Positions 1 to 63,710 are shown, counted from the first letter of the whole stretch. The stretch: 63,710 bases of DNA, filler included, from Craspedostauros australis (GCA_030167865.1; 19 parts of 19 records of this genome joined end to end with filler, not necessarily neighbours in it); one strand, 5' to 3'. Program-made: numbers and translations. The notes: generated by a model not told the origin, from the sequence alone.

Positions 1-556
1 TTCATACCATTGGAATGTCATCTTTTTGTCTTGTCATGGTATTGCTTTGGAGCATGCTTGTGATTTCATTGTTTGCTTTTCGGTTTGGTGTGCCGAGTCT
101 TACAACCTTGTTCTCATGGATGAGGAGAGAGTTCTGTGGTACTGGATCTCATCCATGATGATCCCGTTCTTTGCGATGATGTGATGGATTGTACCAACTT
201 GGTCAAAATCTGTTCCTGTTCCTGAGATGCTCTATAGTAACTTTGCGTGCACAAAATGTAGAAGTTGTTTTCTTTGTTTTTCTCAAGTTTATAATTCTCA
301 CGATCTGAGTCGAGAGCATTTCGTTTATCTGCCTTTCGCGTGTATCCACGTGTTAATTTCATTTTCGTGGGATGCCTTTCGCATGTATTCACGTTATGAT
401 CACATTTTCGTTGTTTGTCTTTCGCGTTCATAATCCGTTTGATTTTCGTGTCGTTGTCTGTCTTCTTGCACAGATCTGTTGCATCTGCGTAGGTGAGCTG
501 ATATGCTATTGATGCTGCTTTTCCCTACTGTTGGCGCGGATCTCTCTGGAGTGCAT

Positions 557-1598
557 TCAGGTTGTGCGGTGTCGTTTCTTGCTGCGAGCCTTCTGTTCAG
601 CGGCAAATTGAGCTGCCGCTCGTTTCTTCATCTCTGTTGCAGCCTTCCTGTTGTCTGCCTCCCTCCTTGCTTGCGATTCTTCTTCATCCTGTGCGTCATC
701 TCCACCCTCTTGGGTAACTTGTGCTACTGCTGCGACTGCCACTGCTGCCGCTGCTGGCCTGCCATCTGTTCCAGTTTCTTCAGCTTCTCCAGCTCGTTCG
801 TGACCATTCTGAACTGCCACGACTGCAGGTTGAGCAGTCTCCTTCAATCCTTTCCCAACCTTTGTGCACCATTCAGTGTCTTTGCCATGCAGGATGTGGT
901 GGCATGTGTTGGGAACCACCAGGACCTTGTCTCCATCGGGTACCTTCAACATTGCCAGATGACCTGGGATGCCACACTTCTCCATCCATGCAGACTTTTC
1001 CTTTTTCTTTCTGCTTGCTCCACAGACAGTGAGATGACATCCTGTACAATATGTTGTGACTTGCAGGTTGCATACCACACAGCTTCTCTTCTTCTTTGGA
1101 ACCGTCACAAGGGTATGGTCTCCTTTGTGCAGGCCTTCAATGAACGATGCCTCTGAGACAGTCCTCTCAGCTGGGGGCTTACCAAGGATGGCCAACAACG
1201 GCTGCCGAGTCTCTGGCACTCCATTCAATTTGAACTTGCCACCATGGCATGACTTGACACCACTGGGAAGACTGAGGGTTTTTTCGATGTCTCTGAGCCT
1301 TGTCTCGTCATTTGTTTCACGTGCCAGTCAGGTTTGAGTGTAAGCCACAGCCAAGTGGTGGGATAGGCGTTTGGTAATGGCAGCAAGGGAGTCACGGTAG
1401 CTCCACTTCTTGTTCATCTTGTTCCGAAGATGGATCAACGATGGTGATCGATCGAGATCTGCATTTGTCTCAATTGCCCTGTTGTCCGTGATCTGGATTA
1501 GCTTGTGCACGAGTGTCATCATCAGTTGCATCAGACGCGACACGAGTACGCATTGGAAGGAGACTTTTGGGGGCTTCACCTTGTGCTGTTCCATCAAT
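557..1598 (-). pseudogene. piggyBac-like transposase, C-terminal part with Cys-rich domain
   Basis: ORFs 1328-1597 and 557-1228 share a frame and are separated only by TGA at 1330-1328. KKRSCVVC...TTYCTGCHLTVC...CHHILH resembles the piggyBac C-terminal zinc-binding domain. Confidence 0.6.
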
Positions 1599-1698
1599 NN
1601 NNNNNNNNNNNNNNNNNNNNNNNNNNNNNNNNNNNNNNNNNNTTAATTAATTAANNNNNNNNNNNNNNNNNNNNNNNNNNNNNNNNNNNNNNNNNNNN
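1599..1698. other. Artificial scaffold spacer, first of 18. Others start at 4053, 17828, 20878, 24492, 25872, 27892, 29195, 30975, 32632, 33966, 37827, 39104, 43593, 47579, 52187, 61070, 62566
   Basis: Identical 100-bp N44-TTAATTAATTAA-N44 block each time. The 12-mer gives stops in all six frames and flanking sequences are unrelated. Confidence 0.97.
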
Positions 1699-2147
1699 AA
1701 GCATAGCTCTACCGCCCCGCACAGTATACTACTTCAAATCGGATCCTGGAAGAGAGGCATGATTGGTTCAAACAGTCCCGCCCACCAATGACACGGATGC
1801 ACGATACATTCAAACCAAAAGAGGAGAAACTTCAGATAGCAACGCGAATGCCAAGCAACTCAATGAAGCAACATCNNNNNNNNNNNNNNNNNNNNNNNNN
1901 NNNCACAGTTACAATGCATTCCTAAGTTGCTAGTTGTCACCAGAGCCAAGCAGCGTCCTCGTCCAAACCAGGCGAGTCCACTGCTGGGAAACAACACGCT
2001 TCCTCTGCGCAACATGACGCAGGAGCTCGACAAACCAAACGAGCACCTCACACATCAGAAAAACACAATCAACACAAGACAATCGACAACCCAACGAACA
2101 ACAACAGCAACAGTGTGACAAACCATCACACCAAACCAACCATCAAC

Positions 2148-3734
2148 ATGTCCACCCAAGTCCGACGCACCGGAGGCCGCACCACGGCTGAAGCCCGAAA
2201 CGCTGCAAGCGTGGCGCTCGCTCGGAAGGCAGACCGCAACAAACGCAACAAAGAGAACGACGATGATGACCAAGACCCCACCAAAGAGGACCTCGGCAAC
2301 AACGAGGGAACCCCCGATGGAACCAATGGAGACATCATCATTCCACCTGGCAACAATCCGCCTCCACCAGCAGATCCAGCAAACAACCCTGCAGGCAATG
2401 GAGGAGACGGAGGTGGAGGAGACGACAACGACGACGACGACGACAGCGATGATGAGGATGACGACGACGACGATGACAACGACGATGAAGAAGAAGAAGA
2501 CATCGAACCAGCCATCCGCAGACGCCGCACGAACACGTTCGCACTCACCCCAGCAAGGCTGCACAACAGGCCACTCAACTGGGAACGCAAGCGAGACGTG
2601 AGCATTTACAACAAGGCGATCGAACCGCTCCAGCACGAGTTCGGAGTGGAGTCACAGTCCATCAATGTGTTCCTCAACGACTTGCGCAACCGAGCAACTC
2701 TGTCCAACTGGTGGCCAACACTCACATTCCACGTCCAAGGAACATCATACAACCTCATCGATGAACATGGAATGATCCCCTACGAGTCACTCAGAGCACA
2801 TTGCCAAGTGATGATCAAGTCCCCAACCAGAGACGCGCAGAACTCACAAATGATCTTTGCATGCCTCTCCAACTCACTCACGGAGAGCGGCAAATCACGA
2901 ATGGGACTGGAGGTGAAGAAGTATACGGTCCGCAAGGAACAGTGTGGACTTCTCTACTTCAAGGTGCTCATGATGCTCTCTCAAGTCGACACCAACGCCA
3001 CCGTGTCCGTCATTCGAACCAGACTCGCATCGCTGGACGACAAGATCATCGAGCTCGAAGGAAATGTCACAGAGTTCAACGAGTACGTCAAGCAGCAACG
3101 CAATGACCTCGCGTCACGTGGAGCCAAGACGCTCGACCTCCTGGTCAACCTCTTCAAGGCATACCGCACTGTGGAGGACCCAAGGTTCGTGTCATACATC
3201 AGCACGAAGGAGGACTTGCACAACGAAGGCGGAGACCTCTCAGCAGATCAACTCATGTCACTTGCAGACACCAAGTACAAGACCATGGTCGAGAACGGAA
3301 CATGGAAGGAACCCACAGAGGCCGATCGAAAGATCGTGGCGCTCACCGCCCAGATCGATCAACTCAAGAAGAAGGCCAAGGGCAACAACAAGAAAGGAAA
3401 CGACAAGAAAGGCAGCAACAGCAACAAGGACAAGGGCAAAGAGAAGAAGAACGGCAAGAAGGAGAAGGGAAAGGGCGATACTCCCTGGTACCTGACTCCT
3501 CCCAACGCCGGGGAACCGCACAAGAAGTCCGACAAGAATGGCAAGGACATCTGGTGGTGCCCGAACCACGGCGACAAGGGCAAGTGGGTCCGTCACGATC
3601 CCAAGGAATGCCGCATGTCGAAGGACAAGAAGAAAGAGAAGGAAGCCGACAAGCCACTCAGCAAGGCAAAGGCGGACAAGCTCAGAGTCGCCATGTATCA
3701 AATCATGGAAGACTCGGACGAGGAAGAGTACTGA
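2148..3734 (+). mobile_element. Gag-like protein of a diatom Ty1/copia (CoDi-like) retrotransposon
   Basis: 528-aa ORF from ATG 2148 with acidic N-terminal stretch, helical core, Lys-rich linker and WWCPNH...WVRH...C knuckle typical of diatom copia gags. Confidence 0.75.
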
Positions 3735-4052
3735 AACTCAGGTCGGATCGCAAGAATGGCTCTTGCTATCTGCAGACCACTCCTCAACTCAATCCAACAC
3801 ATCATCACATGGCTCCTGCTCATCACCGCAGAGCTTGTGATGCATGTCACAGGAAAGATTGTGTGGGCGGTTGGAGCAGCAATGACGACAGCAACCGGTA
3901 AGGTTATCCGTCGCCAATGCTTCAAGCGCCGCAGGCTCAAGCCAAGCCGCAACAGGTGCCGACGCATCTACGCTTACAGCACCAAACATCGCAGAGCCAA
4001 GATAGTGACAAAGAGACCGACGGGTCCCCTCACTCAGCTCTGGGCGATGGCA
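3735..4052 (+). mobile_element. In-frame continuation after the gag stop (hydrophobic then basic segment), cut by scaffold end
   Basis: Same frame as gag after TGA 3732-3734, open to the gap: IITWLLLITAELVMHVTGKIVWAVGAAM then an Arg/Lys-rich run. Confidence 0.5.
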
Positions 4053-4844
4053 NNNNNNNNNNNNNNNNNNNNNNNNNNNNNNNNNNNNNNNNNNNNTTAA
4101 TTAATTAANNNNNNNNNNNNNNNNNNNNNNNNNNNNNNNNNNNNNNNNNNNNCCCCCTGATTCCTGTTTTTGCTTTGCCTGTTGCCACTTGCACCCGCCA
4201 ACGCATTCTGCGATGCTCTCAATGCTCTCGATGACATGCGTGTTGTTGCCGTTCACTCTTTCTTCGCATGCAGTGCCATGACGAGTACGACGCCGCCAGC
4301 AATGACCGCGCTTTGATGGCGGAACGCTTGTCCCGTCAATTCTCCCATCGATTCTCTCAGACCGATCTCCGAGCTGCCGCCGCGGCTGGAGTAGCAGTCA
4401 AGGACGGCGATGAGGGTTCGGAAGGCGACGGTATCTCCAACAAGGGCATGGAGGATCCCGAAGGAAAGGAAGAGGATGAAGAGGATTCTCCTCGCGTGTA
4501 AGACAAGTGACAATGTGCTGGCTCCAATGGAGGCTGAGAGCTCTCGGACAATGTGTACCCAGCACTATCAGCCGAAGCGCAGAGCACCACCAATCTCAAA
4601 CCCCTGCTGGGTCAGTGCGCACGGAATGATGAGCGAGGACGAGCGAGACTGAAAAATGATGCTCTGGTTCGCTGACGGGCGGCCTCACTTGGATAGAGGG
4701 CTGCAGCGTGCCTTCGCGAATGTGTGCACGTGAATGTTTATTCCTGTGGTCCTTTCGAGGAGCACGGCAGCTTGAGCATACTCGCATGTACTATACGCGT
4801 ACGTGGAGGTCGTAGTGCACACCAGATCTTGAATGATGGATGAC

Positions 4845-4886
4845 ATGAATATGAATGTGAATATGAATGTGAATATGAACGTGAAT
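4845..4886 (+). repeat. (RTGAAT)n hexanucleotide microsatellite
   Basis: atgaat atgaat gtgaat atgaat gtgaat atgaac gtgaat. Confidence 0.85.
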
Positions 4887-5881
4887 GATTAAGAACAGGA
4901 ACATGGATTTCGATGAAGTAATGCACAATCCACACCAACCCTCTCCACGATCGTAACAGTAATGTTTCTGCGCATCTTTGTGTTGGTGCTGGCGCGGGTG
5001 GACGCAGATGACGAAGCAACACCAGCGCTTGTGTCTGTTGCTGTGTTGATTCTCTGTTTCCATGTTGGTCGGTGTTGGCCACTATGCCATGGGGGAAGGG
5101 AAAATGGCGTTTTTATGTAAATGCGACTTGGAAAGAATAGAAAGTGCGCCCATTGTTGATATTTTCCAAATTTTCTTGCTCTTCGTTCGAATCAGCCATT
5201 TCACAGGTTCCACTTTTGCTTTCCTTGTGCATTCACGACTTTCCTTCGACTCGGGACAACAAGCCCATAGTTAGGATTCGGGCCCAGTCGACACGAATCG
5301 GTAGGAGATGCCTCGTGATTCTGCCAGTTTCGAGATAACCGTTTGATGCAGTTCAAGAGGGGCGTACTGGATTGAGGATGTGTTACTTGTAACGATGAGT
5401 AGATGAGTGAGTGCTTTGGTACTAATCTCTGTCTGTTTATTATGAGTTAGTTAGTAGTGTTTGGTAGGATGAAGAAACAATGTCACACAGCTTGATAGGG
5501 CCCTGCACTGATGTACTTGGTTCAGTGCTTTGAGGGCAGGCGATGATTACAGCTCCTTGCTCTCCTTATGCGTGGACACACTGCAGTGTAGATCATGACA
5601 CTCAATGGAGGTGGTCATGAAGCAATGGCTGTGGTTGGAGTTCACTCTCGGATTCCCTTGCTTGAGTTGAAGCAGGGTGGATACACGCACCAAGACTATG
5701 GTGATGATGTGGTAGTTGTTGGCATTGAGGGAATCGAGGTATGTTTTAGCGAAAGGATCTGAGGAGCATATAGTTCCCAAGGTGAGATGTGAGTCAGGTC
5801 GGCCATGTCTTGAGTCGTGATGGATTCATGAATGGAGGAGAGAAAAGGGGAGAAAAGATTTGGTGGTCGATCAAGTCGGAT

Positions 5882-5967
5882 GATTTCGCGCCAAAACAAG
5901 AATTTCTCCCGTCGGAGGTGGATACCTTGTCCGGCAATAGTCTGTCCCTTATTGAATCTCAACTCCC
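5882..5967 (+). repeat. Dispersed repeat, second copy at 25972-26055
   Basis: gatttcgcgccaaaacaagaatttctccc...tgaatctcaactcc occurs on two different scaffolds. Confidence 0.8.
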
Positions 5968-6558
5968 ATCATCCATTGCGACTTCGTCCGTATTTCGCAT
6001 CCACACTTCACGACGGTCCTCCCTGTGGCAACTAATAGTAGTCCAGCCTACCATACTGGCAATGCAAGTTGCTTCTCTCTTCCTCCTTGATAAATCGATA
6101 ATGAAAACGAGGTGAACTTGCTGAACGCCGAAGGGTGATCAATCCGTGGTAGTGCAGTAGGTGAACGAGGTTGTTGTTGATTGTGTGTCTTAGTCTTAAA
6201 GCTGTACGAATCCAAATGAGACTTTCAAAAGGATTGTGAGCATGTGATGTGCAGCATCTATTATAGTTGGATCTGCAGCATCTCTATTAGTAGTAACATA
6301 GTGGAGCGTTGAGTCTCCGTACGTGCAATCATCGCGATGTCGATGTTGCCATTTCCAAGAGGAGACATCAATTTCGTGACTGTCGGAGAGAGAGTTTGTT
6401 GTTCACTCTCTTCCGATCAATTTGGGGGAACAAGGTTCATCCAACGGTTTGACCCGATTGTCCGTTCAGGACAGGTCATGTCACGCCCATAAGTGGCGTG
6501 GGATGGCACGATCGCCCAAACCCAAATTCAGCGGACACGTGACATCGTCTTAAGTAGA

Positions 6559-6680
6559 GCACGATTCGAGGGTGGGACCCCATCCCACCGACATCGAGTC
6601 ACGCTTCAATCCCGCTCAAACTCTGAGCAGTCGGTCATTTGATTAACACGACCAATAGGAATACTAGTTTGAGCTAATAC
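6559..6680 (-). mobile_element. Terminus of an unclassified element, reverse complement of 47441-47578
   Basis: Near-identical match with one indel. Both copies stop matching at gtattagctcaaactag. Confidence 0.8.
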
Positions 6681-6866
6681 TCCTCATGCATGCTCTGTAC
6701 AGTTCTTTTTCTGTTGCTGTTGTTGTACCAAATAGACTATAATCTATGACTATGTGCTGCAGGTGCTTTTGTACCACCTCGTTTATTCTACATGAGTCAT
6801 GTAGTGGGAACGAATAATGTTGGCAGGTCTTGCCTTGCTGTGTGGTCTCATACAATTGTGTATGCC

Positions 6867-7791
6867 TGTCAGGAATCGGGTGTTGTGAAACACCGAATTG
6901 CCGCACCTCCCAAGAGTGCGGAGTTGAGCATTGTGGAATGCTACATTACCGCACCTCCCAATAAGTCAAGAGTCAGGAGTCGAATGTCATGATATGATAC
7001 ATTACCACAACCCCCACCTGTGGATCTTTGTGACAGGAAAATGTGAGCTGCACGTGTTTTGTGATGGAGAACGACACGTGCCGAATGCGAACCGGACTAT
7101 GGTGTCCGTGACCTCAATGCAGAAATACCAATCACACGTGTATGTCGCAGGGGGCAGGGATGTTGGAATCGTGACCAACATCACGATAGGAGCGACTACG
7201 GCCCCCATGTCGCAACCAATGAAAAAGAGTACTGGAGGAAGGCCAATGTCACGAAGTGTGAGACGGCCTGTGAACGAACCAGTGATGACGAACTTCCAGG
7301 AAGCCAGTGAAGTGATCAGCGAAGAAAACATCAGAAACGACCGGAGAAGATCGGAGATGATCGGAGATGTGGAATGATGAGGAGCTGAGAGAGACCCTAC
7401 CCAGGGTGCTCCTGTGACGAGTGGGAAATCGTGATCTGATCGAATGAACCAATCTGTGTGATGCCTACGACTCAGCGATGTCTACGCTAATGAAACTATT
7501 GGTAGAGGGCAGGAGATGGAATATCTGAGATGCATGATGAGATACATGATGAGATGAACCAATACTGCAAGATGAGATGTACATGGAGTACATGCTGCAT
7601 GACATGATGAAGCAGGAGGACAGCACTGCATGAGCAAGGGCAAGACTGTGTGCTACTGTGGAATATGTATGCTTTGGCAAATGGAATTGAAAGTGATGAA
7701 GATGTTGTACTCACAGTTCCAACAATGCAATAACAGGAATAGGTAACCAGATACTACTACAAAGAGACTGGGGTACCCCGGATTTCCAACA
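6867..7791 (-). mobile_element. Solo LTR, family A (925 bp) with 6-bp TSD
   Basis: Minus strand reads TGTTGGAAATCCGGGG...ATTCCTGACA. Perfect direct repeat TATGCC at 6861-6866 and 7792-7797. Its 5' part matches 20630-20877. Confidence 0.88.
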
Positions 7792-8028
7792 TATGCCCGT
7801 ACAGATAAAATGTACATGTGCGAGACACGCATGACAGTGCCAGCTGCCCTTGCAGTGACTCCTGTGAGGCGTGCCGGGCATGTGGTCATGCCGGACACGG
7901 TTGGATGCAGATGGTGTACGGTGCAGCCATGCTGGATGCTCTGGAGAAACAGTGGCCTCCATATGCGGCTTGCCATGTGTCACGGCTAGCAGCCACTCTG
8001 CTAGAGTTGGCCCGGTTTCTGGTAGGTG

Positions 8029-8378
8029 TGTTGGCAAGTTCCGCACACGGATGCGTACGATCATGGAAGATAGTGTTGGTTGATAGTCGTTCTGTTTGCT
8101 ATTTCATTACGTTGGTACTCCGATCCTCTCGGTGTCCGTCCTCTTGCCCGATGCTCTTGGCGCGTTTGTCTGTTTCGTAGATTGGGTCTCTGACTATGAG
8201 TCGGTACGCGAGATGCTCTCTCGCTGCTATTCGTACTCTCTCTCTCTCTCTTCTCAATGTTGCGTGTTCATGCTTCACGACACTCCGTGTTCGATGCGTA
8301 CTCCGCACTCGACACTCCGTTCGTTCACTACTGGTTCCTACTCCATGAGTACTTACCACTTGAACTCCTCTTCGTGTA
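8029..8378 (-). mobile_element. Truncated LTR, family B (3' portion), inverted relative to the adjacent copy
   Basis: Starts tgttggcaagttccgc, the reverse complement of the family-B end GGAACTTGCCAACA. Matches 10370-10620 and about 18270-18621. Confidence 0.85.
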
Positions 8379-8776
8379 TGTCGAGATGTACATGCGTGTG
8401 TATGCCAAGATGTACGTGTATATGTGCATCGTTCACCTGTTATTCTCTTATACATATGTGTACGGTAAAACTACATTCGTGTCAATAGTATGCTGTGATT
8501 TGTCAGAATTACAGTGGAAATGGAACACACGAAAATGAGCAGAATTTCTGGAGGAAATTTGCAATCGACGATTTCTGAGAGAATCAGGAATATCGTTCGT
8601 CCATCCATCAACGGAAACGTATGGTATCGAGCGAAGCTCGATGTACCTCCCAACTAAACCTCAGATGACGATATCATCTGCCAGACCACTGCATCATCAA
8701 TGGAACATGACATCTGGAGAGCAGAAGGGCACCTACTGACGTCGACAGGATGTCATCGTGTCACCACGTCGACATC

Positions 8777-9303
8777 TAATAGAGCTAAACTAGTAACTAT
8801 CTTAGAGAGGGACACTACGAACCGCCCGACTCATCTGCAGTCCAGTCGATCGAATACACGCCTCACCCGCACCCACGTTTGGGGACCGATCCAGAGCATT
8901 GAAGTAGATCTTTGGGACCCGTGTCAAGGAACCAGAAGGGTTCCGATAACCAGGTCACCGAAACCCATCCTCGCTGAAATGCCGACACATGGGAACGGCG
9001 CCTCAGCAACGCACATCAACACCTTTTGTCTCTCGCAGAACTCAACCAAGGGATCTCAACCCATGGTGCTCGGGCTACACGACCCGTACACACAGTCACC
9101 CAGGACACCACAGGAGATCCTCCCCGCAGGGAAGAACCAAAGCACTATTCTCATAATCCACACATTTCTTCACCCATCATCAGTATTCTCAATTGACTAC
9201 TTGTGATCTAGAAGACTCATGTTCGCACTGCTTGCCAATCAAGCCTCTGCCCTACTGCAAACACCAGCCAACAAGACAACAGCCATCCATTTGGGCTCTA
9301 TTA
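8777..9303. mobile_element. 527-bp non-coding insertion with TA...TA ends, 9-bp terminal inverted repeat and 5-bp TSD
   Basis: TAATAGAGC...GCTCTATTA flanked by ACATC (8772-8776, 9304-9308). The empty site is visible at about 18202. Confidence 0.85.
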
Positions 9304-9459
9304 ACATCTTTCTCCATGTCAGAAGCAGAAGGCGAAGATTCGATGACCAAAGGGCATCGAGATCATGGGTACATGAAGAGGAGTTCAAGTGGTAAGTACT
9401 CATGGAGTAGGAACCAGTAGTGAACAAACAGAGTGTCAAATGCAGAGTACGCATCAAAC

Positions 9460-10363
9460 TGTTGGAAATCCGGGGTTATTGTTAGTACTGTAATCTAATC
9501 CGCTGTTAGAAACTGTACCGTTTTAGAACTGTGAGCACAATCTCACTTTCTCTTCCGATTTCATTTTTCATGGTAGGCATCTGTCGCGGTGGCGACATGG
9601 GGCATCCTGTTGTCTCTTAGGTGCTTCTCTCTCCATTCATCATGCTCTGTTCTTGCTTCCTTGTCTCGGCATCATTGTTGCTTGCCTCTGCATGTTCGTA
9701 GCCGTCTACGCTTGCATGGTAGGAATCTGCAGTCCTGAGCGCTTGCCTATCATCTGCTCTCGTTGTTAGTCTCATGACGCCATCGTCCCACGATCGATGT
9801 CAGCCTTGGTGATGTTCCAAACCTGTGGACGTTCTTGTCCGCAGGAGGGGCGCGTCCTGTCCTCTGAAGGGGGTGCGTCACTTGCCCATCGGCCGGCTGT
9901 TCTGATCGACGTCGTTGTCTGCATGGTTGCCATGGTTTGTCGAAATTCCCCGTAGTCCCAAAAGTAACGTGCTCCTGTAACGCTCAGGAGTGATCGATCA
10001 TGCGCTTGCCACGTTGACGGTGAGGGGGAATTTGTTGTTTCTGTACTCTATTCTGGTTTAGTCCCGTACAATCGGGAATTACTGATGTCACACATCTCGA
10101 CAATGGTTGGTTTGGTATTGGGACCTCCTGATCTGCCATGGGTGTTGTCCTTATGTTACCAGAGGACAGACTACCCTCCTCACGGTAGTACAGGTGCCAA
10201 TCACGTCCGTATCCTTAGTCATAGTCATAATGATATGGTATACAAAGGTGTGACAAATAGTCTCCGAACATGTGACGAATAATATTCAAAGCTGTGACGA
10301 ATAATGTTGGGAGGTGCGGCAATCACGGGTATTCCGACAAAGTCGTACCCTCAATTCCTAACA
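9460..10363 (+). mobile_element. Solo LTR, family A (904 bp) nested in LTR B
   Basis: TGTTGGAAATCCGGGG...ATTCCTAACA with flanks TCAAAC/TCGAAC (6-bp TSD, one transition). Empty site catcgaacac at about 18349. Confidence 0.85.
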
Positions 10364-10803
10364 TCGAACACGGAGTATCGTGTAGCACAAGCACACGATA
10401 TGGAGAGAATACGAAGAGCAGCGAGAGAGCATCTCGCGTACCGACTCATAGTCGGAGACCGAATCTACGAAATAGAGAGACATGCTGAGAGCATCGGGCA
10501 AGAGAACGGAGACACCGAGAGGATTGGAGTGCTCAACATAACGAAATAGCAAACAGAACGACTATCAACCAACACTGTCATCCATGATCGCAAGGTATCC
10601 GTCCGCGGAACTTGCCAACATGACTGCAGGTTCTGTCACTCAACTGGGTCACAATTCAAAAACCAAACAATCTCCTCACCAACAACAACAATCTGATCAC
10701 TCCATGTTTCGGTGCGGAATCCCATCTTTGATTTTGTTCTAACATCTCCACAGACATGAAAACCCTCATTAGAGATATTAATACGAGCCATAGATATCTT
10801 TGA

Positions 10804-13800
10804 TTACATGTTGTAACAGGCTTCAAATCCGTTGCACACGTCATTACCAGCCGCGATCCCATCCGAACTGCTTGCGCAGGCGCTGTCGCCAGTGCAACTG
10901 CCATTGCCAACGTCAAACGCGCTGTAGCACGCCTTGTCTCCAATACACGAGTCGTTTCCGACGTCATCTGCGAAGCACGCATATCTGCCAAGACACGACC
11001 TTGAGCCGATCGTGTTGCCTGCGTCCTTGGCTCGACAGGCATTCTCACCCAAGCAGCTTTGCGCTCCGATGCTACTGTCGCCTGAAAGAGAGCAGGAATT
11101 CGACCCCCCGCCACAGGATCCGCTGTTGATATAATTGCTGCCGGCAGTGATGATGCAAGCTTGTGTGTGGGTGCAAGCATTGGCCTTGATGACATTGTTT
11201 GCAGCGGCTGATTGGATGGAGCAGGCTTGGCGTGCGTTGCACGAGTATTGGAAGATCTTGTTGCTGGTGCCGGTAATGTCACAGGCATTGAAGGCACCGC
11301 AAGCATCATGGTCGATATAGTTGGAGTTGCCGTCAATATTGCAAGCAGAAGTTTCCTTGCAGGAGTTTGCGAGTAGCCGGTTGGAGTTTCCGGTGATATC
11401 ACAAGCTTTGCTTCCAATGCAAGATCCGTCATAGAGATTGTTGTAATCTCCTGCGATCGTACATGTCGTTGTATCGCCGTCAGAGGACGTTATATCAATG
11501 CAACTCCGCTCGACCGTGTTCGAGTTTCCATTGATGGTGCAAGCATTGTTGGTGTAGCATGCTCCGTTTCGCACATTGTTCTTGTCTCCAGCGATGTTGC
11601 ACGAGTTTTTGGAGCCGCACGCATGATCTCCAATGGAGTTGAGGCTACCGTAGATCACACAGGCATCTCGGTCGTTGCAAGAATTGCCAATCTTGTTGTC
11701 ATCGCCATTCACGGTGCATGCCTTGCTTCCTCGACATGCATCTTCCAACATATTGTTGTTGTTGCCGTTCACTCTGCAAGCCTCCGTGGCTTGACATGAT
11801 CTGGCGGAGAAGATGGTGTTGTTGCCGTTCACTCTGCAAGCCTCCGTGGCTTGGCATGATCTCGCCGAGAAGATGTTGTTGTCGCCCTCCACATAGCATG
11901 CCCTGATGCCTACACATGAATCGCTGCGGAAGATGTTGTTGCTGCCAGTGGTGCTGTTTCCAATTTTACAAGAAGCTTCAAGTGTGCAAGAATCCGACTC
12001 GAAGGTGTTGTTCGTCGAGGCTCCATACGTGAAGCACGCCTCTGGTGCGGTACAGGCATTATCTCCGACTGTCACATCTGAGGCAGGTGACTCAAAATAG
12101 CAGGCATATTCGCCAGTCACATTGGGCAGAGTGCAGGAACCCTCACCGACTGAGAATTGGGACACATCTTTCGCATAGCACGCATATTTGCCGAGGCATG
12201 AGACAGGCCCAATGGTGACGCCCGTGGCTCCACCAAAGTTGCATGCGCCATAGCCGTTGCAGCTTCCTGAACATATCTCCACGTCGCTGCCACTCCATTT
12301 GCACGCATCTGTCTCAGCAACCATTGTGCAGAAGCCCGTTCCGCCAGAGCAACAGCAGTCCAGGCCTCGATCTTGACAGAACATGATCGCGTCAGCTGCA
12401 GTGCCCGTGAAGCAGCTGGCGGTTGGTTCTTCGGAGGGGAAGACTGAAAGTGTTGGAGCGAAGGAAGGAAGGTCTGAAGGTGCGACGGACTCGGTTGGAG
12501 TCTGCGATGGCATATCGGACGGAGCGATGGATTCTGTCGGTGCCTGCGACGGCATATCAGACGGCGCGCTGGAGTCACTTGGGGCCTGCGAGGCTGTGGG
12601 GTTGGAAGACGGCGCGCTAGACTCGCTCGGCGCGCTGGACTCTGTCGGTGCCTGCGAGGGTAGATCCGAAGGTGCACTGGACTCTGTCGGTGCTTGGGAC
12701 GGCATATCCGACGGCGCACTGGACTCCGTTGGTGCCTGCGATGGCAAGTCTGATGGAGCCACGGAATCTGTCGGTGCTTGGGACGGCATATCCGACGGCG
12801 CACTGGACTCTGTTGGTGCCTGCGAAGGCATATCGGACGGTGCCACGGAATCAGTCGGCGCCTGAGATGGCGAATCTGATGGTGCGCTGGACTCTGTTGG
12901 CGCTTGGGATGGTAGGTCCGATGGAGCCACCGATTCTGTTGGTGCTTGGGATGGCAGATCAGAGGGTGCACTAGACTCTGTTGGTGACTGTGACGGCAAG
13001 TCTGATGGCACCACAGAATCTGTTGGTGCCTGTGATGGCAGATCAGACGGTGCACTGGACTCTGTTGGTGCTTGTGATGGCAGATCAGAGGGTGCACTGG
13101 ACTCAGTTGGCGCTTGGGAAGGCAGATCTGATGGTGCGTTGGAATCACTCGGTGCCTGGGAGGGCAGATCAGACGGTGCACTGGACTCCGTTGGTGTCTG
13201 TGACGGCATGTCTGAAGGCGCCACGGAATCAGTCGGCGCCTGCGATGGCAGATCGGAAGGCGCGCTGGAGTCGCTCGGAGGCGCTGATCCTGTCGGGGTG
13301 GACGACGGCGCGCTGGATTCACTCGGCGCGCTGGACTGTGTTGGTGCTTGAGAGGGCATGTCTGATGGTGCAACAGAATCGGTTGGTGCCTGAGATGGCA
13401 GATCCGATGGCGCACTGGACTCTGTTGGTGCTTGTGATGGCAAGTCCGATGGAGCCACGGACTCTGTTGGTGCTTGTGATGGCAGATCAGAGGGTGCGCT
13501 GGACTCTGTTGGTGCCTGGGAGGGCAAGTCTGATGGCGCCACCGACTCTGTTGGTGTTTGGGAGGGCAAGTCTGATGGTGCTACGGACTCCGTTAGTGTT
13601 TGGGAGGGCAGACCCGATGGTGCGACGGACTCCGTTGGTGCCTGCGATGGTAGATCCGATGGCGCCACCGACTCTGTTGGTGCTTGGGACGGCAAGTCCG
13701 ATGGTGCCACTGATTCAGTTGGTGCCTGGGACGGCAGATCCGAAGGCGCACTGGACTCTGTCGGGGTCTGTGAGGGCAGATCAGAGGGTGCCACGGACTC

Positions 13801-16800
13801 GGTTGGTGCTTGAGACGGCAGATCCGAAGGCGCGACAGACTCAGTCGGAGCCTGAGATGGCATGTCTGATGGTGCCACAGACTCTGTGGGGCTCTGTGAT
13901 GGCAGATCCGATGGTGCGACGGACTCCGTTGGTGCCTGCGACGGTAGATCCGATGGCGCCACGGACTCTGTCGGTGCCTGTGAGGGCAGATCCGAAGGTG
14001 CGACAGACTCCGTTGGTGCTTGCGACGGCATGTCGGAAGGTGCCACGGACTCGGTGGGAGTCTGGGAGGGCAGATCCGAAGGTGCCACTGACTCGGTTGG
14101 TGCTTGCGACGGCATGTCGGAAGGTGCCACGGACTCCGTCGGTGCCTGGGATGGCAGGTCCGAAGGTGCGCCAGACTCTGTCGGTGCTTGTGACGGCAGA
14201 TCCGATGGTGCAACGGACTCCGTTGGTGCCTGGGACGGAATATCAGAGGGAGCCACGGACTCAGTGGGAGTCTGCGAGGGCAGATCAGAAGGCATGATGG
14301 ATTCCGTTGGTGCTTGGGACGGCATGTCTGATGGCGCCACAGACTCGGTGGGAGTTTGGGACGGCATGTCGGACGGCGCGCTGGACTCTGTCGGTGCCTG
14401 GGATGGCAGATCAGACGGCGCCACTGATTCAGTCGGCGTCTGCGACGGCATGTCTGAGGGAGCCACGGATTCGGTGGGAGTTTGCGAGGGTAGATCCGAC
14501 GGTACAACGGACTCCGTTGGTGCCTGGGACGGAATATCAGACGGCGCCACGGATTCGGTTGGTGTCTGTGAGGGCAGATCAGAAGGCATGATGGATTCCG
14601 TTGGTGCTTGCGACGGCATGTCTGATGGCGCCACGGACTCGGTGGGAGTTTGGGACGGCATGTCGGACGGCGCGCTGGACTCTGTCGGTGCCTGAGATGG
14701 CAGATCAGACGGCGCCACTGATTCAGTCGGCGTCTGCGACGGCATGTCTGAGGGAGCCACGGACTCGGTGGGAGTCTGGGACGGCATGTCGGATGGCGCC
14801 ACAGACTCTGTCGGTGCCTGGGACGGCATATCAGACGGTGCTACAGACTCAGTGGGAGTCTGCGAGGGCAAGTCTGATGGTGCACTGGACTCCGTTGGAG
14901 CTTGAGATGGCAGATCGGAGGGAGCCACGGACTCTGTCGGAGTTTGGGACGGCATATCGGACGGCGCCACAGACTCTGTCGGTGCTTGTGACGGCAGATC
15001 CGACGGCGCGACAGACTCAGTCGGAGTCTGCGACGGCATGTCTGAGGGAGCCACGGATTCGGTGGGAGATTGCGAGGGTAGATCCGATGGTGCAACGGAC
15101 TCCGTTGGTGCCTGGGACGGCATATCAGAGGGAGCCACGGACTCAGTGGGAGTCTGCGAGGGCAGATCAGAAGGCATGATGGATTCCGTTGGTGTTTGGG
15201 ACGGCATGTCTGATGGCTCCACGGACTCGGTGGGAGTTTGGGACGGCATGTCGGACGGCGCGCTGGACTCTGTCGGTGCCTGGGATGGCAGATCCGATGG
15301 CGCCACTGATTTAGTCGGCATCTGCGACGGCATGTCTGATGGCGCCACAGACTCCGTCGGGGTCTGGGATGGCAAATCCGAAGGTGCGCTGGACTCCGTT
15401 GGTGCCTGGGACGGCATATCTGAGGGAGCCACGGACTCGGTGGGGGTCTGAGAGGGCAGATCTGATGGTGCACTGGACTCAGTTGGTGCTTGCGACGGCA
15501 TGTCTGATGGTGCCACGGACTCGGTGGGAGTCTGGGACGGCATGTCGGACGGCGCGATGGACTCTGTCGGCGCCTGGGATGGCAGATCAGACGGCGCGAC
15601 AGACTCAGTCGGAGTCTGCGACGGCATATCTGATGGCGCCACAGACTCCGTCGGGGTCTGGGATGGCAAATCCGAAGGTGCAACGGACTCCGTTGGTGCC
15701 TGGGACGGCATATCAGACGGTGCTACAGACTCAGTGGGAGTCTGCGAGGGCAAGTCCGATGGTGCACTGGACTCCGTTGGAGCTTGAGATGGCAGATCGG
15801 AGGGAGCCACGGACTCTGTCGGAGTTTGGGACGGCATATCGGACGGCGCCACGGACTCTGTCGGTGCTTGGGATGGCAGATCAGACGGCGCAATGGACTC
15901 AGTCGGAGTCTGCGACGGCATGTCTGAGGGAGCCACGGATTCTGTGGGAGTTTGCGAGGGTAGATCCGATGGTGCAACGGACTCCGTTGGTGCCTGGGAC
16001 GGCATATCAGAGGGAGCCACGGACTCAGTGGGGGTCTGAGAGGGCAGATCTGATGGTGCGCTGGAATCCGTTGGAGCTTGAGATGGCAGATCGGAGGGTG
16101 CACTGGAGTTGGTCGGGGTTTGAGATGGCAGATCGGAGGGTGCGCTGGAGTCAGTTGGAGACTGGGACGGAGTGGTGGACGGCGCAGCGGACTTCGTTGG
16201 AGTCTGAGAAGGCGTGGTGGAGGGCGCAGGGGACTTCGTTGGAGACTGGGACGGAGTGGTAGACGGCGCAGCGGACTTCGTTGGAGACTGAGAAGGCGTG
16301 GTGGAGGGCGCAGGGGACTTCGTTGGAGTCTGGGACGGGGTGGTGGAGGGCGCGGCGGACTTCGTTGGAGACTGAGATGGAGTGACGGATGGCGCAGCGG
16401 ACTTCGATGGAGACTGAGAAGGTGTGGTGGACGGCGCAGGGGACTTCGTTGGAGACTGGGACGGGGTGGCGGATGGTGCGGCGGACTTCGTTGGAGACTG
16501 GGACGGAGTGGTAGAGGGCGCAGCGGACTTCGTTGGGGCCTGGGACGGGAGACTGGAGGGCGCGGTTGTGCGTGTCGGGACTCCCGATGGTGCCTGGGAC
16601 GGTTTCGCGCTGTCGGTTGGGACGAACGAAGGCTCCGAGGAGGGAAAGACCACTGCGCCGGGATCTGCGGTTGGTGTTTCGCTCGGGGCCTCCGAGAACC
16701 CACCGCCCTCGCCGTCGGGGGTGCAGATAATTTTGGTGTAAGTCTCAATAGCGCCTCCCTTGATGGCCTTGCCGCTTGGGGTAAGCTGGAAGCGGGTCCT

Positions 16801-17580
16801 GACTTCTTCGAAGCAGGTGCCTGGAGGTAGTGTGGTGGGCCCCGTGCCGGGCGTGGTACCCTTGGGACCCTTGACTGGAAGGAATGTGAGGTTTCCGGTC
16901 TTACTTGCCTTTCCTGTCGCGTCGACAGTAGCTCCTGTTGGGGCGCTGGGGCTGGTGGGTCCTGTTGGCGTGGTCGGACTCGGGGGCAGGTGGATGTTGC
17001 GCCTCTGCTGGCGGTGCATCTGGTTGGCCATGGGGATTCCGTCCACCTGATGCCCCGAGAACCAGACCTTGCTGTTGAGCATGGGAGCGTGGTCGTGCAG
17101 CTGCTTGTCGATGTTGGGGGCATCATCCAAGATGTTGATGCCGCCGTGACCTCTCAGGTTGCCGACATCGCTGGTTGTGGCGACAGCAGCACCGTGAGAA
17201 GCGGACGGAACGGCTCCGAACTGGGTCACCTGGATCCTGCTGGCGACGGGGAGTTGGGACGCAGAATCCTTGCTGTCTTGCGCAAAGGCGTCCCACGCCT
17301 GCTTGGCTTGGGTGCCGTCGCTTCCGTCGCTCCCGTTGCTCTTGGCAGCCTCGTCGCGCTTGGAACCCTTCGATGCCGAGCCGTAGCCGAGGCCGCCGAA
17401 AACGATGGATTCGGCGAATGCTGCCTCCGTCGCTTCCTCGTTGTCGTTCTCATCCTTGCGCTTCTGCTGGTGGGCATGGTGTTTGCGCTGCTCCGGCTGG
17501 ACTTGCTGCGCCTTGGCTGTCGTCAGCACTGAGGCGGCGCCGAGCACCGTCGAGATGGCGACCTTGGAGATGATGGGCAT
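10804..17580 (-). CDS. Secreted mucin-like PTS-repeat glycoprotein with Cys/Asn-rich C-terminal repeats (~2258 aa), candidate cell-surface, frustule-associated or adhesive protein
   Basis: Uninterrupted 6.8-kb ORF. ATG 17580 gives signal peptide MPIISKVAISTVLGAASVLTTAKA, followed by ~95-100 14-aa PTESVAPSDLPSQA repeats and ~540 aa of SC-x4-AC-x-I-x-G-x-x-N repeats. No TM or GPI tail visible. Confidence 0.88.
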   Translation of the reverse strand: MPIISKVAISTVLGAASVLTTAKAQQVQPEQRKHHAHQQKRKDENDNEEATEAAFAESIVFGGLGYGSASKGSKRDEAAKSNGSDGSDGTQAKQAWDAFAQDSKDSASQLPVASRIQVTQFGAVPSASHGAAVATTSDVGNLRGHGGINILDDAPNIDKQLHDHAPMLNSKVWFSGHQVDGIPMANQMHRQQRRNIHLPPSPTTPTGPTSPSAPTGATVDATGKASKTGNLTFLPVKGPKGTTPGTGPTTLPPGTCFEEVRTRFQLTPSGKAIKGGAIETYTKIICTPDGEGGGFSEAPSETPTADPGAVVFPSSEPSFVPTDSAKPSQAPSGVPTRTTAPSSLPSQAPTKSAAPSTTPSQSPTKSAAPSATPSQSPTKSPAPSTTPSQSPSKSAAPSVTPSQSPTKSAAPSTTPSQTPTKSPAPSTTPSQSPTKSAAPSTTPSQSPTKSPAPSTTPSQTPTKSAAPSTTPSQSPTDSSAPSDLPSQTPTNSSAPSDLPSQAPTDSSAPSDLPSQTPTESVAPSDMPSQAPTESVAPSDLPSQTPTESVAPSDMPSQTPTESIAPSDLPSQAPTESVAPSDMPSQTPTESVAPSDLPSQAPTESSAPSDLPSQTPTESVAPSDMPSQAPTESVAPSDLPSQTPTESVAPSDMPSQTPTESVAPSDLPSQAPTESIAPSDMPSQTPTESVAPSDMPSQAPTESSAPSDLPSQTPTESVAPSDMPSQAPTESSAPSDLPSQTPTESVAPSDMPSQMPTKSVAPSDLPSQAPTESSAPSDMPSQTPTESVEPSDMPSQTPTESIMPSDLPSQTPTESVAPSDMPSQAPTESVAPSDLPSQSPTESVAPSDMPSQTPTESVAPSDLPSQAPTESVAPSDMPSQTPTESVAPSDLPSQAPTESSAPSDLPSQTPTESVAPSDMPSQAPTESVAPSDMPSQTPTESVAPSDMPSQTPTESVAPSDLPSQAPTESSAPSDMPSQTPTESVAPSDMPSQAPTESIMPSDLPSQTPTESVAPSDIPSQAPTESVVPSDLPSQTPTESVAPSDMPSQTPTESVAPSDLPSQAPTESSAPSDMPSQTPTESVAPSDMPSQAPTESIMPSDLPSQTPTESVAPSDIPSQAPTESVAPSDLPSQAPTESGAPSDLPSQAPTESVAPSDMPSQAPTESVAPSDLPSQTPTESVAPSDMPSQAPTESVAPSDLPSQAPTESVAPSDLPSQAPTESVAPSDLPSQSPTESVAPSDMPSQAPTESVAPSDLPSQAPTESVAPSDLPSQTPTESSAPSDLPSQAPTESVAPSDLPSQAPTESVAPSDLPSQAPTESVAPSGLPSQTLTESVAPSDLPSQTPTESVAPSDLPSQAPTESSAPSDLPSQAPTESVAPSDLPSQAPTESSAPSDLPSQAPTDSVAPSDMPSQAPTQSSAPSESSAPSSTPTGSAPPSDSSAPSDLPSQAPTDSVAPSDMPSQTPTESSAPSDLPSQAPSDSNAPSDLPSQAPTESSAPSDLPSQAPTESSAPSDLPSQAPTDSVVPSDLPSQSPTESSAPSDLPSQAPTESVAPSDLPSQAPTESSAPSDSPSQAPTDSVAPSDMPSQAPTESSAPSDMPSQAPTDSVAPSDLPSQAPTESSAPSDMPSQAPTESSAPSDLPSQAPTESSAPSESSAPSSNPTASQAPSDSSAPSDMPSQAPTESIAPSDMPSQTPTESVAPSDLPSFAPTLSVFPSEEPTASCFTGTAADAIMFCQDRGLDCCCSGGTGFCTMVAETDACKWSGSDVEICSGSCNGYGACNFGGATGVTIGPVSCLGKYACYAKDVSQFSVGEGSCTLPNVTGEYACYFESPASDVTVGDNACTAPEACFTYGASTNNTFESDSCTLEASCKIGNSTTGSNNIFRSDSCVGIRACYVEGDNNIFSARSCQATEACRVNGNNTIFSARSCQATEACRVNGNNNNMLEDACRGSKACTVNGDDNKIGNSCNDRDACVIYGSLNSIGDHACGSKNSCNIAGDKNNVRNGACYTNNACTINGNSNTVERSCIDITSSDGDTTTCTIAGDYNNLYDGSCIGSKACDITGNSNRLLANSCKETSACNIDGNSNYIDHDACGAFNACDITGTSNKIFQYSCNARQACSIQSAAANNVIKANACTHTQACIITAGSNYINSGSCGGGSNSCSLSGDSSIGAQSCLGENACRAKDAGNTIGSRSCLGRYACFADDVGNDSCIGDKACYSAFDVGNGSCTGDSACASSSDGIAAGNDVCNGFEACYNM
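12470..16560 (-). repeat. 42-bp coding minisatellite array with higher-order structure
   Basis: Clear 42-bp period. The variant ESIMPSD unit occurs at 14291, 14585 and 15173, spaced 294 and 588 bp (7 and 14 units). Confidence 0.95.
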
Positions 17581-17927
17581 CTTGGTGTTGCGTTTGCGGA
17601 GTTCAGATCGGAGAGGAGTGTGCTTGTGTATCGCAGAGTGCGTTTGTGCTCGCTGTGACAATCGTACTGGTTGCTGCTGGCTGCTGATACTGGTACTGAA
17701 AGTGATCGTCGTGGTTTTGTGATCCTTGTTGCGCGTTTGTCCCTTCTGCCTTTGGCTCTCAGCCTTCACTTACAACTTCACCTGCTTTTTGTTTGCGGTG
17801 GCGTGATGCACGCACTTTGTGAGTGGGNNNNNNNNNNNNNNNNNNNNNNNNNNNNNNNNNNNNNNNNNNNNTTAATTAATTAANNNNNNNNNNNNNNNNN
17901 NNNNNNNNNNNNNNNNNNNNNNNNNNN

Positions 17928-18621
17928 TAGTATGCTGTGATTCGTCAGAATTACAGCGGAAATGGAACACACGAAAATGAGCAAGATTTCTGGAGGAAAT
18001 TTGCAATCGACAATTTCTGAGAGAATTAGAACATCGTCCGTCCATCCATCAATGGTACCAAGAGAATCTCGAGGTACTTCCCAACTAAACCTCAGATGAC
18101 GATATCATCTGACAGACTCCTGCATCACCAATGGAACGTGACATCTGGAGAGCAGAAGAACGCTTACTGACATTGACAGATGTCATCATGTCACCACGTC
18201 GACATCTGTCTCCAAGTCAGAGCAGGAGGCGAAGATCCGATGACCGAAGGGCATCAGGATCATGGATACGGGAGATGAACTTCAAATGGTAAGTACTCAT
18301 GGAGTAGGAGCCAGTACTGAATGAACAGAGTGTTGAATGCGGAGTATGCATCGAACACAGAGTATCGTATAGCACGAAGCACACGATATTGAGAGAAAGA
18401 GAGAGAGAGAAAACAGAGAGGAGCAAGAGAGCATCTCGCGTACCAACTCATAGTCGGAGACCGAATCTATGAAACAGATTGAAGCACCAAGAGCATCGTG
18501 CAAGAGAACGGGCATACACCGAGAGGATTGGAGTAGCCAAGTAATGAAATAGCAAACAACCGACAATCAACCAACACCATCTTCCACGATCGTGGGTTAC
18601 CAATCACGGAACTTGCCAACA
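17928..18621 (+). mobile_element. LTR family B (5' end in gap), abutting a copia integrase
   Basis: Ends GGAACTTGCCAACA at 18621 and is followed directly by mid-integrase coding sequence. Confidence 0.85.
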
Positions 18622-20373
18622 GCTATGGCGCCAGGGGCGCTCACGGACTTCATCGTTCGCGTCGGCGCTCCGGATCTACTCGTGTCAGACAATTCTCAGG
18701 TGCAGTTGGGCAAGGCATGGAAGGCGGTGACCGATCGATACCTTATCAAGCATCAATTCACCGTGCCCATGAATCAGAACCAGAACCACGCTGAGCGGGC
18801 GATCGGCAATATGAAGCGGCATGCGTACCAGTTACTGTGGGCGGCATCGGTGCCACTCCCATTCTGGTGCTATGCTGTGCAGCACGCCATCGACGCTTGG
18901 AACTACACTGCGAAGGCCAGCCTCCAATGGAGGACGCCAATCGAGATCCTGCGCGGAAACACTCCTGACATCTCGATGTTTCGATTCACGTTCTTCCAGC
19001 CTGTATGGTTCTTCGAGCCAATGACAAAATTTCCCAAACATCCATTCAAGCCAGGGTACTTCCTTGGCATTTCATGGAACCACGGGGATCCATTCACCTA
19101 CCACATCTGGTCACCGCGAGGCGATGACGTCACGAAGGGGACCGCGCTTGTGCGCAACATCGTCAAGCCGCGTGTCGTCGAAGACGCAATTCCACCGTGC
19201 ATCACGGACGCGGAGATCAGTCGCATCGCTCAGCTGGATATCATCCATACCACTACGCGCGGCGAATCGGGAGAGCGTGCCAGAACCAAGACATTGCCGG
19301 CGGAGCTCGCTCGACAGGTCCGCGAGGCCATCAACGCGATTGCTGTGCAATCGGGGGCGACGGCAGGTCCGCCGGAGCCGGCGGCGCAGGAGGTCAGGGG
19401 CGTATCCGCTGACAACACGCCAGCAGGCACTGCTGACCGATGGTTTGGTCAACCCAATATCATACCCAACGACGGCGACAGGCCGGAACATAATGCACAC
19501 GGCGTCATCTTGGATGAAGACGGCGACACATCCACAGGTAACATCTCTGAGGAAACCGATGACTCCAAAGTCACGGCGATGCCAGATCCTCCGGAGCACC
19601 GCTCTCAGGGGCGTGAGTCCACTCTCGTGGAGCGAGAGCATGACGAGCTGTTCAGAAACCAGGTCGAAAACGCAAAATCTGAAGACTTGGCAATCAAATC
19701 AATCCTCAGCCACGCATTCCGAGACGGACATCTACACTTCAACGTGGAATGATCCAACACCGAGACGCAATGGTTTCGATATGACGTGATCCAAGCGGAT
19801 CATCCAGAAATGGTCGCAGGATACATCATTGACAACGAGCCACGACGCAACGGTCGACACAATCGACAATCACAAGTCCTACTCAAGTGGGCGAAACATG
19901 CACTGCGAGCCATCAGGCGCAGAATTCGCAGAATCGAGCAAACTCGAGCTTTCACAATGGATGAGAATGACAACATCATCATCACCCGACGAATCCGTCC
20001 AGGCAAGAAGAAGCCAAAACAAGACTACTTCGCCACTGTCTACCAATATGGTGTAGAGGTCCCACGCAACATGAAACATGCATTGCAACTGGATGAAGCC
20101 AATGGGGACCACCAATGGAGCGACGCAGCGAAGAAAGAGATCGACGCATTGATTGAACTCGACTGCTTCACATTCCACCCATCGACCTATCAACCACCAG
20201 CCGACTACCAGAGCACGAAACTCCGACTCATATTCGCGGTCAAGCAAGACCTGCGACGTAAGGGGCGCTTGGTAGCAGGCGGACATCTCATCGAGTTGGC
20301 GGATAACATCCGAGTCTACTCATCAACCGTCAAGTCGACAAGCGTCCGCATCCTCGATGCGATAGCAGATGCA
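18622..20373 (+). pseudogene. Ty1/copia (CoDi-like) pol fragment: integrase core, chromo-like domain, start of RT
   Basis: GAPDLLVSDN...QNQNHAERAIG integrase, then YGVEVPRN..AL.LD..NG..W and IFAVKQDLRRKGRLVAGGH (RVT_2-like). Integrase precedes RT. One in-frame TGA at 19750-19752. Cut by an LTR at 20374. Confidence 0.92.
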
Positions 20374-20877
20374 TGTTGGAAATCCGGGGTGGTGTGATAG
20401 TAGAGAACTAATCGTTTGTTAGAATCTACTTCTCTGAACTATGAGCTCTTCATTGCTCTCAATTGCAAAGTCCAATCTCCTCCTGAGATTGCCATGGGTC
20501 CCTCTGTTGGTCTAGCAGGCATCCATCTTGCATTCATCGCAAATTCATCATGGACATGCATGCACCACCGAGTACCCCATGTTCGTGCACATTAGCACGT
20601 TGTCCTCCGCTGATAGTTTCGATGCCTCATGTTGGAAATCCGGGGTAACCCAGTCTCTAGTAGTAGTATCTGATTACCTATTCCTGTTGTTGCATTGTTG
20701 GAACTGTGAGTACAACATCTCCATCTCTTTCAATTCCATTTGCCATAGCATACATAATCCACAGTAGCACACAGTCTTGCCCTTGCTCATGTGGTGCTGT
20801 CTCCTGCTTCATCATGTCATGCATCATGCACTTCATGTACATCTCATCTTGCAGTATCGATGCATCTCATCATTCAT
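20374..20877 (+). mobile_element. Two consecutive, probably nested family-A LTR 5' ends (20374 and 20630)
   Basis: TGTTGGAAATCCGGGG at both positions. The second is near-identical to the reverse complement of about 7550-7791. Confidence 0.85.
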
Positions 20878-21631
20878 NNNNNNNNNNNNNNNNNNNNNNN
20901 NNNNNNNNNNNNNNNNNNNNNTTAATTAATTAANNNNNNNNNNNNNNNNNNNNNNNNNNNNNNNNNNNNNNNNNNNNCAATGATGATGATGTTTGCGGAT
21001 TTATGGGCTTTTCTCCGAGAGCCAATTAACAGTTGGAATGGACAGGATAAGTCATCCACGGCCAGCACGCCCAACTGTGCATCTCGGGTTGTTGTTGTTC
21101 TTTGTGTGGGGAGAAGGGATGTTGTCTTTCGTAACGTGTTGTTCGTGGTCGGGTGTGAGATCATTGGAGTTGTGTTGACGGAAGACTGATAGAGGCTTCT
21201 GATTGGCCGCCAAGGATGGACGTGGCAACGAATTCATGACAAACCGGTGTTCATGTTTCCAAACGTTCGCACGAAGCTCACTTTCACCACACAACACCAC
21301 AACTTCGTGTGTTTTGCGAGTACTCGCCGCTCATGGCCTCACGTGTATTTCCTGTGTGCCGAACAAGACCAATGCTTGGGGATGGAAGTGTGGCTGAGGC
21401 TGCTCCAGGGCGTTGTGTCCTCTGCACTCGCATGTATTCCGCCATGACTGAAACCTGTATGACAGATTGCGGAGGTTGTCGCTCTTGGGTCGGCAAGCTG
21501 GCACCTTCTTCATCCTCTCTGTGGTGTCTGTGGGAAGCAAAGCAACACAAAGCGGATCAACCTTCCTCTCACAAAATACAAATCCATCCACCCCACAAAC
21601 CACAACAACAACAACAATAACAGCAACCACA

Positions 21632-22919
21632 ATGACAGCATACAACAACACGACGGCACTCATCGCACTCACGCTGCTGTGTCTGTGCAACTCCATCACA
21701 AACTGCCAAGCGTGGGTGACACACAACACNNNNNNNNNNNNNNNNNNNNNNNNNNNNNNNNNNNNNNNNNNNNNNNNNNNNNNNNNNNNNNNNNNNNNNN
21801 NNNNNNNNNNNNNNNNNNNNNNNNNNNNNNNNCCAGGCTTCGCAACCGCAGCCAGCGACTACGTCGATGACCTTGTTCCCAACATCGCACAGCAAGCCAT
21901 CGACGCTGGATGGTGGAGCAACGACAATGACAACGATATGACCAACGCAATGGATCACCTCCACGTCCTGCCACTCCAGCGACATGATTGGGCACAGACC
22001 ATCGCATTCGGCATGTGCGATCTCGACTTCATGACCTTCAAGGCACCAGCAACCAAGTGGGCGTACCGATGGTACCTTCAGAAGGTGGCNAANGAGGTCA
22101 AGAGAATCCAGNATGTCGCCAANGAGGAAGGCACNACCGCCAAGATCATCCTGGTGGGACACTCCGCCGGTGGCTGGCTCGCAAGGTGAGTTTGGTGCGG
22201 CTTTGCTCCTGTGCGACTGCTCCTGTGCATGCTTCAACCCTCCACTCTGCTCTATTCCATTCATTTCACTCACATTATCAACACTCGCGTTCTCCCTCCA
22301 TGCATCATTCATCATTCGCCTCCTTCCAATAAACAGAGCCGCTGTCGGATATGGAATGGATGATACCAACGGCAAGGATCTGGAGATTGACATCGACAGT
22401 ATTCTGGGAATCGTCACGCTCGGGTCTCCCCACATCCCATGCCCCAAGGGCTCCGTCGACATCACCGGCGGTGCACTCCGTATCGTTCACGACACCTTCC
22501 CAGGTGCCTTCTTCAATGACCGTCTCTTCTACGTGTCTGCTGCCGGATCTGCATTGAATGTGGAGCAGCAGCAAGCGCACATCCCTTCCCCACACACCAT
22601 CACCTCACAGCCAGATGCTGATCACATGCTTGCGTACCAATCGTACAAGTTGCTGTCTGGTCAAGGACACCAGGACGGTGATGGCATCGTCCCTGTGCCG
22701 CTTGCGCACCTGGAGGGTTCCAATCTCCAGATCACATTGGACAACGTGTACCACACCTCCATGCTGCAGAACCAGCATCAGCATCAACATGAGCACGATC
22801 AGCGGGCATCTCACGCATCTGAAGCCTCGGAATCGAGATGGTACGGATCGAAGGACATCGTCCAGCAATGGTTCAGTCCTGTTCTGCACAAGGTGCTGCC
22901 AGCCATGATGGTTCAGTAG
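21632..22919 (+). CDS. PGAP1-like alpha/beta hydrolase (lipase/esterase), exons 21632-22185 and 22337-22919
   Basis: Signal peptide, GHSAGG nucleophile elbow, GTGAG...AACAG intron restoring GGWLARAAVG, then VTLGSPH, GDGIVP and VYH. Confidence 0.85.
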
Positions 22920-24693
22920 CTTGCTTTCCTGTGCTTAGACTTGAAGTCGCAGATGCGGTTGCAGCCAATCGCCGAACGAGTACGCAACCACGAATGTCAT
23001 CTGCAGTACCTGCACTGCCCGTCTGCACACGGACACCCAATTTTCACCATACACAAACATATAATACAATAGAATACCCTACAATAGATTACCAAACAAG
23101 AGAATACCATGAGTGTACGAATGATAATGGCCGATGCGTCCACCGCGCTCATGGGGACGGCAGAGATCCTGATTTGACACCATTCCGTTTTGGCCAATTC
23201 TACGATCACACAGGAATGCTCAACTCAACTCCATCGTTGCATCTGTTGATTCGAAGCTGGATGCTGTCTCGCTTACTGTCTTGGTAGCGCATAATACTTC
23301 AGCTTGATGGGTGCCTTCGAACATGCTTCATCCAGTGGTTCAATGATGTTGCTCGGATGAAATACGCACAAGAGAGAGGAGTTGGAGACGCGGTTTGATG
23401 GTTGTGACGGATCTTTGTGGATACCATTATCGACTCATTTGAATGGATCACACGCTTCGATCGTGGAAGGTAGGGACTCATTTGGACACGACCAAACAAG
23501 AACAAAAATGGCGAACCACATCACCAAATTTGTGGTTTCTCTTCTTGTTCGCCAGAATGGCAGACACGAGACGAGACAAAGGCTACGGCGGTGGGACGGC
23601 ATGAAGAGGAATGGACATGGTCGTGTGGTGTGGTGTGGGACGAGGATGGCAGATGAAGGCGGAATGAAGTACCACTGCTATTGATGACCACATGGCAATG
23701 ATGACGACAGAGATCCATCCGCGGAGTGAAGAAACAAGAGATGAGGCATGAACGGAACCGAGCATGACAGGACATGACGAGACGTGACGACAAGCGACGG
23801 CCATGATCAAGAGAAGGTGATGCGAGACAGAGAGATGGAGAAACGCAGAACACACCATTGCTCCTGCAAGCATGCCAGCAACGCATTCAACAATCTCATG
23901 ACGACTCCATCATCACGAATGAAGTCACGATGATCAAGATGATCACGTTGTGAACGTCCACAGACACAGCTCATGCCACCATGGTCAGCGGTATCATCAA
24001 TATCAGCTATTGCACCACAAGGATCGATGGTCGGGGCAGCATCGCAGGATGTGGCCGGCAACCGGCGTCGCAGAGTCAAGAAGCCCGAGGATGCGCAACA
24101 CAAACCAGACATGCTGATCCTCGGCAATACTTCAGCAACCGCGGTTGCTCGATATGCTCCAGAGCAGAATANAACACAGCTGCACGAAGCGGAGAAGCGC
24201 TTCAAGCGTGTCTGCGCATCGAGGATGTTGAGCATCCATGGATGGAAGATGCTTCCACATGGCCAGCTCACAGTTGCCAACGCCAGCATTCGTACTCGGC
24301 ACTTCATCAAGTGTCATGGATTGGAAAACACACACACAGATCAGGAATTCGGAAAGCAACGATTGCCGTCGTTGATGAATCCAGCACCAGTTCTATCATG
24401 GAGGAGAGCATTGCATGCCAGGCGACGATGAAGGAGAGGATTGACGAAAATGACCAACATCTTCCCCGCAATCTACATCCGATGGAGATGANNNNNNNNN
24501 NNNNNNNNNNNNNNNNNNNNNNNNNNNNNNNNNNNTTAATTAATTAANNNNNNNNNNNNNNNNNNNNNNNNNNNNNNNNNNNNNNNNNNNNGTGGGTTGT
24601 ACCGTTACGGTCACTCATTCCTGCTTGTGCGACCGTGACAATTCCAACGCATCACAACGCATCATAGCGCATCACAACGCAAAGAGAAGCAAC

Positions 24694-25871
24694 ATGGCGG
24701 ACGATTCCTACGCCTCGTTGGAGGATGTGGACAGCAAGTCCCCCAAACTTTGTCTCCAAGGCCAACGAGATGTGCCTCAACACGCTCGGCGATCGCACCA
24801 AGTCCAAGACCAGATCCTAAAAGTGCGTCGTCGACGTCCTTGAGGCGGATGACGACATACCCTTCGTCAGCAAGATGGGGACAGATGTAGCAGGCAATGA
24901 CATGCTCTTCAATCTGTGGAAGGATTCCAAGGTACGTACAATGTGCAATACACTGCACGAATGAGCTGAAGAAGCTCTGCAAGTATTCCATGGTATGCAT
25001 CGCGCTCCTCACACACAGAACAACATTGCATTCTATTCTCACATATTATTCTCATATTCTGTTGTCTTCCTTCACTGTTCGCGTCATCCTTCCAACCAAC
25101 AATCCTGCATCCACATCGACATTGTTCACACTCCAAACACTGCAGAATCGAAAAAGGCATCTGGTGCAAAACGACGTTGGCATCGTAACAGACCAGCAAC
25201 CCCAAATGGATCAAGGCGCTGGATCTGGACAACCCTGCCAGAAAGGAGAAGATGCCATGGACATGGAAGGGAAGTTGGGTGCTGCCCAGAGCGAGAGATC
25301 CAATGTCGCAAGACGGCAAGCTCATCACCCGTGCACTTCTCAGATTGTCGCGGGGCAGCACGGACTCCGTCGTCGTTAGGGAATTCGATCTCGCCAAATC
25401 CGCATTCGTCACCGACAGGCCATTCTCAATACCAGAGGATAAGACCAGAGCCTGCTACAAAACAAGGAACATCCTCCTGNNNNNNNNNNNNNNNNNNNNN
25501 NNNNNNNNNNNNNNNNNNNNNNNNNNNNNNNNNNNNNNNNNNNNNNNNNNNNNNNNNNNNNNNNNNNNNNNNNNNNNNNNNNNNNNNNNNNNNNNNNNNN
25601 NNNNNNNNNNNNNNNNNNACGTTGACGATCAGAGGGTGCGCGGCAGGGGCATTTACGAAATCCGCACGAGAGCCATCACCCACCAGACCACCGAATTCTG
25701 GATATGGAAGGTCAAGTACAAGCACATGCTGCCGCCCAGACAACATACCAGAATCGAGACAGGAGATCCGCCGGATTTCAAACCCTGGCTTGCACCAGAA
25801 GATTCGGATATCGATTTCGGTGGCACCGTTCTCATGATCCCTTTGCAATCCAACTGGTCACCTGAGGGTGC
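24694..25871 (+). pseudogene. Prolyl oligopeptidase (S9A) N-terminal/beta-propeller fragment, frameshifted
   Basis: MADDSYASLEDVDS resembles the DPY.WLE.v start, and WTWKGS...RALLRLSRGSTDSVVVREFDL resembles the L..LSrGGaDA..vREFDL motif. Pieces lie in different frames. Confidence 0.7.
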
Positions 25872-27810
25872 NNNNNNNNNNNNNNNNNNNNNNNNNNNNN
25901 NNNNNNNNNNNNNNNTTAATTAATTAANNNNNNNNNNNNNNNNNNNNNNNNNNNNNNNNNNNNNNNNNNNNGATTTCGCGCCAAAACAAGAATTTCTCCC
26001 ATCGGGTTGATACCGTGTTCGGTAATAGTCTGTCCCTCATTGAATCTCAACTCCTTCCATAGATGGCTTGATCCTGGTAAGGTTGTCATGGAGCATGTTT
26101 GTCAAGGTTTGTGTAGGGCTCTCAGCAGCACCTGGACTCGTTGTGCCATCTTCATCGTCATCTTCATCATGTGTATGACCCGTGTGAGCGAAAAGCGGTG
26201 CGGTCCATCCAGAATGCATTTTGGCCCAAGCTTGTACGGCCCCTCATAAAAATCAAAACCTACATTTATATACTTTATCATGCTGGTAACATCATTCAGG
26301 TGTTAGATGGTGAGTCCAGGCCTTAGTTATAAAATTATACGGGTGGCAGTTTACTGTTTTAGAGGCAAAATACGGTGCAAGCGGACAGACGTTTCCTTTT
26401 TTGGTGATCATGTCACGACACGTGGAACCCATTTCTATCTGATTTTCGCTTTCTTTGTGTTTTGCTTGGTGGGAAGCTTGATTTGGGACAATTCCGAGTG
26501 CCAATGTGAACGTTACGGACGTTAATTGGAGTCGAGCCTGCGATGACGTCGTGCTTGTTTTCGTTAAGTACGGTGTGATGTCACATGTTCCGTGGTGCTT
26601 GACATCGCCAAAGTTGCGTGTGGTTGGACAGACGTTCGAATTGACGTCTTCATTCCACCTGGTTCAGATCAGAGCTGATTTTCGCGTGTGTTTTGGTTGC
26701 AGAAGCGTAGCGTTTGCCAATCCATTTCGAAGTGTGTGTTTGCGACACTGGTCGCGGGAGTGCGAATGCAATCGACGGTATTTGAAGTTTGTATGCTCTG
26801 CCGCGGCTATGTATTGTGGGCACTCTGAAAACATAATGACGACATTCTTTTGTTCCGGTTCGATTCTCGCTTTCTCTTCCTTTTTTGCACCGCACGTTTT
26901 TGCTGAGTGATCTCGTATCATACTCTTCTACATTCGTCACAACATCGTGTGCACTGCATGCTCGACTCGCACCCTACTATTCCACTCTGCGTGATTTTGA
27001 TTTTCTGTGTAGAATAGATCTGGATTGTTTGCCAACTGTTATCTTGCCGTACTAACATAGCACACACATTCACCTGCGCTGCTGAATGGGAACGAGTATG
27101 ATTTTTTCGTGGATTCTTGTTCCTGTGTAGTTTGTGCATGTCCAAGCGATTGCCGACCCCTCTGACTAAGTCACGTTGTGATCATTCATGTCAACAAACG
27201 ACGCAGACCGTACGCATCACCACATCCAACATCACACACTTGCAAGCACAAACGTCAACACATTCACCCAAACGCCCAAACACGCTCAGAAGGGCACTCC
27301 GAACTCCCAATTGTGAGTAAACCCAAGAGAGAACCAACTGAAGGAAATGCTGATGTCCCAAACTACTCTGCTCTCCCACCACTATCTGAATGGTGTCTGA
27401 ATATATCTGCCTACCAACACTTACACTCGGGGGTTACCCGTGGCCACCTGGGCGTCCAGGGGCTGGAAAACGCCATTCCCTTCCCTCTCAGCAGAGACAA
27501 TTTCATTGCAGCTCCATCGCAACTCCAACAGCGATCCCTTCAGGGCAATACCCACCATACCCACGAATCCACCCATCAAGCGTAGAGACAGCCTACCCAT
27601 CAACACCAAAAACCAAATTCAGGAGCCAACCACAAGCAACCAACAAAGAGTGAATGTCCAGAATACAGAAGCTAGCAAGACAATGATCCAAACCAGGATG
27701 ATAACAGAGGCAGCCAGAACTGTATCCATGGCTGTCTTTCCCCACCTTGACCAGGACAACTCATGTGCCCAACTCACATACATTCTCAAACATGGCCAAC
27801 AAGCTTCTCC

Positions 27811-27891
27811 TGTTGGCAAGTTCCGCGCACGGTAACCTACGATCGTGGAAGATGGTGTTGGTTGATAGTCTTCTGTTTGCTATTTCATTAG
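27811..27891 (-). mobile_element. LTR family B 3' terminus
   Basis: tgttggcaagttccgc... matches 8029-8108. Confidence 0.85.
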
Positions 27892-27993
27892 NNNNNNNNN
27901 NNNNNNNNNNNNNNNNNNNNNNNNNNNNNNNNNNNTTAATTAATTAANNNNNNNNNNNNNNNNNNNNNNNNNNNNNNNNNNNNNNNNNNNNCA

Positions 27994-29112
27994 GCGAGTT
28001 CATCAAGACACACACCGACTGGGTTGATCCAAAGGGCAAGAACTACCTCCGCCGCAACCTCGCAAACAACTTCAAGAGCTGTGTCAATCGCTTCAACAAG
28101 CATCAGTCTCGGCGAGAACGTAAGTGCCAACAGTGATGAGATGAATGATGGCATCATTTGTGTGGTGANNNNNNNNNNNNNNNNNNNNNNNNNNNNNNNN
28201 NNNNNCTTGCGGTGTGAATTTTGTGGCGGCCACTCACATCCCTCCTGCTTCTCTTTCTCAGCCTTTGAGAAGACATTCCGACAACGTCTGGGATTGCCAG
28301 GAACACCCGAACGCAATCGAGACGTTCCGGGACTCGATCAGCTCTCCCTCCAGCCAGGAAGCGACAGCAGTCCTCCACGTGGAAACGAACAGAACAACAA
28401 CAACAACACGGAAAATCAAAGCAACAACAACGCACCATCCGCCAACGCCAACGAAAGCAGTGAAGACGAAGACTTCGAACTTGGCGACGACAACGACGAT
28501 CAATCATTGATCACAACAGAGTCGTACGACACCATCGAAAGCGAGGACGGCCGCCCCCACCAAGACAACATCCCTGCCATCACTCAAGACGCCAGTCCAG
28601 TCGCCCGCCTGCCATTCGCTTCCAACGAGCGCATCGACAGCAGTGGCGAAGACGACGACGAGTACACGCTCGAGACCATCGAATCGAGCGACGGAGTCGA
28701 GGTCATTGCTACATCGGCACCACCTCCTCGTGTCCTCTTCACAGAGCTCCCTCTCCAATCCAAGCCCACAACGAGCACACAAGACACCAAGATGCCTGCA
28801 CAAAAGGCCGCCCCAAAGAAGCCCGCCGAGAACAGCGACACGAATCTGGCTGTGTCTCAGAAGGTTCAGAGCTGCGGTGGGAAGATCTCAACTGAGATCC
28901 CTGGATTGCATTTCATCCCAATCCAGGTTCCAGATCCCAACTCTTCTGCAACCCACGCAAGCATGCGAACTGGATANNNNGTGTACTTCGAGGTTCCTTT
29001 TGGAGTGACAATGGATTCTGTCGAATTCAAGATTGTTGATGAGAGCACCATCAGCGTCAGCTACGCCAAAAACGTGCGCAACTACAACACCAAATACAGG
29101 GTGACGGAGTAG
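27994..29112 (+). CDS. Hypothetical protein, 5'-truncated: Cys/His finger fragment, acidic low-complexity linker, beta-rich C-terminal part
   Basis: Long open frame with coding-like codon use and a CEFCGGHSHPSC motif. The frame stays open after TAG 29110-29112 to the scaffold end, so the stop may be a lesion. Confidence 0.5.
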   Translation, partial: ASSSRHTPTGLIQRARTTSAATSQTTSRAVSIASTSISLGENVSANSDEMNDGIICVVXXXXXXXXXXXXXLRCEFCGGHSHPSCFSFSAFEKTFRQRLGLPGTPERNRDVPGLDQLSLQPGSDSSPPRGNEQNNNNNTENQSNNNAPSANANESSEDEDFELGDDNDDQSLITTESYDTIESEDGRPHQDNIPAITQDASPVARLPFASNERIDSSGEDDDEYTLETIESSDGVEVIATSAPPPRVLFTELPLQSKPTTSTQDTKMPAQKAAPKKPAENSDTNLAVSQKVQSCGGKISTEIPGLHFIPIQVPDPNSSATHASMRTGXXVYFEVPFGVTMDSVEFKIVDESTISVSYAKNVRNYNTKYRVTE

Positions 29113-29294
29113 CACCTCCAGGTTGGGAATCTGGACCCCCAGATCCAAAGCTACTTTGACATCTTCTGGGGCCACTTCAAGGCTGAGCATGACANNNNNN
29201 NNNNNNNNNNNNNNNNNNNNNNNNNNNNNNNNNNNNNNTTAATTAATTAANNNNNNNNNNNNNNNNNNNNNNNNNNNNNNNNNNNNNNNNNNNN

Positions 29295-29545
29295 GAGATT
29301 CTCTCGGTACCATTGATGGATGGACGGACGATATTTCCAATTCTCTCAGAAATCGTCGATTGCAGATTTCCTCCAGAAATTCTGCTCATTTTCGTGTGTT
29401 CCATTTCCNNNNNNNNNNNNNNNNNNNNNNNNNNNNNNNNNACACGAGTGTAGTTATACCGTCCAAGTGCGTATGAGAGAATAGCGGGTGAACGATGCAC
29501 ATATACACGTACATCTCGACATATATTCACATGTACATCTCGACA
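29295..29545 (-). mobile_element. LTR family B 5' portion
   Basis: Reverse complement of about 8379-8620. Homology ends exactly at ...atctcgaca. Confidence 0.85.
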
Positions 29546-31074
29546 GCTGTGTGGTTTGCACAGATCCTCACGAACAATGTACATGTGCCCTCTGGACATC
29601 ACTGGGGGCACCATGACCATTGCCACCTCTCCTGGTGCGAGAGGTCCATCACGTTTGATGGTAGCGCCCTCAACATTCAGCTTCATCAGCGACTGGACAT
29701 GGCACACACCAAGGTCATGAACCCTGCCACGTGAGTCCGTGTGGGATGTCACCTTCACATAGTCACCAGCGAGCATCATGCTTGCGAGCTGAAGAGTACA
29801 GTGATTGCAGGATGATGTGTACTGTGTTGATGGAGGCTGCAGTTAAGTTGAAAGGCGCGTCGCAACACACACCAGAAACACGAGGACAGCAACGCAGCGC
29901 ACTGCATCATCAGCCATCGAAGCACAGCACAGCGCAGTGCATCACAGGGGTCATGGGCAACATTGGAGGAGAGTCACAAGGTGCATTGTATTATCCACTC
30001 TCTCCCATGTGGGAGGGTCACAGTCATTCTACATTGTTGTACAAGCTATAACTGCAAGCAGCAGAGAATCAAGAGCAGCTGGTTCGAGATGCGCAGTGTT
30101 TCCGTTGTCCACTTTGTGAGGAGAGTTTTGGTGTTGTGGAATGGAGTCGCAATTCGGGACTCGCAAAGTGTTCCCATTGATGGGCGCATTCGGTAAAATT
30201 GTGGTTAATCCCCCTGCCCCCCAACAGCAAAAACTGAATGAGAACACCAAACACAACACAACAACACGACAATGGAGAAACACAACAAAACTCCTCAAGC
30301 GCTGTCGAACGGCATCATCGGCACTGCGGCAACCAGCGGCCCAGTGCAAGATCTGAGCGCATTGGCGGAACCGCCATGGAAAAATTGGTGGATGAGCAAG
30401 AGGGGTCTGTCAGAGTGGTTTGATTTGGGACCGTGGCAGGCCCACGCGCAAACAACACGATTCGGAGGAGAATCCGCTGGTTGGATATGGTCTCCGCCTG
30501 GAATGCACAGGCCATCCCAACGACTAGTGATGGGCAAGACGCATCCAGGAGGATGGTATGAAGGTGCCCACGAAGTTTGAGGGTCGGGGGTGGCCTGGAA
30601 GGTTCCCTCCGCAAGAAACAAGTGGAGGGCAAGAGTGTTTTGGTGTGTGGCAGCGGACACATCACGTGACTTCGCTGGTGATGGGTGCCATTGACAAGTC
30701 ACCCAGATCGCCAAGGTACCCATTTCAGATGTGTTCGGAATCAAATCAGGAACAAGGATATGGAAGAAATTCCGAGTTGGATTGTCTGGAAGAGGCTGCA
30801 AGGTGGGATGCGCACAAAAGGGTTTGTTTGGGGTGTCGCAAAAACTCCATGGTGGCATCATCACATGGAGATGTAACTTTGGAGGTATGTACTCCCAACC
30901 CATTCTGAACACATCAGTGTGTCGCCAGAGAATGTGGGAACGCATGAGGGGCATGTGGAGGAGCTGCAAGGATCNNNNNNNNNNNNNNNNNNNNNNNNNN
31001 NNNNNNNNNNNNNNNNNNTTAATTAATTAANNNNNNNNNNNNNNNNNNNNNNNNNNNNNNNNNNNNNNNNNNNN

Positions 31075-32247
31075 CAACACGGGAAACCGAAAATGAGGAA
31101 TTCCCGATGAAACCAGCACTGGTTGAGAAATACCAGAAAAAGGACAAATCGTTGCAACAAACAATTAAAATTAGTCCGGATGAAAAATACCAGACCAAAA
31201 GAGGTCGAAGGAGTCCAACTTGTACACTACAAGGGCAAGATATTCGCGCCAACAGAATTGCGCGCAAAAATAACCGATCGGTACCACCATTACCTTGTAC
31301 ACCCCGGGCNAACCCGGATGGAGGCAACCATTAGACAATTGTTCTACTGGCCAGGATTGAAAGCAGACATCGCTGACCGCTGCAAATCCTGTAAACAATG
31401 CCAACTCTCTAAGAAGAACCGAAAGAAGTATGGTCACTTACCAGCAAAACAAGCTGAAGTAAACCCATGAAAAAGAGTCAATGTCGACCTCATTGGGCCA
31501 TGCACGATCACCACTCCATCTAAAAAGAAGCGCGAGATGAGAGCAATAATAGTGATTGATCCAGCAACTGGACGGTTCAGAATTGCCGCAATTGGCAAAC
31601 CAAACAATGATGAAACCTAAAAGGCCTTTGATAGCCAATGGCTCGCATATTACCCACGAACCAGCCAATGCGGGTTCGATAATGGAAGCGAGTTCAAACT
31701 CCTGCTCTCTACGATGTGCGATATCTTCAAAATCAAGAAGAAAATCACAAGTAGCTACAACCCACATGGGAACGCCATCATAGAGCGAATTCATTAAGTA
31801 TTGGGCGATGCGTTCCGCACGTCCAAACTAGATGCGATGGAATATGAAGGTGAAGAACCTTGGGAGCCCTTCCTGATGGCAGTTGCCTATGCAGTAAGGA
31901 CCACGTACCACACCACACTCCAAGCAACCCTTGGACAATTGGTGTTTGGACGAGACATGCTCCTACCAGTCCGATTCAAAGTCGACTGAGCTCACATCGC
32001 ACAATGTAAACAGGATGCTATCAATCAAGCCAATCAAAGAGAAAACTCTCTCAAAGGATTGCACACCAATACAAAATTGGGGACAAAGTCTTAGTGACTA
32101 AGCCAGACATCCTTCCAAAGATGGCACAGCCATGGGAAGGACCATACACCGTCAAGGACGTTTTTTACGAATGGCACACTCCTATTACAGAAAGGGATAG
32201 TAACCGAATGCATCAACCTGCGTCGGATCACCCCATTCTTCGAGTAG
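31075..32247 (+). pseudogene. Ty3/gypsy integrase remnant
   Basis: H-x4-HPG...YWPGL...CKQCQ zinc motif, VDLIGP, FDNGSEF, YNPHGNAIIERIH and WEGPY. Several stops and frameshifts. Integrase is the last pol domain. Confidence 0.92.
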
Positions 32248-32265
32248 TGACCATCGGGAAGCGAG

Positions 32266-32631
32266 TGCCCTAGACGGCTGGCTAGATAGACTATTGGTGA
32301 CACAAGACCTAGACTTGTGCACAATAGATACTAGTCATCAATAAGTCACCCAAGCAATCACATTGCCAGTCACACCTACGAGTCGTGTTAACAGTCAATC
32401 AAGACTGACGAATCGTGAATCAAAATTGAAATCAGATTAGTCAAGACTCAAACTGAAGTCGGATGAGTCAAGGTTCCAACTAGAAGTCTGATTAGTCAAA
32501 GCTCCAGTTGGAAGAATGATTGGTCAAGATTCAATCGTAAAAATATTTGCATATGAAAAGGAATATCGCCATCCAAACCCTGACCTCCATCCAAAACGAG
32601 AAGTCTAACAGAGAGTGGCGCAGGTTTGGGA
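32266..32631 (+). mobile_element. Probable 3' LTR of the gypsy element with internal ~30-bp degenerate tandem repeats
   Basis: Purine-rich tract gggaagcgag then TG shortly after the integrase stop. Repeated (a/g)gtcaa units at about 32390-32535. Confidence 0.6.
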
Positions 32632-33227
32632 NNNNNNNNNNNNNNNNNNNNNNNNNNNNNNNNNNNNNNNNNNNNTTAATTAATTAANNNNNNNNNNNNN
32701 NNNNNNNNNNNNNNNNNNNNNNNNNNNNNNNTCATGCTCACAGTTCTCAAGAAACCATCTTGTGAGCTCGCCTGCATTCATACTACCATACGAATAATAC
32801 AGTAAACAAACACTCTCCTCACCAACAACAACGACTTGATCACTCTACGTTCTCGGTGCGGTATCNNNNNNNNNNNNNNNNNNNNNNNNNNNNNNNNNNN
32901 NNNNNNNNNNNNNNNNNNNNNNNNNNNNNNNNNNNNNNNNNNNNNNNNNNNNNNNNNNNNNNNNNNNNNNNNNNNNNNNNNNNNNNNNNNNNNNNNNNNN
33001 NNNNNNNNNNNNNNNNNNNNNCCTTCGGCTTTCTCGCATTCGCAGAACGCCCTCCTTTCGGTTCCCCTGCTGAGTTCGGGCCTTCCCACTCAGCCATCCA
33101 AGACTTCCTGCAGTACCCTCCCGCACCAGAAGACGATTCAGTCAGTGCACTCCAGCCTCAGCTATCCTTCAGCTCTCAGCTATTCTTCGCTTCCATCTTC
33201 CATCCGTCCATCCATCCATCGCTCATC

Positions 33228-33965
33228 ATGACGACTGCTGAGACGGACCTCGCCACCCTGGATCACATCCTCGGTGTCATCGGCATCCCTTCCGACTCAA
33301 CTCCTCGCGATATCATCGCTCATGAGGACATCATCAGCCCTCTCGACCTCGTCTCTCTCACCGAGGATGACCTTCGCAGCTTCCATCTCAGTGGCAACAC
33401 CGATGATGGCGAGCCCTTCACCGCATCCCTCGGCATCAACCACATCCGCAAGATTCTGAACCTCGGCAAGTGGTACCTCACTCAGTCCATTCTGGATGAC
33501 GATACCTGGAACGAACTTGATCGCGCTACCTTCATGGCGTTCACGGCTGAGCAGAGCAACCCTTCTCTTCCTTCTTCACGCTCGCATTCGACTGCAAGCA
33601 CACCTGTGCCATCTCCAACTGGCATGGGCATGGGCATGGGCAACCACACCACTCCGGCATCCGCATTCCGTCCTGTGGCCGAAGAACCTCCGCATGTGAA
33701 CTTCGGATTCGATCCTTCGGCTTCGGTGCCTGATCCTGCCTTCCCGCAACCGCCTGTGACTCCATCCATGGCACCCTCTTCAAACTTCCCAGGTGTCCAA
33801 GCCATGGAGCTTCCAGCTGACTACGTCAAGGAGTTCAGCAAGGCAACCAAGCGGGAGAGTCTGTCGCTCCCAACACTGAAAGACGACAAGCACTTCCTCA
33901 CCTTCATGCGGACCTTCGAGACTCTTTCCTTCTCCCATGGACTCAACCACCATCTCGACATGGAT
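33228..33965 (+). mobile_element. Gag N-terminus of a CoDi-like copia element
   Basis: FSKATKRESLSLPTLKDDKHF...HGLNHHLD resembles the F.K.iKRd...yP.LKD.k...H....vLD motif of diatom copia gags. Confidence 0.72.
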
Positions 33966-34067
33966 NNNNNNNNNNNNNNNNNNNNNNNNNNNNNNNNNNN
34001 NNNNNNNNNTTAATTAATTAANNNNNNNNNNNNNNNNNNNNNNNNNNNNNNNNNNNNNNNNNNNNAA

Positions 34068-34781
34068 ATCAACGCTGAGAATAACAAACACGAGACTCCA
34101 CTCCACAAGGCATATTACCACAGGTGCTTCAATGTTGTCGAGTATCTGGTCGCAGCACCAAGTGTCGATTTGAACGTGAAAGACCAGTATGGCAACACCG
34201 TCCTCCATCTCGCAACCGCACATGGGCATCTTGATGTTGTGGAGTGGTTGGTTGAATCCGTCAAGGCCAATATCAACGCTGAGAATAACCGACACGAGAC
34301 TCCACTCGACAAGGCATGTTTCCACAACCGCCTCGATGTTATCAAGTATCTGGTCGCAGCACCCAATGTTGATTTGAACGTAAAAAACAGGGATTATCAA
34401 TGGATACTCCATCGCGCAAGCACATTTGGTCGTCCCGACATTGTGAAGTCGTTAGTTGAACAAGGCAAGGTAGATGTCAACATCAAAGCCAACAGGACTG
34501 GCAATACTGCATTGCACGAAGCGTGCTTCAGTGGTAGATTGGAGGTCGTGAAGTATTTGGTGGAATCGTCCAACGCAGAAATCGACATTCAAAACAAGAA
34601 TGGCAGTACACCACTTTGGGAGGCAAGTGACACTGGGAATTTGGCGGTTGTCAAGTACTTGGTGGAATCGTGCAACGCAGACATCAGCATCAAGAATATC
34701 GATGGGAATACTCCATTGGATATTGCGAGAATTGGGGGCTACGCTAATGTTGTCGACTACTTGACCGCTCTTGCTTGGTGA
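34068..34781 (+). CDS. Ankyrin-repeat protein, 5'-truncated
   Basis: About 7 G.TPLH.A...G...vVkyLv repeats. Internal 204-bp duplication (34068 vs 34272). Confidence 0.93.
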   Translation: MNAENNKHETPLHKAYYHRCFNVVEYLVAAPSVDLNVKDQYGNTVLHLATAHGHLDVVEWLVESVKANINAENNRHETPLDKACFHNRLDVIKYLVAAPNVDLNVKNRDYQWILHRASTFGRPDIVKSLVEQGKVDVNIKANRTGNTALHEACFSGRLEVVKYLVESSNAEIDIQNKNGSTPLWEASDTGNLAVVKYLVESCNADISIKNIDGNTPLDIARIGGYANVVDYLTALAW

Positions 34782-35198
34782 GAGCACAGCTGTAAATTGG
34801 ACAAGAACCAACCACCCACCCGTCAATGGAATCTCGCTTCGCAGCTACCAAGTGCATCACATCCATCGCTGATGTAAATCAGCCGTCACTATTAATGTTC
34901 AGCGGACTACATTTATTGTGCTATGAGAGGATGGTACGTTGTTGTGTGCTCATTGTCGCTTTGTGTTGCAAGGTCATGGTACCTCTCTCCAGCCCATGCA
35001 TTGTGATGTGTTGCGACGTGTTGTGGTAGGTATATGTACGGCATGCGATTGCGCTTTGCCTCCATTGGATGCAAGCGGCGCCATGGTCTGAGATTCATGA
35101 TACATCTCAGACATACCATCGGAGTCGTGATCCATGTGTTGATGCGGCGCACTGCGGTTGCGCCGGATTATCATGTGTAATATCATACATTGACGCGC

Positions 35199-36830
35199 TT
35201 ATTTCTGCACACCCATCTCCTCATCGGCGTCAGCCTCGGAGCTCTCGGGCTCCTCGTCCTGGTTCAACTTGTTCATGGCGGCAGTCTCCATGCGGAGGGC
35301 AGACTCGAAGACGGTAGCATTCTCCTCGTTGCTACACGAATTGATCTCTTCACGCAGAGTCTTGATGTTGGACAGGATGCGCTCGCAGCGGACGGAGTAA
35401 GACTCGTTCTGCACAGCAAGGACCTTCTGGAGCTCGAGGTATTCCTTTGGGACGGCGGTGGAACCGGCCTCGTTGACAAGGACGTTGGTTCCGAGGTGCA
35501 GGTTGCGGTTGCTCTGGTGGTCTGGCTTCATGCCGGCGGCGCGTTCCTCTGGGGTGCCGATGTACACCTCATCGAGCTGGAAGCCAGAGACGGCCTTGTG
35601 GACGGAAGCGAGAACCCAGGCTCCGGAGCAGATACCGGTGGCTTCCAACAACAGGCAGAACTGGAGGAAGATGTAGACGATTGGGTTGGAGAGGAAGGCG
35701 ATTGGGAAGACGGATGCGACCAGCTGCCATGTGATGAGGGCTCCGAGAAGTCCGGTGTTGAAGAATTCCTGGGTGCTGTCGGAGACTCCGAAGATGTTCT
35801 CGCCAGTTCCAACCTCGACATCGAGAGTGGTGACATGAGCGATGATGAAGAAGCACATGGTCACACAGATCTGGCGTCCGATCATGAATCCTGGGATGTT
35901 GCGTCCGTCTCCGCGGAAGAGGAGCTCGCAGGTCTTGCGGGCCATTGGGTGGTCTCCACGATCCTCCTTTGGAAGCTTGGCGACGGCGAAGAAGGCGATC
36001 TGCATACCCTCGAGCATACCGACGATGGACATGAAGAGGAAGAAGAGAATGACGGCGACTCCATTTGGCGCTCCGGCCCACATGGTGGTCTTTCCATCGA
36101 AGAGGGCGACGAGGGTGACGGCCATGGCGTAGCACAGGATGGCGAGGGAGATGAGGATGCAGCCCCAGTAGAAGAGGTTCTGGGCGCCGTCGCGTGGTGG
36201 TTCCTTGGATTCGATTTCCTTGCCGGAGGCCCAGACGAAGAACATCTGGACAAGGTAGCACGAGTGCAGAAGTCCGGAGAACTCGATGGCGAGGGCGACA
36301 TAGAGGGTGAAGATGGCGAAGAAGATGTTGATGTAGTCAAGCATGAACAGGGAGGCGTTGACTTGGGAGTTGAGCTGTCCGGCTTGAGCGGCCATGAGGA
36401 TCATGGCGGCTCCGGATCCGAGGAAGATCTGAATGATGATGTCTGGGAGTCCGAAGACTTCGTCGTCAGCGAGTGGGGCACCGAACTGGTTGATGGTGAC
36501 GACCATGAGAAGGACCATGAACTGACGTCCCATGAGGCAGCGGTCGAGGTTGTCACCCTTGTGGGCGAGGGAGGTGCACTTGTGGCTGGTTGGGTGGGAT
36601 TCGACGTAGAGGTCACAGTCAACTGGTGGGAGACCGACGAGGGACCCCTGTCCTCCCTCCACCATGTTGAGCCAGACGAGGGCCGTGATCATGACGAGCA
36701 AGGCGACCACTGGGTGGACCTCGGATGAGACCTTGGTCTGCTCATTGAAGATGAGTCCGCAGACGATGGTGATCGAGAAGATGAGGAGTCCGGTGGAGTA
36801 CACCGACTTGATGAGCTGAATGGGATCCAT
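35199..36830 (-). CDS. SIT: Silicon (silicic acid) transporter, 543 aa, possibly degenerating
   Basis: About 10 TM segments, paired EGGQ/GRQ and EGMQ/GRQ motifs, xMLD motif and C-terminal coiled coil. ATG at 36830. Confidence 0.95.
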   Translation of the reverse strand: MDPIQLIKSVYSTGLLIFSITIVCGLIFNEQTKVSSEVHPVVALLVMITALVWLNMVEGGQGSLVGLPPVDCDLYVESHPTSHKCTSLAHKGDNLDRCLMGRQFMVLLMVVTINQFGAPLADDEVFGLPDIIIQIFLGSGAAMILMAAQAGQLNSQVNASLFMLDYINIFFAIFTLYVALAIEFSGLLHSCYLVQMFFVWASGKEIESKEPPRDGAQNLFYWGCILISLAILCYAMAVTLVALFDGKTTMWAGAPNGVAVILFFLFMSIVGMLEGMQIAFFAVAKLPKEDRGDHPMARKTCELLFRGDGRNIPGFMIGRQICVTMCFFIIAHVTTLDVEVGTGENIFGVSDSTQEFFNTGLLGALITWQLVASVFPIAFLSNPIVYIFLQFCLLLEATGICSGAWVLASVHKAVSGFQLDEVYIGTPEERAAGMKPDHQSNRNLHLGTNVLVNEAGSTAVPKEYLELQKVLAVQNESYSVRCERILSNIKTLREEINSCSNEENATVFESALRMETAAMNKLNQDEEPESSEADADEEMGVQK

Positions 36831-37393
36831 CTTGTTTGTCTGTCTGTTGTGTTGTTTGTTGCTGTTGCTCTGATTGTCGCTTCTTGTTGCTGTGATGCAT
36901 TGCAGAAGTTGCAATGATTGAAATTGTGAGTGATGCAAAGTCAGGTTCAATGAATGCCGTGAAGACGTGTGTGGTTGAATGTGGTCGTATGCAGTTGCAC
37001 ATAACGCATTGCTTTCGAACATAACGGATGTGAAACGATCACATGGAGACGCGCACATGCTGTGCAGAAAGCGAGTTGTGAGTGTGATGTTGATGTCAAA
37101 CCAGAGAGTACACTGCTCAACGCTCTACGAGTACAAGATGATGTTTTTAGAGTGGTCAATTGCGTATTGTAATCTTTGTTGTATTCTATTCTAATGTGTG
37201 TATTCTATTGTGTTCTATGTTCTATGCTGTATGGTTGCTGTGTATATGGTTGCTGTATTGGTGTTGGTGCTCGGTCGTGATGAGATTCACTTCCTTGCGT
37301 GAAAAATTATGTGTGTGGAGACGTGCGAGAATGTGTGTGCACGAGGATGCGTGAGGCTTCACAACAAGCCTCGTTGTGCTGCAGCGCATTTGC

Positions 37394-37825
37394 TTACGCC
37401 ATGACGCTGTCATCCGAAGACTGAAGACGAGCCATGAAGAGGTCGGTCATGCGGTTGCCACCCTGAAGCTTCGCAGACTTCACGATGCTTGACACATCCT
37501 TGTCCCAGATCTCCTCGTAAGACTTGATCAGTCCGGACACTGGGCAGCGCTTCATGACGACGGTTCCACTCAGGAAGCACTTGGGCGAGAATGGACCGCG
37601 GAATGTCAAATCCTCCTCGAAGCGGAAGGTCACGGCGTGCTTGGTCACCGAAAGGGTGTCCTTGATGAGTCGCGACTCGCATTCAGCTGCGTCGAAGAGC
37701 ATGCGGCAGCCGCGGACCCATTGTTCGCGGTAGTACTTGCCATCGAGGTCGGATCCGTCCTTGAAGGTGGCCTGCTCGTCGTAGATGGATTTGGTGACAT
37801 CGGCGGTGACGAGCGACTTCTTGTT
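37394..37825 (-). CDS. NTF2/SnoaL-like (DUF2358-like) protein, 5'-truncated
   Basis: Frame open from scaffold end: LVTADVTKSIYDEQATFKD...LSGTVVMKR...GLIKSYEEIWD. Confidence 0.65.
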   Translation of the reverse strand, partial: NKKSLVTADVTKSIYDEQATFKDGSDLDGKYYREQWVRGCRMLFDAAECESRLIKDTLSVTKHAVTFRFEEDLTFRGPFSPKCFLSGTVVMKRCPVSGLIKSYEEIWDKDVSSIVKSAKLQGGNRMTDLFMARLQSSDDSVMA

Positions 37826-37926
37826 GNNNNNNNNNNNNNNNNNNNNNNNNNNNNNNNNNNNNNNNNNNNNTTAATTAATTAANNNNNNNNNNNNNNNNNN
37901 NNNNNNNNNNNNNNNNNNNNNNNNNN

Positions 37927-39103
37927 CTCTATGTGATGAAGGATGACCTTGAGGAAATCCTCATGCGTCTCCCTGTCTTCACGTACGAGCACGCTCGCCC
38001 CCAGCTTGCCTCAAAAGACCTCACATGGATGGCTATCTGTAACAAGGCCGAGTCGTCGTACGAGAACGAAGTGCGCGGAAATCGCTGGCACGCCATCAGG
38101 CGTACCAAAGATAGCAACGTGCCCAGGTACTCGTACGCCAACAACGTCGTCCAAAACCCAAGCGCTAACGTCCTCGAGCAACACAAGGGTTTCTCCAAGA
38201 ACGACGGAAAGAGGAACAACTCCAAGAAGCCCAAGGAACGCGACGCCAAACGCAACGCCGGCCAGGGCTGGTCGTCCAAAGCTCCCAAGCCCGGTGAACC
38301 ACAACGCAAGCTTGTCAACGACAAAACGTTCATGTGGTGCGCCAAGTGCCGTCGCTGGCGTCTCTCGCACAACACTGAGAGTCACCAGGACAACTTCAAG
38401 TTCAAGGCAAAGGAAAAAGGCAAGAACGTTCCCAAACAGGACAACCTCTCCATCGACATGGCTGCCTGGACATGCTTCACAGCCGCCTCTAGCCAAGACG
38501 AAGACACTTGGTGGTCCCTCATCTGGAACCTCTTCACCTCCTTCAACTACTTCGGTAGCATCATCGGATTGGTTCTCCTCTTCGCTTCACTCCAAGTCAT
38601 CACCATCGGAGTAGAGTATGGGTGGTACATCGCGGCAGCTAACGCCTGGATGCTAATTGCCGTGACTCTACTACTCCTCCACACGAACGTCCCACGAAGA
38701 CCCGACGCAATCAACCCTGCTGACCTAGTCTACAACAAGGCACGAGTCAAAGAACGGTTCAAGCAAGTACACAAACGTCCAACACACTTCAATGGGGCTG
38801 TGAAACGCAGTCTCTACGACCTTGTGATGGAAAGTCTCGACCCAGATGGACCAAAACCCGTAAACGTGTCGAAAGGAAAATCCCCACGAACAAAACGTGT
38901 GTGGCACCCCCAAGCCCGGACCAAAACTCGCAATCACAGATCAAAACGTCGTTACCGGAACCAGTCGAAAACTTCCACTTATGGTAAAAACCAACCACTC
39001 ACGACTGCAAAATTGCCCTGCCAGGAAGGTCGCACCTCATCCATCTCACGAAACCTCTGGAGCTTGTACCCAACTCGCGGAATCGACTTGATGTATGATC
39101 GAA
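37927..39103 (+). mobile_element. Copia-like gag C-terminus followed in frame by 2-3 hydrophobic helices and a basic region
   Basis: KAPKPGEP...FMWCAKCRRWRLSHNTESH knuckle, then WWSLIWNLF...IIGLVLLFASLQVITIG...AWMLIAVTLLLL. Open across the whole scaffold. Confidence 0.7.
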
Positions 39104-39205
39104 NNNNNNNNNNNNNNNNNNNNNNNNNNNNNNNNNNNNNNNNNNNNTTAATTAATTAANNNNNNNNNNNNNNNNNNNNNNNNNNNNNNNNNNNNNNNNN
39201 NNNGG

Positions 39206-42200
39206 CGGCCTCCAAGACATGACCTCACATGCTGCTCGTGCTGCTACGTCCTGCGGGGAAAGTACGATGAGTGCACCGGCGGCAGCGATCCGTTCTCCGC
39301 AATTGTGCAAGCACTCAACGACTTCTCCAGACAGCTCCACAACGGATCCAAGGAGGAGTTGGAGCGCATGCGTGTCTGTGTGAGGCAGGCATTTGCGTCC
39401 GATGAGAAGCTTCAGCAACGACCAAGCACCAACACCAATCCTTCGAATGTGACGATGAACAAGGCCTCATCGAACATGTCTTGTGACAATAGCACCAGCC
39501 NNNNNNNNNNNNNNNNNNNNNNNCAACATGAAGGCGGCGATGAGACTTCCCGAGTATCATCCTCTCTCAGGGCACTGATCTCGGTGATCCCATCCTTGTC
39601 CATACTCTTACCTCCAACGGATATGGGGATGAGTATGAGCATGAGTATGAGCATGGATAAACAAGGCAGCCACAACACACACGGGAACTCATCCAACGAA
39701 CTCACCCACGACCGCGGGTCACAAATGGATGATGGCAACGACGGTGTGAGCGTATCCGTCGCATCCGCAGTACGCCAACGTCAGACAGCCCAAAGTGCTC
39801 CAGGCAAGTCCTTCGACAGTGCATGGAAACAACTGCAGTTCATCTTCCAGAAGTTCGTCAAGGCGATCTGCACGCCTCAAAAGCCGGTGTACTTCTTCAT
39901 CGACGACTTGCAGTGGTCATCGACCGTCAGCTTCGACCTCCTTGCTGGTCTCATCGCTGATCCAGAGATGCGGAACTTCATGTTCCTCGGTATCATCCGC
40001 CAGGAGACCGACCCACACAGCAACGAAGCCATGGAGCTGACTGAAGACGCACCACTTCGCACATGCTTCTTGGACGTCCTGTCGGCCAGGAAGCTCGAAC
40101 AGATCACCATCCACAACCTGTCCCCCAGGAACCTGACGAAGTTAGTGTCGGAACTGCTGGATCGACCAGCGGAGGATGTGGCCGTCCTCTCCAAGAAGCT
40201 GTATGCCAAAACCCAGGGCAACGTGTACTTCACGCTGCAGGCCTTGGAGGAGCTGGAGCGCAAGAACATCCTCATCTACAGCCGCATCTTCTTCCAGTGG
40301 GAATGGAACCTTGGCGACGATGAAGAGCTCCCCGTGAGCNNNNNNNNNNNNNNNNNNNNNNNNNNNNNNNNNNNNNNNNTGCCGGAGCAACTCCAGCTGG
40401 TGCTGTCCGTCGCCGCCTACATCCGTGCCAGCTTCGACCTCCAGACGCTCTGGCTGGTGCTGCAAAACGAGGCCGAGCATGCCGCGGGTGTCTTCTCCAC
40501 CATGCCGGGACCCAGCAGCAAGGAAGGCGCCCCTGTTTCTCGAAAGTCATTCCAGGAGCACGCCGTTGCCAAACTGATGGATGCCAACGAAGTCTCTCAC
40601 CTTCTGGAACAGGCCGTGCTGGAGCGACTCATCCTCAACCCCATCGGTGGATCGAACTATCGATTCGCTCATGATCGGATCCAGCAGGCCGCCTACGGTA
40701 TGATCCCGTACGGCGAACAGCGAGAAATGCTGCGGGTGCGCATCGGTCACTGCCTACTCGATCACTATCGCGCACTCACGGATGCGAATCAGTCAATATT
40801 GGACTCATCTCCGCCGCCAACAAACAACGATACTGACCAGGCCAACGATGCTGACGGCCTCTTGTTCGTTGCGGCGGACCATCTGAACAGCGTCCAGTGC
40901 AAGGACCACATGTTCTCAGTCGTGATGAACTTGGAAGTCGGCGAGAAGGCCCTGCAAATGGCCGCCCTTGCACCAGCTGCTGGGTACTTGCAAAAGGCCA
41001 CCAATGCCCTGCGGCGGGTTCAAAATCCTTGGGATGAGCACTACTCCGTATGCTTTCGACTGTATTCAGCCAGATCGGCCGTCGAGCTGTCTCTCGGTCA
41101 CTTCGATGTGGGCTACAAGCTCGGTTACGAAGCCATCGACAAGGCTCGCAGTCTGGACGAGAAGCTTCCCATCTACCTCTCCATCATGCACAGCCTGGGT
41201 CGCGAAAATCGCCACCTTGAAGCATTCAAGATCGGCATCAGCACAATGCGCCAAATCAAAGAGTTCCCCAAACGCTTCCTTGCCATGCACGCAGTGGCGG
41301 GGCTGAGCAAAGTTAAGGCTTACTTCAAAGCCTACACCGACGAAGATATCCTGAATCTCCCGCTGATTCAAGACCCGAGGAAGGCCATCACGGTGAAGTT
41401 TTGCAATGAAGTCGGCATCCGGGCGCACTTGTGCAAGAGCATGCTCAAATTGGTTGTCAACCACTTTATCTCCATACAGATCACATTTGAATATGGGCTC
41501 TCTGTGGAATCAGCCATGGCCATTACGGCATCCGGAATGATGGGTCTGGCAACGGGTGATTTCGAGTTCGCCATCCGCTGTGGAGATTTAGCGCACCGTG
41601 TCGTTCGCAAGACGAATGGCACGGCAGTAGCTGGCTGGGTCACAATGGTCACGTCACTGTATATTGACCCCTACACCGTGCCATTAACCGATATCATCCA
41701 GCGTCTCCGCACGGGATACATGATCTCGATGGAGGCAGGCGAATTTGAAGTCGGTTTCATGAACTGGCAGATCAGCAATGTCTTTGCGTTCTTCGCAGGC
41801 TACGAACTCAGGCCCCTGCTCAAAGCAGCAGAAATCACCCACGAGCAATACCGGATGTACCGTGTCGAATCCATGATTGGTACGTCCCAAGCGTTCCTCA
41901 CGTTGTTCCGAGTGCTCTCCGGAGCCGAACCTCCTGACTGGGACAAGCTGGAAGAACAATCACGAAGAAACCTGAAGAAGGAGAAGCTCGATGGATCTGA
42001 GACCTACGAGCTCATTCCGTACTTCCAGACCACACTCATCCTTGCAGTGTACATGCGACGCCACCACATTGCACAAGGCCTGCTCAAATGCTTCAACTTG
42101 GTTTCGAGCGAAGACACTTCTTTACTTACGATTGCGCCGCGCGAATTCTTCGGTGGTCTGGTCTACGCTAATCTTTACCGCGAGACCGGCAAGAAGAAGC

Positions 42201-42829
42201 ACCTGCGCAAAATGCAGAAGCTCCACAAGCAACTGCGGACCGTCACAACCGCAAAAGGACCCAACTGCCTTCATTACCCCTTGATTCTAGATGCCGAAGA
42301 GCTCGCCATCCGCAAGGGTGGAAGGAAGGTGCGGAGCGTGAAGAACGCTTACGACAAGGCCATCGCAGTTGCCGCCAGGTCATCTTACATCCAAGACGCT
42401 GGTCTCGCTTGCGAGATGGCTGGTGAGTACTTCGTGCTGCATGGGCAGAAGGAGCTGGCCACAGAGTACCTTTCTAAGTCGGTGCAGTACTTCAGGGCAT
42501 GGGATTGCGTCCTGAAGGTCGATGATATCAAGCAGCGGAGGTCAGAGTACATCAGAGACCTTTCAATGGAGGGTGGTGGCCTCCCAGGCATCCGTTCTCA
42601 TGGCATCCTTTCTGGTACTGACGGCGACATGATGAAGCACACATCGGAGAGAACGAAGATCGATCTGGTGTCAACGTACACCCCCACAAAGTCCCATGTT
42701 GCGCACAGTATGAAGAGTGTCAGCCAATCGGCATCAGAAGAAGCAGACCAAAGCAATAGCCACAGAGTCGAGACAGAGCAGCAGGACATCGATATCGACC
42801 ACGTTTCTGTGCTGACAGATGCAAGTTAA
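39206..42829 (+). CDS. STAND-class AAA ATPase plus TPR-like helical protein (bacterial sensor-kinase-associated type), 5'-truncated
   Basis: GKYD..PFSAI, PVYFFIDDLQW (Walker B), KTQGNVYF, YRFAHDRIQQAAY and YDKAI..A....YIQDAGLACE.AG. No kinase output domain before the stop. Confidence 0.85.
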   Translation, partial: RPPRHDLTCCSCCYVLRGKYDECTGGSDPFSAIVQALNDFSRQLHNGSKEELERMRVCVRQAFASDEKLQQRPSTNTNPSNVTMNKASSNMSCDNSTSXXXXXXXXQHEGGDETSRVSSSLRALISVIPSLSILLPPTDMGMSMSMSMSMDKQGSHNTHGNSSNELTHDRGSQMDDGNDGVSVSVASAVRQRQTAQSAPGKSFDSAWKQLQFIFQKFVKAICTPQKPVYFFIDDLQWSSTVSFDLLAGLIADPEMRNFMFLGIIRQETDPHSNEAMELTEDAPLRTCFLDVLSARKLEQITIHNLSPRNLTKLVSELLDRPAEDVAVLSKKLYAKTQGNVYFTLQALEELERKNILIYSRIFFQWEWNLGDDEELPVSXXXXXXXXXXXXXXPEQLQLVLSVAAYIRASFDLQTLWLVLQNEAEHAAGVFSTMPGPSSKEGAPVSRKSFQEHAVAKLMDANEVSHLLEQAVLERLILNPIGGSNYRFAHDRIQQAAYGMIPYGEQREMLRVRIGHCLLDHYRALTDANQSILDSSPPPTNNDTDQANDADGLLFVAADHLNSVQCKDHMFSVVMNLEVGEKALQMAALAPAAGYLQKATNALRRVQNPWDEHYSVCFRLYSARSAVELSLGHFDVGYKLGYEAIDKARSLDEKLPIYLSIMHSLGRENRHLEAFKIGISTMRQIKEFPKRFLAMHAVAGLSKVKAYFKAYTDEDILNLPLIQDPRKAITVKFCNEVGIRAHLCKSMLKLVVNHFISIQITFEYGLSVESAMAITASGMMGLATGDFEFAIRCGDLAHRVVRKTNGTAVAGWVTMVTSLYIDPYTVPLTDIIQRLRTGYMISMEAGEFEVGFMNWQISNVFAFFAGYELRPLLKAAEITHEQYRMYRVESMIGTSQAFLTLFRVLSGAEPPDWDKLEEQSRRNLKKEKLDGSETYELIPYFQTTLILAVYMRRHHIAQGLLKCFNLVSSEDTSLLTIAPREFFGGLVYANLYRETGKKKHLRKMQKLHKQLRTVTTAKGPNCLHYPLILDAEELAIRKGGRKVRSVKNAYDKAIAVAARSSYIQDAGLACEMAGEYFVLHGQKELATEYLSKSVQYFRAWDCVLKVDDIKQRRSEYIRDLSMEGGGLPGIRSHGILSGTDGDMMKHTSERTKIDLVSTYTPTKSHVAHSMKSVSQSASEEADQSNSHRVETEQQDIDIDHVSVLTDAS

Positions 42830-43776
42830 TATAAAATAAATTGAGCAGAGTAAGTATGTAAGCTCTTGTACCTCCAAATACACACGTGATGCTACCAGGC
42901 CCAGGTTACCATACGTAGACACCATAGGACTCGATACCGTCTGGTAGTTTATCGCTTTCCCCATCCCATCATGCACAGCATGTCAAGATAATGAATAAGC
43001 AACTAGCGAGAGTGCTCTCTAACATGCACGACCTCCAGCTTGCAGTGTGGTACTGTAGACTTCATCACTGAGCAACAACGCTTTCCCGCAAGTCCTACTG
43101 GTTTGGGCATGGGCTGGTATTGTAACAGCAGACTCGTGAATCAATCTAACCACCTGCCTGCTCGGCACAGTTCGCAGCATTCGCATGTCTTCCGATGAGT
43201 CTCCAGGTATCGGTGGAGAGAAAGAGCAAAGTTCTTTGGACTTGCTTTGTTGGCCTTGTATCATCTGTCAGTCTACGACCTAGCCGCACAGCAACTCAAA
43301 TACCAGAACATTCAAGATAACGAACAGACTCTGTTCTGCAAAACAATGAAGCCACCGAAACGGTATCAATATTGACTAAGTGGATCGAAATAGTTGCCGT
43401 AAGCGTGTCCCTTGTTGTATTGTATAAGAGCCCATTCAGTCACAAACCAACGAGTCGCGGGGGGAGCAGTCTACATGCGTTTTCAGGTTATTGCAGAATA
43501 ATATGCAACGTGTTGTGAAGTATATATAAAAAAATATCCGAGGTGGATCATCATTATATTAGATAAGTTATGGGCTGCTGTGGGTTTCAGGTNNNNNNNN
43601 NNNNNNNNNNNNNNNNNNNNNNNNNNNNNNNNNNNNTTAATTAATTAANNNNNNNNNNNNNNNNNNNNNNNNNNNNNNNNNNNNNNNNNNNNACCAACCA
43701 TCTACATACTTCATTGTCGGATCTGATCAGTCTCTATTTGAAGTAAGTACCCTGTATTGTATTCTGTTCTATCACA

Positions 43777-46700
43777 CCAGCTGGAGGCTGTGGGAATGAA
43801 GAATGCGGTACGCAACAGGATTGGGGAGCGCGCTCAGCAGGCAACACAGCAAAGAAACAGAAACAACGTTCCCATCGATGCAATCTTCGTGTCCGAAGGA
43901 GTACTCCTCGAAAAGGCAGGCTATCTGGGTTTTGGGATGGCGATACCGTCGGACCACAGAGCGGTCTGGGTGGACATCGACTTCGCACAGGTGCTCGGGT
44001 CCGGCATCCAGCCCATCAGGAAGCCCCAGCCAAGGTGCCTGGTCCTTAGCGATCCACAAGTGACCCAGAAGTACAACGATACGCTGCTAGAAGAATACGG
44101 CAAGCACAATATACTGGACCGAGTGAGAAGCGTGTGGCTGGAAGCGAAAGCGCAGGGGTGGAGTATGACCAATCTCCAACGAACCCAATACGACAAGCTG
44201 ATGAACCAGACCTACGAGATTCGACGATACGCAGAGAAGAAATGTCGCAAGCTGAAGATGGGAGCCGTAGCGTGGTCACCAGAGCTACAGCACGCGAGGA
44301 ACGTGATCAAGCACTGGTCCCTGGAAGTGAAGCATCTGTCCGGCGTAAAAGTCAGCTCGTCCTTACGACTGCGCACCAGGAAACTGGTAGGGCTGTCGGC
44401 AGGAGAGTCGCTGGATCAAGCGAAGCAAAGCAGGACCGAAGCCTACGCCTCATACTATGAGCAGAGGAAGGAACACCAACGAGCTCGGCAAGATCACCTA
44501 GTGGAGATAGCAAGACAACGTCACGACGCCCACGATCAGGAATACGAGGCGGCACTGCAGATGCTTATGAACCAGGAACGACAGCGAGAGCAAGCGGGTC
44601 GCCTACGGGCCATCTTTGGTCAAGACAAATCGATGACAACGAAGGTGCTGTTCACCGACGATACGGGAGAAGTGCACGAGTGCACAGAGCAGCACGACAT
44701 CGTGACCGCATGCATCCATGAGAACAAGCAGCGCTTCTCACAAGCCAACCGTACCCCGTGCATGACGGGCAGAGACAAGAAAATCATGGACCGAATCTGG
44801 AGACCAGAGTTGGAGTCTCAGCTTATCAACGCGGAAGGCACCTCTCCCGAGGAGCTGGATCCGATGATAAGGATCCTCCTCGAATCGCTACAACCTATCG
44901 CCCAGGACGTGACAGAATTGTCAACCGAAGAACACCAGAAGGCATGGAAGAAGCAAACCGAGCTCACCAACTCGGAGCCGAGCACTCCCCACTTTGGCCA
45001 CTACAAGGCCTCGATGATGGTAGAGAGTTTGGCCCAAGCAGACGCGATGATGCGGGACATTCCTTACCAAACGGGCTACTCTCCGAAACCGTGGCAACGA
45101 ATCACAGACGTTGAAATTCTGAAGAAGGCGCAGGTGTTCAACATCGAGAAAATGAGGACGATTCAGCTCATGGATGCCCAGTTTAATTTGAACAACAAAA
45201 GGCTGGGTAAGCAGATGATGAGAACAGCCGAGGCAGCAGGATGGCTGTCAGGATTTCAATTCGGAAGCCGGAAGTGCAGATCAGCGATAAGCGCCGCCCT
45301 GAACAAAAGGATGAGCATCGACTTGGGGTTCCAGCGGAAGGTGGCTATTGCGTTCTGTTCGAACGACGCCAAATCATGTTATGACAGGATCATTCCGAAC
45401 TTCGCAGCCACCGCCATGATAGCGGCAGGCGCGAATGGAGCAGCAACCCGGAGTATGTTCAAGACACTGCGCGATGCGGAACATCACATCAGTACAGCGT
45501 ACGGGGTGTTGGTAAGAACCTACAGTCGAGGACCGGACTGCGACATGCACGGCATAGGTCAAGGCAACGGTGCAGGCCCGGCGATATGGGCAGTCATCAG
45601 CTCGGTGATGTTCAACGCCATGGAAGCTCTGGGGCACGCATCCATTCTCCCCACGCCCGACGGTGAAGCGATCACAATGCTGGGATCAGCGTTCGTGGAT
45701 GACACAGACTTGGTTCGGCTGGAGACGGTCGACAACGAGGGGTCAGACACGGAAAGCTTCAAACACATGGTACAGGACTGGAGTCGCCTACTGAGAGTCA
45801 CGGGTGGAGCACTGGTTCTGGCTAAGTCGGCCTGGTGGGCTATCCAACCTGAGTTTGTCAGCGGTGAGTGGTCTTGGGAAAACGTTGACACGCCGATTGA
45901 TATTCGGATCGAGGATGGCAACGGAGAGCAGGCAGCGATACCTTTCAGAACGATGGAGCAACCGTTGTTCACACTGGGGGTATTCATCGACTTTGACGGC
46001 GAACAAGAGCACCAGATGCGAAGGCTGCGTGCGAAGGCTGAGGACTTCGGCGGACGTATGCGGACGGCGCAAATTTCTCCGGAAGACGCAAGGTCGGCGC
46101 TCTCTCTACGTTTCATGAAGACGATCGAGTATTCACTACCAATGACTCAGCTCTCCCAACAACAGTGGCGACGGGTCATGGCGCCGGCGCTCCTGGCAGC
46201 GCTGCCGAAAATGGGTGTGTCAAGGAACTTTCCAAGAGACCTGGTCTACAGCCCGGCGTCGCTCGGAGGACTGGGGATCATCAACCCCGTCAACGCACAG
46301 TTGGTTTCGCAAATGCAGCTAACATTCGACGAAGTACATCGAGGAACTCAAACCGGTGAGATGATCAAGTGTTCCATCCTGGCCCTCAAGGAGGAGCTAG
46401 GGCTCGGGAAGTCCCTGTTTCAGTACCTATTTGACAGCATAGGCCACTGTGCCACCAGATGCTGGGTGACAGGGTTATGGAAGCAACTACAAGACACGAG
46501 CATTGTGATCCACGAGACGACGCAAACTCCGGAAATCCAACGAGTGGGTGATCGATTCCTCATGGACATCTGGTTGCAACAATGCATCAAAGGTGCGCAA
46601 TTGCTTCACCTGAACATGGTCCGACAGAAGCTCGGCGTGTTGCGAATGTCGGATGTGGTGTCCGCCGATGGCACCAGGATTCTGGCAGGCGCCCACGATG

Positions 46701-47440
46701 GCACCCTGAGTTCGAACGTCCCCCGGCACTGGGCAAAGCAACCCAATCGACTTCCAAGTGGTTGGTGGAAAGAATGGCAGTGCTGGTGCAAGTCTATGTG
46801 CTTTCACGGCCTGCTTCTGCACGAACCGCTGGGTAGATGGCATAGAGACGACGGGACCTGGAGATGGTGGAAGTTCCCTTACAGCGACATCATCCTGGAC
46901 ACGGCCTCCCAGCCTATCCGACGGTACCGACCACAGCGACGACGATGGACGCGCAGGCAGCCCTACGTTCGAAGTGGCACGGTACCAGCGCTCCCAGAGG
47001 GCGCCAAGAGGGTGTCGGTGATCATCACGGAGACTGGGTTAACATGGGACGGGCATTTGGGATTGACGCAGGCGGCCGAGGAGCCACCAGAGCCTTACGA
47101 ACCCATTGAGAACCTCCAGGGAGAGTTGCGATGGCGAGACGCAGTACAAGCGGCGCGCGAAGGACGTCTGCTTGTCGTGAGTGACGGTTCCTTCAAGGAT
47201 TCCAGGGGCACGTCTGCCTCAATATTCTTCGATGCGGAATCGCGCGATCGATTGCAATGCCAGACGTTCGTGCCTGGGCCTGCCGAGGTTCAAAGCGCCT
47301 ACAGAAGCGAGCTGGCTGGCATATGGGCGTCGCTCTCGGTGATCGTCCTGATGCAGGACCTGGACTTGACGTGTGAAATCACTATCGCTCTGGATGGCAA
47401 GCAAGCAATGCTGCAGGCCCAAGAAGACGGGCTTCGCCCT
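43777..47440 (+). mobile_element. Non-LTR retrotransposon ORF (APE end, RT, RNase H), Ambal-like
   Basis: PIDAIF...SDHRAVW (APE), NDAKSCYDRI, GQGNGAGP, FVDDTDL (RT) and VSDGS...AYRSELAG...LDG (RNase H). Open for 3.6 kb and truncated at 47441 by another element. Confidence 0.92.
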
Positions 47441-47578
47441 GTATTAGCTCAAACTAGTATTCCTATTAGTCGTGTTAAGATTTAGTCTAGTTAGTCAAAT
47501 GACCGACTGCTCAGAGTTTGAGCGGGATTGAAGCGTGACTCAATGTCGGTGGGATGGGGTCCCACCCTCGAATCGTGC
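47441..47578 (+). mobile_element. Element terminus inserted in the LINE RNase H domain
   Basis: Matches the reverse complement of 6559-6680. Confidence 0.8.
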
Positions 47579-47678
47579 NNNNNNNNNNNNNNNNNNNNNN
47601 NNNNNNNNNNNNNNNNNNNNNNTTAATTAATTAANNNNNNNNNNNNNNNNNNNNNNNNNNNNNNNNNNNNNNNNNNNN

Positions 47679-50600
47679 GTGGTCGTCTCCAACGTCATCA
47701 CAGCTGCCATGATGTCCGACAGGCGATTCTTGTACTTCAGATCAAACAGAGCCTCCTGCGTCCGCACGCCAATCTTCAGCTGCGGATGAGCCTGGGCCTT
47801 GCGGTTGGCCTTATCGATTCGATGGACAATGTGCACGCACTTTCGCGAGCAGTGCTGACGCACGCGTCGGGCTCGCGCAATCGCCTGCACCCGCTTGATT
47901 CCACGGGCCACACGGCATGTGATCCTGCGGTACAGGAAGGTGCTCACGGCTCGCTGGATGATGTAGGCCGCGTCGTGCTTGCGCATCTCGAATTGGTACT
48001 CCCTGAACTGCCGCTGGATGATCGTCGCCTTGTGATGAAGGAAGAGCTCGTCGGCCAATGTTTGCAGTCTCAAATCTTGAACCCTGCTTTTTGCTTGAAT
48101 ACGACGCACTGTTGCCTGGATCTTCATGGTCGCCAAGATATTCATCATGTACTCTGTTTCACACTTGTATCCTCTCCACACGCGCTGAATTTCGCGTGCT
48201 GCCAGGTTGTAGTAGGCCGTGGACAGTCTGATCTGAAATCCTCTCGCATGGCGTTGGATGCACGTGGCAGCCTGGCGCTTCATCAGCAGTCGGTTGCGAA
48301 TGATGTATCCCCGACCCAAGCTCTGAATCGCAGTACATGCGCTCGCTCTGAAGTGCATCTCATTCCTCCACAACACACCTCGTACCAACGCTTGGAGTTT
48401 GGTGATACCATCTTGCGCACGTTGCAACCGAGCACGAACAATGTGGGCACGGACGTGAGACTGGAACTTGATGATCCCAATGACGCTCATGATGTAGTCA
48501 ACATGCGCAACGTAGCATCGCCACGTCTTCTGTATCGCTCGCGCACCGGCATGGCGTCGTGCAATCTGTCTTGCCTTGCGCCCTCTCCAGACCCGCTGGA
48601 TGTTGGTGCTGGAGGTCTCCCGCGTGTTGTCTTCCCATCTTTGCTGTTGTCGATGATATAGTTCACTTCGCGCGATGCGCGTCCTGACGATGGACTGGAT
48701 TGCTGTTGCTGCGTCGTGCATGGCCCCAACCCGACGGCGGGCCAACCACGAGCGCACGACGCATTGTGCCATGATCACGTCCTCCGTCAACATGCGAAAG
48801 CAATTGTGAATCAGGAATCCGCGGAACCGTGCTTGAATGATGCTTGCCGCAATGTCCATCTCGATGAGTTCCTCGCGGACCTGATGCCCACGGATGAAGG
48901 ACTGAATCGTCACCGCTGCGCTGTACTCCATCACGAAGATGTCCCTTTGCATCTTGAGGATGGTCAATTCTCGGTGTGCTCTCCAGGACCGCGCTGCACG
49001 CTGAATGCACGCGACGGCATTGGATTTCTGAACTGCATGGCATCGTGCAATGTAGCTTCTGGCGAATGATTGCATTCGAATGATCCTTGTGACAGATTGG
49101 CCGTAGGCCTCAACCGCCTTTCTCGATCTCCATGCGCTCTGGATCGTGACAGCGGCATCATGTTCCAACATAGCAAGCTGATTACCGCACATCAGCATAT
49201 CTTGAATTCGTTGTTGATGTACCAAGTCCAAAGCAAAAGCCTGCAGCTTCAACACCGCCACCCGTCGGGTCTGCGCTTGCTGCCGTGAAAACCGGAGTCG
49301 GGCGATGCTTTGAACCACGATGACATCCTTGATGGACTTGTGGAAGCTCTTGCTTGTGTGATATCGCCTCCAGACAGCTTGAATTCTGACGGATGCCTTG
49401 GTCAATCCATCCGCCTTTGCTTTCTTCTGTTTCAGATCTTGCAATGCCACCCTCGATATCAGCAGTCGAGCAAAGCACTGGAGGCGCACAACCATGTCCA
49501 ATCTACGTTGGCATTCGTTGCGCTGGTTCCATCGACGGCAGATACTTTGGCAAAGGATGATCCTCCATCGAACGACCAAGTACTTGCGGGAGGCTCGATG
49601 GCATCGCCAGATCTTCTGAACATCGATCGCAACCGCTTCTTTCATTCTGAGGACACAGCGAATCATCCGTCCACGCCAGATTGCTTGGATCGTGATGGAG
49701 GCAAGGTTGCGGCGCAGGAAGGTCTGATGAGCATGGTGGCGTCGATAGGCGTTCTGGAGTATGGTTGCCGCAGCAGTACGACGGGCAACATGCCGGTGGT
49801 GTCGCCATGCCTGTTGAATCGAGGCGGCCGCCAAGTTGTAAGCGTGCCGCTTTCTGGTGACCAGCGATCGAGCAAGGTGGAGTCGAACATGCGACTGGAT
49901 CATCAGAACACCTTGTCGGCGCGTCGATGCCTCCCTGCGAGCTTTCCATCTTCGGAACGCACCCTGGCATGTGGTGGTGGCAAGCACATCCGCCTTGAAT
50001 TCGGAAGCAGTGATATATCGTCTCCATGCAGCTTGGATCGTTGTTGCTGCAAAGACTGCCGACTCCAACATACGACGGTACTTGATGCATCTCCATGCAG
50101 CTTGGATGGTTGTCGCTGCGGCTCGATGATTCCTGAAACTCTTGGATTGAAAGAACCGCCGGAAGGCTGCCTGAATGAGTGTTGCCGCCGCATGCGATCG
50201 TGACTTTTCATAGCTGTAGCATCGCCACCGTCTTTGGATTATCACCACCGATGCGATATCCCTGAGGAAGTCTGCACGTGCATGAAACCTTCGGATCGAA
50301 GACTGTAGCACGGTTGCGGCATGTAGCGTCTCGGTAAACGTCTTGGAGGCAAGGAAGGCACGGAGGGATGCCTGGATTCGAACTGCTGCGAGGTTGGTCA
50401 GTTGTTGGTGGTGGAGTTGATTCAGCTGGTTCCGGGCAAGAGCAGATCGGAACGCACACTGTATTGTACTTACAGCAGCTCGCCGTTCCGATGCAACTCT
50501 GCGGGCCAGATATTGCCGTGCGGCGCTCTGGATGGTGATGGCATCAAATCGCTTCAGATGGGCCGCAACTAGTCCTGAGAATCCGCGCCATGCAGCCTGG

Positions 50601-52185
50601 ATCTTGATAGCTGCGTTGGTCCACCGCATGAATTCGAAATCTTGTTGTGCACGGTGTCCACGCCAGATCCTTTGAATTGTCTTCGCGCATTCAATCTTCA
50701 TTTGAAAGGAGAGATTGTCCTGCCATCCGCGAAAGGCTGCTTGGATCAGCGTCGCAGCGTCGTATTCCAACACCGCCAGCCTCTCCAGCTTTCGTCGGCG
50801 CCATCTTCTGAATGCAGCTTGGATGAGGATGGCGGATTCGTCGTCTAGGACCTTGTTCAGATATGCCAACCATGCTTCTTGGACGATGGTCGCCGCCTGC
50901 TGTTGTTGAATCACCTTCTTCCTCGCCAAGGACCCTCTGGCCATGCGCTGCGCTTGGATGATGCACTGCCTTGAATACTGAAAGCGGGCCCATGCTATGT
51001 ATCCTCGCCAGACGGATTGGATGGCGGTGGCGGAATAAACTTGAATGAATCGTTGATCAGCGACGCGCCGAGCAACCCTGCCTCGCCAAATGGACTGAAT
51101 GATGACGGCAGCGTCGCGCTCCTCTCGCGCATCGGAAGCTTCCCAGCGTCCCAGCATACCTCTAAACACTCGCTGGATCTGAACCGCCGCCATGGTGCGA
51201 CATTCATTAATCAACCGGCTGTGCTTCATTTGAACCAGAGAGCGGCGGTGGGTCCACACGAAGTTTTCGATGATAGCGACTTGCCGGTGGTATTTTAGCC
51301 GTTGATTGCACAGGTATTGACCCTTGTTTGCCTGCCAGTACTGGAAGATAGTGGATGCGGCTGCCTTCTTGCGCTCGAGCATGATCTTCTGAAAATGTTT
51401 ACGGTAACTCTTCTGGATCAAGATGCAAGACAGAACCTCGCGGCTGGATTCCATCAATCGTGAACAGAGGTAGGAGAGACAAAGTAGGATGGACTGTTCG
51501 TTGGGTGGGCTGTTGGTGTCGGAGGTAGGCAGCATGCATGGAATGCCGCCGAGGTCCGTCGCTCGAGAGGATGCCAGGCGGCAGTTGACTCGTTCGTTGG
51601 ACAACGCCAGGTCTTGAGAGATGGAGCCTTCCTCGAACGCTGGAGATCGGGTTGTTGGCTTGATCTCATGGCGGCGCAGCGAGCTTGGGTGGTAGTAGTG
51701 AATGAGCAGACAGAACACCGTGCCATCAGCGAAGGACTGCGAGAAATCGGTCACCTCGATTCCGTAGCAGGCGCACACGACTTGGCACCATCGCAGAAGC
51801 AGATGCTTCATGGTCTCCTCAGGTGATGCATCCAGAGGTGCGAATTTGCGTAGCATCTCNNNNNNNNNNNNNNNNNNNNNNNNNGAACGACCTTCGATCT
51901 TGAATCTGACCCGATTTGACGAATGCACACGTCGAATCTCCTCCTCGACGCAATCCTCCCTCAGCAGCTTCTCCATGCAACACTGCGCGATGATGGACCA
52001 CATCAGCTTGAGCACCATCTCACGATGGCCATCGACGATCTGATGTGGAATGACGTCTTGTGGAATTGAGATTCCGAAGGAGCGCAAGTTCTTCAGTGCG
52101 ATGCCTACGTTGTGCAGCTTCTGCAACCGAGAACCAGCGGGGAGGCGCAACGCTGTCATGAATTGCTTTGGTTTGCAACCCGCCA
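47679..52185 (-). CDS. ASPM: Abnormal spindle-like microcephaly-associated protein homolog, both ends truncated
   Basis: End of CH1 (IVDGHREMVLKLMW), CH2 (LLLRWCQ...DFSQSFADG), dozens of IQxxxRG motifs and the start of the C-terminal helical region. Confidence 0.92.
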
Positions 52186-52286
52186 CNNNNNNNNNNNNNN
52201 NNNNNNNNNNNNNNNNNNNNNNNNNNNNNNTTAATTAATTAANNNNNNNNNNNNNNNNNNNNNNNNNNNNNNNNNNNNNNNNNNNN

Positions 52287-53864
52287 TCCTTGCGGATATC
52301 GACATCGCACTTCATGATGGTCTGGAAGGTGGAGTCGCCAACACCGTCCATTTCGAGACCAGTCAAGTTAGGCTGGAACAGGACCTCTGGGCAACGGAAG
52401 CGCTCGTTTCCAATCACGATGATGTTACCATCTGGAAGCTCGAAAGACTTCTCAAGAGCAGAAGACTCAGCGGCCTTCTTCATCTCCTCCTCGAAGTCGA
52501 CGGCGACGAAGCAGAGACTCTCCTTGATGTCACGGACGATTTCGCGCTCGGCGGTGGTTGTCAGCGAGTAACCACGCTCTGTGAGGATCTTCATCAGGTA
52601 CTCGGTCAGGTCACGTCCGGCCAAATCGAGACGGATGACGGCGTGTGGAAGAGCGTATCCCTCGTAGATTGGAACGGTGTGTGTCACACCATCACCGGAG
52701 TCCAGCACGCATCCGGTGGTACGTCCGGAGGCGTACAGGGAGAGGACGGCCTGGATGTTGACGTACATGGCCGGGACGTTGAAGGTCTCGAACATGATCT
52801 GGGTCATACGTTCGCGGTTGGCCTTGGGGTTCTGTGGGGCCTCGGTGAGCAGGACTGGGTGGGCCTCTGGGGCGACACGGAGCTCGTTGTAGAAGGTGTG
52901 ATGCCAGATCTTCTCCATATCGTCCCAGTTGGTGACGATACCGTGCTCGATTGGGTACTTCAGTGTGAGGACACCACGCTTGGCCTGTGCCTCATCACCG
53001 ACGTATGCGTCACGCTGCTCCATACCAACCATGATACCTGGCTGGCGGGCACGTCCGATGAGGGATGGGAAGACGGAGCGTGGGGCGTCATCTCCAGCGA
53101 ATCCGGCTGTTGTGTGGTTGTGTGGTTGTTTGTGGTTGTTTGATTTTTATTGTGCGATGATGCATACACATTGTGTTTGATGATCATCGGCCAGGATAAG
53201 CATTTGAATGAAGCCCACAATGGAATCCAATACCAGAATCATGGATTGCACGAAGGGTGATTGATTGATTGATAATTCGCCAGTTCAATCAGGCAGTTTA
53301 CAAGCCACCGTTTGTTTGGTTTTGTTGGGGATAATGAGGCATGTGGTGTTGATCGATTTGTTGGAACGAGAGACGAAGTTCGAGAGAGTGAAAATGTGAG
53401 ACCTGGAAGTGGCGGACTGAAGCAGAGCAGCAGGAAGGGACACAGCAGTTGAGTTTCTCGTTGGTACAGGCACCGATGTGGAGCCGTGCCAGCTGCCGAC
53501 CAAAGCAAGGCGGAGAGCAATCTTGACTGGGACGTGTTGTCGCTCCGATTGCTTTCATCGCGCGTTGCATCAGGTCTCCACGTCGTGCTCGAATGTGTGC
53601 CCCGACAAAGACGTCTCAATCCGCGTGGCTGTTTCGTGCCGAGGAGGCGGAACTTTATCCGTCGCCCGTTGAGTCCGCATTGGTCGCGAGTCACCGCGTT
53701 GTGATTGTCGTCGGTGTAACGTGCTCTGCGATGCCGAATCTCCGATTCGCCATGGTGATGATTGATGAGCATGTGGCCTTGTCGCCTGATGGCATGAGCT
53801 TACCCTTGCACATTCCGGAACCGTTGTCGATGACAAGGGCGGCGATATCTTCGTCGTCAGACAT
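52287..53864 (-). CDS. ACT: Actin copy A, 5' part: exon 1 53864-53804, intron 53803-53107, exon 2 53106 to scaffold edge
   Basis: [30 protein letters not shown] with a GT-AG intron of 697 bp. Confidence 0.97.
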
Positions 53865-54668
53865 GATTGCAAATTGGTTTGTTGTTGGTGGTGATTTGTT
53901 TGATTTGGCCAAGCCTGAATTTTATGCGTAGCTGATTGCCGAGGTCTTCCATGACAACACAAGACAACACGAGACAACACAGGATGAGCCGATGCATGAC
54001 AAGATGGTGGTGGGTGGCGATGTGCGATGGCTTCGTCCAACAACGCAGAACAAACGTCTGCAGCGATTTGCGCAGCTGACAACCAACGCAAATGGCACGT
54101 CCGAAAGGGACGAAATGACCGAAAAAGAACGGTTTGATGACCAGGTATCTTTCAAAATTTTGTCGTTGGTTTGGTCATTTCCAACTTTGGACGAGTCATG
54201 AGATGACGCATAACGGTCACGTCTCAAAACCGTTATTGTGAAAAGATATGACCGTCTGTTGGACCCATCCGATCGCAAGGCATCGCCCAAAGATTCCTGA
54301 CATTTTGTCGGATCCAAGACATTGGAAGACCCACACACCAAGGCCTGAAGTCATTTCGTCGGCTCCTCGCCGAGAATTCAAAACGAAAGAGCAGAAGCGC
54401 CTGTTCGTCTCCCAAGACAGGGGCAAGACAACCCAAGACAGAAAGACAAAGCAAGGACAAAACCAGCACGCTCCACGAAGTTGGCAGAGAAGGAGCGAAA
54501 CATCAACCACCAACCTCATGGGACACGCGACGACGTCTCGCACACTCGCAGCGACGACACCACACAGCCACAGAAATTGAAAAAATCCGACCGCCCCCTC
54601 ACAGCTCACAACTCGCAACTTGCGTCAATCAACACCCGCCTCCACCACCAAACAAACAACTCGCCACC
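53865..54668. promoter_or_regulatory. Putative bidirectional promoter between divergent actin genes
   Basis: 804 bp between two outward-facing actin ATGs. Inferred from position only. Confidence 0.6.
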
Positions 54669-56665
54669 ATGTCTGACGACGAAGATATCGCCGCCCTTGT
54701 CATCGACAACGGTTCCGGAATGTGCAAAGGTAAGGCGTCATCGAGCAGCACATCGCAATGGATTGGGTTGGGTTGGATCCAAACACGGCTCCGGTTCCTT
54801 CTTGTTCTGGCTTCTTGGCGGATCAAGATGGACGCAGCAAAGCCATCCTCGGCCATTCCCCTCGCAAAAATCCAAGAGGGCAATTGAGTCATCTGGTTTC
54901 GACGATGGCCACCACACAATGATGCGTTTGTCATTCATGACAACAGCTTTGGTGCTTTGTGCATGCCCGATGGACTCCAAGTGACGCATCCAGCCGATCG
55001 CTGCCAGGACAGGCAAGACGCCATTCGACATCCCTTTTCTGGTGTGTTCTCCTTGTTTGTATCCCAACTGCATCCAAATTCACAGCGTCCTCACCTGACT
55101 CCGATCCCTTCGTCTCGTCGCACGAAACGGCCTGGTTCTTGATTTCTTTTCGCTTCCGCCGCAATGATCCTTGCTCCTGCTTGGATGTGATTGATCACCC
55201 GCCACACACGTGCATCGGCTTGGACGGCATTGATACAATTTGATTGCTTGTGGCAACGACAACTGCGACACGGCTTTGATCCATCCTTCCGTTCCGCGCT
55301 GCTACCCATGCTGCGACGTCGTCGATGGAATGATCTTGCGTTGATGTTTGGAATACTCAATCAACTCAATATCAACTCAAATACAAATTGGACAATTGGC
55401 ATCATCGGCATCGCCATGAACCAAACTTGATTGCACTCTGCTGAACACCCACGCCAACTCAATGATCCATCGATCTGCCCTCAATCACCGCTCGTGACTA
55501 CAATCATGATGATCATCAAACACAATGTGTATGCATCATCGCACAATAAAAATCAAACAACCATACGACAACCACAAACAACCACACAACAGCCGGATTC
55601 GCTGGAGATGACGCCCCACGCTCCGTCTTCCCATCCCTCATCGGACGTGCCCGCCAGCCAGGTATCATGGTCGGTATGGAGCAGCGTGACGCATACGTCG
55701 GTGACGAGGCACAGGCCAAGCGTGGTGTCCTCACACTGAAGTACCCAATCGAGCACGGNATCGTCACCAACTGGGACGATATGGAGAAGATCTGGCATCA
55801 CACCTTCTACAACGAGCTCCGTGTCGCCCCAGAGGCCCACCCAGTCCTGCTCACCGAGGCCCCACAGAACCCCAAGGCCAACCGCGAGCGTATGACCCAG
55901 ATCATGTTCGAGACCTTCAACGTCCCGGCCATGTACGTCAACATCCAAGCCGTCCTCTCCCTGTACGCCTCTGGACGTACCACCGGATGCGTGCTGGACT
56001 CCGGTGATGGTGTGACACACACCGTTCCAATCTATGAGGGATACGCCCTTCCACACGCCGTCATCCGTCTCGATTTGGCCGGACGTGACCTGACCGAGTA
56101 CCTGATGAAGATCCTCACAGAGCGTGGTTACTCGCTGACAACCACCGCCGAGCGCGAAATCGTCCGTGACATCAAGGAGAGTCTCTGCTTCGTCGCCGTC
56201 GACTTCGAGGAGGAGATGAAGAAGGCCGCTGAGTCTTCTGCTCTTGAGAAGTCTTTCGAGCTTCCAGATGGTAACATCATCGTGATTGGAAACGAGCGCT
56301 TCCGTTGCCCAGAGGTCCTGTTCCAGCCTAACTTGACTGGTCTCGAAATGGACGGTATTGGCGACTCCACCTTCCAGACCATCATGAAGTGTGATGTCGA
56401 TATCCGCAAGGATCTGTACGCCAACATCGTCCTTTCTGGAGGAACCACCATGTTCCCAGGAATTAGCGAGCGCATGTCGAAGGAGATCACCGCCCTCGCC
56501 CCAGCCTCCATCAAGGTCAAGATCGTGGCCCCACCGGAGCGAAAGTACTCCGTGTGGATCGGAGGATCCATCCTCGCTTCCCTGTCTACATTCCAGAGCA
56601 TGTGGATCAGCAAGGAGGAGTACGACGAGTCCGGTCCATCCATCGTCCACCGCAAGTGCTTCTAA
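54669..56665 (+). CDS. ACT: Actin copy B, complete (377 aa): exons 54669-54729 and 55593-56665
   Basis: Canonical actin ending IVHRKCF with an 863-bp GT-AG intron. Confidence 0.98.
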
Positions 56666-56907
56666 GCATCTTTGCATAGGCGCCGAAGGTTGGCCAGCGC
56701 ATGTTCTCATCATTACGTGGTTGGGATTGTTGGCTATTCACGCTCGATATTGGCTTCATGTAAACATCTCATAACAACAATATATCTACTTTACGGCACC
56801 AATACTCGCAAGCTTACTCGTACCCTCACATGGGCTACAAGTGCGTCATCGTGCACGGTCCATTCGCCTCGTCGTCGCTTCTGACTGGCATCAACGTAAT
56901 CCTCTCG

Positions 56908-59649
56908 CTAGGTCTGAGTTTGAGCTGTGGGATCCCAGGTTTTGATCTGTGAGAAGAAGCCGTACGATTTACCGTGGTTTGCGACAATGTGGTCGATGTC
57001 TTGCGTCAACCTGTGTGGGTTGAAACCGCGGAAGGGATCGTTCCATCCCAGGAGATCGAGGTCCAACCCGCTGATGTCGCATGCAATCAACGGATACTCG
57101 AAACCGTTCTCCTTGATCTGGGGCACATACGCCTGGACTTCTTGGCGGTGCTTAACGTCACCGAAGTCAATTCCCTGGTCCTTCCCAGATGGCTCGAACG
57201 AGTTGCAGAACAGCCCGGACAGACCTGGAAGGATGTAGTTCATGAAGCAGAGGACGATGCCAACCACAATCGCGGCAACGCTGCTCCATCCGTAGTACGA
57301 AACGATCTTCTCCTGGCTGTCCGTCATCCATTGGTCTTCGGTTTGGAAGATGGGGAGGGGGAAGATGCGCGACCCGAACATGTCCTGATTGCAGAACTTG
57401 TAGCCTCCGTTGCCATCCTCGCATACCTGATCGTAGGGATACCCAGACCAGAAGTATGCGCTCACCAGCATGTGCACAACCAGCGTTGTGCTGAAAAAGG
57501 AGTTTCGGCTCAGTCTGGCCAATCCTGGGCCGATGTCAGGCGCGCTGCGCCAGATCCTCAGCAGGCAGAACTTGCCGAAAAGAAAGTGGATGAACAATGC
57601 GGCTGAGCCAAGGAAGTACGACTCTGGAAGGATGGAGGCGTAGAACAGGGCCACGAACAGCACCTTCGTGGCATCCGTGTATCGCTCTGCGAGCTCGAAC
57701 TTGCCACCGATCATGTACGAATTCATCTCCTCTTGATCACGTGCTCGTGGTGCGAGAATGTGCTTCCGGATGTTCCCCATGATGTCAGAGAGCTTGATGA
57801 TCGGGATGGTGAATAGCTCGGCATAGATGACAGGATACACCGACGACACCAATGTCTTCGGTTCCCCCTCTGCATCCTTCGCGATGGAAATCGTTTCGAT
57901 GAAGTTCATCGTTAGCAGCAACGCGATGGCGGAGTTGAAGCAACGGAAGAGAGCCATGTTGATGTAGAGGCTTTGTTGGCGGTTGCCCTCGGTCGAATGC
58001 GATTCGAACTTGTTGATGAACTCGCAGATCTTTGGAACGGCGACGTTGGTAACAGCGATATACACAGCGGTTAGGCTTTGATTTTCGGAAAGGCTGTGGA
58101 CGAAAAAACCGCTCCACGAGATGAAGAAGATAAGGACCAGCTTCGTGAAGATGAACGTGACGAATCGTTCGGCCGTGCTGGTCTGCAGATCGCGCCATCG
58201 AATGTCATGCGGTTCGGCCGCCTCAGCCACTGCGAGCACCTTGCCACGGAACATGAGTCTCGACTCGATATCCTCTCCGGTTGGTGCCAGGCGGATGGAA
58301 ATATCCTCGGTCTGCTCACCCTGCAGGGCCTCCTGGAGATCCTCAAGGTGGCTAGACTTCGCGTTCTCCTGCACCTTCATCCTGTTGCCATCGAACTTCG
58401 TTGTGTCGATCTTGTTCTGCCACACGTTCGCTTTTCCGGTCATGAGAGCATGCAAAGCATTGCGTTGACCGCGTTCCGTGTGGAATGTCACGAAGACAGC
58501 AACGGCCCTGTATTGGTGCTCCGTGCACAGTTTCTGAATCTTGCTGTTCAGCTCCTGGATCTTCTCGTGGTTCTTGCGGACGCTCGGGACGAACGGCAAT
58601 TCGCACCATGAGTGAGTGATGGCTTCAGAGATGGTGGATTCATCGGTTGGGTCAGCCCCGATAGGCAGCATCTTGCTAAGCTTCTTCAGCACCTGCCGTC
58701 TCTTGATGAGGGTATTCATCAGCTCGTTGTTGTCGATTGCGACCGTGATGCATGCGACGCCTTTGTCAGAGAATCGCTGAAAGAATTCTTTCCATTCCTC
58801 TGGATCGGTGGCGTCGGATGGTGGATTGGTGACCTTGAGGGAGTAATCAGTTGCAGTCTGGATCTCCTCATCGAAGACGACCTCCGCCTTGCGCTGGAAC
58901 CAGTAGAAGGCGACGATGAACGCCAACACCATGCCAACGGATGCGATCCATGCCAGCCTTCCCTGCTTCTCAAAGTCCTCAAAGTCGCACACGTTCTTGA
59001 GCACATTCTGACCATCCAACCTGTCGCTGGGGAACATGGAGCTGTACTCTCCGTTGCAGTCTTCGCATTCCACCCACTCCGAATCGTCGCAGACTGCCGA
59101 TTGACGGAATGTCTCATCCACGTTTGCCTTGTTGGTGTTCGCGGCGAACGCTGCAAAGTACTTCATAAGTGGCAGGTTCATCAATCCAGCCACGAGCATG
59201 ATGATCGCGAGCACCAACGTGGTTGAGAAGTACATGCGCACGCTGATGCCGAACGCATTCAGATCGGCAAGGCTCGTCTTCCAGAAGGGATACAGTTTCG
59301 TCGGTCGGCTCGTGTCGCCGACAGCGGATCTCTCAAAGCCGCTCTTGCTTGAGGAAGCAGTATGTTCGCCGTCGACATACACCCTCGCCAACGTGACGTT
59401 CTCGAAGTAGGCCCAGGCCGCATCCAACGAAGGAGCGTCCGCATCGTTCTTGCCTGGATTGTAGAGCGAGAACTTGGACATGAATCGGGCGAAGAGACGC
59501 GACGGCGTCATCATCTTCACATCATCGCCGTATACCTCACATTTCTTCTCCACATCATCGATGTTGACAACGTGCCTGGTGACGTTGAGCATTCCTTCAC
59601 GGCTCTTGTCCATCAGCTCATCTGCGTCCACAAACGGGATGGACGTCAT
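56908..59649 (-). CDS. CSC1/OSCA/TMEM63-like multi-pass ion channel (~913 aa)
   Basis: About 10 hydrophobic segments. DYSLKVTNPP, AVFVTF and AAEPHDIRWRDL resemble the OSCA ytv.v.niP, AFVtF and APeP.Di.W.NL motifs. Confidence 0.75.
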   Translation of the reverse strand: MTSIPFVDADELMDKSREGMLNVTRHVVNIDDVEKKCEVYGDDVKMMTPSRLFARFMSKFSLYNPGKNDADAPSLDAAWAYFENVTLARVYVDGEHTASSSKSGFERSAVGDTSRPTKLYPFWKTSLADLNAFGISVRMYFSTTLVLAIIMLVAGLMNLPLMKYFAAFAANTNKANVDETFRQSAVCDDSEWVECEDCNGEYSSMFPSDRLDGQNVLKNVCDFEDFEKQGRLAWIASVGMVLAFIVAFYWFQRKAEVVFDEEIQTATDYSLKVTNPPSDATDPEEWKEFFQRFSDKGVACITVAIDNNELMNTLIKRRQVLKKLSKMLPIGADPTDESTISEAITHSWCELPFVPSVRKNHEKIQELNSKIQKLCTEHQYRAVAVFVTFHTERGQRNALHALMTGKANVWQNKIDTTKFDGNRMKVQENAKSSHLEDLQEALQGEQTEDISIRLAPTGEDIESRLMFRGKVLAVAEAAEPHDIRWRDLQTSTAERFVTFIFTKLVLIFFISWSGFFVHSLSENQSLTAVYIAVTNVAVPKICEFINKFESHSTEGNRQQSLYINMALFRCFNSAIALLLTMNFIETISIAKDAEGEPKTLVSSVYPVIYAELFTIPIIKLSDIMGNIRKHILAPRARDQEEMNSYMIGGKFELAERYTDATKVLFVALFYASILPESYFLGSAALFIHFLFGKFCLLRIWRSAPDIGPGLARLSRNSFFSTTLVVHMLVSAYFWSGYPYDQVCEDGNGGYKFCNQDMFGSRIFPLPIFQTEDQWMTDSQEKIVSYYGWSSVAAIVVGIVLCFMNYILPGLSGLFCNSFEPSGKDQGIDFGDVKHRQEVQAYVPQIKENGFEYPLIACDISGLDLDLLGWNDPFRGFNPHRLTQDIDHIVANHGKSYGFFSQIKTWDPTAQTQT

Positions 59650-60732
59650 GATGCGTTGTCGGCGTAAATGCTGATACGGTGGATGCTCGTCCCTGTGGAA
59701 TCCCCGCCAGTCCTGCTGCTGTTGGCGCCTGAGTTCCGCTGAGTACTCTTGAGCAGGTACGAGTGCAACTGACGTCCTATTCAACAATGTGCTCTGCCAC
59801 AGGTCTTGGGGGTGTTTGCACTTCAATTGACGTCGACGATGTCGGCGGGAACACTCTCCAGCCTGAACGATTCTCGCGGGTACATTTGCAAGCGTTGGCG
59901 TGCCTCAATCTATTTTTGATCTGATGTTATACCACCCGAGTTGGTGTTGGGATGTTCAACGACAACGCACACAGCCGCCGACGAAACACGCGGGGAAAGA
60001 TGGGGAGGTTCGGCGCTCACCAAGGTGCGCCAAGTTTCTTCCTTTCGTGACTTTTGGCGATGCAAAAAAATGTGGCCCACGAACCGCGACTGAGTCTTTG
60101 TCACGAAATCTATCATTACGACTCCTTCGAATAAGTCAGGTATACACGACTGGAACTAGGTAGAATGTCCATCGCGCCATTTCTAAAATTCCCTCTCTGC
60201 CTCTGTTCATGGAGAGAGGTGAAGTGTGAACATGCAAGGAAGACGCCGCTCATGTACGTACTTGAGGTGGAGTACGGTTACTTGCACAAGAATATACTCT
60301 AGGCAGATTACCCCGTGGACGAAGGTCAATTCCCCAACAAGAGGAGGGACAGAGGTCCATGTTCGCAGTTACAAACCGTACCCAGCCAGCATCGAGCGCA
60401 TCTACCTGCAGGAAGGTCGCCTACTCGCGAACAGGCGTTGCGATTTGAAGGTCTCTATCCTTTCGTTCTGAAAGCTTCGGGCTGGTTCCACCTTCCCAGG
60501 AGGGCCATTTGGGAAGCCATGCGTACGTGATGATCATGCGCTACTCAACAACGATTGCGTCTGCCAACACCTAGGAGCAGAATCACCATCGTAGCAAAAG
60601 ATGGCAGCAGGACGACACGCAGATGGAGGGGCAGTTGCACGACGTAAATCAAATCTATATTATGGTCACAGTTTAGGTACACAACGTATCAAGCCAACGT
60701 ATATCTGCCGTATCTGAGGCCAGGGACGGCGC

Positions 60733-61069
60733 TTAGAAGCACTTGCGATGGACGATGGATGGACCGGACTCGTCGTACTCCTCCTTGCTGATCCACATGC
60801 TCTGGAATGTAGACAGGGAAGCGAGGATGGATCCTCCGATCCACACGGAGTACTTTCGCTCCGGTGGGGCCACGATCTTGACCTTGATGGAGGCTGGGGC
60901 GAGGGCGGTGATCTCCTTCGACATGCGCTCGCTGATTCCTGGGAACATGGTGGTTCCTCCAGAAAGGACGATGTTGGCGTACAGGTCCTTGCGGATATCG
61001 ACATCGCACTTCATGATGGTCTGGAAGGTGGAGTCGCCAACACCGTCCATTTCGAGACCAGTCAAGTTA
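60733..61069 (-). CDS. ACT: Actin 3' part, complementary to the truncated copy A at the other scaffold end
   Basis: [11 protein letters not shown]...HRKCF. It shares the GVGD variant and 84 identical bases with 52287-52370, whereas copy B has GIGD. Confidence 0.97.
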
Positions 61070-61170
61070 NNNNNNNNNNNNNNNNNNNNNNNNNNNNNNN
61101 NNNNNNNNNNNNNTTAATTAATTAANNNNNNNNNNNNNNNNNNNNNNNNNNNNNNNNNNNNNNNNNNNNG

Positions 61171-62565
61171 TTGGATGACGACACCTATCGGTTGTTCACC
61201 CAACTAAAAGAGCCAGATGGTTCTTTTCGAAATCTAACCCTCATGACAGATCGGGGATACAATTGCCACAGCACTACCGCCTTCCTCACTACCAGGGGTG
61301 CCAATCTGGAGGGTACACACATGCGAGCTGGATACCTACCATTCACCTTCGGCCCATCCATTGGCAAGGGTGCACTTCAGATGAATATTGGGAGGAAGGG
61401 GCCAAGGATGGTGCATAGCGCTGTCACCAACAGCATTGGCAAACGTCAATTGACATGCTATGGATACCAACTCAATGAACAAACTGTACTTGCACTCTCC
61501 ACAAGATCAAGTGGCTTCGAGTGGGACCTCACCCTCAGCAACGCCAGTGACCAACAAAAGTACCAAGACATGGTGGAGGACAAGTATGGGAGCAATCCAA
61601 GATCCCCGCACTACCCACACTTCTTCCAAATGTGCACTGTCAATCCAACACGATCGTTGGCAGTCAGAGCTGCCATATCCAAACTCCCCTTGGCACAACC
61701 GGTGTTGTGGCTGCTGCATCCAAGAATGCCAAACAGCATTGGGCAGATATGGTGTGGGATCTGCCTGTGGATGGACTCACTTGTGGCCAGGGTGACCATC
61801 TGTGGTTCGTCCACCGCCGCTTCGCGTCCACAAGCACCTCCACCTACAGCATGATACAGAAGGTGCTTGAAAGTGGAGAGTGGTGCAACGCCAACAACGC
61901 CACCATATTCAATCAACCTGCATGGGAGTGCATTGGCCGCTACTTGGGATATGACGTGCTTGGTCGGAAGGCGAAGTACCACAATGCGTTGCAAGCAGAA
62001 AAGGCAAGATTGCGCGCACATGATTTATACTCCAAACTCACAACTCCCACCTTCGATTCCTGTCATGTTGAAATTGCACTTCTCTCCTCTCTCCGCGACG
62101 ATGCCCCTGAAGAGGATGCCTTCTCTGACAAAGAGTTCATCGAACTCATGGTTATGTTCTACCGCAGCGAGGCCCAGCGAACCAGAGCCACACGATGCAA
62201 AATGCTCCGCACCATCCTCGCTGATGACGACAAGGTTCGACGGCGATTCGTGGCTGTCAGCGACGCCTCCCTCAAGAAAGACCTCAAAGCTTGTCTCCCC
62301 AACACCAACACAACGAAAATGCCACGAGAGAAGGTTGTGGAGAGATTGGTTGCCCTGGGGATGAAGTAGATTGAGCAGGAGCCTGACCATCCATCCGGTT
62401 TCCAGGCAGGAAGCACCACTTCACAGTGGATGCACAAGCTTGACCACGACCTCACGACTCTCATGTTACAATCGTGGTTCATGAAGTTGGTTCGGGGCAA
62501 GGCTGGAAAGCTCGCCAAGGTGGGCCACAAAAACGAAGCTCCCCTCATGAAGCAGGCCCTCCACT
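61171..62565 (+). pseudogene. piggyBac/IS4-like DDE transposase remnant with long C-terminal extension
   Basis: LMTDRGY...FLTTRGANLEGTHMR fits the catalytic D-x-x-Y/F...GT.R block. Frameshift near 61650-61750 and in-frame TAG at 62367-62369. Confidence 0.6.
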
Positions 62566-62666
62566 NNNNNNNNNNNNNNNNNNNNNNNNNNNNNNNNNNN
62601 NNNNNNNNNTTAATTAATTAANNNNNNNNNNNNNNNNNNNNNNNNNNNNNNNNNNNNNNNNNNNNT

Positions 62667-63710
62667 GTGCCAGGCCATGGTGGCAGCACGATGATGCAAG
62701 TATACGTGGCCGTGGATTCTCGCTTCACCGCAGGATTCCCCATGACATCAGAGAAGCAAGTCGCTTCCACTCTCCAAGACTTCATCCGGCGTCATGGAGC
62801 TCCTGACCTCCTGATGTCCGATAACGCGAAATCCGAGATNNNNNNNNNNNNNNNNNNNNNNCTCCGACAGTACTCCATCGCTGATCATCAGAGCGAGCCG
62901 GAGCACCAGCACCAGAACGCCGCAGAGAGGCGTATCCAAGACATCAAGCGCATGGCGAACGGCATCATGGACAGGACGGGCACACCTGCTCGCTTCTGGC
63001 TCATATGCACCATGTACGTCATTGTGCTCTTCAACCACTTGGCTCAGCGCACGGCAGGTAACGTCACTCCGATGCAGGCAGCATACGGACACCGTCCCGA
63101 TGTGAGCAAGTTCCTTGCCTACCGTTGGTGGCAACCGGTGTACTACCGTGTGGAGAAACCTGGCTTTCCCAGCCAGTCCAAGGAACGAAAGGGGAGGTGG
63201 GCCGGACCCTGCCTCCACAAGGGTGACGAACTCACCTTCTGGGTGTTGGACGAAGATACCCAACAGCTCCTCCCTCGATCCTCGATCCGTGCAGCCGACG
63301 AGCACGGCTCCCGCAACCTACGTGTCGACTTTCCCCTGGCCGACGTTGGGGAGGAAGACGGCTCGGACACGAACCCACCTGATGATGGGGAGCTTGACGA
63401 CGACGTCCCAGTGCCTGATGGAATGCAACCAGTTGTCCATTCCCTCGGAGACGCCGTTCTTTTCGCTTCTGCGGAGTCCAATCCTGGAACGGCGGACATG
63501 GCAAGAGTCTCCATCCCTCGATTCACACCAGAGGATCTCATCGGCAAGACCTTCCTGTACGACCGTGACGGACAGAGAGTCAAGGCCGAAGTCATCCAAC
63601 GCGTCAACGATGCAGACGCTGCGAATCACCAACGAATCAAGATGTTGCTCGCCTTCGACGATGGAGCCACCAACGAACTCATCTCCTACGTCCAGCTGTC
63701 CGACATCATC
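62667..63710 (+). mobile_element. Ty1/copia (CoDi-like) integrase, open to window end and missing from the ORF track
   Basis: Manual translation: LQDFIRRHGAPDLLMSDNAKSE...SEPEHQHQNAAERRIQDIK...PDVSKFLAYRWWQPVYY...GRWAG...GDELTFWVL. Confidence 0.92.

Follow-up and report, generated by a model that had tools for sequence, protein, structure and literature searches.

Identical ends of an actin–actin–channel scaffold from Craspedostauros australis: a break in the assembly of repeated genes is likelier than a proven circle or amplified cassette

A scaffold from the diatom Craspedostauros australis that carries two to three near-identical actin genes and an OSCA/TMEM63-type gene begins and ends with the same 84 nt, and its gene order requires that the map close on itself unless one more actin copy, a third, exists at the least. 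We find that an assembly break within a repeated gene family is likelier to account for these identical ends than a proven circle or an amplified cassette. The best explanation, to which we give somewhat less than an even chance, is that the locus holds three chromosomal actin genes and a single copy of the unit, with nothing amplified.

Results

The scaffold begins and ends with the same 84 nt

The window, i.e. the whole stretch of DNA that was analyzed (63,710 nt, filler included), consists of 19 short scaffolds joined by linkers of N and TTAATTAATTAA, and the scaffold studied here occupies positions 52287–61069. Since the same type of linker (44 N + TTAATTAATTAA + 44 N) borders it on both sides, these positions are genuine scaffold ends. 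The scaffold is free of gaps and is joined to no other. Scaffold sizes in the window range from 1.0 to 13.7 kb (n = 19), as is usual in the tail of a draft assembly that repeats have broken up. Single Ns are present at 55759 and, elsewhere in the window, as a cluster at 22090–22135, indicating that the assembly carries unresolved mixed positions.

A preliminary sequence-only reading had noted that the scaffold ends are identical, and this was borne out by direct comparison: 52287–52370 and 60986–61069 agree at 84/84 nt, with a start-to-start spacing of 8699. A terminal direct overlap was seen in this scaffold alone (1/19), the other 18 being without one and also without similarity to the actin scaffold. 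Likewise, the actin contig was the only one of 30 contigs with a terminal exact match of more than 43 nt elsewhere in the window. Besides its two ends, 9 of the 58 remaining contig ends touch a repeat, and no sequence common to both sides of the internal gaps was found in the window. At another scaffold (25972–27891), each end reaches just 83–84 nt into a dispersed repeat, so that a length of about 84 nt may be set by the assembler as a constant.

Identical contig ends in graph-based short-read assemblies usually point to a circular replicon or a tandem repeat, or else to a unique segment with a direct repeat on either side. The actin scaffold resembles such contigs in having an exact, fixed short terminal overlap, which in this case lies inside a repeat.

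Three actin sequences and a rebuilt gene

Features of the scaffold are listed in Table 1. Its actin sequences were assigned to the family (Pfam PF00022) on the basis of a profile match together with an intact reading frame. Actins A and B form a head-to-head pair with one intron each, and C is a third actin piece, a 3′ end lying on the same strand as A. Actin B is complete, its spliced product of 377 aa containing no internal stop. The region between the two divergent start codons is presumably a shared promoter and 5′UTR region; its alignment revealed no palindrome extending beyond exon 1.

Table 1. Features of the actin scaffold and its borders, in window coordinates
Feature	Position	Strand	Remarks
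Linker before scaffold	52187..52286	.	44 N + TTAATTAATTAA + 44 N; separates from previous scaffold
Terminal direct repeat, left copy	52287..52370	.	In actin exon 2, codons about 266–294; 2 mismatches to copy B (52307, 52342)
Actin A exon 2, 5′ part	52287..53106	-	Cut by scaffold end; Pfam Actin E 5.4e-81; 98.3% identical to B
Actin A intron, 697 nt	53107..53803	-	Last ~82 nt only (53107–53188) resemble B intron
Actin A exon 1, 61 nt	53804..53864	-	ATG at 53864
Inter-start region, 804 nt	53865..54668	.	Between divergent actin start codons A and B
Actin B exon 1	54669..54729	+	Spliced gene model
Actin B intron, 863 nt	54730..55592	+	Spliced gene model
Actin B exon 2 with stop	55593..56665	+	Pfam Actin E 1.1e-125; single N at 55759 (codon 76, GGN)
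OSCA/TMEM63-fold membrane protein (putative)	56908..59649	-	913 aa; convergent with actin B; Pfam, homologues, fold search
Unique spacer	59650..60732	-	Actin C 3′ flank, then channel upstream region; unlike B 3′ flank
Actin C, 3′ 337 nt of exon 2 with stop	60733..61069	-	Cut by scaffold end; Pfam Actin E 2.1e-46; 5 differences from B in 339 nt
Copy-variable site	60985	.	C vs B, codon 294, GAC/GAT; directly outside 84-nt overlap
Terminal direct repeat, right copy	60986..61069	.	Exact match of left copy
Linker after scaffold	61070..61169	.	44 N + TTAATTAATTAA + 44 N; borders next scaffold

According to the earlier reading, joining the ends rebuilds a complete actin, both ends carry a variant that is absent from B, and the unit comprises the two actins, A and B, with an OSCA-like channel. 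Each of these statements holds. When joined by coordinates (exon 1 at 53864–53804, the 697-nt intron, exon 2 from 53106 to 52287 and then from 60985 to 60733), the A and C pieces give a 1134-nt CDS that is uninterrupted by stops and encodes 377 aa, as many as B. Both ends encode GVGD where B encodes GIGD (codon 276, GTT vs ATT); the terminal 84-mer has 2 differences from copy B, and both variants are common to the two scaffold ends. Both actins and the OSCA-like ORF were found in the scaffold.

Coding sequences are homogenised, introns and flanks are not

The actin pieces are mutually 98.3–98.5% identical (about 99%). Over the 1134-nt CDS, the rebuilt A/C gene and B are separated by 13 base differences, 12 of them synonymous, and one N, the mean gap between differences being about 87 nt. 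In contrast, the introns of A (697 nt) and B (863 nt) can be aligned only over their last ~82 nt, C ceases to resemble B 2 nt beyond the stop codon, and the 3′ flanks cannot be aligned. Likeness between these copies is therefore much greater in the coding sequences than in their introns and flanks, as is characteristic of concerted evolution. Judging from this pattern of similarity, the actin coding sequences are most likely kept about 99% identical by gene conversion, in which case the conversion tract would consist of the CDS plus ~82 nt at the end of the intron, whereas the remainder of the introns and the 3′ flanks are unrelated.

Near-identical coding sequences set in unrelated introns and flanks point to a homogenised family, any two copies of which will often have about 84 identical bases in common. 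At 1.2% divergence, a separate copy would agree over all 84 bases with a probability of 0.36, or about one in three. Given this probability and the position of the overlap within genes whose copies are 98.3–98.5% identical, the identity of the ends is by itself weak evidence that they belong to the same gene. Moreover, the length of the overlap is also that of a typical exact run at 1.2% divergence, so that a cause lying in the assembler and a cause lying in the likeness of the copies are inseparable here.

The neighboring gene encodes a putative OSCA/TMEM63-type channel

The start of the gene convergent with actin B was placed at the first ATG that agrees with the starts of its homologues, the frame being open up to 59826. 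Its product matched the profile of the cytosolic domain PHM7_cyt at residues 327–463 (33.9 bits, cut-off 27) and an Anoctamin profile (31 bits, cut-off 28). The RSN1_7TM pore domain stayed below its cut-off (20.5 vs 28.7 bits) and the N-terminal RSN1_TM domain gave no match. In a Foldseek search of the PDB with the predicted structure (mean pLDDT 72.6, pTM 0.69), ranks 1–35 among the matches listed were all OSCA or TMEM63 (E 1.6e-11 to 3.5e-5, target TM-scores 0.46–0.60), which suggests that the protein adopts this fold; TMEM16 and TMC ranked behind them, with E 6.6e-4 or weaker. Searched against the PDB by sequence, the protein gave no match with either the single sequence or an 18-sequence profile. 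The homologues found are diatom or environmental sequences, the best diatom identity reaching up to 60%. The protein thus resembles solved OSCA/TMEM63 structures (8xs0, 8xw0, 8wg4, 8ehx, 6jpf and others) in its PHM7_cyt domain and predicted fold, but it has just 9–14% identity with them and is about 200 residues longer. We regard the product as a putative OSCA/TMEM63-type channel, which may conduct cations under mechanical or osmotic gating.

The sequence-only reading had gone further and suggested that the cassette raises actin dosage together with the channel, with a bearing on gliding. This proposal is without support: in a tblastn survey of 16 metagenome loci encoding relatives of the channel (28–56% identical, about six of the loci with several kb of flank), actin was found beside none (0/16). 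The result argues against a conserved actin–channel linkage, although the relatives are distant.

Gene order requires a loop or a third actin copy

One unique segment of the scaffold has an actin 5′ end on either side and the other has an actin 3′ end on either side, so that a map with just two actin genes can only close into a loop. The same scaffold would also be obtained from a linear arrangement in which A and C are direct repeats that flank B and the channel gene. Mis-phasing between A and B was considered as an escape from the choice between a loop and a third copy and was rejected, as one unique segment would continue to connect two 5′ ends and the other two 3′ ends.

Phase swaps within the actin repeats leave the topology unchanged, and this also weighs against an artefact, namely a chimeric join between an actin and a flank, or ends drawn from different haplotypes or structural variants, such that the scaffold is not one molecule. 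We consider an artefact improbable. It is true that the contig threads four exact inverted runs common to A/C and B, at which a wrong switch would be invisible, and that the N at 55759 and the N cluster mark mixed positions in this assembly, but B and the closed A/C are both intact 377-aa genes.

The break adjoins a site at which the copies differ

With the copy-variable site at 60985 taken as x, the first base of the scaffold corresponds to x+1 and its last base to x+84. This site is one of just 5 differences between C and B in 339 nt, and the chance that an arbitrary break would touch such a site is about 2–3%. Its position next to the break suggests an assembly-graph fork between copies. 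We propose that the scaffold is a single contig of a fragmented short-read assembly of the diatom nuclear genome and covers a chromosomal actin cluster, in which A and B would lie head to head, followed by the OSCA/TMEM63-type gene convergent with B and then by actin C in the orientation of A. The assembler may have extended each actin copy only as far as copy-specific variants permitted, and both ends would have halted in one short stretch that A and C have in common, giving rise to the 84-nt overlap and the appearance of a circle. A and C would then be separate genes, with the missing 3′ part of A and 5′ part of C on other contigs.

Several observations speak against three separate genes. 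A closed loop is the simplest map that can be drawn from the scaffold alone, the third gene's own flanks being unseen. According to the alignments, exact runs of 94, 128, 185 and 309 nt common with copy B were passed by the assembler within the actin contig; a plain 84-nt junction between distinct genes should therefore have been resolved as well, which argues for a real loop. If k = 85, a junction between distinct copies would require a shared run of exactly 84 nt, a coincidence that a true loop avoids. Position 52371 is identical in A and B and offers no difference on the A side, so that a second fork is hypothetical. Finally, the A and C pieces contain no N or ambiguity positions of the sort that would betray collapsed unequal copies.

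Some of these observations are accommodated by a tandem array, in which the 8,699-bp unit (hybrid A/C actin, B and the channel) would occur at least twice, head to tail, on the chromosome and have been collapsed by the assembler. Such an array, which would have originated by unequal crossing-over between the direct actin repeats, seems to us unlikely, if by no means negligible. Closing the ends restores, in register, an intact actin of 377 aa, and the 2 variants that separate them from B are present at both. No stretch inside the scaffold crosses a unit-to-unit junction, which is represented by the 84-nt overlap alone, and failure to resolve this junction while runs of 94–309 nt were resolved is expected if joins of the contig to itself and to a flank are both real. 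The variable site at 60985 could in that case be a difference between units or the point of entry into the array. However, entry and exit should break the contig elsewhere or sit exactly on either side of the 84-mer, and the lack of ambiguity calls in A and C is unfavorable to an array too.

Circles and tandem duplications formed by direct-repeat recombination are known from yeast, plants and animals. If A and C are direct repeats at the present locus, an exchange between them would give a circle or duplication unit of exactly 8,699 bp, the joint of which would carry a hybrid actin. A free circular DNA of 8.7 kb, excised for example by such recombination between direct repeats and assembled as an isolated cycle, would yield exactly a fixed terminal overlap on a gap-free scaffold linked to nothing else, and with two actin genes a circular map is the only one available. 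Against this, an arbitrary break in a circle would fall beside a variable site in just about 2–3% of cases, unless the circles themselves vary at that position. Nothing that would serve replication or maintenance is visible, the content being three ordinary nuclear genes with a spliceosomal intron, and no diatom circle was recognized by title among the literature matches listed. We judge a free circle to be very improbable.

Comparison with the published actin genes

Four actin gene copies that differ in intron size and position have been described in C. australis, according to the part of the publication available to us (PMC11420354). The scaffold copies are like these four genes in encoding near-identical proteins and in having a single intron of varying size in each; unlike the four, for which the available text gives differing intron positions, A and B share the position of the intron (PMC11420354). 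The gene-specific parts of the Ca_actin_2 primers given there match copy B at 39/39 nt, A at 21/21 and C at 17/18 (PMC11420354). Four more primer parts published for C. australis, from the rpl44 promoter and terminator, matched nowhere in the window, which says little, as nothing requires that gene to fall within these 64 kb. The linkage seen in the scaffold, i.e. a head-to-head pair, an OSCA-type gene and a further copy, is not described in the available part of that text (PMC11420354). Three genes at the locus and one elsewhere would add up to the four published, whereas an array of two units would bring the number to five or more, with two intron types, a poor fit with four actins whose intron positions differ (PMC11420354). 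This counts against an array and in favor of separate genes.

Discussion

That the actin–actin–OSCA unit is truly amplified, whether as an array of at least two units or as an excised free circle, is possible but on balance doubtful. Were it amplified, actin and a mechanosensitive-type channel would change in copy number together, and a confirmed amplification would count among the rarely documented changes in copy number of a cytoskeletal gene in a diatom; a link to gliding would be a separate matter. If, as we tentatively prefer, the loop reflects an assembly break between separate chromosomal genes, the locus would be an ordinary cluster of near-identical actins, of a kind already reported in at least one raphid diatom. 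A cluster of this type is not phasable by short reads; a long-read assembly has been reported for C. australis (bioRxiv 10.1101/2023.03.06.531300). What the locus would then supply is knowledge of how the copies are linked, two of them head to head with introns of their own and a third in direct orientation, and its direct actin repeats would predispose it to being duplicated, deleted or excised as a circle.

Terminal overlap and actin copies of the scaffold

Scaffold 52287–61069, number 17 of the 19 in the window, is 8,783 nt long and free of gaps except for one N at 55759. Its first 84 bases recur exactly as its last 84, in the same orientation and with an offset of 8,699 nt. Joining the ends restores a complete actin, A/C: its coding sequence, read from exon 1 through the two end pieces, spans 1,134 nt and encodes 377 aa uninterrupted by stops, equal in length to that of actin B, the complete plus-strand copy. 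GVGD is encoded at both scaffold ends versus GIGD in actin B. What the sequence-only reading, which took the scaffold to close on itself as a circle or collapsed tandem array, observed is confirmed at every point. No terminal overlap was found in the other 18 scaffolds of the window, and for every other contig end, exact matches elsewhere in it reach at most 43 nt.

Actin A, the copy cut by the scaffold start, and actin B lie head to head with start codons 804 nt apart; actin C is a 3' piece cut by the scaffold end. Identity to actin B is 98.3% across 905 nt for A and 98.5% across 339 nt for C. The closed A/C gene differs from B at 13 bases and at the N; 12 of the base changes are synonymous and the other replaces V276 (A/C) by I (B). 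The N occupies the third base of codon 76 (GGN) in actin B, where copy A has T, and suggests mixed reads where copies or alleles vary. The A and B introns can be aligned only in their last ~82 nt (53107–53188 and 55508–55592), which are nearly identical and include a 56-nt exact stretch; the remaining intron sequence is unrelated. Either a conversion tract extending into the intron or a conserved splicing or regulatory element may account for the alike ends. No alignment was obtained between the 3' flanks of the copies, and C–B similarity stops 2 nt past the stop codon. Because coding regions so alike adjoin unrelated introns, the standard pattern of concerted evolution, the copies are probably old and homogenised by gene conversion.

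Positions of features in the window
Feature	Position or length	Strand	Remark
Actin A exon 1	53864–53804	minus	
Actin A intron	697 nt	minus	
Actin A exon 2	53106 down to scaffold start	minus	
Actin B exon 1	54669–54729	plus	
Actin B intron	863 nt	plus	
Actin B exon 2	55593–56665	plus	gene complete
Channel-gene ORF	59826 to 56908	minus	convergent with actin B
Actin C, last 337 nt of exon 2	61069–60733	minus	beyond unique spacer from channel gene
Scaffold-end matches to dispersed repeat	17928–18207, 20629–20873, 25972–26054, 27808–27890, 29295–29545, 47441–47578		

As raw sequence, the 84-nt overlap is beyond chance. As evidence that both ends are one gene it is weak, because at a family divergence of ~1.2% the computed probability that a separate actin copy matches a given 84-nt stretch without a difference is 0.36. 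Two variants set the 84-mer apart from actin B, and a separate copy identical over these 84 nt therefore carries both automatically. A/C–B differences lie on average ~87 nt apart (1,134/13), close to the overlap length.

Make-up of the window

The 63,710-base window is not a single molecule: it comprises 19 short scaffolds of 1,045–13,675 nt, with an invariant linker (44 N, TTAATTAATTAA, 44 N; e.g. 1599–1698, 52187–52286 and 61070–61169) between each and the next. Since it is a concatenation of separate scaffolds, adjacency of neighbours within it is without biological meaning. Several scaffolds contain internal N gaps of 22–156 nt and isolated single Ns, and the window has the look of the tail of small scaffolds in a fragmented draft assembly. 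At 22090–22135, five isolated Ns stand 3–19 nt apart in otherwise clean sequence, probably marking places where collapsed alleles or paralogues disagree in the consensus. Scaffold 4153–17827 contains a dispersed repeat (5882–8777 and 10403–10721), probably a mobile element, which ends of several other scaffolds match at 83–98% identity; evidently, copies of the repeat are where these scaffolds broke off. A minus-strand ORF of 2,321 aa at 10804–17769 has a hydrophobic N-terminal stretch, ~100 Pro/Ser/Thr-rich repeats of 14 residues (DNA array 12502–16564, periods 42, 84, 126 and 294) and a repeated, Cys-rich C-terminal part; these features suggest a secreted or cell-surface protein of the mucin type.

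Apart from the two ends of scaffold 52287–61069, 9 of 58 contig ends enter repeats present elsewhere in the window. Both ends of scaffold 25972–27891 enter the dispersed repeat by only 83–84 nt; overhangs at the remaining repeat-touching ends are 70, 114, 138, 212, 247 and 292 nt.

Topology, break position and copy number

One unique segment (both introns, both first exons and the intervening spacer) is bounded by two actin 5' ends, and another (the B 3' flank, the channel gene and the C 3' flank) by two actin 3' ends. With two actin genes alone the map can only be a loop, regardless of phasing in the near-identical stretches; a linear chromosome needs exon 2 in three or more copies. Three layouts are therefore possible: three genes with one unit (A/C actin, actin B and channel gene), a tandem array and a free circle. 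Our tentative first choice is a chromosomal cluster of three separate actin genes, in which A and C form direct repeats that flank actin B and the channel gene; a short stretch shared by A and C would fork the assembly and leave overlapping ends. Recombination between A and C in this layout would yield exactly the array or the circle, so the closure drawn in the sequence-only reading is what such recombination is expected to produce, irrespective of its presence in cells.

Only five sites in 339 nt separate C from B, and the base directly adjoining the overlap, 60985, is among them. Taking this site as x, the scaffold starts at the equivalent of x+1 and finishes at x+84, which is the pattern left by two read populations disagreeing at x. 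An arbitrary break would adjoin a variable site ~2–3% of the time, which speaks for a fork between copies. On the other side, the assembler got through exact runs of 94, 128, 185 and 309 nt common to B in this contig yet left an 84-nt junction open, as one would expect of a self-loop more than of a pair of distinct genes. This favours a true loop. We consider a free circle carrying the unit very improbable and a collapsed array of two or more units rather unlikely. Because scaffold 25972–27891 also shows 83–84-nt overhangs at both ends, a graph-type assembler with k−1 = 84 is suggested, without proof; a junction between distinct copies would then need a shared run of exactly 84 nt. The fork, assembler-constant and true-loop arguments oppose one another and roughly cancel.

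PMC11420354 reports four actin gene copies in the Craspedostauros australis assembly. Gene-specific parts of its Ca_actin_2 primers match actin B at 39/39 nt, copy A at 21/21 and copy C at 17/18. The primer matches point to C. australis or a close relative as the likely source, short of proof. If that holds, three actins at this locus and one elsewhere fit the four reported there, whereas a two-unit array would imply at least five copies sharing two intron types. A chimeric or haplotype artefact is improbable, and anything else takes the remainder. For C. australis, 10.1101/2023.03.06.531300 describes a PacBio assembly as well as a short-read one.

The channel gene

Homologue starts point to the ATG at 59649 as the likely start, for a protein of 913 aa. 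Pfam PHM7_cyt (33.9 bits) and Anoctamin (31 bits) score over cut-off, and RSN1_7TM (20.5 bits) under it. The nearest relatives are diatom or environmental sequences with up to 60% identity, and no identical protein is on record. The protein falls in a group of 900–925-aa proteins from named diatoms and environmental sequences. PDB sequence and profile searches gave no match to any solved structure. With an AlphaFold model built from an 18-sequence alignment (mean pLDDT 72.6), the best 35 listed Foldseek matches are all OSCA or TMEM63 (E-values 1.6e-11 to 3.5e-5), TMEM16 and TMC ranking after them. On account of these matches the earlier label "OSCA-like" holds at the level of the predicted fold, and function is putative.

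None of 16 metagenome loci encoding channel relatives (28–56% identity) carries actin, so these loci give no apparent sign of a conserved actin–channel unit. Apart from the genes lying side by side, nothing supports the suggested coupling of actin dosage to a Ca2+ channel in gliding. Most likely, what the scaffold shows is a commonplace assembly break caused by repeats, within a gene family of a known kind.
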